Shown piece by piece: positions 1-64,000 of a DNA stretch of 64,000 nt. The position numbers and the translations under genes were made by a program. The stretch comes from a bacterium. Its GTDB lineage: Bacteria > Bacteroidota > Bacteroidia > Bacteroidales > UBA932. The stretch spans positions 25,287 through 89,286 of the forward strand of contig CAVGLS010000001.1 of assembly GCA_963630225.1 (NCBI GenBank), read 5' to 3'. Under the pieces are notes generated by a model. That model did no database searches. It saw nothing but the letters and a program-made list of their open reading frames with translations, and had not been told where the DNA came from. Within the stretch, counting starts at the first letter, position 1. Each line of letters starts with the position of its first letter.

Positions 1-633
1 CGGCACGTCGGTCCATATCTGGAGATCGTCGGCGGCGAGGGCGGCGGCATAGAGCGCCGCGCTGTAGTCCGAGCCTCCGCGGCCCAGGGTGGTGACGCGG
101 CCCCGCTCGTCCGATGCGATGAACCCGGGAGCGACAAACACCTGCACCTCCGGAGCGGCCCCGACCGCTGCGGAAATGTCGGCGTAGCTCGCCATCGCGT
201 CCACAACCCCTCCGGCGGTCCGTATCAGGCGGCGCGAGTCCAGCCACTGCGAGGCGATGCCGTCGCAGGAGAGCTTGCGGGCTATGATGCGAGTGGAGAA
301 GAGTTCGCCGAAAGTCACGAAGTCCTCGCCCGGAGCGGACTCCAGCTCGCGGAAGAGCGAGTCAATCTCCGAGGATGCCGCTTCGCGCTCCGCTCCCGTA
401 AACAGTCTGCGCACTATCGAGAGATGCCGCTGCCGGAGAGCCTCCATAAGGGCTGTGCGCTGCTCCCCGCACGGAAGAGCGGCCATCCGGAGCAGCGCGT
501 CGGTGCAGCCGCTGACGGCCGAACACACGAGCACAACTCTGTCTCTGCAGACAGCTTCGGCGACTATGTCTATGACCGCCGAAATCCTTGTGGCGTCCGC
601 AACGGAACTGCCGCCGAACTTTAGTACCTGCAT
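1..633 (-). CDS. Aspartate kinase, N-terminal part (runs off the window edge)
   Basis: Not in the ORF track. Manual translation from the ATG at 633 gives MQVLKFGGSSVADA...TTLGRGGSDYSAA...IWTDVP, typical aspartokinase motifs. TAATG overlap with the murA stop. Cannot tell lysC from thrA because it is truncated. Confidence 0.92.
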   Translation of the reverse strand, partial: MQVLKFGGSSVADATRISAVIDIVAEAVCRDRVVLVCSAVSGCTDALLRMAALPCGEQRTALMEALRQRHLSIVRRLFTGAEREAASSEIDSLFRELESAPGEDFVTFGELFSTRIIARKLSCDGIASQWLDSRRLIRTAGGVVDAMASYADISAAVGAAPEVQVFVAPGFIASDERGRVTTLGRGGSDYSAALYAAALAADDLQIWTDVP

Positions 634-1943
634 TACCGCCTCCTCTCTATCTTGGCACCGAGCGCGTTGAGACGGGTGTCGATGTCCTCGTAGCCCCGGT
701 CGATCTGCTCGATGTTGTCTATCTCTGAAGTGCCGCCGGCGGACATCGCCGCAAGCAGCATCGCGATGCCGGCCCTGATGTCCGGCGAAGTCATACGGCC
801 CGCCTTGAGGCGCAGCTTGTGGTCGTGGCCGATGACGACGGCCCTGTGAGGGTCGCAGAGGATGATCTGCGCACCCATATCGATGAGCTTGTCCACAAAG
901 AAGAGCCTGCTCTCAAACATCTTCTGGTGTATCAGCACGCTGCCTTTGCACTGCGTGGCCACGACGAGCATCACGCTGAGCAGGTCCGGGGTCAGTCCGG
1001 GCCACGGAGCATCGGCGACGGTCATAATGGAACCGTCGATAAACGACTCTATCTCATAGCTTTCCTGCGCAGGGACATAGATGTCGTCCCCCTTCTGCTC
1101 CAGCTTCACTCCGAGTCGGCGGAAGCACTCCGGGATGAGACCGAGATTGCCCCAGGAGACATTGCTGATGGTGAGTTCGCTCTGCGTGATGGCCGCCATC
1201 CCGACGAAGGAGCCGACCTCGATCATGTCGGGGAGGATGCGGTGTGCTGTCCCGCCGAGCGCCTCCACCCCGGTGATGGTCAGCAGATTGGAGCCTATCC
1301 CCTCGATCTTCGCGCCCATCCTCACGAGCATCTTGCAGAGCTGCTGGACATAAGGTTCGCAGGCCGCGTTGTAGATGGTCGTGACTCCGGAGGCAAGGGT
1401 CGCCGCCATCACGATGTTGGCCGTACCGGTCACTGAAGCCTCGTCGAGCAGCATATAGCAGCCCCGCATCTCCTTGCCGGAGGAGAGAGAGTAGGCGTGC
1501 CGGTCAGTGTCGTAGGCGCACTTGGCCCCGAGTTTCATAAAGCCGTCGATGTGGGTGTCGACCCTGCGGCGGCCTATCTTGTCTCCGCCCGGCTTCGGGA
1601 AGTATGCCTGCCCGAAACGGGTGAGAAGCGGCCCGACCACCATCACCGAGCCCCGGAGCTGCGCACAGCGGCGCACGAAATCGGAGCTGCGGATGTAGAA
1701 CTCGTTGATGCGGGCGGCGCAGAAGCGGTATTCCCCTTTGGCGAGCCTCTCCACGCCGACCCCCATGCTCTCCAGCAGGGAGATGAGATTCCCCACGTCG
1801 AGTATCTCCGGGACATTGGATATCGTGACCGGCTCGGCGGTGAGCAGCACGGCGCTGATGACCTCCAGAGCTTCGTTCTTCGCGCCCTGTGGCTCTATGC
1901 TGCCGCTCAAGCGGTGGCCGCCTTCGATGACAAATGAACTCAT
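633..1943 (-). CDS. murA: UDP-N-acetylglucosamine 1-carboxyvinyltransferase
   Basis: GAKNEAL, PGGDKIGRR (Asp in place of the fosfomycin-target Cys), ASVTGTAN, IDRGYE motifs. Confidence 0.97.
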   Translation of the reverse strand: MSSFVIEGGHRLSGSIEPQGAKNEALEVISAVLLTAEPVTISNVPEILDVGNLISLLESMGVGVERLAKGEYRFCAARINEFYIRSSDFVRRCAQLRGSVMVVGPLLTRFGQAYFPKPGGDKIGRRRVDTHIDGFMKLGAKCAYDTDRHAYSLSSGKEMRGCYMLLDEASVTGTANIVMAATLASGVTTIYNAACEPYVQQLCKMLVRMGAKIEGIGSNLLTITGVEALGGTAHRILPDMIEVGSFVGMAAITQSELTISNVSWGNLGLIPECFRRLGVKLEQKGDDIYVPAQESYEIESFIDGSIMTVADAPWPGLTPDLLSVMLVVATQCKGSVLIHQKMFESRLFFVDKLIDMGAQIILCDPHRAVVIGHDHKLRLKAGRMTSPDIRAGIAMLLAAMSAGGTSEIDNIEQIDRGYEDIDTRLNALGAKIERRR

Positions 1944-2943
1944 ATATGCTCCACTTCAGGATGGAGTTCGATGCCGAAACGCTCCCTGACTCCATCGATT
2001 ATTCTTCTCTCGAGCGCAAGAATATCCTCCGGAGAGGCTTCTCCGCTGCGGTTGACTATCACCAGCGGCTGCTTCTCATAGACTGCGGCCCCGCCCTGCT
2101 CCGCGCCATTGAGTCCGCAGCTGTCTATCAGCCACGCCGCCGGTATCTTCACGCTCCCGTCGGGCAGATCATAGTGAGGGGCGCTGCCGTCCGGGGAGAT
2201 GCGCCCGAACTCCTCCGCGCTGACCACCGGGTTCTTGAAGAAGCTTCCGGCGCTGCCCATCTCCCCGGGGTCGGGGAGTTTCGCCCTGCGTATGCGGATC
2301 ACCGCCTCACGCACCTCCTGCGGAGTCTGCGGCTCGCGGCCCTCCAGCGCCTCGGCTATCCCCTTGTATTCGAGACGCGGGCGGCGACGGCGGCTGAGAC
2401 GGAAAAGCACGCTCGTGACGATGTAGCGGCCCCTGTTCTCCGGCTCCTTGAACATCGAGCTGCGGTAGCCGTAGCGGCAGTCGGAGACGGTGAACTTGAC
2501 CCTCTTGCGCTCCTTGAGGTCGAAGCACACGACCCCTGAGATGATATCCTTGACCTCGACCCCGTAGGCCCCTATGTTCTGCACGGCGGCGGCCCCGACT
2601 TCGCCCGGGATGAGGGAGAGATTCTCCGCGCCCCAGAGCCCGTGGCGGCAGGCCTCGGAGACGAAAGAGTCGAAATCGACCCCCGCCCCCACTATCACCG
2701 GCACATCGTCCAGCCCCATATCCATATACTTGACGTACTCGATGTTGGAGTGCAGCACGGTCCCAGGGAAGTCTTTGGTAAAGAGGAGGTTGCTCCCTTC
2801 GCCTATGTGCAGGAGCGGCTTCGGGAGACGGTCGAAGTCGAGCCCCTCCAGCTCCTGTACGCTCTCATACTCCACGAAACACTCGCACTTCACCCTCATC
2901 CTGAAAGTGTTCTGCGAGCCGAGGTCGTATTTGAGCCGGATTC

Positions 2944-2947
<4 letters not shown>
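1940..2947 (-). CDS. murB: UDP-N-acetylmuramate dehydrogenase
   Basis: [39 protein letters not shown] motifs. Confidence 0.97.
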
Positions 2948-4713
<1,766 letters not shown>

Positions 4714-4743
4714 ATCGAGTGTTTGTAGTATATTCCAAAGAAA

Positions 4744-4771
4744 CAAAGATAAGAATTATTCCGTATCTTTG
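4744..4771. promoter_or_regulatory. Back-to-back Bacteroidetes -7 promoter elements for aspS (minus) and queD (plus)
   Basis: TATCTTTG on minus at 4744-4751 and on plus at 4764-4771, both matching TAnnTTTG. Confidence 0.75.
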
Positions 4772-4781
4772 AACCTTGGCT

Positions 4782-5150
4782 ATGTATTACGTTTCAAAGA
4801 CATTCGAGATCGCCGCGAGCCACCGCCTGGAGCTCGGCTACCCGAGCAAGTGCTCGCGGCTGCACGGTCACAACTACCTGATCGAGGTCTGCTGCAAGTC
4901 GGAGACCCTCGACAGCAACGGGATGGTGGTGGATTTCAGGCTCATCAAGGAGAGAGTGTGCGACGCGCTGGACCACCGCGACCTCAACGAGGTGCTGCCC
5001 TGCAACCCGACCTCCGAAAACCTCGCCCGCTGGATATGCGGACAGATCCCGAACTGCTACCGGGTGAGCGTGCAGGAGACCTCCGGCAACAGGGCGGTCT
5101 ATACCACGGAAGAGAAAGGATCAGACTGCCCGGAAAACCCTGATATTTAA
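4782..5150 (+). CDS. queD: 6-carboxytetrahydropterin synthase (PTPS-I type)
   Basis: ASHRL, CSRLHGHNY (CxxxHGH), GMVVDF, LDHRDLN, NPTSENLA, VQET. Confidence 0.88.
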   Translation: MYYVSKTFEIAASHRLELGYPSKCSRLHGHNYLIEVCCKSETLDSNGMVVDFRLIKERVCDALDHRDLNEVLPCNPTSENLARWICGQIPNCYRVSVQETSGNRAVYTTEEKGSDCPENPDI

Positions 5151-5168
5151 TCATAAACACAGCTTCTG

Positions 5169-5519
5169 ATGTACCGGGTGAAGAAAACCCTTGAACTCTC
5201 CGCGAGCCACCGTCTGTATTTCTCCGGACCCGGGGTCTGGGAGCCGCTGCACGGACACAACTGGAAGGTCACCGTCTGGTGCGAGAGCGAGACGCTGGAC
5301 GCAGACGGGATGGTGGTGGATTTTCTGGAAATAGAGCGTCTGCTTCGCGACGCGCTGGACCACCGCGACCTCAACGAGGTGCTGCCCTGCAACCCATCCA
5401 CGGAAAACCTCGCCCGCTGGATCGGCGGGCAGATCCCCCGTTGCGTACGGGTGGACGTGATCGAGTGCGAAGGCAGCGAGGCGAGCTGGTTCGCGAGCGG
5501 AGCATCACCCGAAGTGTAG
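5169..5519 (+). CDS. 6-pyruvoyltetrahydropterin synthase family paralogue with PTPS-III (ExxHGH) signature
   Basis: ASHRL, WEPLHGHNW (no catalytic Cys, Glu present), GMVVDF, LDHRDLN, NPSTENLA. Confidence 0.8.
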   Translation: MYRVKKTLELSASHRLYFSGPGVWEPLHGHNWKVTVWCESETLDADGMVVDFLEIERLLRDALDHRDLNEVLPCNPSTENLARWIGGQIPRCVRVDVIECEGSEASWFASGASPEV

Positions 5520-5541
5520 GGCGGTGCGGCGGCACATAAAC

Positions 5542-6336
5542 TTACAGCTTGTAGTAGCTTGAGAGGATCTTTGCGAAGAGACTCGGGGGGAGCAGTTTCT
5601 TGAGGGTCACGGAGAGACGCTGCTCCAGGGTGGAGATGACGTAGTTGTAGCGCGGGTTCTTCTTGAGCACAATCTTGGAGACCTTGGCGGCGAGCACCTC
5701 AGGCTTGAGGCCCGTGGTCTCGTCTTTCTCTATGCTCGCAAGCGACTCTGCATAAGACTTATAGACCTTATATACCTCCGGGTCGGAGACGCTCTTGCGC
5801 ATAGCGGTGAACCCTGTCGAGAAGTCGCCCGGCTCAATCACCACGACCTTGATGCCGAAGGCTCCCGTCTCCAGCCGCAGAGCCTCGCAGTAGCCCTCGA
5901 TGGCGAACTTAGAGGCGGAATAGAGCCCCTGGAACGGCAGTCCCATAAGGCCTCCTATGGAGCTGATGCAGATGATCTTGCCTCCGCCCTGAGTACGCAT
6001 CACCGGAAGCACGAAGTGCAGGAAGCGGACCATACCCATCCAGTTGACATCCATCTGCTTGCGGGCGTCTTCGAGCGAGCAGAACTCCAGCGGGCCGCCT
6101 ATGCCCATCCCGGCGTTGTTGATGAATACGTCTATGCGTCCTTCGGAGTCCGTGACCTGCTTCACCGCGGCTTCCACCTGCTTGTCGTCACCGGCATCCG
6201 CCTTGATATAGGTCACCCCGGGGATCCGCTCTATGTCGCGGCGGTGCGTGCCGTATACCTTATGTCCGTCGGCGTTGAGACGCTCGGCCATCGCCTTGCC
6301 GAATCCGGAACTGATGCCTGTGATGAGTATGACCAT
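5542..6336 (-). CDS. Classical short-chain dehydrogenase/reductase, candidate 3-ketodihydrosphingosine reductase
   Basis: TGISSGFG, NNAG, YSASK. Starts 9 bp after the spt stop. The family is secure; the substrate is inferred from context. Confidence 0.85.
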   Translation of the reverse strand: MVILITGISSGFGKAMAERLNADGHKVYGTHRRDIERIPGVTYIKADAGDDKQVEAAVKQVTDSEGRIDVFINNAGMGIGGPLEFCSLEDARKQMDVNWMGMVRFLHFVLPVMRTQGGGKIICISSIGGLMGLPFQGLYSASKFAIEGYCEALRLETGAFGIKVVVIEPGDFSTGFTAMRKSVSDPEVYKVYKSYAESLASIEKDETTGLKPEVLAAKVSKIVLKKNPRYNYVISTLEQRLSVTLKKLLPPSLFAKILSSYYKL

Positions 6337-6345
6337 AGGACTCCT

Positions 6346-7539
6346 TTATGCTATGACTCCCGTCTGCTTGAATATCTTGGTAAGTTTCTCGACCGCCTCG
6401 TCGACCTGGGCGATGGAGTGGGTCGCCATCAGCGCGAAGCGGATGAGCACGTCCTTCTCCGGCACCGCAGGAGCGATTACCGGGGTGATGAACACTCCCT
6501 CGTCGTAGGCAAGGCGCACGATGGTCATCGCCTTGATGGTGTCGCGCACGAAGAGCGGGATGATCGGGGACTGGGTGTGCCCGATATCGAAACCATTGTC
6601 CTTGAATGCGTTATGGGCGTGCCTCGTGACATCCCAGAGGTGTTCGCGGCGCTCCGGCTCGTTGATCATTATGTCGAGCGCAGCGGAGGCGGCTGCAACC
6701 GCCGCAGGAGTCATCGAGGCGCTGAATATGAGCGAGCGGGAGTTGTGCTTGAGGTAGTTGAGCACCTCCTTGTCGCCGGCGATGAACCCGCCCAGCGAGC
6801 CGAAGCTCTTGGAGAACGTGCCCATAATGAGGTCGGTGTCGGCGGTGAGGCCGAAGTGGCTGGCAGTGCCGGAGCCGTTCTCGCCGAACACTCCGAGCGA
6901 GTGGGCGTCGTCCACCATCACGGAGGCGTTGTATTTCTTGCAGAGTCTGACAATATCGGGCAGCGGGGCGATGTCTCCCTCCATCGAATAGACGCCGTCC
7001 ACCACTATCAGCTTCGGAGCGTTGCGCGGAGTGAGGAAGAGCTTCTTCTCAAGAACCCCCATATCGTTGTGAGGGAACTTGCGCACCTCGGCGAATCCGA
7101 GGCGGCTGCCGTCGATGATGCAGGCGTGGTCAAGGGCGTCGAGGAAGATGTATCCGCCCCTCATTCCAAGACAGCTGACAACTCCGAGGTTGACCTGGAA
7201 ACCGGTGCTGTAGGTCACGGCTTCTTCCTTGCCTACGAACTTTGCGAGCTTCGCTTCGAGCTCTTCGTGGATGTCGAGGGTGCCGTTGAGGAATCGGCTG
7301 CCGGAGCAGCTCGTGCCATATTTGCGGATAGCCTCTATCGCCGCCTCTTTCAGGCGCGGGTCGTCCGAGAGACCAAGATAAGAATTGGACCCGAACATAA
7401 GCACTTTGGTGCCGTCCGCCATCGAGACGACCGGGTCTTGACCGGAGGATATGGGCCGGTAGTAAGGATAGATTCCTTTAGCCTTAACCTCTTGAGGGAC
7501 TGTGTATTTCGCACAAATCTCATTCAGGATTTTCTTCAT
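6346..7539 (-). CDS. spt: Serine palmitoyltransferase (PLP-dependent alpha-oxoamine synthase family)
   Basis: KAKGIYPYYR, LMFGSNSYLGL, GSRFLNGTLDIH, STGFQVNLG, GTFSKS, IFSAS, MATHS closely follow Bacteroides SPT as I recall it. Start moved to the ATG at 7539. Confidence 0.85.
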   Translation of the reverse strand: MKKILNEICAKYTVPQEVKAKGIYPYYRPISSGQDPVVSMADGTKVLMFGSNSYLGLSDDPRLKEAAIEAIRKYGTSCSGSRFLNGTLDIHEELEAKLAKFVGKEEAVTYSTGFQVNLGVVSCLGMRGGYIFLDALDHACIIDGSRLGFAEVRKFPHNDMGVLEKKLFLTPRNAPKLIVVDGVYSMEGDIAPLPDIVRLCKKYNASVMVDDAHSLGVFGENGSGTASHFGLTADTDLIMGTFSKSFGSLGGFIAGDKEVLNYLKHNSRSLIFSASMTPAAVAAASAALDIMINEPERREHLWDVTRHAHNAFKDNGFDIGHTQSPIIPLFVRDTIKAMTIVRLAYDEGVFITPVIAPAVPEKDVLIRFALMATHSIAQVDEAVEKLTKIFKQTGVIA

Positions 7540-7572
7540 CAGGAATAGATTATTTAATACAGTACAACGCCG

Positions 7573-7580
7573 CAAATATA
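7573..7580 (-). promoter_or_regulatory. -7 promoter element for spt-SDR
   Basis: TATATTTG on the minus strand about 35 bp upstream of the spt start. Confidence 0.65.
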
Positions 7581-7584
7581 CGAA

Positions 7585-8820
7585 TTATATTTTATTTGCC
7601 ACTCTCCAGCCGGTGGACCAGGCGGCCTGGAGATTGTATCCGCCGGTGACGGCATCCACATCGAGAACCTCTCCTGCGAAGTACAGGCCGGGGTGGAGGC
7701 GGCTCTGCTGGGTGGCGAGATCGATGCCTCCGAGAGCGACGCCCCCGCAGGTCACGAACTCCTCCTTGAACCTGGCCCGTCCGAGGATTTCGTATCCGTC
7801 GGCGAGCAGCCTCCCTACGAGGCGGTTGAGCCCCCGCGAACCGAGTTCCGCCCAGCGCAGGTCTTCACGGAAGCCGCAGCGCCCCAGCAGAAAGCGCCAG
7901 AGTCGCTCGGAGAGCTCGGCGGGTCGGGCGGAGGCGAGCAGCTTCTTCGGCGATGCGGCGGCGATGCCCTCCAGTCTTTGGCGAATCTCGGACTCGGACC
8001 CGCCGAGCCAGTTGACAAGCAGGGAGGCGCGGCAGTCCCGCTCTGCAAGGTATCGCGCGGCGTAGGAGGACAGGCGGAGAGTGGCCGGGCCGCTAAAGCC
8101 CCAATCGGTGATCAGCAGCGGCCCCTCGGAGCGGAACGAGGTCCCCGCAAGCGAGAGCGCAACACTGGAGACTACGGCGCCCGTCAGGGAGCGCAGTCCG
8201 GAGTCGTCTATCTTGAAAGTATAGAGTGACGGGGCGGTCTTCGCAAGTTCTGTCCCTTCGGGGAGAATCCTGCCCAGAACGGCCTCAGAGCAGCCTCCGA
8301 TAGCGAAAACAACTTTGTTTGCGAGCATCTCGCCGCCGTCAGCGAAACTGAGCCTGAAGCCCCCTCCGGGCCGGATTTCGGAGTCTGCCGGACGGATAGC
8401 GGAAACTCTTTTATTATACTCGATAATCACTCCCTCCTCACGCATCGCACGCTCAAGCGTACGGACTATCTGCATCGCATCCTGGCTCGCCGGGAAGACG
8501 CAGCCGTCCTTCTGCACCACCAGTCTGACCCCCTCTCTCTCAAACCATTTAACAGTGTCGTTCTGGCTGAATTCCTTGAGGGCCCGCTTCATCAGCCGCT
8601 CTCCTCGCGGATAGACCTCGGAGAGTCCCCCCACCGACTCGAACGAGTTGGTGAGGTTGCAGCGCCCGCCGCCGGTGCGCGCCAGCTTGACCATCGGTCT
8701 GCTCCCGGCCTCCAGCACGCGCACCTCCAGCTCCGGATGCCGCCTGCGAAGCTCTATGGAGCAGAAGCAGCCTGCCGCTCCCGCCCCGATGATCGCAACA
8801 TCCGTGGTCCTCTGAAACAT
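7585..8820 (-). CDS. HI0933/BaiN-family FAD/NAD(P)-dependent oxidoreductase
   Basis: IIGAGAAG, TGGGRCNLTN, FSGPA, VTCGGV, GEVLDVDAVTGGYNLQAAWSTG. Confidence 0.92.
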   Translation of the reverse strand: MFQRTTDVAIIGAGAAGCFCSIELRRRHPELEVRVLEAGSRPMVKLARTGGGRCNLTNSFESVGGLSEVYPRGERLMKRALKEFSQNDTVKWFEREGVRLVVQKDGCVFPASQDAMQIVRTLERAMREEGVIIEYNKRVSAIRPADSEIRPGGGFRLSFADGGEMLANKVVFAIGGCSEAVLGRILPEGTELAKTAPSLYTFKIDDSGLRSLTGAVVSSVALSLAGTSFRSEGPLLITDWGFSGPATLRLSSYAARYLAERDCRASLLVNWLGGSESEIRQRLEGIAAASPKKLLASARPAELSERLWRFLLGRCGFREDLRWAELGSRGLNRLVGRLLADGYEILGRARFKEEFVTCGGVALGGIDLATQQSRLHPGLYFAGEVLDVDAVTGGYNLQAAWSTGWRVANKI

Positions 8821-8847
8821 AGGGAAATACAGAACCGCCTCCCCGCG

Positions 8848-9426
8848 CTATTTGACATAGGTCAGGAACTCGCCGCGGACGCGGGAGCTGGTGCGGAAAG
8901 CGCCGGTGAGGCAGGTGGTGGTCATCTCGCCGGACTTGCGCGAGCCCCGTCCCTCCTTGCAGAGATGCCGCCCGCGCATCATCAGAGCCATCCCGCGGGG
9001 CGGATTGTCGGGACCGAGGGCCTCGGTGAGCATATCCACGACATCGTGCACCAGCCGCTCCTGCACCTGGAGGCGCGCAGCACAGTAGTCCACCACGCGG
9101 CCTATCTTGGACAGGCCGAGGATGCGCCCCTTGGGGTTGGGGAGATATGCAAACCAGTATTCGCCGAAAAAGCTGCGGCAGTGGTGCTCGCAGACGGAGT
9201 AGAAAGTGCCGTGGTCCACGACCATATCGTCGTAGATGATGCCGTCCTGCCCGTTGGGGAAGGTGGTGATAAGGGGAGCGCGGTCCGGGTCGTAGCCCCG
9301 GAATATTTCCGTAAACATCCGGAGCATCCTGTCCGGAGTGCCCTGCAGGCCTACACGGTCCGGGTCCTCGCCTATATATTCGAGCAGTTCGCGAATGTCC
9401 TGCCTTGCCTGTGAGTCTGTAATCAT
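8848..9426 (-). CDS. folE: GTP cyclohydrolase I
   Basis: GLQGTPDR, CEHH, GLSK, RLQVQERL, HLC..RG. ATG at 9426 lies downstream of TATTTTTG (9447-9454, minus). Confidence 0.93.
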   Translation of the reverse strand: MITDSQARQDIRELLEYIGEDPDRVGLQGTPDRMLRMFTEIFRGYDPDRAPLITTFPNGQDGIIYDDMVVDHGTFYSVCEHHCRSFFGEYWFAYLPNPKGRILGLSKIGRVVDYCAARLQVQERLVHDVVDMLTEALGPDNPPRGMALMMRGRHLCKEGRGSRKSGEMTTTCLTGAFRTSSRVRGEFLTYVK

Positions 9427-9511
9427 CGTCGTATTAAACCAGCCCGCAAAAATACTCAAAATAACGACACGCCGCCAGAGAGGGGACGCGCAAACGCAAA
9501 AGACGGTAAGA

Positions 9512-10360
9512 CTATTCCAGCCAGGCGAGGAAATCGTCCACCCGCGCCCGGGAGACCGTCATCTCCACCGGCGGGGAGGGCTCCAGCGAGAGCCGCAGAC
9601 GCGAGCCCAGATGCCGCGTCACGCTCCTCACCGCCTTGCGGGCGACTATGCAGCCTCTCGACACCCTGAAGAAGCGGGACGGGTCAAGCTCCCCGTCGAG
9701 AGAGTCCATCGTGGAGTCAATCACATATTTCTGCCCGCCGAAAGTCATAATGTAGTTGGACTTGCCCTCCGAGTAGAAGCAGGCCGCGTCAGAGAGCTCC
9801 AACGGGATGATCTGCTCCCCGATCCGGACCACCATCCGCTCCCTGTAAGCTCTCCTGCCCGCAGGCCCGGGAGAACCGCCCTCCCCGGACGGGCCCGACT
9901 GCCCGGCAAGAGTCCCGGAAGCACCGGGCGAAGCGAGCGCGCCCGACGAGACCGCCGAGCCCAAGGCCGCGAGCAGCTTCTGCACATCCGTCCCCTGCTT
10001 GAGGCTGAGCCGCTCGCGACAGCGGCCCACGGCCCTCCGGAGGGAGGACATATCGTAGGGCTTGAGCAGATAGTCGATGCTCCCCGTCTCGAAGGCCTTG
10101 ATGGCGTAGGAGTCGTAGGCGGTGGTCATTATGACTTGAGAGGAGACCTCGGCGAGGCGGAAGATCTCGAAGCACTCGCCGTCGGCGAGCTCCACATCCA
10201 TAAAGATGACATCCGGCGCGGGATGACTCCCGAGCCAGTCCACCGTGGAGCGCACGGAGTCCGTCGTCCCGACCACTTCGATATAGGGGAAAGCGTCGGA
10301 AATATTGCGGGCGAGCCGCTCTCTCGCCATAGTCTCGTCTTCTACGATAAGCGCTGTCAT
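9512..10360 (-). CDS. LytTR-family response regulator with a long Gly/Ser/Pro linker
   Basis: Receiver IVEDE, FMDVEL, TTAYD, DYLLKP; LytTR FFRVSRGCIV, VSRAR. Confidence 0.93.
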   Translation of the reverse strand: MTALIVEDETMARERLARNISDAFPYIEVVGTTDSVRSTVDWLGSHPAPDVIFMDVELADGECFEIFRLAEVSSQVIMTTAYDSYAIKAFETGSIDYLLKPYDMSSLRRAVGRCRERLSLKQGTDVQKLLAALGSAVSSGALASPGASGTLAGQSGPSGEGGSPGPAGRRAYRERMVVRIGEQIIPLELSDAACFYSEGKSNYIMTFGGQKYVIDSTMDSLDGELDPSRFFRVSRGCIVARKAVRSVTRHLGSRLRLSLEPSPPVEMTVSRARVDDFLAWLE

Positions 10361-11499
10361 AGCAATGGTAATAAAACGGTATAACTGTCCTCCCCCGCCT
10401 TGACCATCACCGCCTTGTCGGCGATGTCCCTATATTGCCGGCGGAGATACTTGAGCCCCAGACCGGTGGAGTTCACGGCAGTGAGCTTGGGACGGAGATT
10501 GTTGGTCACTACCACGCTGTTGCGGGTGGTGCGTATGTCGACGGTCAGCGGATCGGCGGCGCTGACGGCATTGTGCTTGGTTGCATTCTCTATGAGCAGC
10601 TGCACGCTGCACGGCACGACGCTGCGCGACAGATCCTCGTCCGGGATGTTGACCACGACCCGCAGCCCCTCGCCGAAGCGCACCTTGAGCAGCTCCACAT
10701 AGTCCTCGACAAACTCCATCTCGTCGCGCAGGCGGACGGTGGTCTCGTCTTCGTGGCGGAGCATATAGCGGTAGATTTCGGCGAGCTTGTGGGTGTAGCG
10801 GCTCGCCTCCGGGGCCGACTGCTCCTGTATCAGGCAGTCCAGCACGTTGAGCGAGTTGAAGAGGAAGTGGGGGTTGACCTGCTGCTTGAGCTTCATATAG
10901 CGGAAGAGGGCGAGGTTGGCTTTCTCGGCCTCTTTCTCCGCCTGCTCGCGGGAGCGGATGGCATATTCCGCCACCCAGACGATGATGACGCAGCTGAAGA
11001 TGTAGTCCAGCACTATCTCGAAGAAGAAGCTCCGCGACTCCTGGACCCCGGAGACGGAGTAGATCAGCACCAGCCGCACTATGATGATGAGTATGAACGC
11101 GAGCAACAGCCACCGCAGGTTCTTCGAGTCCGGGGACGCGCCGCCCTCCGGATGCCTTGCGAGATACTTCAGGCAGGTCCACTCCGTCGTCCAGCCGAGC
11201 ACTTCGGTGCAGACGAAGGTGGAGAGCGGATGCACTGCGGGGGCGGGGAGCGGCAGAAGCCGCAGCAGCGAGGCCAGCCCCACCCCGATACCGAAACCGA
11301 CTATGTTGACCAGGATCACCGCAACGCCCATAAAGAGCACGCTCATCCTCCGCCGCAGGCAGAGCAGCACCACGAGAAACATCGTGAGCAGGGTCAGCAT
11401 CAGCCCGTCCGCCATCCCGGTGGAGTAGCAGACAAACGACACCAGCGCGTGCAGCACGGCAAAGAGGTGGATGATCCAGTTGTCTTTTGAAATATTCAT
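10357..11499 (-). CDS. LytS/YehU-type membrane sensor histidine kinase
   Basis: Multiple N-terminal TM segments; LKQQVNPHFLFNSLN, ENATKHN, STGLGL. Overlaps the regulator start. Confidence 0.92.
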   Translation of the reverse strand: MNISKDNWIIHLFAVLHALVSFVCYSTGMADGLMLTLLTMFLVVLLCLRRRMSVLFMGVAVILVNIVGFGIGVGLASLLRLLPLPAPAVHPLSTFVCTEVLGWTTEWTCLKYLARHPEGGASPDSKNLRWLLLAFILIIIVRLVLIYSVSGVQESRSFFFEIVLDYIFSCVIIVWVAEYAIRSREQAEKEAEKANLALFRYMKLKQQVNPHFLFNSLNVLDCLIQEQSAPEASRYTHKLAEIYRYMLRHEDETTVRLRDEMEFVEDYVELLKVRFGEGLRVVVNIPDEDLSRSVVPCSVQLLIENATKHNAVSAADPLTVDIRTTRNSVVVTNNLRPKLTAVNSTGLGLKYLRRQYRDIADKAVMVKAGEDSYTVLLPLL

Positions 11500-11540
11500 A
11501 AAATCTTTCGTGAAGATAGCCACATTTCTTAAAAAACGGA

Positions 11541-11610
11541 CCGTTCATCCCGAATTTTTATCAATTCGTCGGCGCGGCATTTCATATAATATGTTTTTTG
11601 GTTTTATTTG
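11541..11610 (+). promoter_or_regulatory. Putative LytTR direct-repeat site plus degenerate -7 element of the starch PUL
   Basis: CCGTTCATC (11541) and CAATTCGTC (11562), 21 bp period; TTTATTTG ends at 11610. Confidence 0.6.
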
Positions 11611-11634
11611 CCGGCGATAACACTAACTAATACG

Positions 11635-12975
11635 ATGCAACAACGCAGACTCAGCTTCTGGCAGATGTGGAACCTCAGCTTCGGCTTCTTCGGAGTGCAG
11701 ATAGCCTATGCCCTGCAGAGCGCCAACATCAGCCGCATATTCGCGACGCTCGGTGCGGACCCGCATCAGCTCAGCTTCTTCTGGATACTTCCTCCGCTTA
11801 TGGGAATGCTCGTCCAACCCCTGATAGGCAAGTGGTCTGACCGCACCTGGTGCCGTATGGGCAGACGCAAACCGTACCTGCTCGCCGGCTCGATAGTCGC
11901 CGTGGCGGTGATGATGATGCTCCCGAACGCGGGCAGCTTCGACTTCAGCGCCAGTCTCTTCCTCGGGCTCAACGGGGCGATGTGGTTCGGGCTCTTCTCG
12001 CTCATATTCCTCGACACCTCCATCAACGTGGCGATGCAGCCGTTCAAGATGATGGTCGGAGATATGGTCGGCGAGGAGCAGAAAGCCCAGGCATACTCCA
12101 TCCAGTCGCTGCTCTGCAACGCCGGCAGCCTCGTGGGTTTCCTCTTCCCCATCTTCTTTACCTGGATCGGTCTGGCCAACACCGCCCCGAAAGGGCAGGT
12201 GCCGCCTTCGGTGATATGGAGCTTCTACTGCGGAGCGGTGATACTCATCGCCTGCGTGCTCTTCACCTTCGCGAAAGTCAAGGAGATGCCCCCGAAGGAA
12301 TATGCCGAATTCCACGGCATCGACCCCGAGCAGCAGAGCCGTGACGAGGCCGACAGCCCGGGACTCCTCAAGCTGCTCCTCCACGCGCCGAAGACATTCT
12401 GGACCGTCGGGCTCGTGCAGTTCTTCTGCTGGGCCTCGATGATGTATATGTGGACCTACTCCACCGGCTCGGCGGCGGCCAACTGCTGGGGCACGACCGA
12501 CCCCGCATCGGAAGGCTATCAGGCCGCCGGCAACTGGGTGGGAGTGGCGTTCGCCGTGCAGGCGGTGGGCTCCATCCTCTGGGCCGTCATACTCCCGAAA
12601 TTCTCCTCGCTCAAGCGCGCCTACGTGCTGAGCCTCCTCATAGGCGCGGTCGGGTTCATCTCGATTGCGTTCGTCCACAACCAGTATCTGCTGCTCGCCT
12701 CGTACTTCCTGATCGGGACTGCGTGGGCGGCGATGCTGGCACTGCCGTTCACCCTGCTCACCAACTCCCTGTCCGGCGGGCATCTCGGCAGCTATCTCGG
12801 ACTCTTCAACTGCACCATCTGCCTCCCGCAGATAGTGGCCGCCTCTCTCGGAGGGGTGGTACTCAGGCTCGTGGGCGGGGTGCAGGCCAATATGCTGGCG
12901 GTCTCCGGGGTGCTTCTCATCTGCGGCGCGGTCGCGGTCTCTCTCGTCAAAGAACATAAACACAACAATAACTAA
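11635..12975 (+). CDS. MFS sugar transporter (maltose/SLC45-like)
   Basis: WNLSFGFFGVQIAYALQ, WSDRTW, GRRKPY, YLGLFN, LPQIVA; about 12 hydrophobic segments. Confidence 0.9.
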   Translation: MQQRRLSFWQMWNLSFGFFGVQIAYALQSANISRIFATLGADPHQLSFFWILPPLMGMLVQPLIGKWSDRTWCRMGRRKPYLLAGSIVAVAVMMMLPNAGSFDFSASLFLGLNGAMWFGLFSLIFLDTSINVAMQPFKMMVGDMVGEEQKAQAYSIQSLLCNAGSLVGFLFPIFFTWIGLANTAPKGQVPPSVIWSFYCGAVILIACVLFTFAKVKEMPPKEYAEFHGIDPEQQSRDEADSPGLLKLLLHAPKTFWTVGLVQFFCWASMMYMWTYSTGSAAANCWGTTDPASEGYQAAGNWVGVAFAVQAVGSILWAVILPKFSSLKRAYVLSLLIGAVGFISIAFVHNQYLLLASYFLIGTAWAAMLALPFTLLTNSLSGGHLGSYLGLFNCTICLPQIVAASLGGVVLRLVGGVQANMLAVSGVLLICGAVAVSLVKEHKHNNN

Positions 12976-12990
12976 CCATCAAAATCACAA

Positions 12991-15900
12991 ATGAAAAGAA
13001 TCCTTACTCTCCTCGCGGGGATCGCGCTCACAGCTGCGGTGTCCGCAAGCGTGTCCGCCCAGAGCGGATACGAGGTTAAGGGCGTGATTGCCGACCAGGC
13101 CGGACCTGTCATCGGTGCGACCGTTATGGAAGCGGGCACCTCGACCGGCACGACCACCGATCTGGACGGCAGTTTCATCCTCAAGGTATCTTCAGCCGAC
13201 GCGACCGTGGAAGTCAGCTGCATCGGCTACACCACCGTCACTTTCAAGGCGTCGCAGATGCCGGCCAGAATCATCCTCAAGGAGGACAGCGAGTTCCTCG
13301 ACGAGGTGGTGGTCATCGGCTACGGCACCGTCAGGAAGAGCGATATGACGGGTTCCGTATCGGCGGTCAAGGCCGACCAGCTCAACAAGGGCGTGATCAC
13401 CTCTCCGTCCGACCTGCTCCAGGGTAAGTCTGCCGGCGTGGTAGTCACCTCCGGCGACGGAGCTCCGGGCTCAAGCAGCACCATCCGTATCCGCGGCGGC
13501 TCTTCACTCAAGGCCAACAACAACCCTCTCGTGGTAGTGGACGGGCTTCCGCTGTCGGAGACCGGCATCAGCGGCGTGTCCGACGCGCTCAGCTCCATCA
13601 ACCCTAACGACATCGAGAGCTTCACCGTCCTCAAGGACGCGTCAGCGACCGCAATCTACGGCTCCAGGGCCTCCAACGGCGTGATTATGATCACCACCAA
13701 GAAAGGCTCCAAGGGCAGTCAGGGCGTGCACGTGAGCGCCGACTTCACCGCATCCGTGAGCCAGAACGCCAAGTATGTCGACGTGCTGACCGGCGACGAG
13801 ATGCGCTCCCTTATGGAGTCCTATCTCGGCAAGGACGGCGCGGCATACGCGGCTCTCGGCAAGGAGAACACCGACTGGCAGAAGGAAATCTACCAGCTGG
13901 GCAACTCCATCGACGGCAATGTGGCCGTGTCCGGCAAGGTGGGCAAGGGCGGCGTCTTCTATATGCCGTACCGTGTGTCTGTGGGCTACCACGACCAGAA
14001 GGGTACGCTCAAGACCTCCAGCCTGAGGAGGGAGACAGTGGCGCTCAACCTCAGCCCGAGCTTCTTCGAGGAGCATCTCAACCTCAATCTCAACGGCAAG
14101 CTGATGAATATGGACACCCGCTTCGCCAACCAGGACGCCATCGGCGGCGCGGTCCGGATGGACCCTACCCAGAGCGTCTATGACGAGAAGGGTCTCAACG
14201 GCTACTACTGGTGGAACTACGGCAAGGGCACCTACACCATCGACAACTGCAACACGATGGCGCAGCTCAACCCTGTGGCCCTGCTCAACGACAAGATCGA
14301 CAAGTCCAACGCCAAGCGCTTCATCGGCAACATCCAGGCCGCCTACAAGGTGCACGGCTTCGAGGACCTGAGCCTCAACCTCAACCTCGGTCTCGACTAC
14401 TCCAAGTCCGACGGTACCGTGGATGTGGCCCCGGGCACCGAAATGTCGTTCCATAACACCCAGGAGTCGGGGTCCGGCTACCACAACCTCTACAACCAGA
14501 CCAAGAACGACCAGACCCTCGAGTTCTACGCGCAGTACGACAAGACTCTTGGGCAGCACAGCTTCAACGTGATGGCAGGTTACTCCTGGCAGCACTTCTA
14601 CAACAGCACCTACAGCGAGAAGTACAAGGCCGACGGCACGCTTCCGACTGCGGCGGACTACTACCTGAGCGCGCCTTACACCTTCAAGACCGAGTACTAC
14701 CTCGTGTCCTTCTTCGGAAGGGCCAACTACAGCTGGAACGAGAGACTGCTGCTCACCGCCACCCTGCGTAACGACGGCACGTCCCGCTTCGCCAACAACA
14801 AGTGGGGTCTCTTCCCGTCAGTGGCCGTGAGCTACAACTTCGGCAAGGAGGACTTCGTCCGCAACAGCGACGCCCTCTCCGCCCTCAAGCTCAGGCTCAG
14901 CTGGGGACAGACCGGACAGCAGGACCTCCAGTCCGGCGACTATCCGACGCTCTCCACCTACTTCACCAACACCAACCAGTCGATGTATCACTTCGGCGAT
15001 AAGATGATCGTCCCTATCACTCCTAACGGCTACAACGCCGACCTGAAGTGGGAGACCACCACGACCTACAACGCCGGCATCGACTACGGCTTCCTCGGCG
15101 ACAGGATCACGGGCAGCGTCGACATCTACAGGCGCGACACCAAGGACCTCCTCAACCGCACCCCGGTGGCTGCCGGAGCCAACCTCTCCAACTACCTCAA
15201 CGCCAATATCGGCGACCTCACCAACAAGGGAGTGGAGTTCGAGATCAACGCCGTCCCGGTACAGACCCGCGACTGGAACTGGACCATAGGATTCAACGCG
15301 TCCTACAACAAGACCGTCATCACCCGTCTGACCACCGACGACGAGCGTGAAGACTACTACGGCATCACCACCGGAGGCATCTCCGGCGGCACCGGCAACA
15401 CCATCCAGGTGCACCAGACCGGACAGGCTCCGTACTCGTTCTTCGTATATCAGCAGGTTTACGACACCGACGGCAACCCTATCGAGGGCCTGTATGTGGA
15501 CCGCAACAACGACGGCAAGATCGACGACCACGACAAGTACTGCTTCCACAAGGCTACTCCGGACTGGACCTTCGGCTTCAACACCCGTCTCGCCTATAAG
15601 GACTGGACTCTCGCCCTGAGCGCACACTCCAACATGGGCAACTATATGTACAACAACATCGCCTCCAACGGAGACCTCCTCACCGACCTCTGGGCCAACA
15701 ACTTCGTCAACAACCGCTACTCCACTGCGGAGAAGCACAACTTCAGGACCTTCGCACAGTATTTCTCCGACCTCTATATCGAGGACGCGTCCTTCCTGAA
15801 GATCGACAACATCACCCTCAGCAAGGCATTCAGCTTCGGGGCGAGCCTCCCTATGTCGCTGAACGTGTTCGCTACGGTGCAGAATGTCGCCTGCATCACC

Positions 15901-15999
15901 CGGTACGGCGGAATCGATCCGGAAATCTTCTCCGGCATCGACAACAATATGTACCCGAGACCTCGTACCTACATCCTTGGAGTCAAGTTCAACTTCTAA
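12991..15999 (+). CDS. susC: SusC/RagA TonB-dependent outer-membrane transporter
   Basis: LDEVVVIGYG, IRIRGGSS, LKDASATAIYGSRASNGVI, LKWETT, C-terminal YPRPRT...F. Confidence 0.97.
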   Translation: MKRILTLLAGIALTAAVSASVSAQSGYEVKGVIADQAGPVIGATVMEAGTSTGTTTDLDGSFILKVSSADATVEVSCIGYTTVTFKASQMPARIILKEDSEFLDEVVVIGYGTVRKSDMTGSVSAVKADQLNKGVITSPSDLLQGKSAGVVVTSGDGAPGSSSTIRIRGGSSLKANNNPLVVVDGLPLSETGISGVSDALSSINPNDIESFTVLKDASATAIYGSRASNGVIMITTKKGSKGSQGVHVSADFTASVSQNAKYVDVLTGDEMRSLMESYLGKDGAAYAALGKENTDWQKEIYQLGNSIDGNVAVSGKVGKGGVFYMPYRVSVGYHDQKGTLKTSSLRRETVALNLSPSFFEEHLNLNLNGKLMNMDTRFANQDAIGGAVRMDPTQSVYDEKGLNGYYWWNYGKGTYTIDNCNTMAQLNPVALLNDKIDKSNAKRFIGNIQAAYKVHGFEDLSLNLNLGLDYSKSDGTVDVAPGTEMSFHNTQESGSGYHNLYNQTKNDQTLEFYAQYDKTLGQHSFNVMAGYSWQHFYNSTYSEKYKADGTLPTAADYYLSAPYTFKTEYYLVSFFGRANYSWNERLLLTATLRNDGTSRFANNKWGLFPSVAVSYNFGKEDFVRNSDALSALKLRLSWGQTGQQDLQSGDYPTLSTYFTNTNQSMYHFGDKMIVPITPNGYNADLKWETTTTYNAGIDYGFLGDRITGSVDIYRRDTKDLLNRTPVAAGANLSNYLNANIGDLTNKGVEFEINAVPVQTRDWNWTIGFNASYNKTVITRLTTDDEREDYYGITTGGISGGTGNTIQVHQTGQAPYSFFVYQQVYDTDGNPIEGLYVDRNNDGKIDDHDKYCFHKATPDWTFGFNTRLAYKDWTLALSAHSNMGNYMYNNIASNGDLLTDLWANNFVNNRYSTAEKHNFRTFAQYFSDLYIEDASFLKIDNITLSKAFSFGASLPMSLNVFATVQNVACITRYGGIDPEIFSGIDNNMYPRPRTYILGVKFNF

Positions 16000-16014
16000 A
16001 CAGTGCATACAGAT

Positions 16015-17598
16015 ATGAAAAAGATCAAATATATGGCTTTCGCTCTTGCGACAGCGCTGCTTCTGGGTGCCGCTTCCTCCTGCGTAAAGGATCTCGACGT
16101 CACCCCGATAGACCCTAACACCACTCTGCCGGAGGATGTGCTCGACAGCCAGGACGCCTACACGCAGCTGCTCGCCAAGTGCTACCAGGGACTCTCCTGC
16201 TCCGCGTCCAGCGGCCCGAACGGCGACCCTGACATCGAGGGTGTGGACGGCGGCTACGGCCAGTATATCCGTGCCCTCTTCCACCTTGAGGAGCTCTGCA
16301 CCGACGAGGCGGTATGCTGCTGGAACGACGGCAACCTCTACGACATCCACCACCTCAACTGGACTTCATCCAACGAGTTCGTGGCCGCGATGTACTACCG
16401 CATCTACTACCAGATCAGCCTCTGCAACGAGTTCATCCGCCGCTCCAACGCGAGCGAGATCGAGGGCTACACCCTCAAGGCCGCCTACATCGCCGAGGCC
16501 CGTGCGCTGAGGCTCCTGAGCTACTACCACGCCATCGACCTCTTCGGCAACGTGCCTTTCGCGACCGAGGAGCAAAGCGTAGGCTCCACCGGACCTGAGC
16601 AGATCTCCCGCGGGGACCTCTTCGACTGGATGGTCGGCGAGTGCAAGGCCCTCATCGACGGAAGCGACCTCGCGGAAGCCGGCAAGAATGTGTACGGACG
16701 CTGCGACAAGGGTATGGTGATGATGATCCTCGCCAAACTCTACCTCAACGCCGAAGTATGGAAAGGGACCGCGATGTACGACAAGGCTGCCGAAGTCTGC
16801 GAGCAGATCATCGCCAAATATCCTCTTTATAAAGGCGGTTGGCAGGATCTCTTCTGCGCCGACAACCACCTCCGCACTGCCAACACCACCTACAATGGCG
16901 ACGAGATCATCTTCGCCGTGGAGCAGGACGGGCTTCTGACCCAGTCATACGGTGCGACCAACTACATCATCTTCGCCTCCACGGGAGGAAATATGGACGC
17001 TTCCGGTATGGGCATCTCCTCCGGCTGGGGCGGACTCTCTCTGACCGGAGCGTTCACCAGCAAGTTCGAGAATGGCGATGTCCGCGCCACATTCTACAAG
17101 GGTGAGGAGTTCGAGCAGTATATCGACGCCATCCGACGCGAGTCCGACAGCTGGTCCAACGGCTGGAAGAGCATGAAGTTCAGCAACGTCAACCACGACG
17201 GCAGCAAGGCGCAGACCGACGGTTTCGTGGACACCGACTTCCCTGTGTTCCGCAGCGCTGACGCATATCTCATGTATGCCGAGTGCGCGGCCCGCGGAGC
17301 GGCCGACAAGACCAAGGGAGAGACCTACCTCAACGCCATCCGCAGCCGTGCGGGTCTGGGTTCGCTTGCTCTCAGCCTCGACAACATCATCGACGAGCGC
17401 GGACGCGAGCTCTACTACGAGTGCGTGCGCCGTCAGGACCTCATCAGGTTCGGCCTCTTCACCTCCGGAGATTACCTCTGGGAGTTCAAGGGTGGCGTGC
17501 AGGAAGGCAAGGCGGTGGACGATCACTTCAATCTCTACCCTATCATCTCCAGCGACCTCAACTCCAATGGAAATCTTAAGCAGAACCCTGGTTATTAA
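16015..17598 (+). CDS. susD: SusD/RagB glycan-binding lipoprotein
   Basis: Lipobox ASSC, AEARALR, LFGNVP, LAKLYLN, ERGRELYYE..RRQDLIRFG, QNPGY. Confidence 0.96.
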   Translation: MKKIKYMAFALATALLLGAASSCVKDLDVTPIDPNTTLPEDVLDSQDAYTQLLAKCYQGLSCSASSGPNGDPDIEGVDGGYGQYIRALFHLEELCTDEAVCCWNDGNLYDIHHLNWTSSNEFVAAMYYRIYYQISLCNEFIRRSNASEIEGYTLKAAYIAEARALRLLSYYHAIDLFGNVPFATEEQSVGSTGPEQISRGDLFDWMVGECKALIDGSDLAEAGKNVYGRCDKGMVMMILAKLYLNAEVWKGTAMYDKAAEVCEQIIAKYPLYKGGWQDLFCADNHLRTANTTYNGDEIIFAVEQDGLLTQSYGATNYIIFASTGGNMDASGMGISSGWGGLSLTGAFTSKFENGDVRATFYKGEEFEQYIDAIRRESDSWSNGWKSMKFSNVNHDGSKAQTDGFVDTDFPVFRSADAYLMYAECAARGAADKTKGETYLNAIRSRAGLGSLALSLDNIIDERGRELYYECVRRQDLIRFGLFTSGDYLWEFKGGVQEGKAVDDHFNLYPIISSDLNSNGNLKQNPGY

Positions 17599-17604
17599 TA
17601 GATT

Positions 17605-19995
17605 ATGAAACGATTTATATACTCAAGCCTTATAGTTCTGGCGGGGTTGCTGACCGCATCCTGCGCCAAGGAGGATATGCGCGTCGTGTTCGATCCGAGC
17701 AATTCGACCGCTCCTGAAATCGGGACCATCACGGGCGCTACCCTCTCCGCCGAAGGCGAGCCTCTGACCTTCGAGTTCAAACTTCCTACGTTCGACGTGC
17801 AGGCCGGCAAGACCTACTCTCTCTTCGCTTCCTCTGCCGAGGCGTTCGCCGAGCCGACGAAGCTTGCCGCCACCATCACCGCCGACAATGAGGCCGGCAA
17901 GGCAAGCGTCTCCGTCAAGCAGTCCGATCTCAACTCTCTCGTGCTCAACTTCGGCGGAGAGCCGGAAGTGGAATTCACCGTCTACTTCAGGGTCAGCGCC
18001 TGGATCACCACCGACAAGGGCAGCGCAGTGGAGTCTTCGCTGAAGGTCTCCAACATCGTCGCCGCATCTTTCGTCCCTTACGACCAGACCATCCTCGACA
18101 AGGATATCTACGAGCATGTCTGGGTGCAGGGCGACTACTGCAGCTGGAGCCACGACAAGAGCCAGTTCCTCTACAATTACAGCAAGGACGGCAAGACATT
18201 CTCGGGAGTTGTGGATTTCGCCGACAAGGCAGCCAACGGCATCAAGTTCACCGGTGCCGCATCCTGGGACAACTCCACAGGAAACTGGGGATCTGAGGCT
18301 CAGGCCGAGGACTCTGAAGCCGGCAGCGTACAGCTCATAAACGGCAACGGCTCGCAGAACCTCATCTGCTACAACAAGCGCTTCTACAAATTCTCGCTGG
18401 ACAAGACCACCCTGCTTCTCACCAAGGAATGGGGGGCAGACAAGATCGGCATCGTCGGCACCATCAACAACTGGACCGCTCCTGATGTGGAGATGAACTA
18501 CAATGCAGACTATGTCCGCTTCTGGGCTGACGTCGAGATCGACGGCGACCAGGAGATCAAGTTCCGCGCCGATGAAGACTGGGTCTTGAACTGGGGTGTT
18601 GATGCCAAGGTCGGCGGAGACAACATAAAAGTCTCCACCGGCAAGTACCGCGTATATCTCGACCTCAACAAGGGCACGGTGGATCTCAACGCCAATATGT
18701 ACGGCAAGGATGAGCCTGCTGCGGGCGGCAACGAGCCTGAACCGGATAAGCCTGCCGTATGGTCCCTCATCGGAACCATCAACGGAGACTCTTGGGCCAC
18801 GGCCACCGACATCGATATGTCCAACATCGAGGGAGATATCTGGGTGGCCCGCAGCGTGGGGCTGACCGCAAGCGACGAGTTCAAACTCCGCGCAGACCAC
18901 GACTGGACAGTAACGGCAGGCGGCCCTGAGGCCAATTCGACGAGCACCATCGACCCGTCCAACCCTTACGACGTCTACAAGCCTGAGCTTGGCGTGGCGT
19001 TCGCTACAGGCGACAAGAACATCCAGGTGGGAGCCGAAGGCGTGTACGACGTCACTTTCGACTACGCCAACAGCACCATCCTCGTCGAGGAGCACAAGGC
19101 CGCTTACTCTCTCATCGGAGAGATCAACGGCGACAGCTGGAGCAAGGACGTGATTATGACTCAGAATGGCGACGTATGGACCAGCCCTGTGGTGAACATC
19201 ACTGGCGGCTTCAAGATCCGCTACGACTACTCCTGGGCCGACGAGAACTGCTACGGAGCGCCGGCGGACTTCACTCCTGCCATCGGAGAGGAATTCACGG
19301 CCGAGCAGCCGGGCGGCAACATCAACGTCCCGGAGGCTGGCGACTATAAAGTCATCTTCAACGCCGCCACCAAGGCTGTCACTATCGTTGCGGTAGCCTT
19401 CCCTGAGACTATGTATATGATAGGCCAGGACTTCGGAAGCTGGGACTGGTCGAGCGACGGCATAGTGGACCTTGTCCCGGTCTATAACCCGGACAACAAG
19501 GCCGACGGCCAGTTCTGGACGGTACGCTACATCAAGGCGGCTTCACCGTTCAAGTTCTGCTCAAAGAAGGAGTGGGTCGGCGACTTCTGCAGCCTCACGA
19601 CCAACGACGGATTCAGCGTCGAGGGCACAAACTGCGTTGTCGACAAGGACGGCCTCTACCTCATCCACATCGATCTCAAGAATGAGAAACTCCACGTTGA
19701 GCCTGCCCGCATCTACGGCATCGGCGACTGCTTCGGAGGATGGAACGAGGGCATCGAGACCGCTCTCTTCACCGCTGGCGGGGAGACCGCAAGCGCCACT
19801 CTCGCAGCCGACGGAGAGCTCCGTATGTATGTGGCTTCCGACATCGCCACCACCGACTGGTGGACCCGCGAATTCATCATCCTCGACGGCAAGATTGTCT
19901 ATAGAGGCACGGGCGGCGATCAGGAAAGAGTTGCCTGCAAGGCAGGTCAGACCGTCACCCTCAACTTCAACGCCGGGACCGGTGAAATCAAGTAA
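17605..19995 (+). CDS. SusE/SusF-like multi-module starch-binding surface lipoprotein
   Basis: Lipobox TASC followed by AKED; repeated Trp-rich modules (IVGTINNW, LIGTINGDSW, LIGEINGDSW; FKxR..xxW); C-terminal ELRMYV..DWWTREF; follows susD. Confidence 0.85.
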   Translation: MKRFIYSSLIVLAGLLTASCAKEDMRVVFDPSNSTAPEIGTITGATLSAEGEPLTFEFKLPTFDVQAGKTYSLFASSAEAFAEPTKLAATITADNEAGKASVSVKQSDLNSLVLNFGGEPEVEFTVYFRVSAWITTDKGSAVESSLKVSNIVAASFVPYDQTILDKDIYEHVWVQGDYCSWSHDKSQFLYNYSKDGKTFSGVVDFADKAANGIKFTGAASWDNSTGNWGSEAQAEDSEAGSVQLINGNGSQNLICYNKRFYKFSLDKTTLLLTKEWGADKIGIVGTINNWTAPDVEMNYNADYVRFWADVEIDGDQEIKFRADEDWVLNWGVDAKVGGDNIKVSTGKYRVYLDLNKGTVDLNANMYGKDEPAAGGNEPEPDKPAVWSLIGTINGDSWATATDIDMSNIEGDIWVARSVGLTASDEFKLRADHDWTVTAGGPEANSTSTIDPSNPYDVYKPELGVAFATGDKNIQVGAEGVYDVTFDYANSTILVEEHKAAYSLIGEINGDSWSKDVIMTQNGDVWTSPVVNITGGFKIRYDYSWADENCYGAPADFTPAIGEEFTAEQPGGNINVPEAGDYKVIFNAATKAVTIVAVAFPETMYMIGQDFGSWDWSSDGIVDLVPVYNPDNKADGQFWTVRYIKAASPFKFCSKKEWVGDFCSLTTNDGFSVEGTNCVVDKDGLYLIHIDLKNEKLHVEPARIYGIGDCFGGWNEGIETALFTAGGETASATLAADGELRMYVASDIATTDWWTREFIILDGKIVYRGTGGDQERVACKAGQTVTLNFNAGTGEIK

Positions 19996-20015
19996 CTGAC
20001 TCTATGCTTTATTCG

Positions 20016-20056
20016 GATGCGCCCGCGCCGCAGGGCCGGGCGCATCTGTTTTTTTT
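20016..20056 (+). terminator. Intrinsic terminator-like hairpin inside the PUL
   Basis: GATGCGCCCG / CGGGCGCATC 10-bp stem followed by a T run. Confidence 0.8.
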
Positions 20057-20063
20057 ATCATTT

Positions 20064-22052
20064 ATGAAAAGATTCCGTTCCTTCTGCATCGTCATCGCGC
20101 TTGCGCTGCTTGCGGGCTGCAACAAGCACTCCACAACTCCCGACCCGGGCCCCTCCCCTACTCCTGAGATTCCGGAGAGGACAGGCGAGAGCGGCATCAC
20201 CTACCAGCTGCTCGTGTATTCGTTCGCCGACAGCGACGGCGACGGCTGCGGGGACTTCAAGGGAATAGAATCCAAGCTCGACTATCTCAAACAGATGGGG
20301 GTGCAGGCCCTCTGGCTCTCCCCTATCCACAAGGCTTCCTCCTACCACGGCTACGATGTGCTCGACTACTCGAGCGTCAATCCGGACTACGGCACGGAGG
20401 AGGATTTCAAGTCCCTCGTCGGCGCGGCACACCGGAAGGGCATCAAGATATATCTTGACTATGTGCTGAACCATACTTCCAAGGACCATCCTTGGTTTCT
20501 CGACGCGAAAACGGACGCGGACAGCAAGTACCGCGACTATTATATATTCTCCGACGACCCGCGCTCCGACATCAGGGCCGGCAAGATTGCGATGATCTCC
20601 ACCGAAGGCGCGGGCGGATACGACTCCGGGCAGTGGTTTCCGGCGGTGAGCGGCGGCGACGGAGCGCAGAAGCTCAAGTTTACGCTCGCGCTCGACTCGT
20701 CCGGCAAACCTTCCACCCTCACGGTGGAGAAGACCGACGATGTGGGCAACAGCGGCGCCCCGGCAGGCATCTGGCTCTACTACGGCGACAACCTGATGCA
20801 GGAGTTCCGCTCCGCAGGCTCGGGTCTGTGCACCCTGTCGCTCGAGCTCCAGACCTCCTGGGGAGTGCTCGTAAGGACCAGCCAGAGCCAGTGGGACAGC
20901 CACAAATACGGAGCGCCGACCGGCAAGAACCGGCTCTCCTGGGGCGATCCGCTGAAGCTCTCCAACAGCGACAGCCAGGACATACTCCTGCCCGATATGG
21001 CCACCACTATGTACCACTCCCACTTCTGGACGGCCTGGTTTGCCGATCTCAACTACGGGCCCGCCTCCGAGTGCGAGACTTCAGAGGCGTTCAAGGCCGT
21101 CTGCGAGAGCGCCGACAAGTGGATAGGGCTCGGGGTGGACGGATTCCGGCTCGATGCCGTAAAGCATATCTACCACAATGCCTCCTCGGACGAGAACCCG
21201 ACGTTCCTCAAGAAATTCTACGACCGCTGCAACACATCCTACAAGGCTGCGGGCGGCAGCGGGGACATCTACATGGTGGGCGAGCACTTCAGCTCCGCCG
21301 CCGAGGTCGCGCCTTACTACAAGGGGATCCCGGCATTCTTCGAATTCAGCTTCTGGTGGACACTCAAGGATGCCATCAACTCCGGCACGGGCGGTGACTT
21401 CGTGGGCACGATACAGGGCTTCACCGGAGAATACTCCAAGTACCGCTCCGACTACATCGAGGCCACCAAGCTCTCCAACCACGACGAAGACAGGGCCGGC
21501 AACGACCTCGGACGCGACCGGGAGAAGATGAAGCTGGCCGCAGCGGTGCTGCTTACCGCCGGAGGGCAGCCTTACATCTATCAGGGCGAGGAGCTCGGCT
21601 ACTGGGGCTCCAAGTCGGGAGGCGACGAATATGTCCGCACCCCTATGATGTGGACCGCCGATGTGAGCGGGCTCGCGTCAGCGAAGCTCGGCGGCAAGAT
21701 CGACTACAATATGCTGAGCGCCGACATCTCGGTGGAGGCCCAGAGCCAGGACAGCGAATCGGTGCTTGCGGTCTACCGTCGGTTCGGCGAACTCCGCGAC
21801 CGCTACGCTTCCCTTGCCAAGGGCAGCTTCGACTTCTGCGCCGAAGTATCCTCAACCCCTGCGGTGTCGGCCTGGTACAGAAGCTACGGCGGGCAGAGGG
21901 TGCTGGTGGTGCACAACTTCGGCGGGGCCAAGACCAGCGTCAACCTCTCCTCCGACAATCTCGACAATCCTATAGGCACACAGGGCTCCGTCGCCGTCAA
22001 CGGCAGCAGGCTGACGCTCGGTCCGCGGGCATCGGCGGTGTTCCTCCAATAA
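20064..22052 (+). CDS. susG: SusG-like lipoprotein alpha-amylase (GH13) with an internal CBM58-like insertion
   Basis: Lipobox LAGC; YQLLVYSFADSDGDG, SYHGYD, DGFRLDAVKH, VGEH, LSNHDEDR; long insert between LNHTS and ADLNY. Confidence 0.87.
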   Translation: MKRFRSFCIVIALALLAGCNKHSTTPDPGPSPTPEIPERTGESGITYQLLVYSFADSDGDGCGDFKGIESKLDYLKQMGVQALWLSPIHKASSYHGYDVLDYSSVNPDYGTEEDFKSLVGAAHRKGIKIYLDYVLNHTSKDHPWFLDAKTDADSKYRDYYIFSDDPRSDIRAGKIAMISTEGAGGYDSGQWFPAVSGGDGAQKLKFTLALDSSGKPSTLTVEKTDDVGNSGAPAGIWLYYGDNLMQEFRSAGSGLCTLSLELQTSWGVLVRTSQSQWDSHKYGAPTGKNRLSWGDPLKLSNSDSQDILLPDMATTMYHSHFWTAWFADLNYGPASECETSEAFKAVCESADKWIGLGVDGFRLDAVKHIYHNASSDENPTFLKKFYDRCNTSYKAAGGSGDIYMVGEHFSSAAEVAPYYKGIPAFFEFSFWWTLKDAINSGTGGDFVGTIQGFTGEYSKYRSDYIEATKLSNHDEDRAGNDLGRDREKMKLAAAVLLTAGGQPYIYQGEELGYWGSKSGGDEYVRTPMMWTADVSGLASAKLGGKIDYNMLSADISVEAQSQDSESVLAVYRRFGELRDRYASLAKGSFDFCAEVSSTPAVSAWYRSYGGQRVLVVHNFGGAKTSVNLSSDNLDNPIGTQGSVAVNGSRLTLGPRASAVFLQ

Positions 22053-22066
22053 ACCCATATCCCTCT

Positions 22067-27219
<5,153 letters not shown>

Positions 27220-27222
<3 letters not shown>

Positions 27223-27227
27223 TTTTG
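27220..27227 (+). promoter_or_regulatory. Possible internal -7 promoter element for malQ
   Basis: TAATTTTG overlapping the GH97 stop codon, 23 bp before the ATG at 27251. Confidence 0.5.
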
Positions 27228-27250
27228 TGCCCGTTTTTCCGGAGAAGAAT

Positions 27251-29119
27251 ATGGAAGTAAGATTTGCGATAAAATACTGGACCGAGTGGGGCGAGAGTCT
27301 CACCCTGATGCTCGGCGGCAAGAAATACCCTATGGAATGGGGCGACGGCGCCGTCTGGCACGTGACCGTCAAGAACTGCAGCGCCGCAGCGCTCAAGGAC
27401 TACGGCTATGTGGTGATGCGCGGCGGACTGATATGGCGCACGGAGTGGAAGCACCACAGCTCCCGGCTCGCCAAGATCATCGAAGACCGGTGGATTGACT
27501 GCCCGATAGAGGGCTGCCCTTTCCCCCGCGAGCACCAGGCGGCGATGTTCGACCGTCCGGGTTTCAGGGGAGCGGGCACGGCGGTGCCGGTGTTCTCCCT
27601 CAGGAGCAGCGACGACTTCGGAGTCGGAGAATTCCGCGACCTGCACGCTCTGATCGACTGGGCTGCGGCCACCGGACAGTGCATACTCCAGCTCCTTCCG
27701 GTCAACGACACCACCCGCAAAGGGGAATGGAAGGATTCGTACCCCTACAGCCCGGTGTCGTCGTTTGCGCTGCACCCTATGTATATGCACCTGCAGAGCC
27801 TCGGCATCAGGGAGAACGCCGAGTTCAAGAAGCTCCAGAGCGAGCTGAACTCCCTGCCGGAAATCGACTGGCCGAGAGTGTTCAAGGCAAAGATGAAGTA
27901 TATACGGGAGGCTTTCGTCCGGCGCGGAGAGAAGGATATGAAGACTCCGGGATTCAAGGCTTTCGTCAAGGACAACGAGGCCTGGCTCGACGAATACGCC
28001 AAGTTCTGCGCGATGCGCGACTCTCTGGAGGCCGACTACTACCGCTGGATGCAGTGGCATCTGGACAGGCAGTTCTACGCCGAGGCCAAGTATGCCCGCA
28101 GCAAGGGGATCTCCCTCAAAGGTGACTTGCCTATCGGAGTCAGCTCCGACAGCGCGGAAGCCTACTGGCACCCCGAGCTCTTCAACCTCGACTCCTCCGC
28201 CGGCGCTCCGCCCGACTTCTTCAGCAAGGACGGCCAGAACTGGGGCTTCCCGACCTACAACTGGGACGCTATGGCAAAGGACGACTATGCGTGGTGGAAG
28301 TCCCGTCTGCGCAAGATGTCGCGCTACTTCGACGCTTTCCGCATCGACCATATCCTCGGGTTCTTCCGCATCTGGGAGATCCCTGCCGACAGGAGCAGCG
28401 GACTCGACGGGCATTTCAACCCCGCCCTGCCGTATTCCGCCGAGGAGATCGGTCAGATGGGGCTGCCTCTGGAGGGTCTCTTCCACGAGGACCCGCGCAA
28501 TCCGGGGATGTACCAGCCTCTCATCTGCCCGGACTCGCAGCGGCTTCCGCAGTGGCAGCAGGAGAGGTTCGGCGCCCTCTACAACGACTTTTTCTACCAC
28601 CGTCACGAGGAGTTCTGGCGCCGCAACGCGGAGAAGAAACTTCCCGCCCTGCTCGCTGCGACCGGGATGCTCGCCTGCGGCGAAGACCTGGGGATGGTGC
28701 CGGGCTGCGTGGCGGGAGTGATGGAGCACGAGAAGATACTCTCGCTGAAGATGCGCGGGATGCAGAACGAGGGAGCGTGGAACGCCCTCAGCGTCTGCGC
28801 CACTTCCAGCCACGATATGGAGACCCTGCGCATGCAGTGCGACCACGACCCCGAGCCGTGGGAGATCAGGAATATGCTATGGGAGTTTCTCGCGTCACCT
28901 TCGATGCTGGCGATATTCCCGCTTCAGGACTGGCTCGCGCTGGATCCGTCGCTCCGACGTCCGGAGAGAGGGGAGGAGAGGATCAACCAGCCGGCGGACT
29001 CCAACCACCACTGGCGTTTCCGCCTGCATATAGGGCTCGACCGTCTCGCCGACGCATCACGGCTCAACTCCACCATCTGCGGCCTGGTCAAGGACAGCGG
29101 ACGCCACCACAACCAATAG
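27251..29119 (+). CDS. malQ: 4-alpha-glucanotransferase (GH77) with a degenerate CBM20-like N-terminus
   Basis: PVFSLRS, QLLPVNDT, KGDLPIG, GAPPDFF..GQNWGFP, RIDHILGFFRIW, GEDLG, SSHD, ERINQP. Confidence 0.93.
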   Translation: MEVRFAIKYWTEWGESLTLMLGGKKYPMEWGDGAVWHVTVKNCSAAALKDYGYVVMRGGLIWRTEWKHHSSRLAKIIEDRWIDCPIEGCPFPREHQAAMFDRPGFRGAGTAVPVFSLRSSDDFGVGEFRDLHALIDWAAATGQCILQLLPVNDTTRKGEWKDSYPYSPVSSFALHPMYMHLQSLGIRENAEFKKLQSELNSLPEIDWPRVFKAKMKYIREAFVRRGEKDMKTPGFKAFVKDNEAWLDEYAKFCAMRDSLEADYYRWMQWHLDRQFYAEAKYARSKGISLKGDLPIGVSSDSAEAYWHPELFNLDSSAGAPPDFFSKDGQNWGFPTYNWDAMAKDDYAWWKSRLRKMSRYFDAFRIDHILGFFRIWEIPADRSSGLDGHFNPALPYSAEEIGQMGLPLEGLFHEDPRNPGMYQPLICPDSQRLPQWQQERFGALYNDFFYHRHEEFWRRNAEKKLPALLAATGMLACGEDLGMVPGCVAGVMEHEKILSLKMRGMQNEGAWNALSVCATSSHDMETLRMQCDHDPEPWEIRNMLWEFLASPSMLAIFPLQDWLALDPSLRRPERGEERINQPADSNHHWRFRLHIGLDRLADASRLNSTICGLVKDSGRHHNQ

Positions 29120-29177
29120 GGGTCGGAGGAGGGCTGACTGACAGATCCCGCACAGGGACCGCAGCCTCCGCCGTCTC

Positions 29178-30020
29178 CTACTCCGCCACCGCAAAGTCTC
29201 TGGTGAACTTGATGCCCCTGCGGGTTTCGAGCAGGAGGTTGTCGGTGTAGAAGGTGAGGGTCGCCTCTCCGGGCTTGCTGTCCGCTATCTTGACGTCAAA
29301 GACGGTCTGACCGTCGTAGAAATCCGCCACCACCCTGAAGGTATAGCCGCTGTCGGTGAATACGCAATGTGCCGGGTCGAAGTGATACGGCCCGTAGAAG
29401 CAGTATTCTGCAGACTCGCTCGTCGCCATGGCCCTCCAGTCGCGGTAGAGCCTGATCACGATGTCGTCGACGGAGTAGCGTCCGACGCAGAAGGAGCTCT
29501 CCTCCACCATCTTCTCCTCCCCGCCGGGGAGCAGGGCATAGACCCCCGTCCCCGAGACGTCGCTCTTCTCATAGATCTTCTCCACTCCATCGAAGCCGAA
29601 CAGAGGTCCGGCAGGGCTCACATCGCCGGTCTGCAAAGCGTCTATGATATTGATCATCTCCACCTTGCCGTCCGAGCGGAGAAAACAGAGCACGGGGTTC
29701 ATGGCGTTGCCCATATTGGAAGCGAGCAGAGAGCTGTACTTCCATCCTCCCAGCTCCTTGCTGCTGACATAGAACTCGTTGCCGCCCTCTCCGAAGCGCA
29801 GCGGTATGTGCCAGTCGGCGGCGATGGCGTAGCACTTGTCCAGATCGAAAGATATCAACACGGTGCCGTCCGGGAACAGCTCCGCCGTGTAGAGGTCCAT
29901 CACCGGGTCGGTAACCTTGGTCTGCTGGCCGGCCGTCAAGGAGTTGCGGGAAGCGGCGTTGCCGCAGGAGACGGCGGCGCAGAGCGCGAGAGCCGCAAGG
30001 GTTCTGAGCGGGCGTCCCAT
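29178..30020 (-). CDS. Hypothetical lipoprotein
   Basis: Signal peptide with AVSC lipobox; starts 2 bp after the floA stop; no recognised domain. Confidence 0.7.
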   Translation of the reverse strand: MGRPLRTLAALALCAAVSCGNAASRNSLTAGQQTKVTDPVMDLYTAELFPDGTVLISFDLDKCYAIAADWHIPLRFGEGGNEFYVSSKELGGWKYSSLLASNMGNAMNPVLCFLRSDGKVEMINIIDALQTGDVSPAGPLFGFDGVEKIYEKSDVSGTGVYALLPGGEEKMVEESSFCVGRYSVDDIVIRLYRDWRAMATSESAEYCFYGPYHFDPAHCVFTDSGYTFRVVADFYDGQTVFDVKIADSKPGEATLTFYTDNLLLETRRGIKFTRDFAVAE

Positions 30021-30022
30021 AG

Positions 30023-30967
30023 CTACTTCGCGATTGTCTCGCGCATATCGGTGTCCGCCTGGATGTTCTTCATCCTGTAGTAGTCCATGATCCCGAGATT
30101 GCCCGTGCGGAACGCTTCAGCCATCGCGAGAGGCACTTCGGCTTCGGCCTCAATGACCTTGGCCCTGGCTTCCTGCGCCTTGGCCTTCATCTCCTGCTCG
30201 AGAGCCACGGCCATAGCCCTGCGCTCCTCGGCACGCGCCTGCGCGATGTTCTTGTCGGCGTCGGCCTGGTCCATCTGCAGCACCGCGCCGATATTTTTGC
30301 CCACATCGATGTCGGCTATGTCGATGGAGAGTATTTCGTAGGCCGTCCCCGCGTCGAGGCCCTTGTTGAGCACGACTTTGGAGATGCTGTCAGGGTGCTC
30401 GAGCACCGACTTGTGCGACTCGGAGGAACCGATGCTGCTGACGATACCCTCACCGACTCTCGCAAGGATGGTCTCCTCTCCCGCGCCGCCGACAAGCTGC
30501 TTGATGTTGGCACGCACGGTGACGCGGGCCTTGGCTATGAGCTGGATGCCGTCCTTGGCGACCGCCGTCACCGGAGGGGTGTTGATGACTTTGGGATTGA
30601 CGGACATCTGCACGGCCTCAAGCACGTCGCGTCCGGCAAGGTCTATGGCGGAAGCCATCTTGAAGTCGAGCATAATGTTGGCCTTGTTGGCGGAGATGAG
30701 GGCCATCACCACCTTGGTCACATTGCCCTTTGCGAGGTAGTGGGCTTCGAGTTCGTTGGCCTTGAGGCTGAGCCCGGCCTTGGTGCCTGTAATCATCGCC
30801 ATCACGATAGTATGCGGGTTCACCCCCCTCCAGCGCATCAGGACGAGCTGAAGCAGAGACACATACACCCCGGAGAGCACGGCCTGGAACCACAAAGCCA
30901 CCGGGAAGAACCAGAGCACGATGATGAGCGCTACGACGATTATCGCAGCAAGAAGGATTGGATTCAT
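30023..30967 (-). CDS. floA: Flotillin-like protein FloA (YqfA/UPF0365)
   Basis: [50 protein letters not shown]. Confidence 0.95.
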
Positions 30968-30968
30968 T

Positions 30969-31439
30969 TTATTGTTCTGTTAATGGTTTTACTGTCACTT
31001 GGTTGTCTTCGATGGAGATGATTTCCAGAGGAGTGCCGGCATCGATCAGCGAGTTGTCGTCCGACTTCACCTCGCAGCTGACTTCCCCAAATCTGCCCGT
31101 CCCCATCGGGGCGAGACGGGTCTGCGCCAGACCCCTCTGTCCGGCGGCCAGCCTGCGGGACTCGTCGTTGACCTTGGAGTGTATCTCGGTCTTGAGCTCA
31201 AATCGCCGCCAGGTCCGCGAGCGGAGCGAGATCACCACCGCCGCAACGATCATCACAATCACCGCCACGAGCACTGTCCAGCCTACCGAGTCTCCGATGT
31301 AAACAAAACTGTACCAGCACGCTGCGCCAAGCGACAGAAGGCTCAGAAAACCTCCGATCCCGACTCCCGGGACAAGGAGCAGCTCAACCAGCATAAAGAG
31401 TATGCCCGCAATGATCAGGGCAACCGTAATCCACCACAT
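30969..31439 (-). CDS. Short NfeD-family membrane protein
   Basis: Three TM segments with [10 protein letters not shown] and a C-terminal OB-fold pattern (TRLAPMG, IDAGTPL); directly upstream of floA. Confidence 0.87.
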
Positions 31440-31463
31440 AGATATAGAGTTTTGGTCGTTTTG

Positions 31464-31520
31464 CAAAGATACAAAAAGCTGGCACAAAGTTTCTTTCTTT
31501 CGGGAAAAATACTAACTTTG
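31464..31520. promoter_or_regulatory. Divergent -7 elements for nfeD-floA (minus) and secDF (plus)
   Basis: TATCTTTG on minus at 31464-31471; TAACTTTG on plus at 31513-31520. Confidence 0.72.
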
Positions 31521-31558
31521 CGGACTATTTGGGATAATTATTTTAAAACCTATATTTT

Positions 31559-34500
31559 ATGCAAAGCAAAGGTGCTATCAGATTTGTGGCCATCTGCCTC
31601 ATTCTCGCCTGCCTTTGGCAGCTCTCCTTCACGCTTGTGACGAGCATCTGCACAAGGAAGGCCGACGCCGCCGCCGAGAAGGCCGTGGCGAACGTGATGA
31701 AGACGGCCGCATTCGCCGAAATTCCGGAGGGAGACAGGGCCTACTACCTCGACTCCATCAGGAAGATTGAAGCCCGCCGCTACACGGACTCCATCTCCAC
31801 CGAAAAAATCTATTTCGGCTACACGTTCAAGAGCGTACAGAACCAGGAAATCAACCTCGGACTTGACCTTAAGGGAGGCATGAACGTGATGCTGCAGGTG
31901 CAGCTCGAAGACCTCGTCAGGGCTCTCGCCGACCACAACACTTCACCGGAGTTCCTCAAGGCCGTCTCGCTCGCCAAGGAGCGCAGCGTCAACTCCCAGT
32001 CCGACTTCATCACCCTCTTCGCCGACGCGTGGAAAGAAGTCAGCGGCGGCAAGAGGCTCGCGCATATCTTCGGCACCGCGGATATGGGCGGGCGCATCAC
32101 CGGCAGCTCTTCTGACGAGCAGGTGATCAGCGTCATCCGCGAGGAGTCCGAGAGCGCCATCGCCAACTCGTTCAACGTGCTCCGCAACCGTATCGACCGC
32201 TTCGGCGTGACCCAGCCTTCCATCCAGAAGCTCGGCAACACCGGACGCATCCTCGTCGAACTCCCGGGCGTGAAGGAGCCGGAGCGTGTGCGCAAGCTGC
32301 TCCAGGGCACCGCATCCCTCGAATTCTGGACAACCTACACCAACCAGGAGATCGCTCCATACCTTGAGGAGGCCAACGCTCTCCTCGCCCAGCTGCTCTC
32401 GTCCGACGAGGCAGAGAAGACCGCCGCCGAGGAGGACGACCTCGTGTCCCGTGAGCTCAAGGCCCAGGGAGGAGAGGCTGACGAGGCCGACCTGGCCGCC
32501 TACAAAAAGGCCAACCCGCTCTTCGCGGTGCTCTCCCCGTCACAGTTCCGCGACAACGCCTGCATCGGTCTCGCCGCTGCGGCCGACACCGCTCTCGTGA
32601 ACAAATATCTCAATATGCCTGAAGTTGAGGCTCTCTTCCCTGCCGAGTTCCGCCCGATGTGGTCTGTGAAGCCGACTTCATATATCCAGAACAGCAACAT
32701 CTACGAGCTCGTGGCCATCAAGGCTTCGTCCCGTGACGGCAAGGCTCCGCTCGACGGAGGCGTGGTCACCAACGCCCGCGTGGACTACAACGACCGCCGC
32801 GGCGGCGAACCGGGAGTGTCGATGACTATGAACTCCGTCGGCGCCAACACCTGGGCCCGCCTCACCAAGGATAACATCGGCCGCCAGGTCGCCATCGTGC
32901 TCGACGGCACCGTATATTCTTACCCTACCGTACAGACCGAGATCACCGGAGGCCAGTCCTCCATCACCGGCAACTTCTCCATCGAGGAGGCTACCGACCT
33001 TGCCAACGTGCTCAACTCCGGTAAGCTTCCCGCCCCTGCCACCATCGTTCAGGAGCAGGTGGTAGGACCTTCCCTCGGTGCGGAGTCCATCCGTTCCGGT
33101 TTCATCTCGTTCATCATCGCGTTCTGCCTTGTCCTCCTCTATATGATCTTCTTCTACAAGGGAGCGGGACTTGCGGCGGACGTGGCGCTTCTCACCAACG
33201 TGGTGCTCCTCTTCGGCACCCTGTCGGCGTTCGGAGCAGTGCTCACGCTGCCGGGCATCGCGGGTCTCGTCCTGACTATGGGTATGGCGGTGGACGCCAA
33301 CGTGATCATATATGAGCGCATCAAGGAGGAGCTCAAGGCCGGCAAGGGTCTGGGCAAGGCTGTCCAGGACGGCTATTCCAACGCCTACTCCGCCATCATC
33401 GACGGTCAGGTGACCACCCTCCTCACCGGTATCGTGCTCTTCTTCTTCGGCTCAGGTCCTATCAAGGGCTTCGCCACCACGCTCATCATCGGTATCATCA
33501 CCTCCGTGCTCACCTCCATCTTCATCACCCGTCTCATTCTGGACGACCGTGTGAACAAGGGCAAGAGCATTGCTTTCGAGACCAAGCTCACCAGGAACTT
33601 CCTCAAGAACACGCACATCAACTTCCTCTCCGGGAAGAAGTGGTCCTACACCGTCTCCGGCGCGCTCATCGTGATCGCCATCCTCTCGATGTGCTTCAAG
33701 GGCTTCACCTACGGCGTGGACTTCACCGGAGGCCGCACCTATGTGGTTCGCTTCGATAAGCCTGTGACCGCGGAAGAGGTCCGTCAGGCCACCAACAAGG
33801 TCTTCGAGGCCGCAGCCGCAGCCAACCCTGACGTCGCCGCCTCTTCAGTCGAGGTCAAGCAGTTCGGCGGAGAGAGCCAGATGAAGATCACCACCGCCTA
33901 TAAGTTTGAAGACGAGTCTTCTGCGGTGGACACCGAGATCGAGGGTATGCTCTACGAGTCCCTGAGAGGACTCTACGCGGAGGGCCTCACTCTCGCCGAG
34001 TTCACTTCCACTCTCGAGAACCCTAACGGTATCATATCTTCCGACAAGGTCGGCGCGTCGATTGCCAACGACATCAAGCGCAACGCCATCATCTCCATCA
34101 TTCTCGCCCTGTTCGTGATCTTCGCCTACATCGCGGCGCGGTTCAAGGGCTGGACCTGGGGTCTGGGCGGCGTGGTTTCACTCGCCCACACGGCCATCAT
34201 CATCATCGGATTCTTCTCGCTCTTCAGCGGAATACTGCCGTTCAACCTCGATGTCGACCAGACATTCATCGCGGCCATCCTGACGATCATCGGCTACGCC
34301 ATCAACGATACCGTGGTCATCTTCGACCGTATCCGCGAGAACCTCGGGCTGCATCCTAACGACGACTTCCGCCAGATCACCAACAAGTCTCTCAACGCCA
34401 CCCTCACGCGTACCGTCAACACCTCAGTGTCAACCCTCCTCCCTATGCTTGCGATAGCAATCTTCGGCGGCGAGTCCATCAGAGGTCTTTCGGTCGCCCT

Positions 34501-34621
34501 GTGCCTTGGCGTCTGCATCGGAACCTACGCTTCCATCATGATTGCGACCCCGATTATGTACGACTGCACGATGAGGGCCCGCAGGAAAGCTGCAGAGAAA
34601 GCCCCGATCAAGAAGAAGTAA
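31559..34621 (+). CDS. secDF: Protein translocase subunit SecDF (fused)
   Basis: LGLDLKGG, RIDRFGV, VGPSLG, GMAVDANV..ERIKEE, GVDFTGG, GYAINDTVVIFDRIRE. Confidence 0.97.
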   Translation: MQSKGAIRFVAICLILACLWQLSFTLVTSICTRKADAAAEKAVANVMKTAAFAEIPEGDRAYYLDSIRKIEARRYTDSISTEKIYFGYTFKSVQNQEINLGLDLKGGMNVMLQVQLEDLVRALADHNTSPEFLKAVSLAKERSVNSQSDFITLFADAWKEVSGGKRLAHIFGTADMGGRITGSSSDEQVISVIREESESAIANSFNVLRNRIDRFGVTQPSIQKLGNTGRILVELPGVKEPERVRKLLQGTASLEFWTTYTNQEIAPYLEEANALLAQLLSSDEAEKTAAEEDDLVSRELKAQGGEADEADLAAYKKANPLFAVLSPSQFRDNACIGLAAAADTALVNKYLNMPEVEALFPAEFRPMWSVKPTSYIQNSNIYELVAIKASSRDGKAPLDGGVVTNARVDYNDRRGGEPGVSMTMNSVGANTWARLTKDNIGRQVAIVLDGTVYSYPTVQTEITGGQSSITGNFSIEEATDLANVLNSGKLPAPATIVQEQVVGPSLGAESIRSGFISFIIAFCLVLLYMIFFYKGAGLAADVALLTNVVLLFGTLSAFGAVLTLPGIAGLVLTMGMAVDANVIIYERIKEELKAGKGLGKAVQDGYSNAYSAIIDGQVTTLLTGIVLFFFGSGPIKGFATTLIIGIITSVLTSIFITRLILDDRVNKGKSIAFETKLTRNFLKNTHINFLSGKKWSYTVSGALIVIAILSMCFKGFTYGVDFTGGRTYVVRFDKPVTAEEVRQATNKVFEAAAAANPDVAASSVEVKQFGGESQMKITTAYKFEDESSAVDTEIEGMLYESLRGLYAEGLTLAEFTSTLENPNGIISSDKVGASIANDIKRNAIISIILALFVIFAYIAARFKGWTWGLGGVVSLAHTAIIIIGFFSLFSGILPFNLDVDQTFIAAILTIIGYAINDTVVIFDRIRENLGLHPNDDFRQITNKSLNATLTRTVNTSVSTLLPMLAIAIFGGESIRGLSVALCLGVCIGTYASIMIATPIMYDCTMRARRKAAEKAPIKKK

Positions 34622-34636
34622 TTTTTTCTGAATATC

Positions 34637-34674
34637 AAAACGTCCGGTCCGCCAAAAGGCCGGACGTTTTTTTT
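34637..34674 (+). terminator. Intrinsic terminator after secDF
   Basis: AAAACGTCCGG / CCGGACGTTTT inverted repeat plus T run; immediately followed by TATATTTG (34674-34681), a likely dnaE -7 element. Confidence 0.82.
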
Positions 34675-34688
34675 ATATTTGTACCGCT

Positions 34689-37600
34689 ATGTCTTTCGTA
34701 CATCTTCACGTTCACACCCAGTACTCCATCCTCGACGGGATGAGCGACATCGAGAAGCTTTTCCGCCGCGCCGAAGAGCTCGGTATGCCCGGCCTCGCCA
34801 TCACGGACCACGGCAATATGTACGGCGTGAAGGACTTCAAGGACGTGTCCGCGAAGCATCCGGGAGTGAAGCCCGTCATCGGCTGCGAAATCTATGTCAC
34901 CCGGCACTTCGACCACCGCCTCAAGGACAACGACCACAAGAAGTACTACCACCTCATCCTGCTCGCCAAGAACTATGACGGATACCGCAACCTGATGAAG
35001 ATAGTCTCCACCGGGCACATCGAGGGCATGTACTACAAGCCGCGAGTGAGCCACGAGGTGGTCGAGAAGTACCACGAGGGGCTCATCTGCTGCTCGGCCT
35101 GTATGGCGGGAGAGATCCCGCGCGGCATCCTCGCCGGCGACGCGGAGGGCGTGGACAGGGCGATAGAGTGGCACAAGAGGGTGTTTGGAGAGGACTACTA
35201 CCTTGAGGTGATGCTCCACCGCACCGAAGTGCCGGGGCTCTCGCAGGATCTCTACGGGAAGCAGAGGGAATACTGCGCCGAGATATTCCGGCTCGCGGAG
35301 AGGCACTCCGTCAAGGTCGTGGCCACCAACGACGTGCATTTCGTGCGCAAGGAGGACGGCCCGGCCCACGACAGGCTCATCTGCCTCACCACCAACTCGG
35401 CCATCGAAGACCCGAAGAGGCTCCGCTACACGCAGCAGGAGTACCTCAAGAGCGAGGAGGAGATGGCGGCCCTTTTCCCGGACCACCCGGAAGCCCTCAC
35501 CAACACGCTGGAGGTGCTGGACAAGGTGGAGAACTACGCCATCGACAGGGGTCACGTGCTTCCCAAGTTCCAGATAGAGCAGAGCTTCCTCGACAACATA
35601 GACTTCTACCTCGACAAATACTCCGACATCATCGAAAACGGGCGATACGAGGTCACTAAAGACCACGACGGCAATATAGTGGGCAAGACCGACCGAGGCG
35701 ACGAGTTCCGCCGCTCAGTGGCCTTTCTGTGCCATCTCACCTACGAAGGCGCGCGCGAGCGCTACGGCGAGACCCTCACGCAGGAGCAGAGCGAGCGCAT
35801 CCACTTCGAGCTGATGACCATCTCCTATATGGGATTTCCGGACTATTTCCTGATAGTCCAGGACTTCATCAACTGGGGCCGCCGCAACGGAGTCTCGGTG
35901 GGTCCGGGACGAGGCTCCGCGGCAGGTTCGTGCGTGGCTTACTGCCTGCACATCACCAACCTCGACCCTATACGCTACGACCTGCTCTTCGAGCGGTTCC
36001 TCAACCCGGAGCGCATCTCCATGCCGGATATCGACGTGGACTTCGACGACGAGGGCCGCTACCGCGTGATCCAGTATGTGCAGGAGCGTTACGGCGCGGA
36101 CCATATCTCACACGTCATCACCTTCGGCACTATGGCCGCCAAACTTGCCGTCAAAGACGTGGCCCGCATCTCCAATATGTCCATCCCGGAGTCCAACCGC
36201 CTCACCAAGATGATCCCGGACAAGCCTATAACTGTCAGGGAGAACGGGGAGGACAAGGAATACAAGCCTACGCTCGCCAACAGCGTGAAGTATGTCAAGG
36301 AGCTGAAGAACGAATATGAGAACGGCGACCCTCTGGTCAAGGAAGTGCTCAATTACGCCCTCCAGCTCGAGGGCTGCATACGCCAGACCGGAATACACGC
36401 CTGCGCGATGATCATAGGGCGCGGCAACCTCACCGACTACATCCCGATCACTATGGGGGAGGACAAGGCCACGGGGCAGCAAGTCTGGGTGAGCCAGTAT
36501 GAGGGCACCAAAATCGAGGATGTCGGAATGCTCAAGATGGACTTCCTCGGCCTGAAGACCCTCTCCATCATCGACCGCTGCATTGCGCTGGTCAAGAAGC
36601 GCTTCGGGACGGCGATCGACATCGAGAAAATCCCCATCGACGACCCGGCCGTGTTTGACCTCTACTCGAGGGGCGACACCAAGAGCATATTCCAGTTTGA
36701 GTCCGGAGGGATGAAGGAGTGGCTGATGAAGCTGCGTCCCGAGAGGTTCGAGGACCTCATCGCGATGAACGCGCTCTACCGCCCGGGGCCTATGGACTAC
36801 ATCCCCAACTTCGTGGCCGGCAAGAACGACCCGAGCAAAATCACCTACGACCTGCCGGATATGGAGGAATACCTCAAGGAGACCTACGGAGTCACGGTCT
36901 ATCAGGAGCAGGTGATGCGGCTCTCGCAGAAACTGGCCGGCTTCTCCAAGGGCAAGGCCGACAAGCTGCGCAAGGCGATGGGCAAGAAGAAGAAGGATGT
37001 GCTGGACTCCCTCAAGACCTCCTTTATGGAGGGTGCGCTCAAGAACGGCCACCCCAAGGAAGTGCTCGAGAAGATATGGAAAGACTGGGAGGCGTTCGCC
37101 AAATATGCGTTCAACAAGTCCCACGCGACCTGCTACGCCTGGGTAAGCTACCAGACCGCCTGGCTCAAGGCCCACTATCCGTCCGAATTCCAGGCCTCCA
37201 ACCTCACGCAGAACTCCGCCAATATGGAGGAGATGAAGGAGATTATGGCCGACTGCCGCAAGGGCGGCATCAAGGTGCTGAGTCCCGACATCAACGAGTC
37301 TGAAGCGCAGTTCTCGGTCAACCATCAGGGCGACATCCGGTTCGGGCTGAGCGGACTCAAGGGATTCGGCGACAATCTGGTGGCGGGCATACTCAAGGAA
37401 AGGGAGACCGGCGGGGAGTTCTCCGACCTGTATGACTTTATAGAGAGGATGTCCTCCATCATCAACCGCCGCGCCCTCGAAACCCTCATATACTCAGGCG
37501 CCTTCGACTCGTTCGGACTCAAGAGGACGCAGTATTTCCTGCCGTGCAAGAACGGAGAGCTCTTCATCGACGAGCTCGTCCGCTACGCCAACCTGTACCG

Positions 37601-38396
37601 CAACGACGAGATGGACAGCGCTTCGTCGCTTTTCGGCGATGTGGAGGAGATGAAGCCGACGCGTCCGGAAGCCCCGGCCTCCTCCGGCGAGCAGGACACG
37701 CTCGCCCTGCTCCAGAAAGAAAAAGAATTCGTGGGGATGTACCTTTCCGCACACCCGCTGGACCGCTACCGCTTCGAAATCGAGAACTTCACGAGCTGCC
37801 CGCTTTCTGCCATCGACTCTCTGGTGGAGGAGCAGGAGTCCCGGAAGAAGCCTTGCAGGGCCTGCGTGGCCGGTATAGTGACGGATGTCAAGACCATCAC
37901 CACCAAGAACGGCTCGCCGGGCGCAAAAGTCATCCTTGAGGACTTCGACGGCAACTGCGAGTTCGCCCTCTTCGGCAAGGAGTATCAGGATTTTCTGCCC
38001 TATATGCAGCCTCACGCCCAGATATTCATCGAGGGCGAGATCAGCGAACGGTACTACCTCAAGAAGGAGGACAAGGCCGCCGGCAAGGCTGCCCCTTATG
38101 CTTTTAAATTCAAGAAAATAGCCCTGCTGGGCAATGTTGGAGGCGACCTGATCTCCGAGTTTGTGCTGCACATCGACTCCTCCCGGCTCTGCCCGGAGTT
38201 CCGCAAGGACCTCGTCAGGCTGCTGAAAGACGCCAAGGGCAGCATCCCTCTCACCGTCAACCTCAGCGACGCATCAAGCGGCTACAGGATAGACTTCCGC
38301 TCCAAGAAATACTCCGTCTGCGTCAACCAGGAACTGATTGACCGCCTTGGCAGGCTGAATATAGGCTACAGCTTCACAAGAAGGCAGTGCCTGTAG
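34689..38396 (+). CDS. dnaE: DNA polymerase III alpha subunit
   Basis: PHP HLHVHTQYS..TDHG, GPGRGSAAGS, MPDIDVDF, KMDFLGL, YAFNKSH. Confidence 0.98.
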   Translation: MSFVHLHVHTQYSILDGMSDIEKLFRRAEELGMPGLAITDHGNMYGVKDFKDVSAKHPGVKPVIGCEIYVTRHFDHRLKDNDHKKYYHLILLAKNYDGYRNLMKIVSTGHIEGMYYKPRVSHEVVEKYHEGLICCSACMAGEIPRGILAGDAEGVDRAIEWHKRVFGEDYYLEVMLHRTEVPGLSQDLYGKQREYCAEIFRLAERHSVKVVATNDVHFVRKEDGPAHDRLICLTTNSAIEDPKRLRYTQQEYLKSEEEMAALFPDHPEALTNTLEVLDKVENYAIDRGHVLPKFQIEQSFLDNIDFYLDKYSDIIENGRYEVTKDHDGNIVGKTDRGDEFRRSVAFLCHLTYEGARERYGETLTQEQSERIHFELMTISYMGFPDYFLIVQDFINWGRRNGVSVGPGRGSAAGSCVAYCLHITNLDPIRYDLLFERFLNPERISMPDIDVDFDDEGRYRVIQYVQERYGADHISHVITFGTMAAKLAVKDVARISNMSIPESNRLTKMIPDKPITVRENGEDKEYKPTLANSVKYVKELKNEYENGDPLVKEVLNYALQLEGCIRQTGIHACAMIIGRGNLTDYIPITMGEDKATGQQVWVSQYEGTKIEDVGMLKMDFLGLKTLSIIDRCIALVKKRFGTAIDIEKIPIDDPAVFDLYSRGDTKSIFQFESGGMKEWLMKLRPERFEDLIAMNALYRPGPMDYIPNFVAGKNDPSKITYDLPDMEEYLKETYGVTVYQEQVMRLSQKLAGFSKGKADKLRKAMGKKKKDVLDSLKTSFMEGALKNGHPKEVLEKIWKDWEAFAKYAFNKSHATCYAWVSYQTAWLKAHYPSEFQASNLTQNSANMEEMKEIMADCRKGGIKVLSPDINESEAQFSVNHQGDIRFGLSGLKGFGDNLVAGILKERETGGEFSDLYDFIERMSSIINRRALETLIYSGAFDSFGLKRTQYFLPCKNGELFIDELVRYANLYRNDEMDSASSLFGDVEEMKPTRPEAPASSGEQDTLALLQKEKEFVGMYLSAHPLDRYRFEIENFTSCPLSAIDSLVEEQESRKKPCRACVAGIVTDVKTITTKNGSPGAKVILEDFDGNCEFALFGKEYQDFLPYMQPHAQIFIEGEISERYYLKKEDKAAGKAAPYAFKFKKIALLGNVGGDLISEFVLHIDSSRLCPEFRKDLVRLLKDAKGSIPLTVNLSDASSGYRIDFRSKKYSVCVNQELIDRLGRLNIGYSFTRRQCL

Positions 38397-39070
38397 CTGT
38401 CCCCCACGGGGACCGTCTTCCCGTTGTCCATCTCCACCACGCCCCTGCTGACTTCGCGGATATGGGCGAGATTGACCATATATGAGCGGTGCACCCGGAC
38501 GAAACGGCTGTCAGGAAGCCTCTCAAGCAGTTTCGCCATGCTCATCAGCACGAGTTTCGGGGCCGTCTCTCCGCTGACATAGATCTTGAGATACTCGCTC
38601 ATACTCTCCACATAGATGATGTCGGCAACATTGACCTTGATTATCTTATAGTCCGCCTTGAGGAAAAGATAGTCTTCCTGTGGAGTCTCGGCCCGTCCGC
38701 GGGAAGCCTCAAGCAAAGCGAAGCGTTCTTTCAACTTCTCCGCCGAAGCGACAAACTCCTTGAGACTGAACGGCTTGAGGAGGTAGTCCACCGCATCCAC
38801 CCTGAACCCGTCCACTGCATACTCCGAGTATGCGGTGGTGAATACCGTCAGCGGTCGGTGCCGCAGCAGGCGCACAAAGTCCAGCCCGGACAGGTCAGGC
38901 ATATTGATGTCCAGAAACATGGCGTCCACTCCCCCGCCGTCAATCAGCCGGCTCGCCTCAAGTGCGCTGCCGCAGGTTCCCGCGAGTTCCAGGAACGGGA
39001 CTTTGGAGATATACATTTCGAGCTGCCTGAGAGCCAGGGGCTCGTCATCCACGGCAATCACCCTTATCAT
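38366..39070 (-). CDS. LytTR-family response regulator
   Basis: VDDEPLA, FLDINMP, TTAYSEYA, DYLLKP, FVRVHRSY. Confidence 0.94.
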   Translation of the reverse strand: MIRVIAVDDEPLALRQLEMYISKVPFLELAGTCGSALEASRLIDGGGVDAMFLDINMPDLSGLDFVRLLRHRPLTVFTTAYSEYAVDGFRVDAVDYLLKPFSLKEFVASAEKLKERFALLEASRGRAETPQEDYLFLKADYKIIKVNVADIIYVESMSEYLKIYVSGETAPKLVLMSMAKLLERLPDSRFVRVHRSYMVNLAHIREVSRGVVEMDNGKTVPVGDSYRHCLLVKL

Positions 39071-40223
39071 CGCTGTCCTCCGTTTTTTCGGCCCGCGCAG
39101 GCAGCACGAGCAGCAGTTCATAAGCCTCGTCCCGCACCTCTATGTGGAGGACATAGTTGTCTCCATACAGCAGCTCCAGGCGCTTGCGGATGTTGTCGAG
39201 ACCGATACCGGCCTCCTCCCGGCGGTCCTCCCTTCCGGGGGGACGGCTGTTGGCGCAGCGGAATATCAGCCTACCCTTCTCTATCGCCGCGCTGATGCGG
39301 ATGAACCCTCCGCTCTCGGCACTGATCCCGTGTTTAAAGGCGTTCTCCACTATCGTCGCCATTGTAAGCGGCGGCACCTCCGCATCGGCCCCGTTGTTCG
39401 GGAAGTCAAAGACGATGTCCACATCGTCCCTGTACCTGAGCCGCATCAGGGCGAGATAGTGCGTGAGGAACTCTTCCTCTCTGGCCAGAGGCACGGTCGG
39501 AGTGTTGTTGTCGTAAAGCATGTAGCGCATCAGGCGCGAGAGCTCAACAATGCTGTCCTTCGCCTTGTCGGGGTCTATATCCACGAGGGCGTGGATATTG
39601 TTGAGCGTGTTCATAAAGAAGTGCGGATTGATCTGATATCTCAGATACTCAAGCCGGTAGCGCAGGTTTTCCTTTTCCAGGACCTCGGCCTTCCTCTCGT
39701 CCCGGAGAAAGCGGAGATAGTACTTCGCTCCAAGATTGACACCCAGCATCAGCAGAGCCACGACTATCTTGAGGTAGCCGGGGCGCATAGGCTTGCTGCC
39801 CGGGATTTCTCCCGTATGCTGAAGATTGTTGTCCCGTATATGCTCGTCGGGGGGAGGAGGGGGCATCTGTCCCAACTGCTCTTTGGGCTCAGGAGGATGC
39901 ATCCCGCCGCGTTCCACACCCTCAAAGAGCATTATATAGGCGGCGAAAAGCCCCAGCGCCAGAAGCACGGACAACGAGTACGACAGCGGCCTGTTCTTCT
40001 CGGTAAGCAGCGGAGCGATCAGGTAGTTGTGCACAAGGAAGAGCACAAGGAACGGAACCGTCGAAAGCCAGAGCCTCCAGATGTCCTGAAACTCGAACTT
40101 AAGCGACGGCTCCGAGAGCAGTTGAAGCAGGGACACCACCGCCTCGACGAGGAACACCCCCGCCCATATCAGAGGCACTATCCAGCGTCCAAGGCCGGTA
40201 TCCTTTCTGTCGCTTGCCGTCAT
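39045..40223 (-). CDS. LytS/YehU-type sensor histidine kinase
   Basis: About four TM segments with a Pro-rich loop; LRYQINPHFFMNTLNN, ENAFKHG, GIGLDN. TAATTTTG -7 element at 40237-40244 (minus). Confidence 0.93.
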   Translation of the reverse strand: MTASDRKDTGLGRWIVPLIWAGVFLVEAVVSLLQLLSEPSLKFEFQDIWRLWLSTVPFLVLFLVHNYLIAPLLTEKNRPLSYSLSVLLALGLFAAYIMLFEGVERGGMHPPEPKEQLGQMPPPPPDEHIRDNNLQHTGEIPGSKPMRPGYLKIVVALLMLGVNLGAKYYLRFLRDERKAEVLEKENLRYRLEYLRYQINPHFFMNTLNNIHALVDIDPDKAKDSIVELSRLMRYMLYDNNTPTVPLAREEEFLTHYLALMRLRYRDDVDIVFDFPNNGADAEVPPLTMATIVENAFKHGISAESGGFIRISAAIEKGRLIFRCANSRPPGREDRREEAGIGLDNIRKRLELLYGDNYVLHIEVRDEAYELLLVLPARAEKTEDSDDKGDCRG

Positions 40224-40269
40224 ATCGGTTTTTCTGCAAAATTACGATATTATAGCCAAGCCTCCGCTC

Positions 40270-40338
40270 CCTTTCGTTGAGAAAAACGGCCCGTTCGCTG
40301 AAAAAACGCACGGCAATTCCTTTTTATGGCCGATTTTG
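40270..40338 (+). promoter_or_regulatory. Putative LytTR direct-repeat site plus degenerate -7 element of the VTC operon
   Basis: CCTTTCGTTGAGAAAA (40270) and CCGTTCGCTGAAAAAA (40291), 21 bp period; CGATTTTG ends at 40338. Confidence 0.65.
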
Positions 40339-40365
40339 CGGCGAAAACCTTAAAAGCAGTGTGTT

Positions 40366-42153
40366 ATGAAAGGAAGATTGATTGTGTTATCGGCCATTGC
40401 GCCGCTGCTCGGGGGCTGCCTCTATGGAAGCATAGACATCGACGAGAGCACGACAGGTGAGACGGACACTCAGACCGTCAGCATCGAAGACGAAGAGGAT
40501 GATATCGCAAACACCTCTGCGGACCGGACAGTCAGCATCGTATTCTCCGACACCTCCGGGGCCTGCGTCAGCGGGGACGATCTCGGCATCGTCTCCGTCA
40601 GCGGGAACGACGTCACCGTCATCAACGGAAGCGAGGAAGTCATCAGATATGAGCTCTCCGGCAGCACATCCGACGGTTATTTCAAGCTCTACAGCGACGC
40701 GAAGCAGATTGTCGCGCTCAACGGAGTCAGCATCACAAATCCGTCAGGGGCGGCCATCAACAATCAGAGCCATAAGCGCACCTTCGTCGTGCTGAGCGAC
40801 AGCAGCACCCTCAAGGACGGGGCGTCGGACGCGGACGGAGACTACCCCGACGAGGACGGGAGCGAGGATATGAAAGCGGCCTTTTTCAGCGAGGGGCAGC
40901 TCATCTTCAGCGGAGACGGCAGTCTGACGGTCACCGCCACGGGCAAATCCGGAGTCACCAGCGACGACTATATCCGATTCGCTGACGGCCCTTCTTTGAG
41001 CGTCAGCTCCGCTGCGGGGCACGGTCTCCGCGCCAAGGATGCGATTATCGTCAGCGGCGGAGTCATCGACGTATCCGTCTCAGGGACAGGCAAGAAAGGC
41101 TTTTCGACTGACGGTTTCGCCTATTTCGGCGGAGGAGACGTCACAATCCGCACCAGCGGAGACGCCGGCACCGTGGACGGAGAGCTCAGCGGAGTGGCCG
41201 GGGTGCGTGCCGACGGCCTCTTTACGATTACGGGCGGGAATCTCGACATCAGCTCAACCGGCAAGGGAGCCAAGGGCATAAGCAGCGACGGTGACGGCAA
41301 TTTCGAGGGCGGAAGCGTCAACATCGTCACGAGCGGAGCCAACTACGGCAGCTCTTCCGGCGGAGGAGGAGGCTTCGGGTGGCCCGGCGGAGAGGGTTCA
41401 TCATCGTCATCCAAGTCCTCAAAGGGCATCAAGGTCGACGGCGACCTATACTTCAGCGGGGCTGACGTGACGGTGAGATGCAGCTCCCACGAGGGGATTG
41501 AAGCCAAGGGGACGATCAGTATCACCGCCGGTTCGGTAAGCAGCACCGCCTATGACGATGCCATCAACTCCGGCTCCGATATGAGCATAAGCGGCGGGCT
41601 GGTCTATGCCCTGTCCACCGGCAATGACGGTCTGGACGCCAACGGCAACCTCTACATCAGCGGCGGGGTGGTCTATGCCGTGGGCTGCGGCAGCCCGGAG
41701 GTGGCGGTCGACGCCAACACCGAGGGGGGTTACAACTTCTACCTGAGCGGCGGCACCCTCATCGCCGTCGGAGGCATCGAATCCGGCTCTAAACTCAGCC
41801 AGGCCGTGCTTTCTGCGGGAAGTTGGACGAAATCGAGTTCTTATGCCCTCTGCGACGGGGACAGCCTGCTCTTTGCGTTCAAGACCCCTGCAAGCGGCGG
41901 AAGCGGCGTAATACTCTCTTGTCCGACCCTGCAGAGCGGCAGCAGCTACACCCTCAAGTCCGGGGTCAGCATCTCCGGAGGCGTCACATACTTCGATGCG
42001 GTAATATTCGACGCCCAGGTCAGCGGGGGCAGCTCGACGAGCCTCACCGCAAGCTACCAGAGCGGAGACAACCAGGGAGGCGGAGGAGATAACCCCGGCG
42101 GCGGCGGAAATCCCGGAAGCGGCGGCGGAAATCCCGGCGGAGGGCCGAGGTAA
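40366..42153 (+). CDS. Cthe_2159/DUF4353-like beta-helix carbohydrate-binding-domain lipoprotein
   Basis: Lipobox LGGC followed by an acidic stretch; LNGVSITNPSGAAIN, KAAFFSEGQLIFSG, repeated xDGx.ISGG units, NDGLDANG; Gly/Asn/Pro tail. Confidence 0.85.
   Translation: MKGRLIVLSAIAPLLGGCLYGSIDIDESTTGETDTQTVSIEDEEDDIANTSADRTVSIVFSDTSGACVSGDDLGIVSVSGNDVTVINGSEEVIRYELSGSTSDGYFKLYSDAKQIVALNGVSITNPSGAAINNQSHKRTFVVLSDSSTLKDGASDADGDYPDEDGSEDMKAAFFSEGQLIFSGDGSLTVTATGKSGVTSDDYIRFADGPSLSVSSAAGHGLRAKDAIIVSGGVIDVSVSGTGKKGFSTDGFAYFGGGDVTIRTSGDAGTVDGELSGVAGVRADGLFTITGGNLDISSTGKGAKGISSDGDGNFEGGSVNIVTSGANYGSSSGGGGGFGWPGGEGSSSSSKSSKGIKVDGDLYFSGADVTVRCSSHEGIEAKGTISITAGSVSSTAYDDAINSGSDMSISGGLVYALSTGNDGLDANGNLYISGGVVYAVGCGSPEVAVDANTEGGYNFYLSGGTLIAVGGIESGSKLSQAVLSAGSWTKSSSYALCDGDSLLFAFKTPASGGSGVILSCPTLQSGSSYTLKSGVSISGGVTYFDAVIFDAQVSGGSSTSLTASYQSGDNQGGGGDNPGGGGNPGSGGGNPGGGPR
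42098..42137 (+). repeat. 21-bp-period tandem repeat encoding GGGNPG
   Basis: GCGGCGGCGGAAATCCCGG at 42098 and 42119. Confidence 0.8.
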
Positions 42154-42578
42154 TGACAAAACAGATCGAAATGAAACGTATAATATTGACACTTTGCCTT
42201 TTGTCTCTTGTGTTCCCCTACCTGAGGGCACAGGAGTCCGGCTCTTCAGACAAGAGCGGCCTGGTCGTGCGGGAGTGGAACAGCGACATCGGCTCCGAGC
42301 AGAAAAGGCTTGACCGCGTGACGACCTACAATGACCTCGGGCGCAAACAGGAGGAGATAGAGTACGGAAAGGACGGGCAGAAGTGGCGCAAGCGCTACGA
42401 ATATGACGCCGAGGGGAGACTTCTCCGGGTGCTCGTCTATGGCCACAGCGACAAGCTGGACAACGTCCGCAAGTTCGAGTTCAATGAGATGGGCAGGAAG
42501 AAGACTGAATATGTCTACGACGCGAAAGGCAAGCTCCGCCGGATAAAATACTACGAATACGAGCGCCGCGATGATTGA
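42153..42578 (+). CDS. Small exported protein with YD/RHS-like repeats
   Basis: Signal peptide ending LRA-Q; YNDLGR, YDAEGR, FNEMGR, YDAKGK. TAATG overlap upstream; alternative start at 42171. Confidence 0.78.
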   Translation: MTKQIEMKRIILTLCLLSLVFPYLRAQESGSSDKSGLVVREWNSDIGSEQKRLDRVTTYNDLGRKQEEIEYGKDGQKWRKRYEYDAEGRLLRVLVYGHSDKLDNVRKFEFNEMGRKKTEYVYDAKGKLRRIKYYEYERRDD

Positions 42579-43422
42579 CGAGTCCATCACAAGCGGATTT
42601 TCCCCAATAGGGCTGGAGGAGATGGATACAATTCGCCTGATGAACAGGACGGACACCAAATACCTCACCGACAGCCTCAAACTCAAGGAAATCCTGTCCG
42701 ATGCCTGCCGCTGCGGCTACCGCATCCTGGAGACTGACGGCCACAGGCTCAACGCCTACGACAGTCTCTACTACGACACGGCGGAGCTGAAGATGTTTGT
42801 CGACCACCGCAACTGCCACCTTGTCCGGGAGAAAGTCAGGACCAGAACCTACCTCTGTTCCGGACAGACCTTTCTGGAAGTGAAACGCAAGAACAACCAC
42901 GGCAGAACCAGAAAGAAACGGAGGGAGATAGACATAGCGCTGTTTGACGACTTCGGCGAGTCGGCATCGGCGTGCAGTTGGCTCGTCTGCCACTCGGACT
43001 ATTCCCCGGAGGTGCTCTCCCCGTCGGTGGAGACTATGTTCCGTCGTATGACTCTCGTGAATCCGGAGAAGAGCGAAAGGCTCACCATCGACACGGAAAT
43101 CCGCTTCAAAAATCCCAGGACAGGCCTGAACTCCGGCCTCGGAGAAGCCGTCATCATCGAGCTGAAGCAGGACGGGAGGGCGCTGAGCCGGATGAAGAGC
43201 ATCCTCTCCGCCCACCGGGTCAAGCCTGCCAGGATAAGCAAATACTGCATAGGAATCACTGCCACCGACCCCGCCGCAAGGGCCGGAAGATTCAAGCAGA
43301 AAGCGAGAATGATAGAGAAAATCAATAATAACTTTTATCTGAAATGTTGTACACCGACTACGGCGGAGCTCCTCTTGACGAGAGCGAACTCCTTGACGTC
43401 CAATCAGTCCTTGAGCCTGTGA
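42571..43422 (+). CDS. VTC-domain (polyphosphate polymerase-like, triphosphate tunnel) protein
   Basis: LMNRTDTKY, SLYYDT, REKVRTRTY, FLEVKRK, RLTIDT, IIELK, SKYC; no signal peptide. Confidence 0.88.
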   Translation: MIDESITSGFSPIGLEEMDTIRLMNRTDTKYLTDSLKLKEILSDACRCGYRILETDGHRLNAYDSLYYDTAELKMFVDHRNCHLVREKVRTRTYLCSGQTFLEVKRKNNHGRTRKKRREIDIALFDDFGESASACSWLVCHSDYSPEVLSPSVETMFRRMTLVNPEKSERLTIDTEIRFKNPRTGLNSGLGEAVIIELKQDGRALSRMKSILSAHRVKPARISKYCIGITATDPAARAGRFKQKARMIEKINNNFYLKCCTPTTAELLLTRANSLTSNQSLSL

Positions 43423-44117
43423 TGACTACGGCCCAAAACCTTACGGAACTCGCGCTGAGATTCTTCCTTAACCTGCTCGTGTGCTGGATCATCGTCCGGG
43501 TCTTCTACTTCCGCAAGAGCCGCCGCAGGGACTACTACTTCACCTTCATCTGCTTCTCCTCCGCAATGCTGCTCCTTCTGTATATGATGGGCAACGTGGA
43601 GGTCGGGGTGGGACTGACCCTGGGTATGTTCGCCATCTTCGGAGTCATACGCTACCGGACGGAAACGGTGCCGATACGGGAGATGACCTATCTTTTCGTA
43701 ATCATTGCGATTGCGGCTGTCAACGGACTCGCTCCCCTGTACCGGCTGAGCGGAACTCTGGACGGCAACCCGCATTATCTGCTCTCGTATGGAGACATCC
43801 TGATTACGGTGCTGACCAATCTGCTCGCCGTAGGACTTATCTGGGCTCTCGAAAGCAGCAGGACGCTCAAACATAGCGCCACCAAGATAATCCTCTACGA
43901 CCGCATAGAACTCATCGTGCCGGAGCGGCGGGAAGAACTCCTCGCCGATATCGACAAGCGCTGCGGCATCAGGGCCGACCGTATCGAAATCGGAAACATA
44001 GACTTCCTCAAAGATGCGGCCTATATCAAGATTTACTATACTCCGGACTCTGAGGAAATCTCCACGATAAGCTCAGTAACCCGATATAAACAATTCACAG
44101 AACAACAGGAATTATGA
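43344..44117 (+). CDS. DUF4956-family inner-membrane protein
   Basis: RRDYYFTF, LGMFAIFGVIRYRTE..IREMTYLF, C-terminal YDRIELI..IDFLKD. Alternative start at 43422. Confidence 0.87.
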   Translation: MLYTDYGGAPLDESELLDVQSVLEPVMTTAQNLTELALRFFLNLLVCWIIVRVFYFRKSRRRDYYFTFICFSSAMLLLLYMMGNVEVGVGLTLGMFAIFGVIRYRTETVPIREMTYLFVIIAIAAVNGLAPLYRLSGTLDGNPHYLLSYGDILITVLTNLLAVGLIWALESSRTLKHSATKIILYDRIELIVPERREELLADIDKRCGIRADRIEIGNIDFLKDAAYIKIYYTPDSEEISTISSVTRYKQFTEQQEL

Positions 44118-44896
44118 GACACTCTTACATCATCATCGCCGCACTTCTGATGCTGCTGCCGCTCGGAGCGGCCTCACAGGATATCTCCCTGCGCAGCCGC
44201 GCTTCTCTGGCGGCGGACTGGAAAATCCGCAAGGGTCTTCACCTCGATGCGGAATACGAACTTCGCACCGGCGACGGACTGTCGGGGGTCGAGCGGCACC
44301 AGCTCTCCCTCGGAGTGTCCTACAAACTCAGCGACCACTTCACGGCAGGAGCAGGCTACTCCTACATAGGGCATTTCGGCTCGGACGGGAGCTTCAAGCC
44401 GCGCCATCGGATGATTGTCGAAATGAGATATAGGCTGGATAAGGGAGACTGGAGGTTTTCCGTAAAGGAGGCTCTGCAGCTCACGCACCGCGCCTACGAC
44501 TTCAACCGCTTCCAGCAGACGCCCAACGCCCTCGAACTTAAGTCCAGGGTCAAGCTCAGCTACAGAGGGCTGAAGAAACTCGAACCGTACGCATATATGG
44601 AGCTCCGCAACATCTTCAACGGACCGAGCTGCTCCGCGACTTACTACAGCGCTTCAGGGGGATACGGCAACTACGAATTCCTCGGATATAAAGATGTGTA
44701 CATCAATCGTTTGAGAGGAGTCCTCGGAGTGGAGTGGAGTTTTAACAAGAAGCATTCGCTCGACTTCTATGCCCTGTTCGACCGCACCCGCGACAGAGTG
44801 ACGGACACCGACAAATCAGGCACGGAACTCAAGTCCATAGGCTGGGAGAACGCAAACAGAGCGGCCCTCTGCATCGGATATAAAATATCGTTCTGA
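44114..44896 (+). CDS. DUF2490-like outer-membrane beta-barrel protein
   Basis: Signal peptide, alternating amphipathic strands, PRHR, LKSRVKLSY, PYAYMEL, C-terminal IGYKISF. Confidence 0.78.
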   Translation: MRHSYIIIAALLMLLPLGAASQDISLRSRASLAADWKIRKGLHLDAEYELRTGDGLSGVERHQLSLGVSYKLSDHFTAGAGYSYIGHFGSDGSFKPRHRMIVEMRYRLDKGDWRFSVKEALQLTHRAYDFNRFQQTPNALELKSRVKLSYRGLKKLEPYAYMELRNIFNGPSCSATYYSASGGYGNYEFLGYKDVYINRLRGVLGVEWSFNKKHSLDFYALFDRTRDRVTDTDKSGTELKSIGWENANRAALCIGYKISF

Positions 44897-44928
44897 AGAG
44901 GGCCGCAGAGAGGATTGCGCCTGACGGC

Positions 44929-45516
44929 TCAGCGGCTGAGCTTGAATCCTGCGTCGATGCTCTTGGCCGACGAGAGGACAGACGAGAGGCTCTTGATGGT
45001 GGAGTTGTTGGTCTTGGAGGCATAAGCGACCACCTTCTTGGCAAATTCGAGGAACTTCTCTCCGTTGAAGAGAAGTTCGCAGCCGTCAGTGGTGGTGCTG
45101 ACAGTCCCGTCGAGCTGGAGGTAAGTCAGCGCCTTTCCAAACTTTATGGTGACGGCGTTCCCGTCCTGGGACCAGGTGCCGGGAAGAGACATCTTGCCGA
45201 ATTTCATCGTGAAGTTTCCTCCCTCTTCAAACACGAAAGTGGCCGCTCCGGCCTTGAGGCCGACCTTGGAGAATGCGTTGTCGATTTTGGTCTCGACCGT
45301 GCTGAGGGCCGCGCTTCCGGCAGCGGAAGTCAGGACATTGTCGCTGCGGAGCGCAGTGCCAACTCCCTGATATGTCCAGGTCCCGGCCATCTCTGTGGTC
45401 GTGGCGGACGATACTACGCTTGAGGCTACGCTCTTGAGCGCATTAAGGATGTCGCTCTGTGCGCTGAGGGACACTGTCATAAGAGACAGCGCCGCGATGA
45501 TGATGATTTTTTTCAT
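44929..45516 (-). CDS. DUF4923-like (lipocalin-like) exported protein
   Basis: Signal peptide; GTWTY..G, SDNVL..AAG..A, ELLF, C-terminal GFKL. Confidence 0.72.
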   Translation of the reverse strand: MKKIIIIAALSLMTVSLSAQSDILNALKSVASSVVSSATTTEMAGTWTYQGVGTALRSDNVLTSAAGSAALSTVETKIDNAFSKVGLKAGAATFVFEEGGNFTMKFGKMSLPGTWSQDGNAVTIKFGKALTYLQLDGTVSTTTDGCELLFNGEKFLEFAKKVVAYASKTNNSTIKSLSSVLSSAKSIDAGFKLSR

Positions 45517-45540
45517 TGTATAAATGATATAAGGTGATTG

Positions 45541-46506
45541 CTACCAACCTTGTGCCGACACCGCGTGTTCCAGCCCGTCAGGAGTGACAAGTACCGTGCC
45601 GACTTCGGGGCGGGCCAGATGACCTACGACGTCGAAGCCGTTGAATTCCTTGCGGAACTCCTCATAGCGACCGATCGGCACGACGAAGAGCAGACGGAAA
45701 TCGTCTCCGCCGTTCATTGCGGCGGAGACCGGATCGATGTCCAATTCCTTTCCGAGAGCGAAGCTGTTGCCTTCGAAAGGGATCTTGTCGGCATATATCT
45801 TGACTCCCAGGCCGCTGTCTCTGGACAGCCTCAGGACGGCGTCCGAGAGTCCCCGTGAGACGAAATACGAGAACGACGGCACCACCCCCGTCTCTTCCAC
45901 CGCAGAGACGGTGTCAGGAGAGAGTTCCGGCTTCAGATATGCGGCAAGCAGCATCTTGTACTTTTCGAGTTCAGCGACGCGGCGCTCCAGAGCCTGCTGG
46001 CCAAGATATGCGGCACCGAGACTTCCTGACACGCATATAAGATCCTTGCTCTGCGCATAGGGCCGCTTCTTCCCTATATCGGCGGCCACATATCCTGCGG
46101 CATTGATGCTGACGGCAAGTCCGTTGCGCGACGGCACAAGGTCAAGACCGAGGCCGCTGTAGCCTTGTTCTTTCGCGGCCAGCACAACGCCGCTCCATAA
46201 CTCGCTTATCTGCTCGAAGTCAAGTTTGGCGGACACCCCAAGAGTCACGGAAAGGGTCCGCGGATGCGCGAGAGAGGCGTACAATTCGCCGGTGAGGGCG
46301 ACCACGCTCTTATATCCCAGATGTTTCAGCGGAAAGTAGACCAGATTGAAGTCCGTCCCCTCCAGAAACAGTCGGGACGCCGAGACGGCCTCTCCCTCCG
46401 AGGCCGGGACAAAACGCAGCGGCTCTCCGAAAGGAGCGAATCCGCTGCCTTCGAAGAGCTGCCTGATGGCCTCTACCCTGCCCAGTTCGGAAAATGTCCG
46501 CGCCAT
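45541..46506 (-). CDS. thiL: Thiamine-monophosphate kinase homologue with degenerate catalytic motifs
   Basis: LEGTDF, PLKHLGYKSVV, DLICVSGSLGAAY, NGGDDF.LLF, terminal AQGW. TGATG overlap with the glyQS stop. Confidence 0.8.
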   Translation of the reverse strand: MARTFSELGRVEAIRQLFEGSGFAPFGEPLRFVPASEGEAVSASRLFLEGTDFNLVYFPLKHLGYKSVVALTGELYASLAHPRTLSVTLGVSAKLDFEQISELWSGVVLAAKEQGYSGLGLDLVPSRNGLAVSINAAGYVAADIGKKRPYAQSKDLICVSGSLGAAYLGQQALERRVAELEKYKMLLAAYLKPELSPDTVSAVEETGVVPSFSYFVSRGLSDAVLRLSRDSGLGVKIYADKIPFEGNSFALGKELDIDPVSAAMNGGDDFRLLFVVPIGRYEEFRKEFNGFDVVGHLARPEVGTVLVTPDGLEHAVSAQGW

Positions 46507-48044
46507 CAGAGATTCCTCAAGAGATTGTTGAGGTTGACCTTCCTGTCGATCAGCGCCCGGAGCTCCGCTACCGGCACCCGCTCCTGCTGCATCGTGTCGC
46601 GGTCGCGCACGGTGACGCAATTGTCGGAGAGCGAGTCGTGGTCGACGGTGATGCAGTATGGCGTACCGATGGCATCCTGACGGCGGTAACGCTTGCCGAT
46701 GGAGTCTTTCTCGTCATACTGGCAGTTGAAGTCGTATTTCAGCTCGTTCATCACATTCTGGGCGAACTCCGGCAGGCCGTCCTTCTTGACGAGAGGCAGC
46801 ACCGCCGCCTTGACCGGCGCGAGCGGCGCAGGGATGCTGAGGACGGTGCGGCTTTCGCCGTTCTCCAGAGTCTCGACCTTGTAGGAGTGGCTGAGCACCG
46901 CGAGGAACATACGGTCCACTCCGATGGAAGTCTCCACGCAGTACGGCACATAACTCTCGTTGGTCTCAGGGTCGAAGTACTGAAGCTTCTTGCCGGAGAG
47001 CGTCTGATGGTTGCCCAGATCGAAGTCGGTGCGGCTGTGGATGCCTTCGAGCTCCTTAAATCCGAACGGGAAGTTGAACTCGATGTCGGTGGCGGCGTTG
47101 GCGTAGTGGGCCAGCTTCTCGTGGTCGTGGAAGCGGTAGTTCTCCGCCCCCATACCGAGGTTGACGTGCCACTTCATCCGGTTCTCCTTCCACTTCCTGA
47201 ACCACTCCATCTCGGTGCCGGGACGGACGAAGAACTCCATCTCCATCTGCTCGAACTCCCTCATTCTGAATATAAACTGGCGGGCCACCACCTCGTTGCG
47301 GAAAGCCTTGCCGATCTGTGCGATGCCGAAGGGGATCTTCATCCTGCCGGTCTTCTGCACATTGATATAGTCCACGAATATGCCCTGCGCAGTCTCCGGA
47401 CGGAGATAAATCGTACTGGAGTCATCGCCGACAGACCCGAACTGTGTGGAGAACATGAGGTTGAACTGCCTTACGTCGGTCCAGTTCTTGGTGCCGCTGA
47501 TGGGGCACACTATGCCGCAGTCGAGAATGATCTGCTTGTACTCGGCGAGATCGTTGGCCTGTTCGGCTGCCACATAACGATTGTGAACCTGCTCATACTG
47601 AGCCTTTTCGCGAAGCACATTAGGGTTGGTCTCACGGAACTTGGCCTCGTCGAAAGAGTCGCCGAACTTTTTGCGGCCCTTCTCGACTTCCTTGTTGATT
47701 TTCTCCTCTATCTTGGCGAGATAGTCCTCGATAAGCACATCGGCACGGTATCTCTTCTTGGAGTCCTTGTTGTCGATGAGCGGGTCGTTGAACGCCGCCA
47801 CGTGTCCCGACGCCACCCAGGTCTTGGGATGCATAAATATGCAGGCGTCGATGCCGACGATGTTCTCGTTGAGGCGGGTCATCGCATTCCACCAGTACTG
47901 CTTGATGTTGTTCTTGAGTTCCACTCCCATCTGACCGTAGTCATATACGGCGGCCAGTCCGTCATATATGTCGCTTGACGGGAAGATGAACCCGTACTCC
48001 TTGCAGTGTGCGACAAGCACCTTGAATAATTCTTCCTGTGTCAT
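46506..48044 (-). CDS. glyQS: Glycine--tRNA ligase (homodimeric type)
   Basis: YLRPETAQG, GKAFRNE, FEQME, ELEGIHSRTDFDL, SIGKRYRRQDAIGTP. TACCTTTG -7 element at 48080-48087 (minus). Confidence 0.97.
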   Translation of the reverse strand: MTQEELFKVLVAHCKEYGFIFPSSDIYDGLAAVYDYGQMGVELKNNIKQYWWNAMTRLNENIVGIDACIFMHPKTWVASGHVAAFNDPLIDNKDSKKRYRADVLIEDYLAKIEEKINKEVEKGRKKFGDSFDEAKFRETNPNVLREKAQYEQVHNRYVAAEQANDLAEYKQIILDCGIVCPISGTKNWTDVRQFNLMFSTQFGSVGDDSSTIYLRPETAQGIFVDYINVQKTGRMKIPFGIAQIGKAFRNEVVARQFIFRMREFEQMEMEFFVRPGTEMEWFRKWKENRMKWHVNLGMGAENYRFHDHEKLAHYANAATDIEFNFPFGFKELEGIHSRTDFDLGNHQTLSGKKLQYFDPETNESYVPYCVETSIGVDRMFLAVLSHSYKVETLENGESRTVLSIPAPLAPVKAAVLPLVKKDGLPEFAQNVMNELKYDFNCQYDEKDSIGKRYRRQDAIGTPYCITVDHDSLSDNCVTVRDRDTMQQERVPVAELRALIDRKVNLNNLLRNL

Positions 48045-48094
48045 ATCTTCGTTGGTGTTCTATTTCCGTGACAATCGCGCAAAGGTAACTATTT

Positions 48095-48523
48095 TCAGCC
48101 AAATATCTCCATAAGCGGCCCCATTACGAACTCCCTTTCGCGCATCTTGGGGTGAGGAATCCTGAGGTCAGGCTCATCGAGGACGACCTCGCCGAAAAGA
48201 AGTATGTCTATATCGATGATGCGGTCGTGGTAGATACGGCTTCCGTCGGGGGCATATTCCACAATCTCGCGGCGGCCCATTCTCTGCTCGATGTCCTTGC
48301 ATAGACCGAGCAGTCCGCGGGGTGAGAGGGGGCAGTCGTAGCAGACCGCGCAGTTGAGAAAATCTCCGCCTTCGAACCCCCAGGACTTGGATTCCACCAG
48401 AGCGGAAAGAGCCGAATAATGCACCCCGAGCCCCTCGTCGAGCAGGTTCAGGGCCTCTTCTATATTACGCCTGCGGTCGCCCAAATTGGAGCCGAGCGAG
48501 AGATATGCCTTAGCTGTCTTCAT
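48095..48523 (-). CDS. folK: 6-hydroxymethyl-7,8-dihydropterin pyrophosphokinase
   Basis: YLSLGSNLGDR, FLNCAV, RIIDIDIL, IPHP.M.EREFV. Confidence 0.95.
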   Translation of the reverse strand: MKTAKAYLSLGSNLGDRRRNIEEALNLLDEGLGVHYSALSALVESKSWGFEGGDFLNCAVCYDCPLSPRGLLGLCKDIEQRMGRREIVEYAPDGSRIYHDRIIDIDILLFGEVVLDEPDLRIPHPKMREREFVMGPLMEIFG

Positions 48524-48890
48524 CCTCCATCCAGGGGTCCATCCCGAGCGCCACCCTCGCCTCGTCGGAGAGCAGGCTCTGGTCCCAGGCCGGTTCGAAC
48601 ACGAGTTCTATGTCGCAGCCGCTGATGCCCGGAGTGTCTTCCACGACCCGCCTGACATCAGCCATCACTTCGTCCGCCATAGGACAGTTAGGGGCGGTGA
48701 AAGTCATTTTGATATAGGCCCTATGTTCCTTATTGATAGTAAGTTCATAAATCAGCCCGAGGTCATAGATGTTGACCGGAATCTCCGGGTCATAGACCTG
48801 TTTCAGCGCCAGCACCACATCCTCATAGAGCGGTGCAAGCGACTTGACGTCCTCCGGGGTCAGCACTTCGCTGTTGTTGGTTTCGCTCAT
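48510..48890 (-). CDS. sufT: DUF59/SufT Fe-S cluster assembly factor
   Basis: VYDPEIPVNIYDLGLIY, TAPNCP, FEPAW. Confidence 0.9.
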   Translation of the reverse strand: MSETNNSEVLTPEDVKSLAPLYEDVVLALKQVYDPEIPVNIYDLGLIYELTINKEHRAYIKMTFTAPNCPMADEVMADVRRVVEDTPGISGCDIELVFEPAWDQSLLSDEARVALGMDPWMEDEDS

Positions 48891-49309
48891 TTCTGACAAT
48901 TTTTTTGCGCGATGCTCCTGATGGTTTCAATCATCGATACAAGCCCGTTGGCCCGGGTCGGAGAAAGGTTTTCCTTAAGGCCGAGTTTTTCTACGAACGA
49001 GAAATCGTCGCCGGCAATCTCTTCCGCCGTCCTCCCGGAATATACCGAAATCAATAGCGAGATGATGCCTTTGGTGATTATGGCATCGCTGTCCGCGCTG
49101 AACACGATCTTTCCGTCCTCCTCTCTGGCATCGAGCCAAACTCTTGACTGACAACCTTTTATCAGTCTATCGTCAGTCTTAAGGGTCGCAGGAAACTCTT
49201 CAAGCGAATTACCTAATTCTATAAGGTACTGATACTTGTCGAGCCAGTCATCGTACATCGAAAACTCCTCTTCTACCTCCCTCTGTGCCTCTTTTAGTGT
49301 CTTCATCAT
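48887..49309 (-). CDS. sufE: SufE sulfur acceptor
   Basis: IKGCQSRVWL, ADSDA, LSPTRANGL. Confidence 0.94.
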   Translation of the reverse strand: MMKTLKEAQREVEEEFSMYDDWLDKYQYLIELGNSLEEFPATLKTDDRLIKGCQSRVWLDAREEDGKIVFSADSDAIITKGIISLLISVYSGRTAEEIAGDDFSFVEKLGLKENLSPTRANGLVSMIETIRSIAQKNCQK

Positions 49310-50532
49310 TTTTCCAGCATTTTTATCGCCCTGTCGAGCGATTTCATCAAATAACGGGCCTCATCCAGAGTGTTGTACGGAGCAAAAGAGGCTCTGAGCA
49401 TCCCGGTAATCCCGAAACGGTCCATCAACGGTTCGGCGCACATCTGCCCCGAACGCACTGCGATGCCCATCTTGTCGAGGATGAGCGCCAGGTCTTCGTG
49501 GTGGATATGTTCCACGGAGAACGAAAACAGAGCTATCTTCTCATATCCTTCTCCCGGCAGTCCATAGAGGTGGAAACGTGGGTCGGATGTGAGCGCATTA
49601 AGCATATAATCAACTACTTCAGCCGTGTTTCTCTCTATTTCAGGAGAGCGCATCGCATCGGAAAGCTCAAGCGCCCGGACCAGGGTCGGAGTGCCGGAGA
49701 TGTTCTGCGTGCCGGCCTCGAACTTCCGGGGCGGCGGCGCATAGCTGGTCCCGCTCCACTTCACGCTCTCTATCATCTCCCCTCCTCCCATATATGGAGG
49801 CATCTTTTCGAGCAGTTCACGCCTGCCGTAGAGCACCCCCGTGCCGGGCGCGGCATATATTTTATGTCCCGAGAACGCATAGAAGTCGCAGCCCAGATCG
49901 CGCACGTCCACCCTGCTGTGGACTATCCCCTGCGCTCCGTCGACAAGAACAGGGCAATCGACTGAATGGCAAATATTTACAATCTCCTTGACAGGATTCA
50001 CAAGCCCGAGGACATTGGAAATATGGGTAATGCTTACGAGTTTCGTCCGAGGGTTGAGCAGGGACTTCAGTTCCGCCATATCGAGCCGTCCGCTGTCATC
50101 GACTCGCAGCACTCTGAGTCTCGCCCCCCTGCGTGCGCACATCATCTGCCAAGGAACAATATTGGAGTGGTGCTCACTCTCGGAGACGATGATTTCGTCG
50201 CCCTCTCCCACGAAGGCCTCGCCGAAACCGTATGCGACAAGGTTGATCGAAGCGGTCGCGCCGGACGTGAAGACGACTTCCTCGCCGGAGGCAGCGTTAA
50301 TGTACCTTCCGACGACATCCCTCGCGTGCTCGTATCTGTCGGTGGCAAGAGCTGCGGTATGGTGTACGGCGCGGTGGAGATTTGCAGTATATTTTGTTGA
50401 GATCTCGTCCCATTCGCGCACGACGGACATCGGCCTCAGGGCAGTCGCGGCGTTGTCCAGATAGACAAGCCGCCTGCCATAGACTTGACACGCAAGCTGC
50501 GGAAACTCATTTCTCAATTCTTCTATATTCAT
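49306..50532 (-). CDS. sufS: SufS-type cysteine desulfurase
   Basis: YLDNAAT, EHHSNIVPWQ, DGAQ, FSGHK, FEAGT, RSGQMCA, RASF. Confidence 0.93.
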   Translation of the reverse strand: MNIEELRNEFPQLACQVYGRRLVYLDNAATALRPMSVVREWDEISTKYTANLHRAVHHTAALATDRYEHARDVVGRYINAASGEEVVFTSGATASINLVAYGFGEAFVGEGDEIIVSESEHHSNIVPWQMMCARRGARLRVLRVDDSGRLDMAELKSLLNPRTKLVSITHISNVLGLVNPVKEIVNICHSVDCPVLVDGAQGIVHSRVDVRDLGCDFYAFSGHKIYAAPGTGVLYGRRELLEKMPPYMGGGEMIESVKWSGTSYAPPPRKFEAGTQNISGTPTLVRALELSDAMRSPEIERNTAEVVDYMLNALTSDPRFHLYGLPGEGYEKIALFSFSVEHIHHEDLALILDKMGIAVRSGQMCAEPLMDRFGITGMLRASFAPYNTLDEARYLMKSLDRAIKMLEK

Positions 50533-50540
50533 AGCGAACG

Positions 50541-50591
50541 CAAAATTACTAATTTAGTAATTCCTAAAAGAAGAAAAAATGATTATTTTTG
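50541..50591. promoter_or_regulatory. Divergent -7 elements for sufS (minus) and ruvA (plus)
   Basis: TAATTTTG on minus at 50541-50548; TATTTTTG on plus at 50584-50591. Confidence 0.65.
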
Positions 50592-50618
50592 GTTTCGATT
50601 CTCAAAAATCACAGGATT

Positions 50619-51212
50619 ATGATTGACTACATTTCCGGCAGACTCGCAGAACTCACCCCCACCTCGGCCGTGGTGGACAACAGCGGTATCGGCTATGCGG
50701 TTGAGATTTCTCTTCAGACCTACGACGCGCTGGACGGCAAGACGGAAGCAACTCTCTACATCCAGCGCCAAATCAACCAAAGAGACGGACAGGAGGTGGA
50801 CTACGGCTTCGCGACCAAGGAGGAACGCAATCTCTTCAGAAGCATCACGGGAGTCTCCGGGATGGGGGCGGCATCTGCGAGAATGATCCTCTCCTCCCTC
50901 TCTCCGGACGAGCTCAACGAAGCTATACTTTCGGAAGACATCAACCGCCTGAAATCAATCAAGGGCATCGGGCTCAAGAGCGCACAGCGTCTCGTGCTGG
51001 AGCTGAAAGATAAGATAGTCAAGGGCGGAAGCGCAAACTTCGGCACACTTATCAAAGCGGAGTCCGACAAAAACGCCGACGAGGCCGCATCTGCCCTGCT
51101 CAACCTCGGATTCTCGAAGCCTAACATCTCCAAAGCTATCCAGACCATACTGAAGAACAAACCGGGGGCAAGCCTCGAAGAAATCATCAAGACTGCGCTG
51201 AAGATGCTTTAG
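50619..51212 (+). CDS. ruvA: Holliday junction branch migration protein RuvA
   Basis: MIDYISG, GIGY, YGF, VSGMG, KGIGLKSAQRLVLELKDK, ALLNLGF. Confidence 0.95.
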   Translation: MIDYISGRLAELTPTSAVVDNSGIGYAVEISLQTYDALDGKTEATLYIQRQINQRDGQEVDYGFATKEERNLFRSITGVSGMGAASARMILSSLSPDELNEAILSEDINRLKSIKGIGLKSAQRLVLELKDKIVKGGSANFGTLIKAESDKNADEAASALLNLGFSKPNISKAIQTILKNKPGASLEEIIKTALKML

Positions 51213-51220
51213 AAGCCGGC

Positions 51221-53080
51221 TCAACGACCGAAATAGACTAGAAGCACGGAGATGTCGGACGGTGAGACTCCGGAGATGCGCATCGCCTGGGCTATGGTGC
51301 GCGGAGAATACTTCTTAAGTTTCTGACGGCACTCTATCGAGAGCCCGGAGAGTCTGTCGAAATCAAATCCGTCAGGGATTTTAAGATCTTCAAGTTTGTG
51401 GAGTTTTTCCGCATTTCGTATTTCCCGGTCGATATAGCCGCTGTATTTAATCGAAATTTCCACACTTTCCATCACCTCCTCACGAGACGTTCCACGTGGA
51501 ACAATCCTCAACAGCTCCGGAAGTGAAATCTCAGGCCGCGTGGCAATATCCGAAATCTTACGGGATTCCGTTATAAGGCTGGAACTATGGGCGGCGAGGA
51601 AAGGATTGGCAACATCGGGAGAGATATTATGTCCCTCACAATAAGTCCTGAGACTGTCCACCTCTTCATACTTCTGCATCATCCCTGCGTAGCGTTCCTC
51701 ACTTGCGAGCCCGATCGCGTGCGAGAGTCCCGTAAGCCGGCGGTCGGCATTATCCTGACGCAGGAGAATTCTGAACTCCGCACGCGAAGTGAACATCCTG
51801 TATGGCTCATCAACTCCCTTGGTGACGAGGTCGTCGATAAGCACGCCGATATATGACTCGTCCCTGCCAAGCACAAAGGCAGGATGGCCGTTGATTTTCA
51901 GGTGAGCATTGATTCCGGCCATAATCCCCTGACCCGCAGCTTCTTCATACCCGGTGGTTCCGTTGACCTGACCGGCAAGGAAAAGGTTCTCTATCGGCTT
52001 TGTCTCAAGGCTTGGCTTAAGCAGCGTAGGGTCGAAATAGTCGTACTCCACCGCATATGCCGGCCTGTAGATCTTGACGTTTTCAAGACCCTCGATCGAG
52101 TGGAGAGCATCCATCTGCACTGCGAGCGGAAGAGAGGAAGAAAAGCCCTGAAGATAGTATTCATTGGTTGAGCGCCCCTCGGGCTCAAGGAAAAGCTGGT
52201 GCGCCGGATTGTCAGGAAAAACCCTCAGCTTGTCTTCGATGCTCGGACAGTACCTCGGGCCCTTGCCGCTGATGAGTCCCGTAAAAAGCGGAGACTCGCT
52301 GAAGCCCGAACGCAAAACCTCGTGGACCCTCTCGTTGGTATGGAGTATATAGCAGGGCATCTGCTCCTGTCCTGACTGGATGGTGGACGGGATGTCGAGA
52401 AACGAAAACCTCGATGGCTTCCCGTCTCCGAACTGCTTGGGAAGGCGGGAAGTATCAACAGAAGAAATATCAATTCGGGGAGGAGTCCCGGTCTTCATCC
52501 TCCCTGACACAAGTCCTCTCTCGACGAGCTGTCGAGTGAGACCCTCAGATGACTTCTCCCCTATGCGTCCTCCGCTCATCACCGTCTGACCGATGAAGAT
52601 TTTGCCGGAAAGGAAGGTTCCTGAGGTCAGAATAAGTGCGCGAGAGTGGAAAATTGCCCCGGTGGAGGTGCGTACGCCGCAGATTTTTGAATTCTCAAAG
52701 AGAAAAGAAGTCGCAAAATCCGCGTAAATATCTAACTTAGAAGAAGTTTCAAGTATTTTCCGCCAGTTCAGCGAAAACTGCATTTTGTCGCACTGCGCCC
52801 GCGGACTCCACATCGCAGGACCCTTGGACTTATTGAGCATACGGAACTGCAGCGTAGAACCGTCAGTCACGAGCCCAGTATATCCTCCGAGCGCATCTAT
52901 CTCTCTGACTATCTGTCCTTTGGCTATTCCTCCCACGGCAGGATTGCAGGACATCTTGGCGAAGAGAGTCATATCGCCGCTGAGGAGCAGCACGGAAGAG
53001 CCGAGATTGGCGGCGGCCATTGCGGCCTCACATCCCGCGTGTCCCCCTCCGACAACGATTATATCATAGCGGACGCTCAT
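51221..53080 (-). CDS. mnmG: tRNA uridine-5-carboxymethylaminomethyl modification enzyme MnmG (GidA)
   Basis: GGGHAGCEAA, MSCNPAVGG, KTGTPPR, GPRYCPSIEDK, AGQVNGTTGYEEAA, EPYRMFTSRAE. Confidence 0.98.
   Translation of the reverse strand: MSVRYDIIVVGGGHAGCEAAMAAANLGSSVLLLSGDMTLFAKMSCNPAVGGIAKGQIVREIDALGGYTGLVTDGSTLQFRMLNKSKGPAMWSPRAQCDKMQFSLNWRKILETSSKLDIYADFATSFLFENSKICGVRTSTGAIFHSRALILTSGTFLSGKIFIGQTVMSGGRIGEKSSEGLTRQLVERGLVSGRMKTGTPPRIDISSVDTSRLPKQFGDGKPSRFSFLDIPSTIQSGQEQMPCYILHTNERVHEVLRSGFSESPLFTGLISGKGPRYCPSIEDKLRVFPDNPAHQLFLEPEGRSTNEYYLQGFSSSLPLAVQMDALHSIEGLENVKIYRPAYAVEYDYFDPTLLKPSLETKPIENLFLAGQVNGTTGYEEAAGQGIMAGINAHLKINGHPAFVLGRDESYIGVLIDDLVTKGVDEPYRMFTSRAEFRILLRQDNADRRLTGLSHAIGLASEERYAGMMQKYEEVDSLRTYCEGHNISPDVANPFLAAHSSSLITESRKISDIATRPEISLPELLRIVPRGTSREEVMESVEISIKYSGYIDREIRNAEKLHKLEDLKIPDGFDFDRLSGLSIECRQKLKKYSPRTIAQAMRISGVSPSDISVLLVYFGR
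51488..51503. other. Putative parS site inside mnmG
   Basis: CGTTCCACGTGGAACA, with a perfect 14-bp palindromic core matching the parS consensus variant TGTTCCACGTGGAACA. Confidence 0.75.
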
Positions 53081-53502
53081 ACTTCAAGCGAGCGACGAAG
53101 GTCGAGATAATAATTCTCTTTGGAGCGCATCTGAGCCATATCGCTCTCGTTGTGGTCATCGTAGCCGATAAGATGCAGAAGACCGTGGACCATCACCCTG
53201 TTCAACTCATCCTCGAAGTCTGTGCCGTAGAACACGGCATTCTCCCGGACGGAGTCAATGCTGATGAAAAGATCTCCGCTCAAACTATCTCCCTCACAAT
53301 AGTCAAATGTGATTATGTCGGTAAAATAGTCGTGCTGAAGATATTTCAGATTCAAGTCGAGTATATAAAGGTCGGAGCAGAAAATGATGCCAATATCTCC
53401 GAGACGCTTCATCTCGCTCCCGGCTACAATTTTCAACCACTTATTATTGAAGGCTTTACGCTTCAGTGTAAATTGTATGTCTTCGTTGAAATACCGTATC
53501 AT
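53077..53502 (-). CDS. ybeY: rRNA maturation endoribonuclease YbeY
   Basis: TDIITFDY, GDLFIS, HGLLHLIGYDD. Confidence 0.95.
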   Translation of the reverse strand: MIRYFNEDIQFTLKRKAFNNKWLKIVAGSEMKRLGDIGIIFCSDLYILDLNLKYLQHDYFTDIITFDYCEGDSLSGDLFISIDSVRENAVFYGTDFEDELNRVMVHGLLHLIGYDDHNESDMAQMRSKENYYLDLRRSLEV

Positions 53503-53537
53503 ATCAGGGCTTGACGGAGTAGTTTCTGAAATTTTTG

Positions 53538-53604
53538 CAAATCTACTATTTAAATCAAAAATTTAGAAATGAATTGGAAATGAGTTTAAAGTTTTTTATC
53601 TTTG
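53538..53604. promoter_or_regulatory. Divergent -7 elements for ybeY-mnmG (minus) and tonB (plus)
   Basis: TAGATTTG on minus at 53538-53545; TATCTTTG on plus at 53597-53604. Confidence 0.65.
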
Positions 53605-53638
53605 GAGCGCAAATGGAATATTTAAAGAAACTGATAAA

Positions 53639-54328
53639 ATGGAAGTAAAGAAATCACCTAAAGCCGATCTCAACAACAGGAAACTGCTGTTTATCGAGAT
53701 TGGTTTTGTAATCTCTCTTCTATGTGTATTCGCTGCTTTCGAGTGGACAAGCACAGAGACGCAGGAGTCAGTCTTCGTGGCTGAAAACATAGAAGTAGCC
53801 GAGGAAGAGATCATCCCTATCACACAGGAGACCCCTCCACCTCCACCGGAAGTGCCGAAGACGGTAGTCCTCTCCGACCAGATTGACATCGTTGACGACG
53901 ATATCCAGGTAGAGGACAATATTCTTAACCTCGAGGACGACAGTTCCCTCGGAGTCGAGATTATGGACTATGTGGAGGAAGTTCAGGAGGAAGTGATTGA
54001 GGAAGAGGCTATTCCTTTCCAGATTGTGGAAGTGAAGCCTACCTTCCAGGGCGGAGACGCCAACACCTTCTCCAAATGGGTTGCAGCTAACCTCGTCTAC
54101 CCTGAGATCGCCAAGGAGAATGGCGTAAGCGGTCGTGTGATGCTCCAGTTCACTGTCAATCCTAACGGCAAGATTTCGGATGTGAAGGTCCTCAGAGGAG
54201 TTGATGCGTCCCTTGACAAGGAGGCCGTCCGCGTCGTATCCAGCTCACCTAAGTGGGAGCCGGGCCGCCAGAGAGACCGTGCAGTCAAGGTAACATACAC
54301 CTTCCCTGTTATCTTCCAGTTGAGATAA
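53639..54328 (+). CDS. tonB: Energy transducer TonB
   Basis: MEVKKSPKADL, single TM, PPPPP, YPEIAKENGVSGRV, LDKEAVRVV, WEPG.Q. Confidence 0.93.
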   Translation: MEVKKSPKADLNNRKLLFIEIGFVISLLCVFAAFEWTSTETQESVFVAENIEVAEEEIIPITQETPPPPPEVPKTVVLSDQIDIVDDDIQVEDNILNLEDDSSLGVEIMDYVEEVQEEVIEEEAIPFQIVEVKPTFQGGDANTFSKWVAANLVYPEIAKENGVSGRVMLQFTVNPNGKISDVKVLRGVDASLDKEAVRVVSSSPKWEPGRQRDRAVKVTYTFPVIFQLR

Positions 54329-54350
54329 TATTCTGAAACATACTATAGGG

Positions 54351-54398
54351 GGCTGACTGAAAAGGACCGTTTGGTCCTTTTCAGTCAGTCTTTTTTTT
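54351..54398 (+). terminator. 18-bp-stem hairpin plus T8 after tonB (palindrome family, copy 1)
   Basis: GGCTGACTGAAAAGGACC-GTTT-GGTCCTTTTCAGTCAGTC-TTTTTTTT; followed by TACTTTTG (54401-54408), a likely hflX -7 element. Confidence 0.87.
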
Positions 54399-54479
54399 GG
54401 TACTTTTGCAAATGCTGAAACAAGTCTCTTCCTTTCCCGAGGAACGGGGAGTGTAATAGACTATGAGTTATTAAGAGAG

Positions 54480-55664
54480 ATGGAGAACAATAAAGAAGAA
54501 AAGGCCGTATTTGTCGGCATCATAAGGCAAGGAGACGATGAACGCAAGGTAAACGAATACCTTGAGGAGTTGGAATTCCTTGCCCATACCGCCGGTGCCG
54601 TCGGCGACCGCAAATTCTTCCAAAGGCTCGACAAGCCGGAAAAATCTACATACATAAGAAGCGGTAAACTCGACGAGATAGCTCAGTACTGCGAGGATAA
54701 CTGCATCAGCTATGTGATTTTCGATGATGAACTTACGGGTATGCAGCAACGCAATATAGAGAAAGTCATCAAGACTGCTGCGGTGATAGACAGGACAAGC
54801 CTGATACTCGAAATATTCTCGCAGCGGGCCAAGACCGCCTATGCCAAGATGCAGGTGGAACTGGCCAGATACAACTATATGCTGCCTCGCCTGGCCGGTA
54901 TGTGGACCCACCTTGAGAGGCAGAGAGGCGGGGTCGGAATGCGTGGCGGAATGGGCGAGACACAGATCGAAATAGACCGCCGAATAGTCCGCGAAAGGAT
55001 TGCCAGACTCAAGGAGCAGCTTAAGAAAGTGGACCGGCAGATGGCTACGCAGCGCAGCAACAGAGGTCAACTGGTGAGGCTTTCCCTTGTCGGATATACA
55101 AACGTGGGCAAATCCACGCTTATGAACCTGCTTGCCAAGTCCGACGTATTCGCCGAGAACAAACTTTTCGCCACCCTTGACACCACGGTGAGAAAGGTCG
55201 TAATAGGCAATGTACCGTTCCTGTTGAGCGACACGGTAGGATTTATCCGCAAACTCCCTACGCAGCTCATAGAGGCCTTTAAAAGCACTCTCGACGAGGT
55301 GCGCGAGGCGGATGTGCTGATACACGTCGTGGACGTGTCACACCCGGACTACAGGGAACAGATTGAAGTGGTGGAGAAAACACTGCAGGACATATCTGCT
55401 TCGGATAAGCCCGTCTATCTGGTATTCAACAAGACAGACGCCTACACTTACGAGCCATATGACGAATTCTCGCTCTCACCTAAGTCCGAGAATAACCTTA
55501 CTCTCGATGAAGTGAAAAACGAGTGGATAAAAGAGAAGAAAATCCCGTGCATATTCATCTCTGCACTCAAGAAAGAGGGTATAGATAAACTCAAGGACGA
55601 TATCTATAAGATGGTGGCGGAAATACACGCGGGACGCTACCCTTTCAATAACTTCCTGTGGTGA
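54480..55664 (+). CDS. hflX: GTPase HflX
   Basis: LILEIFSQRA, GMGETQIEIDRR, GYTNVGKST, LFATLDTT, DTVGF, NKTD, ISA. Confidence 0.97.
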   Translation: MENNKEEKAVFVGIIRQGDDERKVNEYLEELEFLAHTAGAVGDRKFFQRLDKPEKSTYIRSGKLDEIAQYCEDNCISYVIFDDELTGMQQRNIEKVIKTAAVIDRTSLILEIFSQRAKTAYAKMQVELARYNYMLPRLAGMWTHLERQRGGVGMRGGMGETQIEIDRRIVRERIARLKEQLKKVDRQMATQRSNRGQLVRLSLVGYTNVGKSTLMNLLAKSDVFAENKLFATLDTTVRKVVIGNVPFLLSDTVGFIRKLPTQLIEAFKSTLDEVREADVLIHVVDVSHPDYREQIEVVEKTLQDISASDKPVYLVFNKTDAYTYEPYDEFSLSPKSENNLTLDEVKNEWIKEKKIPCIFISALKKEGIDKLKDDIYKMVAEIHAGRYPFNNFLW

Positions 55665-55715
55665 AAACTATATGGGTCGCAGACGGCAGTTTGCGGGGGT
55701 TAAGGCAACGAAAGG

Positions 55716-55755
55716 GGCTGGCTAAAAAGGACCGCTTGGTCCTTTTTAGCCAGCC
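55716..55755. repeat. Perfect 18-bp-stem hairpin between convergent hflX and frdB (palindrome family, copy 2)
   Basis: GGCTGGCTAAAAAGGACC-GCTT-GGTCCTTTTTAGCCAGCC. Confidence 0.87.
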
Positions 55756-55781
55756 GGCATTTATAATCATATGTAAGGGCT

Positions 55782-56561
55782 TCAGTCTGAAAACTTAGCC
55801 TTGAGAAACTCCCTGTTCAGACGGGCTATATGAGAGACGGTGATACCCTTTGGACACTCAAGCTCGCAGGCACGGGTATTGGTGCAGTTGCCGAATCCGA
55901 GTTCATCCATCTTGGCAACCATAGCCTTCGCCCTCTTCGCTGCTTCGGGACGTCCCTGAGGAAGCAGGGCGAGAGAACTTACCCTTGCCGCCACGAAGAG
56001 CATAGCCGAGCCGTTCTTACAGGTCGCCACGCAAGCTCCGCAACCCACGCAGGCCGCAGCATCCATACTCTCCTCAGCCTTGTCGTGAGGGATGAGTATA
56101 TTGTTGGCATCCTGTGCAGCGCCGGTACGCACGGAGATAAATCCGCCCGCCTGAAGAATCTTGTCGAAAGCCCGGCGGTCCACCACGAGGTCTTTTATCA
56201 CCGGGAAAGCTGCGCTTCTCCACGGCTCCACCGTGATGGTTGCACCATCCTTGAAATGTCTCATAAACAGCTGACAGGTAGTCACATGGTCGTCAGGACC
56301 GTGTGCGCGACCGTCGATATAGAGAGAGCAAGCCCCGCATATACCCTCGCGGCAGTCGTGGTCGAAAGACACCGGACCACTGCTCTTGCAACCCCTCTCC
56401 ACGGCCACAGGATCGCTGCCCTCGCGGATGAGCTGTTCGTTGAGAATATCGAGCATCTCAAGGAAAGAAGCGTCCTCCTCTATGCCTGAGATATGGTATG
56501 TTTCAAAATGGCCTTTAGCCTTGGCGTTCTTCTGACGCCATATCTTTAAATTGAATTCCAT
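55782..56561 (-). CDS. frdB: Succinate dehydrogenase/fumarate reductase iron-sulfur subunit
   Basis: [39 protein letters not shown]. Confidence 0.93.
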
Positions 56562-56566
56562 CTCGT

Positions 56567-58513
56567 TTAGTCTTTGTAGTTTCGTGTCGCAACCTTGATG
56601 AACTCATACTTCAGAGGCTCCTTATGGAGCTCAGGCTCAACGCCTTCACCCTTATACTCCCAGGCTGCCACATACATAAAGTGTTCATCGTCCCGTTTAG
56701 CCTCTCCGTCTTCGGTCTGGCTCTCCACACGGAAGTGACCTCCGCAGGACTCCTTGCGGTTGAGAGCGTCGCGGGCCATCAGCTCGCCTATTTCAAAGAA
56801 ATCTTCAAGCCTCAGAGCCTTCTCGAGTTCCTGATTGAACTCGTACTGACTTCCCGGAACTTTGACATCCTTATAGAAACTCTCCCTAAGCTCCCTTATT
56901 TCCTTGATAGCTTTCTTCAGTCCCTCCTCTTCGCGGGCCATCCCCACATATTCCCACATAATATGGCCGAGCTTCTTATGGATGGAATCCACTGTCTGCG
57001 TGCCGTTGATGGCGAAAAGTCTGTCTATACGCGCCTGCACGGCTTTTTCAGCATCGATAAACTCCTTAGTGTTGACATCCGTCTTAGGCTCTGCGAATTT
57101 CTTTGACAGATAGTCCCCGATGGTGACAGGCAGGACGAAATATCCGTCTGCAAGCCCCTGCATAAGGGCCGATGCGCCGAGACGGTTGCCGCCGTGGTCG
57201 GAGAAGTTGGCCTCACCGATGGCAAAAAGCCCGGGAACGGTGGTCTGGAGATCATAGTCCACCCAGATGCCTCCCATAGTGTAATGTATGGCAGGATATA
57301 TCATCATAGGCTCCTTCCAAGGAGAGGAAGCGGTGATCTTCTCATACATCTCGAAGAGGTTGCCGTAGCGCTCCGCTACTCTCTTGTGGCCGAGTCGCTG
57401 GATAGCGTCGGCGAAGTCGAGGAACACCGCCTTGCCGGTCTCGTTGACTCCGTAACCGGCGTCGCACCTCTCCTTGGCGGCACGGGAAGCCACGTCGCGC
57501 GGCACGAGGTTGCCGAATGCTGGATAGCGGCGCTCAAGATAGTAGTCGCGGTCTTCCTCCGCTATCTGCGAAGGCTTTATTTCGCCTTTGCGGAGCTTGA
57601 TCACGTCTTCCATTTTCTTTGGTACCCAGATGCGCCCGTCATTACGCAAGGACTCGCTCATAAGGGTGAGCTTGCACTGCTGATCGCCGTGTACCGGGAT
57701 GCAGGTAGGATGTATCTGCGCGAAGCAAGGGTTTGCGAAGTATGCTCCCTTCTTATAGCACTGGAGAGCCGCCGAGCCGTTGCTGTTCATCGCATTGGTG
57801 GAGAGGAAATAGGTATTGCCGTAGCCGCCGGTGGCTATAACCACGGCGTGAGCACCGAACCTCTCGAGCTGCCCGGTCACCAGGTTGCGGGCTATTATAC
57901 CTTTGGCCTGACCGTTGACAAGCACAACATCAAGCATTTCGTGACGAGGATAGGACTTTACTGTGCCGGCTGCAATCTCCTTGTTGAGAGAAGCATACGC
58001 GCCGAGCAGCAGCTGCTGTCCGGTTTGTCCGCGGGCATAGAAAGTACGGCTTACCTGCACGCCGCCAAACGAGCGGTTGGCAAGATATCCGCCATATTCG
58101 CGGGCGAACGGGATGCCCTGCGCCACGCATTGGTCGATGATGGATGCGCTTACTTCGGCCAGACGATATACGTTGGCCTCGCGGCTGCGGTAGTCACCCC
58201 CCTTGATGGTGTCGTAGAACAGACGGTAGACGGAGTCGTTGTCGTTCTGATAATTCTTGGCAGCGTTGATACCTCCCTGAGCGGCGATGGAATGCGCGCG
58301 GCGAGGTGAATCGCTGATGCAGAAGATCTTGACATTGTAGCCGAGTTCACCGAGGGAAGCAGCTGCAGATGCACCGCCGAGTCCGGTACCTACCACAATG
58401 ATTTCAAGCTTTCTCTTGTTGTTGGGACTCACGAGATGGATTTCAGACTTGCGCTTGGTCCATTTGTTTTCGAGCGGTCCTTCCGGAATTTTAGAAATTA
58501 ACTTGTCAGACAT
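56567..58513 (-). CDS. frdA: Succinate dehydrogenase/fumarate reductase flavoprotein subunit
   Basis: [53 protein letters not shown]. Confidence 0.94.
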
Positions 58514-58537
58514 TGTAATTATAGTATATTGTTATCT

Positions 58538-59563
58538 TTATCCGAATAATGTGGCACTTTCGCTCTCAGAAGGGCGCTCAAGGGAGAGATGGAGGTACGA
58601 GAGGTCTGTGGCGATCCTGCCCCTCTGAGTGCGCACGATAAACCCCTCCTTGATGAGGAAAGGCTCGTATACTTCCTCATAGGTGCCCTGGTCCTCCCCT
58701 ATCGCCGTAGCTATGGTATTAGCCCCCACCGGACCTCCCTTGAAGGTGCTGATGATGGTGCGGAGTATCCTGTTGTCAACCGAATCCAGCCCGCGAGTGT
58801 CTATCTTGAGCTTGTCGAGCGCGAATTTAGCGATACCGAGGTCTATATGCCCGTCACCCTCCACCTGGGCGAAGTCCCTCACCCTGCGGAGCAGAGAGTT
58901 GGCTATACGCGGTGTGCCCCGACTGCGCAGGGCTATCTCTGTGGCGGCCTCATCCTCTATGTCCACCTTGAGTATGCCGGCGCTGCGCCTCACGATGCGC
59001 ACGAGGTCGGAAGTGTCGTAGTACTCAAGCCCGCAGTTTATGCCGAAACGCGCCCGGAGCGGAGCCGTCAGCAGGCCGGCGCGCGTAGTGGCCCCGACGA
59101 GAGTGAAAGGGTTGAGGGAAATCCTCACGGACCTCGCTCCAGGGCCCTTGTCTATCATTATATCTATCACAAAATCCTCCATCGCGGAGTAGAGGTACTC
59201 CTCCACTTCGGGAGAGAGCCTGTGTATCTCGTCTATAAAGAGCACATCCCCCGTATCGAGCGAAGTCAGCAGACCGGCAAGGTCGCCCGGTCGGTCGAGC
59301 ACCGGACCGGAGGTAATCTTGATATTGACCCCCATCTCGTTGGCTATGATATGCGCGAGGGTAGTCTTGCCGAGCCCCGGCGGGCCGTGGAATAGAGTGT
59401 GGTCGAGGGACTCCCCTCTCATCTTCGCCGCCTTGATGTACACCCGCAGATTGGACACGATTTCACCCTGCCCGGTGAAATCTTCCAGTTCGTGAGGCCT
59501 GATAATTCCTTCTAAATCCTTATCTTTGCCCTCGCTTGTATTGTGCGGGTCAAAATCTGACAT
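58538..59563 (-). CDS. ruvB: Holliday junction DNA helicase RuvB
   Basis: [52 protein letters not shown] -7 element at 59586-59593 (minus). Confidence 0.98.
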
Positions 59564-59593
59564 CTCGGATAATCAATACAGGATACAAATATA

Positions 59594-59830
59594 GTTCTTT
59601 TATTTATAAAAATTGATGATTATTATTCCTTGTTCAAATTGTTGATAACTTGGTTAATTTTTTAATTTTCAATTTTTTAAATAGAAGTGAAAAAGTTGAA
59701 AAGTATGTTGAAACACCGTGTCGTAAATTGTTGATAACTTCTTGACGTAAGATTTCAACAATGCGTTGAGTATTTATCAACAGGGTTATCAACAGATTTT
59801 CAACAGAAAAAAGGCGATTGATGTTGATAA
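59594..59830. other. Putative chromosomal replication origin (oriC)
   Basis: Most AT-rich stretch of the window, with five exact TTATCAACA boxes (59640, 59729, 59822 reverse; 59774, 59786 forward) and further near-matches. Confidence 0.78.
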
Positions 59831-62800
59831 GTTCAAAATCCTGCGAAAAACTCAAGGAAAGCCTTGGGTCGGGGAGGAAAAATGTCTATTGCCGCGGACT
59901 TTTCCTGTCCGCGCGCTGGGTCGTGCTCTCCTCTGTGGCGGACAAAGGCTTACATTTCATAATTCTCCCCGACAAGGAAAGCGCTGAATACTGCGCCTCC
60001 GATCTCTACGGTTTGATAGACGGCGACAGGGTGTTCTTCCTCCCTGAGTCCGGAAGGAGCGTCGAGAGGAGCAACTACAAGTCTTCCCTCGCAGTCCAGA
60101 GGACAGCAGCCATAGGTGAAATAATCTCCGCTGAAGGCTCCGGACTTAAACTTATAGTTTCCTATCCGGAGGCTCTCAAGGAACTCGTCCCGTCCATTAC
60201 CGCCATCTCCGACTCTCTGCTGAGCATATCGAAGGGAGACGATATATCCCACGACAAGATAGTGGAAATACTCTCATCCAGAGGGTTCGAGCGTACGGAT
60301 TTCGTCTCCGCTCCGGGACAGTACGCGATAAGGGGATCACTCGTGGACATATTCTCGTATTCTTTCAACCGGCCTTACCGTATTTCGTTCTGGGGTGACG
60401 AGGTAGAGAAAATCAGCACTTTCGACTGCAATACCCAGCTCTCCGTCAGCGAGGTGGACAGGGCGGAAATAGTTTCAGACACTTTGGCGTCGGAAGCCTC
60501 CGGCGGGCAGAATATACTCGCCCTGTTGCCGCCGGACAGCACTCTGTGGCTGGACTCGTCAGATATGTATTCTTCTGAAGAGTTCTTCCGGCTCATTTCC
60601 GGCTTCCGCCGGGTATTCATCGACACTCCCCTCTCCGCGCAGACCGAGGAGTTCATCCAGTTCAGCATCAGTCCGCAGCCTTCGTTCAACAAAAACTTCG
60701 AAATACTTACCGAGGATATACGCGGCCGCATCGAAAGCGGATATAAGGTATATATCTTCGGCGACAAGGAGTCCCAGCTCGAAAGGATTAAGTCCATACT
60801 TTCACAGAACGGAGGACTTATTCCCGAATTCATCAGGGGGAAGAACATATACAACGGATTTATAGATGCCGAAGATAGAGTATGCTGCTACACCGACCAC
60901 GAGATATTCGACCGTTTCCAGAGGGTCAGCCTGCGCCGGAGCGTGGAGAAGAGCGAACAGCTTACCATCAACGACCTCAATTCTTTCAATATAGGTGACT
61001 ATGTGGTGCATATAGACCACGGGGTCGGCGTGTTCGGCGGTCTGGTCAGGATGCGGGACGACAAGGACAGGATACGGGAAGTCGTAAAAATCACCTATAA
61101 GGACGGGGATGTGGTGTTTGTGTCCGTACACTCCCTCAACAAAATCTCCCGTTTCCGCTCGCGCGACGGAGAGCCGCCGCGCATCAACAAGCTCGGTTCC
61201 AAGACCTGGGGTGCGCTGAAGACCAGCGCCAAGTCCAAGGTCAAGGATATAGCCAAGCAGCTCATCCAACTCTACGCCAAGCGTCGGGCTTCCAAGGGAT
61301 TCGCATTCTCCGCCGACACTTATCTCCAGCAGGAGCTCGAATCTTCGTTTATGTTCGAGGATACTCCCGATCAGGAACTCGCTACATCCGCAGTCAAGCG
61401 GGATATGGAGGATGACTGCCCGATGGACAGGCTCGTCTGCGGCGACGTAGGGTTCGGAAAAACCGAGATAGCGATACGCGCGGCGTTCAAGGCCGTGACT
61501 GACAGCAAGCAGGTGGCGGTGCTCGTGCCTACCACCATACTCTCGCTCCAGCACTACAACACTTTCAGTCAGAGACTCCGGAACCTGCCGTGCAATATAG
61601 ACTATGTAAGCCGTCTGCGCAGCGCCAAGGATATAGCCGACATCAAGCGCCGGCTCGCCGCAGGGCAGATTGATGTGCTTATAGGGACCCATAAGATACT
61701 CGGTAAGGAGTTTGTGTTCAAGGACTTGGGTTTGCTTATAATAGACGAGGAGCAGAAGTTCGGAGTATCCGCCAAAGAGAAACTCCGCGAGATGAGGACA
61801 TCAGTCGACACCCTCACTCTCACCGCCACGCCTATTCCGCGCACACTACAGTTCTCCCTGCTCGGCGCGAGGGATCTCAGCATCATCAATACTCCCCCGC
61901 CCAACAGGATACCCGTGCAGACGGAAATCATCCTTTTCGACGAGAATGAGATACGCAGCATCATCAACTACGAGCTCAACCGCGGTGGACAGATCTTCTT
62001 CCTCCACAACAAGGTGGAGGAACTCCCGTCGATATACGAGATACTCCACCGTCTCGTGCCGGATATGAAGATTTGCGTCGCCCACGGGCAGATGGAAGCG
62101 GGGAAACTCGAGAACATAATGCTGGACTTTATTCGCGGGGACTACGATATGCTACTCTGTACCACCATCATAGAGAACGGTCTCGATATTCCCAACGCCA
62201 ACACCATCATCATCAATCAGGCGCAGAACTTCGGTCTGAGCGACCTGCATCAGCTGAGAGGCAGGGTGGGGCGCTCCAACAAGAAGGCGTTCTGCTACCT
62301 GATAGTTCCTCCGCTGGTCAGCATCACCGACGATGCGCGCCGCCGGCTCAAGGCGATAGAGGAGTTCTCCGATCTCGGAAGCGGGTTCAACATAGCGATG
62401 CAGGACCTGGACATCCGAGGCGCGGGCAACCTGCTCGGAGCGGAGCAGAGCGGTTTCATCACCGAGATGGGATTCGAAACATACCAGAAGATACTCTCGG
62501 AAGCGATGGAAGAACTCGGGGTGGAAACCGGCATAGAAGTGCGCAGCGAGCGGGGCGCTTTCGTCACCGAATGCACTATAGAGACTGACCAGCCGGCGCT
62601 CATCCCGGATGGATATATAAGTATAACTGCTGAGAAGATAAGGATTTACCGCGACATCGACTCGATGTCGTCCGACAAGGAGATCGACAATTACGCCCTC
62701 CGTCTCGAAGACCGCTTCGGAGCGCTCCCGGAGGAAGTTAAGAATCTCTTCCTCGTGGTGAAGATACGCAACCGCGGCGCGGCCCTCGGATTTGAGAAGG

Positions 62801-63012
62801 TCATCATCAAGAACGGAATATTGATAGCTTTCTTCGTGTCCAACCCTATGTCGGCCTACTACAAGTCTCCGGTATTCGAGAAAGTGCTCTTGAGGCTCGG
62901 CAACCTGCAGGGGAGGGCGGAGATGAAGCAGAGCGACGGCAGACTCAAGATTGTCTCCCGCAACATACCTTCGCTTGCCGCAGCCTTCAAGATATTGAAT
63001 ACGCTGAGTTGA
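59821..63012 (+). CDS. mfd: Transcription-repair coupling factor
   Basis: GDYVVHIDHGVG, GDVGFGKT, DEEQKFG, TATPIPRT, QLRGRVGR, DLDIRGAGNLLG. Confidence 0.97.
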   Translation: MLISSKSCEKLKESLGSGRKNVYCRGLFLSARWVVLSSVADKGLHFIILPDKESAEYCASDLYGLIDGDRVFFLPESGRSVERSNYKSSLAVQRTAAIGEIISAEGSGLKLIVSYPEALKELVPSITAISDSLLSISKGDDISHDKIVEILSSRGFERTDFVSAPGQYAIRGSLVDIFSYSFNRPYRISFWGDEVEKISTFDCNTQLSVSEVDRAEIVSDTLASEASGGQNILALLPPDSTLWLDSSDMYSSEEFFRLISGFRRVFIDTPLSAQTEEFIQFSISPQPSFNKNFEILTEDIRGRIESGYKVYIFGDKESQLERIKSILSQNGGLIPEFIRGKNIYNGFIDAEDRVCCYTDHEIFDRFQRVSLRRSVEKSEQLTINDLNSFNIGDYVVHIDHGVGVFGGLVRMRDDKDRIREVVKITYKDGDVVFVSVHSLNKISRFRSRDGEPPRINKLGSKTWGALKTSAKSKVKDIAKQLIQLYAKRRASKGFAFSADTYLQQELESSFMFEDTPDQELATSAVKRDMEDDCPMDRLVCGDVGFGKTEIAIRAAFKAVTDSKQVAVLVPTTILSLQHYNTFSQRLRNLPCNIDYVSRLRSAKDIADIKRRLAAGQIDVLIGTHKILGKEFVFKDLGLLIIDEEQKFGVSAKEKLREMRTSVDTLTLTATPIPRTLQFSLLGARDLSIINTPPPNRIPVQTEIILFDENEIRSIINYELNRGGQIFFLHNKVEELPSIYEILHRLVPDMKICVAHGQMEAGKLENIMLDFIRGDYDMLLCTTIIENGLDIPNANTIIINQAQNFGLSDLHQLRGRVGRSNKKAFCYLIVPPLVSITDDARRRLKAIEEFSDLGSGFNIAMQDLDIRGAGNLLGAEQSGFITEMGFETYQKILSEAMEELGVETGIEVRSERGAFVTECTIETDQPALIPDGYISITAEKIRIYRDIDSMSSDKEIDNYALRLEDRFGALPEEVKNLFLVVKIRNRGAALGFEKVIIKNGILIAFFVSNPMSAYYKSPVFEKVLLRLGNLQGRAEMKQSDGRLKIVSRNIPSLAAAFKILNTLS

Positions 63013-63065
63013 CGGTTATTCGGAAATAATCACTAAATTTGTAGGCTTCGCGCGTATAGTCAGGT

Positions 63066-63794
63066 ATGTCCAATCTTCTGGTGATCACGGGAAATACGGC
63101 TCTCAAGGCGGCTTGGTCCGATGGTATGACCATCGGAAAGACTTTCCGTTATCAGGGGGAGAAGATGCTCGACTATCTTCTGACTCTGACGGAGAAGGAT
63201 AAGCCGGAGGTGCTCACCATAGCCTCGGTGTCCGGCGTGCTTCCGGAGGAGGAGGCCATACTGCGCAATGAGTGCTCCCACCTGATCATTCTCGACAAGG
63301 AGCACACTCACTACCTTCTCAAGAACGATTTTCCCGAATACCTTTCCTGCGACAGGGCGGCCGGGCTCGTGGCGGCAAGGTTTCTCTTCAAGGGGAAGAA
63401 TTGCACCGTATTCGACTTCGGGACCACCCTGACCATAGATTTTCTGGGCGCGGACGGCAGGTATCTTGGGGGCAACATCTCCCCGGGATGCCGTACCAGA
63501 TTCAAGGCTCTCAACCGTTATTCCAAAAATCTCCCTCTCGTCGACACCCCCGACAGGATAGCCCCGGAGGGCGGTTCGGTTGTCTCCTCGATAGAGGCCG
63601 GGGTGGTTTTAGGCATAATGTTTGAAATAGAGGGGTACATCAGGTCTCGTCAGGACAATATTGTGGTTTTTACGGGTGGAGATGCGATTTATTTTGCCAA
63701 GAAAATGAAAAGTTCCATCTTTGTAGTTTGCAATCTTGAACTGATGGGCTTGGCCATTATCACTGAAGATTATGTCAGTAAGAATATCAAATAA
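63066..63794 (+). CDS. coaX: Type III pantothenate kinase homologue
   Basis: GNT..K, DR, DFGTTLTID, GGNISPG, TGGDA. TAAATTTG -7 element at 63034-63041. Confidence 0.85.
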   Translation: MSNLLVITGNTALKAAWSDGMTIGKTFRYQGEKMLDYLLTLTEKDKPEVLTIASVSGVLPEEEAILRNECSHLIILDKEHTHYLLKNDFPEYLSCDRAAGLVAARFLFKGKNCTVFDFGTTLTIDFLGADGRYLGGNISPGCRTRFKALNRYSKNLPLVDTPDRIAPEGGSVVSSIEAGVVLGIMFEIEGYIRSRQDNIVVFTGGDAIYFAKKMKSSIFVVCNLELMGLAIITEDYVSKNIK

Positions 63795-64000
63795 GCTGCT
63801 GTCGCTTTCGGCTCTTCTGCTGTGTGCCTCCTTTGCCGCGCAAGGGCAGGCCAACAGCGGCTATTCTCCATACTCCATCTTCGGAGTGGGAGACCTCAGC
63901 CGTCAGGGTACCGCCTACAACAGGACGATGGGCGGCGTAGGAGTGGCCACGAGGAGCAACAGGTTCATCAACATAATGAACCCCGCCGCGGTCACCGCGA
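63772..64000 (+). CDS. Outer-membrane protein (FadL-like Bacteroidetes barrel), 5' part
   Basis: Not in the ORF track. Manual translation: MSVRISNKLLSLSALLLCASFAAQGQANSGYSPYSIFGVGDL...TMGG...NPAA, open to the window end. Confidence 0.75.
   Translation, partial: MSVRISNKLLSLSALLLCASFAAQGQANSGYSPYSIFGVGDLSRQGTAYNRTMGGVGVATRSNRFINIMNPAAVTA

Follow-up and report, generated by a model that had tools for sequence, protein, structure and literature searches.

The window analysed here, a 64,000-nucleotide stretch of DNA from a genome of the UBA932 lineage (order Bacteroidales; 96.6% complete), carries a conserved operon for a Cthe_2159 lipoprotein, a YD-repeat protein, a VTC enzyme, a DUF4956 protein and a DUF2490 barrel. 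Judging from the encoded sequences, the operon may couple polyphosphate synthesis to export, which is our best reading, and a possible rather than a probable one. Gene calls and Pfam matches place a LytS-type/LytTR pair divergent from the five genes, with dnaE flanking the operon on one side and DUF4923 on the other. The features are as follows:

38366..39070, minus strand: LytTR response regulator, 234 aa (Pfam LytTR 2.8e-20, Response_reg 5.1e-17)
39045..40223, minus strand: LytS-type histidine kinase, PF06580 (Pfam 2.4e-24; hydropathy)
40273..40301, plus strand: direct repeat TTCGYTGA-N13-TTCGYTGA, a likely LytTR binding site from its sequence and its distribution across loci
40366..42153, plus strand: Cthe_2159 beta-helix lipoprotein, 595 aa, lipobox Cys18, pI 4.1 (PF14262 1.5e-40)
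42153..42578, plus strand: small basic YD-repeat protein with signal peptide, likely periplasmic (RHS/YD 3.8e-5)
42571..43422, plus strand: cytoplasmic VTC enzyme (Vtc4-like triphosphate tunnel), clade A (PF09359 2.4e-27)
43344..44117, plus strand: DUF4956 inner-membrane protein, MgtC/SapB-like (PF16316 4.1e-45)
44114..44896, plus strand: DUF2490 predicted outer-membrane beta-barrel, C-terminal Phe (PF10677 2.1e-16)

In the mechanism that we infer, ATP would be the substrate from which the Vtc4-like enzyme makes polyphosphate on the cytoplasmic side of DUF4956, and DUF4956 would hand the polymer on to the periplasm. There the basic YD protein and the predicted basic barrel, together with the beta-helix lipoprotein, would transport and retain it. 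As the final user, the lipoprotein would take the part that a CotH kinase has in other loci, for example by holding a Ca-polyphosphate store or coat, and the divergent LytS/LytTR pair would induce the operon. A bolder form of this proposal, which we consider doubtful, is that the operon represents a third, PPK-independent bacterial polyphosphate synthase, in which a soluble Vtc4 relative would sit on an MgtC-fold channel and the polymer would be threaded across both membranes. Its exits would be interchangeable (an efflux adaptor plus TolC, or YD plus the basic barrel), and so would the surface proteins that use the polymer, either CotH kinases or a beta-helix that binds Ca, and the system would replace the ppk1-ppx pair in the genus. 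If the best reading is true, a widespread polyphosphate export route would be named, DUF4956, DUF2490 and the MgtC-like fold would acquire a molecular job, and secreted CotH kinases a phosphoryl donor; the CotH-free, PPK-free form of the operon would offer a clean test case.

The literature presents polymerases of the VTC type as the eukaryotic polyphosphate route and PPK as the bacterial one (PMC12526157). Where extracellular bacterial polyphosphate comes from, and how it is exported, are given as open questions in PMC13484657. According to the same paper, B. cereus has no VTC4 homolog, and its case is therefore not explained by the operon. In the main texts of open PMC and bioRxiv, the papers listed included none that examined a bacterial VTC enzyme, and we found no literature joining DUF4956 with VTC or Cthe_2159 with polyphosphate.

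The preliminary description of this DNA had assigned one component to each compartment, in agreement with the signal peptides and hydropathy, and had every junction overlapping. The DNA does contain four overlaps (TAATG at 42151-42155, 8 nt at 42571-42578, 79 nt at 43344-43422 and ATGA at 44114-44117), though two of them need qualifying. A second Met (42171) is common to all 16 aligned YD proteins, so the YD protein likely starts there and may make no use of the TAATG overlap, while the 79-nt overlap stems from a low-confidence C-terminal tail of the VTC enzyme that is absent in most relatives. No RNA holders were found among those listed for 39000-45000, and in the Atlas the matches were limited to clusters of DUF4956 and to others that are unnamed or RHS-like.

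Comparison of 40 loci of the genus revealed a four-gene core with an add-on formed by the lipoprotein and the two-component pair. The lipoprotein is present in 28/40 of these loci (missing from 12) and the two-component pair in 17/40; both are thus optional, and the idea of an obligate five-part machine had to be abandoned. The YD gene occurs in 38/40 loci, with no YD-lipoprotein fusion found where it is lacking, and the barrel is absent from 5/40. That both the barrel and the lipoprotein are missing from some loci counts against synthesis coupled to export, as does the occurrence of the barrel away from VTC, where it also adjoins Cthe_2159 or CotH.

The genes were found to co-occur far above chance, as had been proposed. 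DUF4956 is present in 58/59 VTC-anchored loci, the remaining one being interrupted by a contig end, and VTC in 73/80 DUF4956-anchored loci from many phyla; 53 of these 80 also carry secreted CotH kinases. Among 151 sampled genomes of the order, 74 have a VTC match; Bacteroides thetaiotaomicron, our control, has VTC, and its DUF4956-DUF2490 pair is BT3498-99. The system had been presented as undescribed, which is true of its function. The pairing of the VTC and DUF4956 genes is not new, and the VTC-DUF4956-CotH set is already published for Gram-positive pel loci, which carry cotH, polyphosphate polymerase, DUF4956 and DUF4832 accessory genes (10.1101/768473); SIR_1591-1594 of S. intermedius are such genes (PMC12345266). 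The operon shares with this set the VTC-DUF4956 pair together with an exported partner. It differs in having no CotH in the genome, no adjoining pel genes (pelDEAFG were not found in the locus, where dnaE and DUF4923 are the neighbours) and a clade A enzyme, and in adding the barrel, the YD protein, the Cthe_2159 lipoprotein and the LytTR pair.

By sequence and structural modelling, the VTC enzyme is closest to yeast Vtc4, as first suspected. A PDB profile search matched only Vtc4/3/2 (Vtc4 at 2.3e-23), the search with the single sequence having given no match, and Foldseek with the structure model (pLDDT 91.5; 50-58 beyond residue 260) placed VTC structures at the top (E 2e-13). Stand-alone CYTH/TTM triphosphatases (E. 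coli ygiF, SaTTM) share the tunnel fold but rank below (ygiF at 5e-9, and weaker); the operon enzyme differs from them by its first-strand RxDxK and its tie to a membrane partner. The enzyme has the motifs RxDxK, KxRxR, ExK and SKY, all of them conserved. It retains all six of the basic residues that are triphosphate ligands in Vtc4, as well as its serine and its metal glutamate (roles in 10.1101/2023.01.27.525886), with Vtc4 K200, R264, R266, K281, R361, K458, S457 and E426 corresponding to K30, R90, R92, K105, R159, K224, S223 and E197. The equivalents of the six basic residues are invariant in 56/56 enzymes and that of E426 is found in 55/56. These Vtc4-type catalytic residues argue for synthesis coupled to export. 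Against it stands the position of Vtc4 Tyr359, which is Phe157 here, Phe in 28/30 clade A enzymes and Tyr in 26/26 of clade B, the Y359F change lowering polyP in yeast (same source).

The eukaryotic VTC complex (yeast Vtc4/Vtc3 or Vtc2/Vtc1; PDB 3g3q, 7ytj, 8i6v) thus has in common with the operon the tunnel fold, the basic ligands, S457 and E426, and in both cases the enzyme has a membrane partner. Unlike it, besides the Phe at Tyr359, the operon's chain of 283 aa is predicted to be cytoplasmic, with hydrophobic segments absent by hydropathy and in the model, and Pfam found neither an SPX domain nor PF02656, the fused membrane domain. In place of the three helices of the Vtc1 type, the MgtC-like partner has five, along with an ACT-like domain, and an outer-membrane stage is added.

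On profile and model evidence DUF4956 is MgtC/SapB-like. The model has five long helices followed by a C-terminal ACT-like domain, and hhalign against the MgtC family gave probabilities of 96.8 and 97.5 over 219 and 204 columns, the similarity spanning the full length, membrane and ACT-like domains included, at 9-14% identity. However, the MgtC signature of PF02308 (GxER, AGxRT, DPxR, GxGFxGAG, GLTTAA) is absent from DUF4956, where the invariant columns differ and an invariant RxR (R103, R105) replaces the motifs; DUF4956 is also set apart by lying nearly always beside a VTC gene. PF02308 matched 26/73 DUF4956 members at E up to 1 (best 4.2e-6), the operon's own protein not being among them. 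Foldseek with the monomer model returned no significant match, and a wide structural search gave small viral helical bundles as best hits (Z 8.7) and RND membrane domains at Z 6-7, neither being trustworthy; Vtc1 was absent among the structural matches listed, though it may still be related. A channel role for DUF4956 would be by analogy only, and the MgtC-like character together with the absence of an overall positive charge (net charge -11 to +7) speaks against export.

An alternative, which we judge unlikely, is a regulatory module, in which DUF4956 would be an MgtC-like membrane adaptor tuning another machine, VTC a nucleotide/triphosphate hydrolase or sensor feeding it, and the barrel, YD protein and lipoprotein co-regulated envelope proteins. 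In Salmonella, the targets of MgtC are ATP synthase and PhoR (per PMC12345266). The full-length MgtC match including the ACT-like domain would fit such a role, as would the Phe of clade A and several loci (L036, L037, L062, L070) in which the VTC-DUF4956 pair stands alone amid housekeeping genes; the replacement of the MgtC motifs by the invariant RxR does not. According to PMC12345266, deletion of the VTC gene of Streptococcus intermedius leaves aggregation and Pel in place, whereas without the MgtC-ACT or CotH gene more than half of the aggregation in sputum medium is lost. These differing phenotypes favour the regulatory module, and the aggregation of the VTC mutant goes against synthesis coupled to export.

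The two enzyme clades use mutually exclusive envelope parts. Barrel and YD accompany 21/30 clade A VTC loci and an efflux adaptor none (0/30), whereas in clade B the adaptor is found in 24/26 and the barrel in 0/26; likewise, a membrane fusion protein lies next to VTC-DUF4956 in 0/30 clade A and 0/40 genus loci. The adaptor family matches AcrA/EmrA-type proteins (2e-6). This swap supports synthesis coupled to export and is left unexplained by a regulatory module. The predicted outer-membrane barrel matches PF10677, has a C-terminal Phe and carries conserved basic residues: the net charge is +2 to +19 in 19/19 barrels, with at least 10 conserved K/R columns, and YD proteins are also basic (+2 to +9 in 16/16).

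A basic barrel would suit import, a rather unlikely alternative in which the surface lipoprotein would capture Ca-polyphosphate or a similar condensed phosphate, the barrel and DUF4956 would bring it in, the tunnel enzyme would hydrolyse it or make ATP, and the divergent pair would induce the operon when the ligand is present. One locus (L029) has a Na/Pi cotransporter gene next to it, which would fit. But the sister clade has efflux adaptors, two loci (L059 and L050) also encode an outer-membrane efflux protein, the secreted CotH kinases of related loci would require an outside phosphoryl donor, and a TonB-dependent transporter is absent from the operon.

VTC and PPK1 exclude each other within the genus: VTC is present in 46/121 genomes and PPK1 in 15/121, with an overlap of 0 (Fisher 4.8e-4). 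On a dnaE tree of 116 tips PPK1 is spread over 9 separate clades, and the exclusion survives tree control (tree-based null P(0) <=0.005). This exclusion favours synthesis coupled to export, is unexplained by a regulatory module and is not predicted if the operon serves glycans. A general replacement of PPK1 by VTC across the order was rejected, the two being found together in 43 genomes where 48.5 would be expected (p 0.06). This non-significant trend weighs against synthesis coupled to export, and makes the exclusion local, with habitat uncontrolled. In the 96.6% complete genome we found no PPK1, PPK2 or PPX, so a cytoplasmic product would be without its usual consumers; for import, the missing PPX and PPK2 mean that the tunnel enzyme itself could be the consumer.

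The lipoprotein was correctly recognised as an acidic Cthe_2159 beta-helix (PF14262 at 139.6 bits against a cut-off of 25.8; PDB 4peu at 4e-11; pI 4.1). K/R and D/E residues are conserved across 36 homologs, and the protein is likely, from its sequence, a polyanion or Ca binder. Cthe_2159 proteins bind cellulose and polygalacturonic acid (PMC6712302), which would suit a glycan-centred function, a distinctly improbable one to us, in which an acidic polysaccharide, either oligogalacturonate or a glycan of the cell's own making, would be the substrate of barrel and lipoprotein, with phosphate groups or energy for its modification coming from VTC-DUF4956. The Gram-positive relatives in pel loci point the same way, as do three GH28 genes in the genome, in a search set that took in one genome from outside the genus. 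The barrel's best PDB profile match is the oligogalacturonate porin KdgM, but this match is weak (E 0.011), below significant homology and at the level of a shared barrel, small size and basic residues being common to the anion-selective monomeric porins KdgM/NanC. Moreover, no glycosyltransferase, lyase or SusC/D gene flanks the operon.

The reported lack of a CotH-like kinase was confirmed, as none was found in the 96.6% complete genome or in the 40 genus loci (0/40). Strict alternation of CotH and Cthe_2159 at genome level was rejected: within the order, CotH is also present in the majority of genomes that carry Cthe_2159, and in one locus (L183) both lie nearby.

The LytS/LytTR pair and the direct repeat are present as described, but calling the pair dedicated goes beyond this, the genome having three regulator genes of this kind. 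By hydropathy the kinase has three predicted membrane segments and no large outer sensor domain. A regulator travelling with a surface lipoprotein is the usual layout of inducible uptake loci in Bacteroidota, and the direct repeat and kinase do travel with the lipoprotein, as import would have it. The repeat, whose copy at 40273-40301 is the sole perfect site in the genome, occurs in 32/37 loci with the divergent kinase, in 8/25 with the lipoprotein and no kinase, and in 0/31 without the lipoprotein. Its spacing is 13 in 40 regions and 14 in one, with none at other spacings from 8 to 21.

The operon and the regulatory pair facing it were found where the preliminary description had placed them, with the gene content it had reported:

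38366-40223, minus strand: PF06580 kinase and LytTR regulator, divergent from the operon
40366-44896, plus strand: five co-oriented genes, encoding the Cthe_2159 lipoprotein, the YD-repeat protein (YD), the VTC enzyme, the DUF4956 protein and the DUF2490 barrel
44929-45516, minus strand: lipocalin-like exported DUF4923 protein, convergent with the operon, 32 nt past the barrel stop and separated from it by a G+C-rich stretch

The four junction overlaps described for these genes are all present, although the first needs a start not shared by homologs and the third rests on a poorly modelled tail. dnaE and the DUF4923 gene flank the operon, the host genome measures 1.76 Mb (96.6% complete), and close homologs of the DUF4956 protein are labelled Bacteroidales. 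From sequence, the Cthe_2159 protein is predicted to carry a lipobox (Cys18), YD and the barrel to have cleavable signal peptides, and the VTC protein to lack any hydrophobic segment. The lipoprotein ends (42081-42150) in a Gly-rich, low-complexity tail with GGGGNPG-like repeats, which varies between homologs.

VTC was present in 46 of the 121 sampled genomes of the genus. Profiling of the gene families bore out their co-occurrence: the 40 loci taken from the 45 VTC-positive genomes other than the host, on contigs some of which end early, carried DUF4956 (40), YD (38), DUF2490 (35) and Cthe_2159 (28) in a nearly invariant order, and none of the 40 had CotH or adaptors (efflux-type membrane fusion proteins). 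The kinase was found in 17, divergent and upstream in 16 of these. The repeat TTCGYTGA-N13-TTCGYTGA occurred in 32/37 loci with the divergent kinase, in 8/25 where the lipoprotein was present and no kinase was seen, and in 0/31 without the lipoprotein; near-identical regions and upstream regions under 350 nt were excluded from these counts, in which kin are not independent. Because genes and repeat are distributed in this way, we define a core of YD-VTC-DUF4956-DUF2490 and an add-on of lipoprotein, repeat and two-component pair. Thus, the genes of the proposed five-part machine are conserved together, but the lipoprotein and kinase supplement a four-gene core. Three loci (L030, L186 and L254) have a tandem pair of Cthe_2159 genes before YD-VTC, three others (L187, L220 and L229) place YD first and the lipoprotein second, and in one locus of the genus (L029:11385-13061) the gene immediately after the barrel encodes a Na/Pi cotransporter that has PhoU domains. 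Three more one-mismatch copies of the repeat lie elsewhere in the host genome (G000:C3:44576, C5:21272 and C28:21966).

When the VTC profile was compared with the PDB, the only matches were Vtc4, Vtc2 and Vtc3, and the model (pLDDT 91.5) ranked VTC structures first, followed by ygiF, SaTTM and class IV cyclases. In the alignment, residues K30, R90, R92, K105, R159, K224, S223 and E197 correspond to yeast Vtc4 K200, R264, R266, K281, R361, K458, S457 and E426, which bind the triphosphate and Mn and without which polyphosphate (polyP) falls, according to the available text of 10.1101/2023.01.27.525886. K458 sets active Vtc4 apart from Vtc2 and Vtc3, and its equivalent here is invariant. Sequence and model make an active triphosphate enzyme very likely, and we infer polymerase activity. 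Against the latter counts the Phe at the Tyr359 position in 28/30 enzymes of clade A (defined below), since Y359F lowers polyP in yeast (10.1101/2023.01.27.525886, available text). The system does not belong to the eukaryotic VTC complex, but its mode of action may be similar.

As the preliminary description had stated, VTC and DUF4956 recur together: DUF4956 was present in 58/59 VTC-anchored Bacteroidota loci, and in 56 it was the immediate neighbour of VTC. Among 80 DUF4956-anchored loci (Verrucomicrobiota, Chloroflexota, Acidobacteriota, archaea and others), VTC was present in 73 and CotH in 53; barrel, YD, Cthe_2159 and adaptor were found in 0/80 with Bacteroidota-built models, which could miss distant forms. 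The cotH/polymerase/DUF4956 set is known from Gram-positive pel loci, with no mechanism given in the available text (10.1101/768473; PMC12345266), and the latter source, in that text, did not find the trio outside them; contrary to this, it occurs here in many other settings. The operon forms a genuine, conserved system that is as yet uncharacterised and represents a variant form of the VTC-DUF4956 module. In single loci, DUF4956-CotH-VTC adjoins an O-antigen ligase-like gene and a C-methyltransferase (L064:5148-12039), and VTC-DUF4956-CotH occurs together with a glycosyltransferase on a Planococcus plasmid (L079:5389-12824). Archaeal records (L095, Methanoregulaceae; L119, Woesearchaeota) have DUF4956-CotH-VTC, and VTC and CotH both match in the Methanosarcina acetivorans control genome; such occurrences bear on the origin of eukaryotic Vtc4.

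By first-strand motif, 56 aligned VTC enzymes divide into clade A (RxDxK, n=30), accompanied by DUF2490 (21), a YD-type gene (19), Cthe_2159 (9), CotH (1) and adaptor (0), and clade B (RxExK, n=26), accompanied by adaptor (24, one 6 kb off), CotH (9), Cthe_2159 (1) and DUF2490 (0). The adaptor family resembles membrane fusion proteins such as AcrA and EmrA. Two loci show single runs: DUF4956, adaptor, outer-membrane efflux protein, VTC and lamin-tail protein (L059:4785-10147), and efflux protein, VTC, DUF4956 and CotH (L050:5788-11577). Since the enzyme is Vtc4-like and never alone, and its clades use two different, exclusive envelope-crossing kits, one of them efflux hardware, we favour, tentatively, polyP synthesis coupled to export. 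Import of condensed phosphate, which would run against that hardware, seems unlikely.

The DUF2490 barrel is net basic in 19/19 homologs, and K/R pairs two apart within predicted strands (R97/R99, K143/R145, R199/R201) are conserved, spaced as lumen-facing residues would be; its best match, a weak one, is the anion-selective porin KdgM. YD is also basic (16/16). Cthe_2159 proteins bind Ca. The lipoprotein is acidic overall; along its coils, 36 homologs share invariant basic residues that alternate with acidic ones, a pattern that fits a candidate groove for a metal-bound polyanion. Polygalacturonate binding, described for the family in the available text of PMC6712302, would suit a role centred on glycan, which we consider improbable. 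The 151 genomes sampled from the order included 74 with VTC, 65 with DUF2490 and 22 with Cthe_2159 (three weak matches excluded); VTC and DUF2490 lay within 6 kb of each other in 33, and all three did so in 8. Away from VTC, DUF2490 adjoins Cthe_2159 (genomes G316, G318) or CotH (G357, G343, G319, G338, G030), which suggests that barrel and surface protein form a submodule.

The DUF4956 model has five long helices and a C-terminal alpha/beta domain, and gave no significant structural match in fold searches. MgtC was matched weakly by 26/73 DUF4956 members, and profile comparison with 12 MgtC-family proteins gave full-length matches (probability 96.8-97.5); a streptococcal homolog is termed MgtC plus ACT in the available text of PMC12345266. 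R103 and R105 are invariant and R60 and R62 common; all four would face the cytoplasm by the positive-inside rule. A channel in DUF4956 and its contact with VTC are putative. In S. intermedius, according to the same text, the mutant without VTC kept aggregating and producing Pel, and deletion of MgtC-ACT or CotH removed more than half of aggregation in sputum medium (PMC12345266). This difference between mutants disfavours tight coupling. An MgtC-like regulatory module is a conceivable, if rather doubtful, alternative to synthesis with export.

No PPK1, PPK2 or PPX was found in the host genome. PPK1 occurred in 15 of the 121 genus genomes and PPK2 in 0; none of the 15 carried VTC, against 5.7 expected. 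In a tree built from dnaE alone for 116 of the 121 (five had no listed match), PPK1 was spread over 9 clades and VTC underwent 30 state changes. When distributions of matching count and patchiness were simulated, no more than 0.5% of the 74-689 accepted runs per rate showed zero overlap. PPX adjoined PPK1 in 2/2 genomes tested and was absent from 3/3 VTC genomes tested. The exclusion suggests that VTC and PPK1 have overlapping roles inside the genus, habitat and assembly gaps being uncontrolled. Across the order, VTC and PPK1 were together in 43 genomes versus 48.5 expected (p 0.06, a weak trend), and VTC and CotH co-occurred (57 versus 42.6 expected). New here are this exclusion, the CotH-free form with Cthe_2159/LytTR, and the barrel/adaptor swap linked to enzyme clade, together with Y359F.

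A starch utilisation locus (9395-29116) comprises MFS, SusC, SusD, SusE/F, a SusG-like amylase, a second amylase, GH97 and GH77. Divergent from it, on the minus strand, is another PF06580 kinase (10360-11499), which is followed by a LytTR-like gene.
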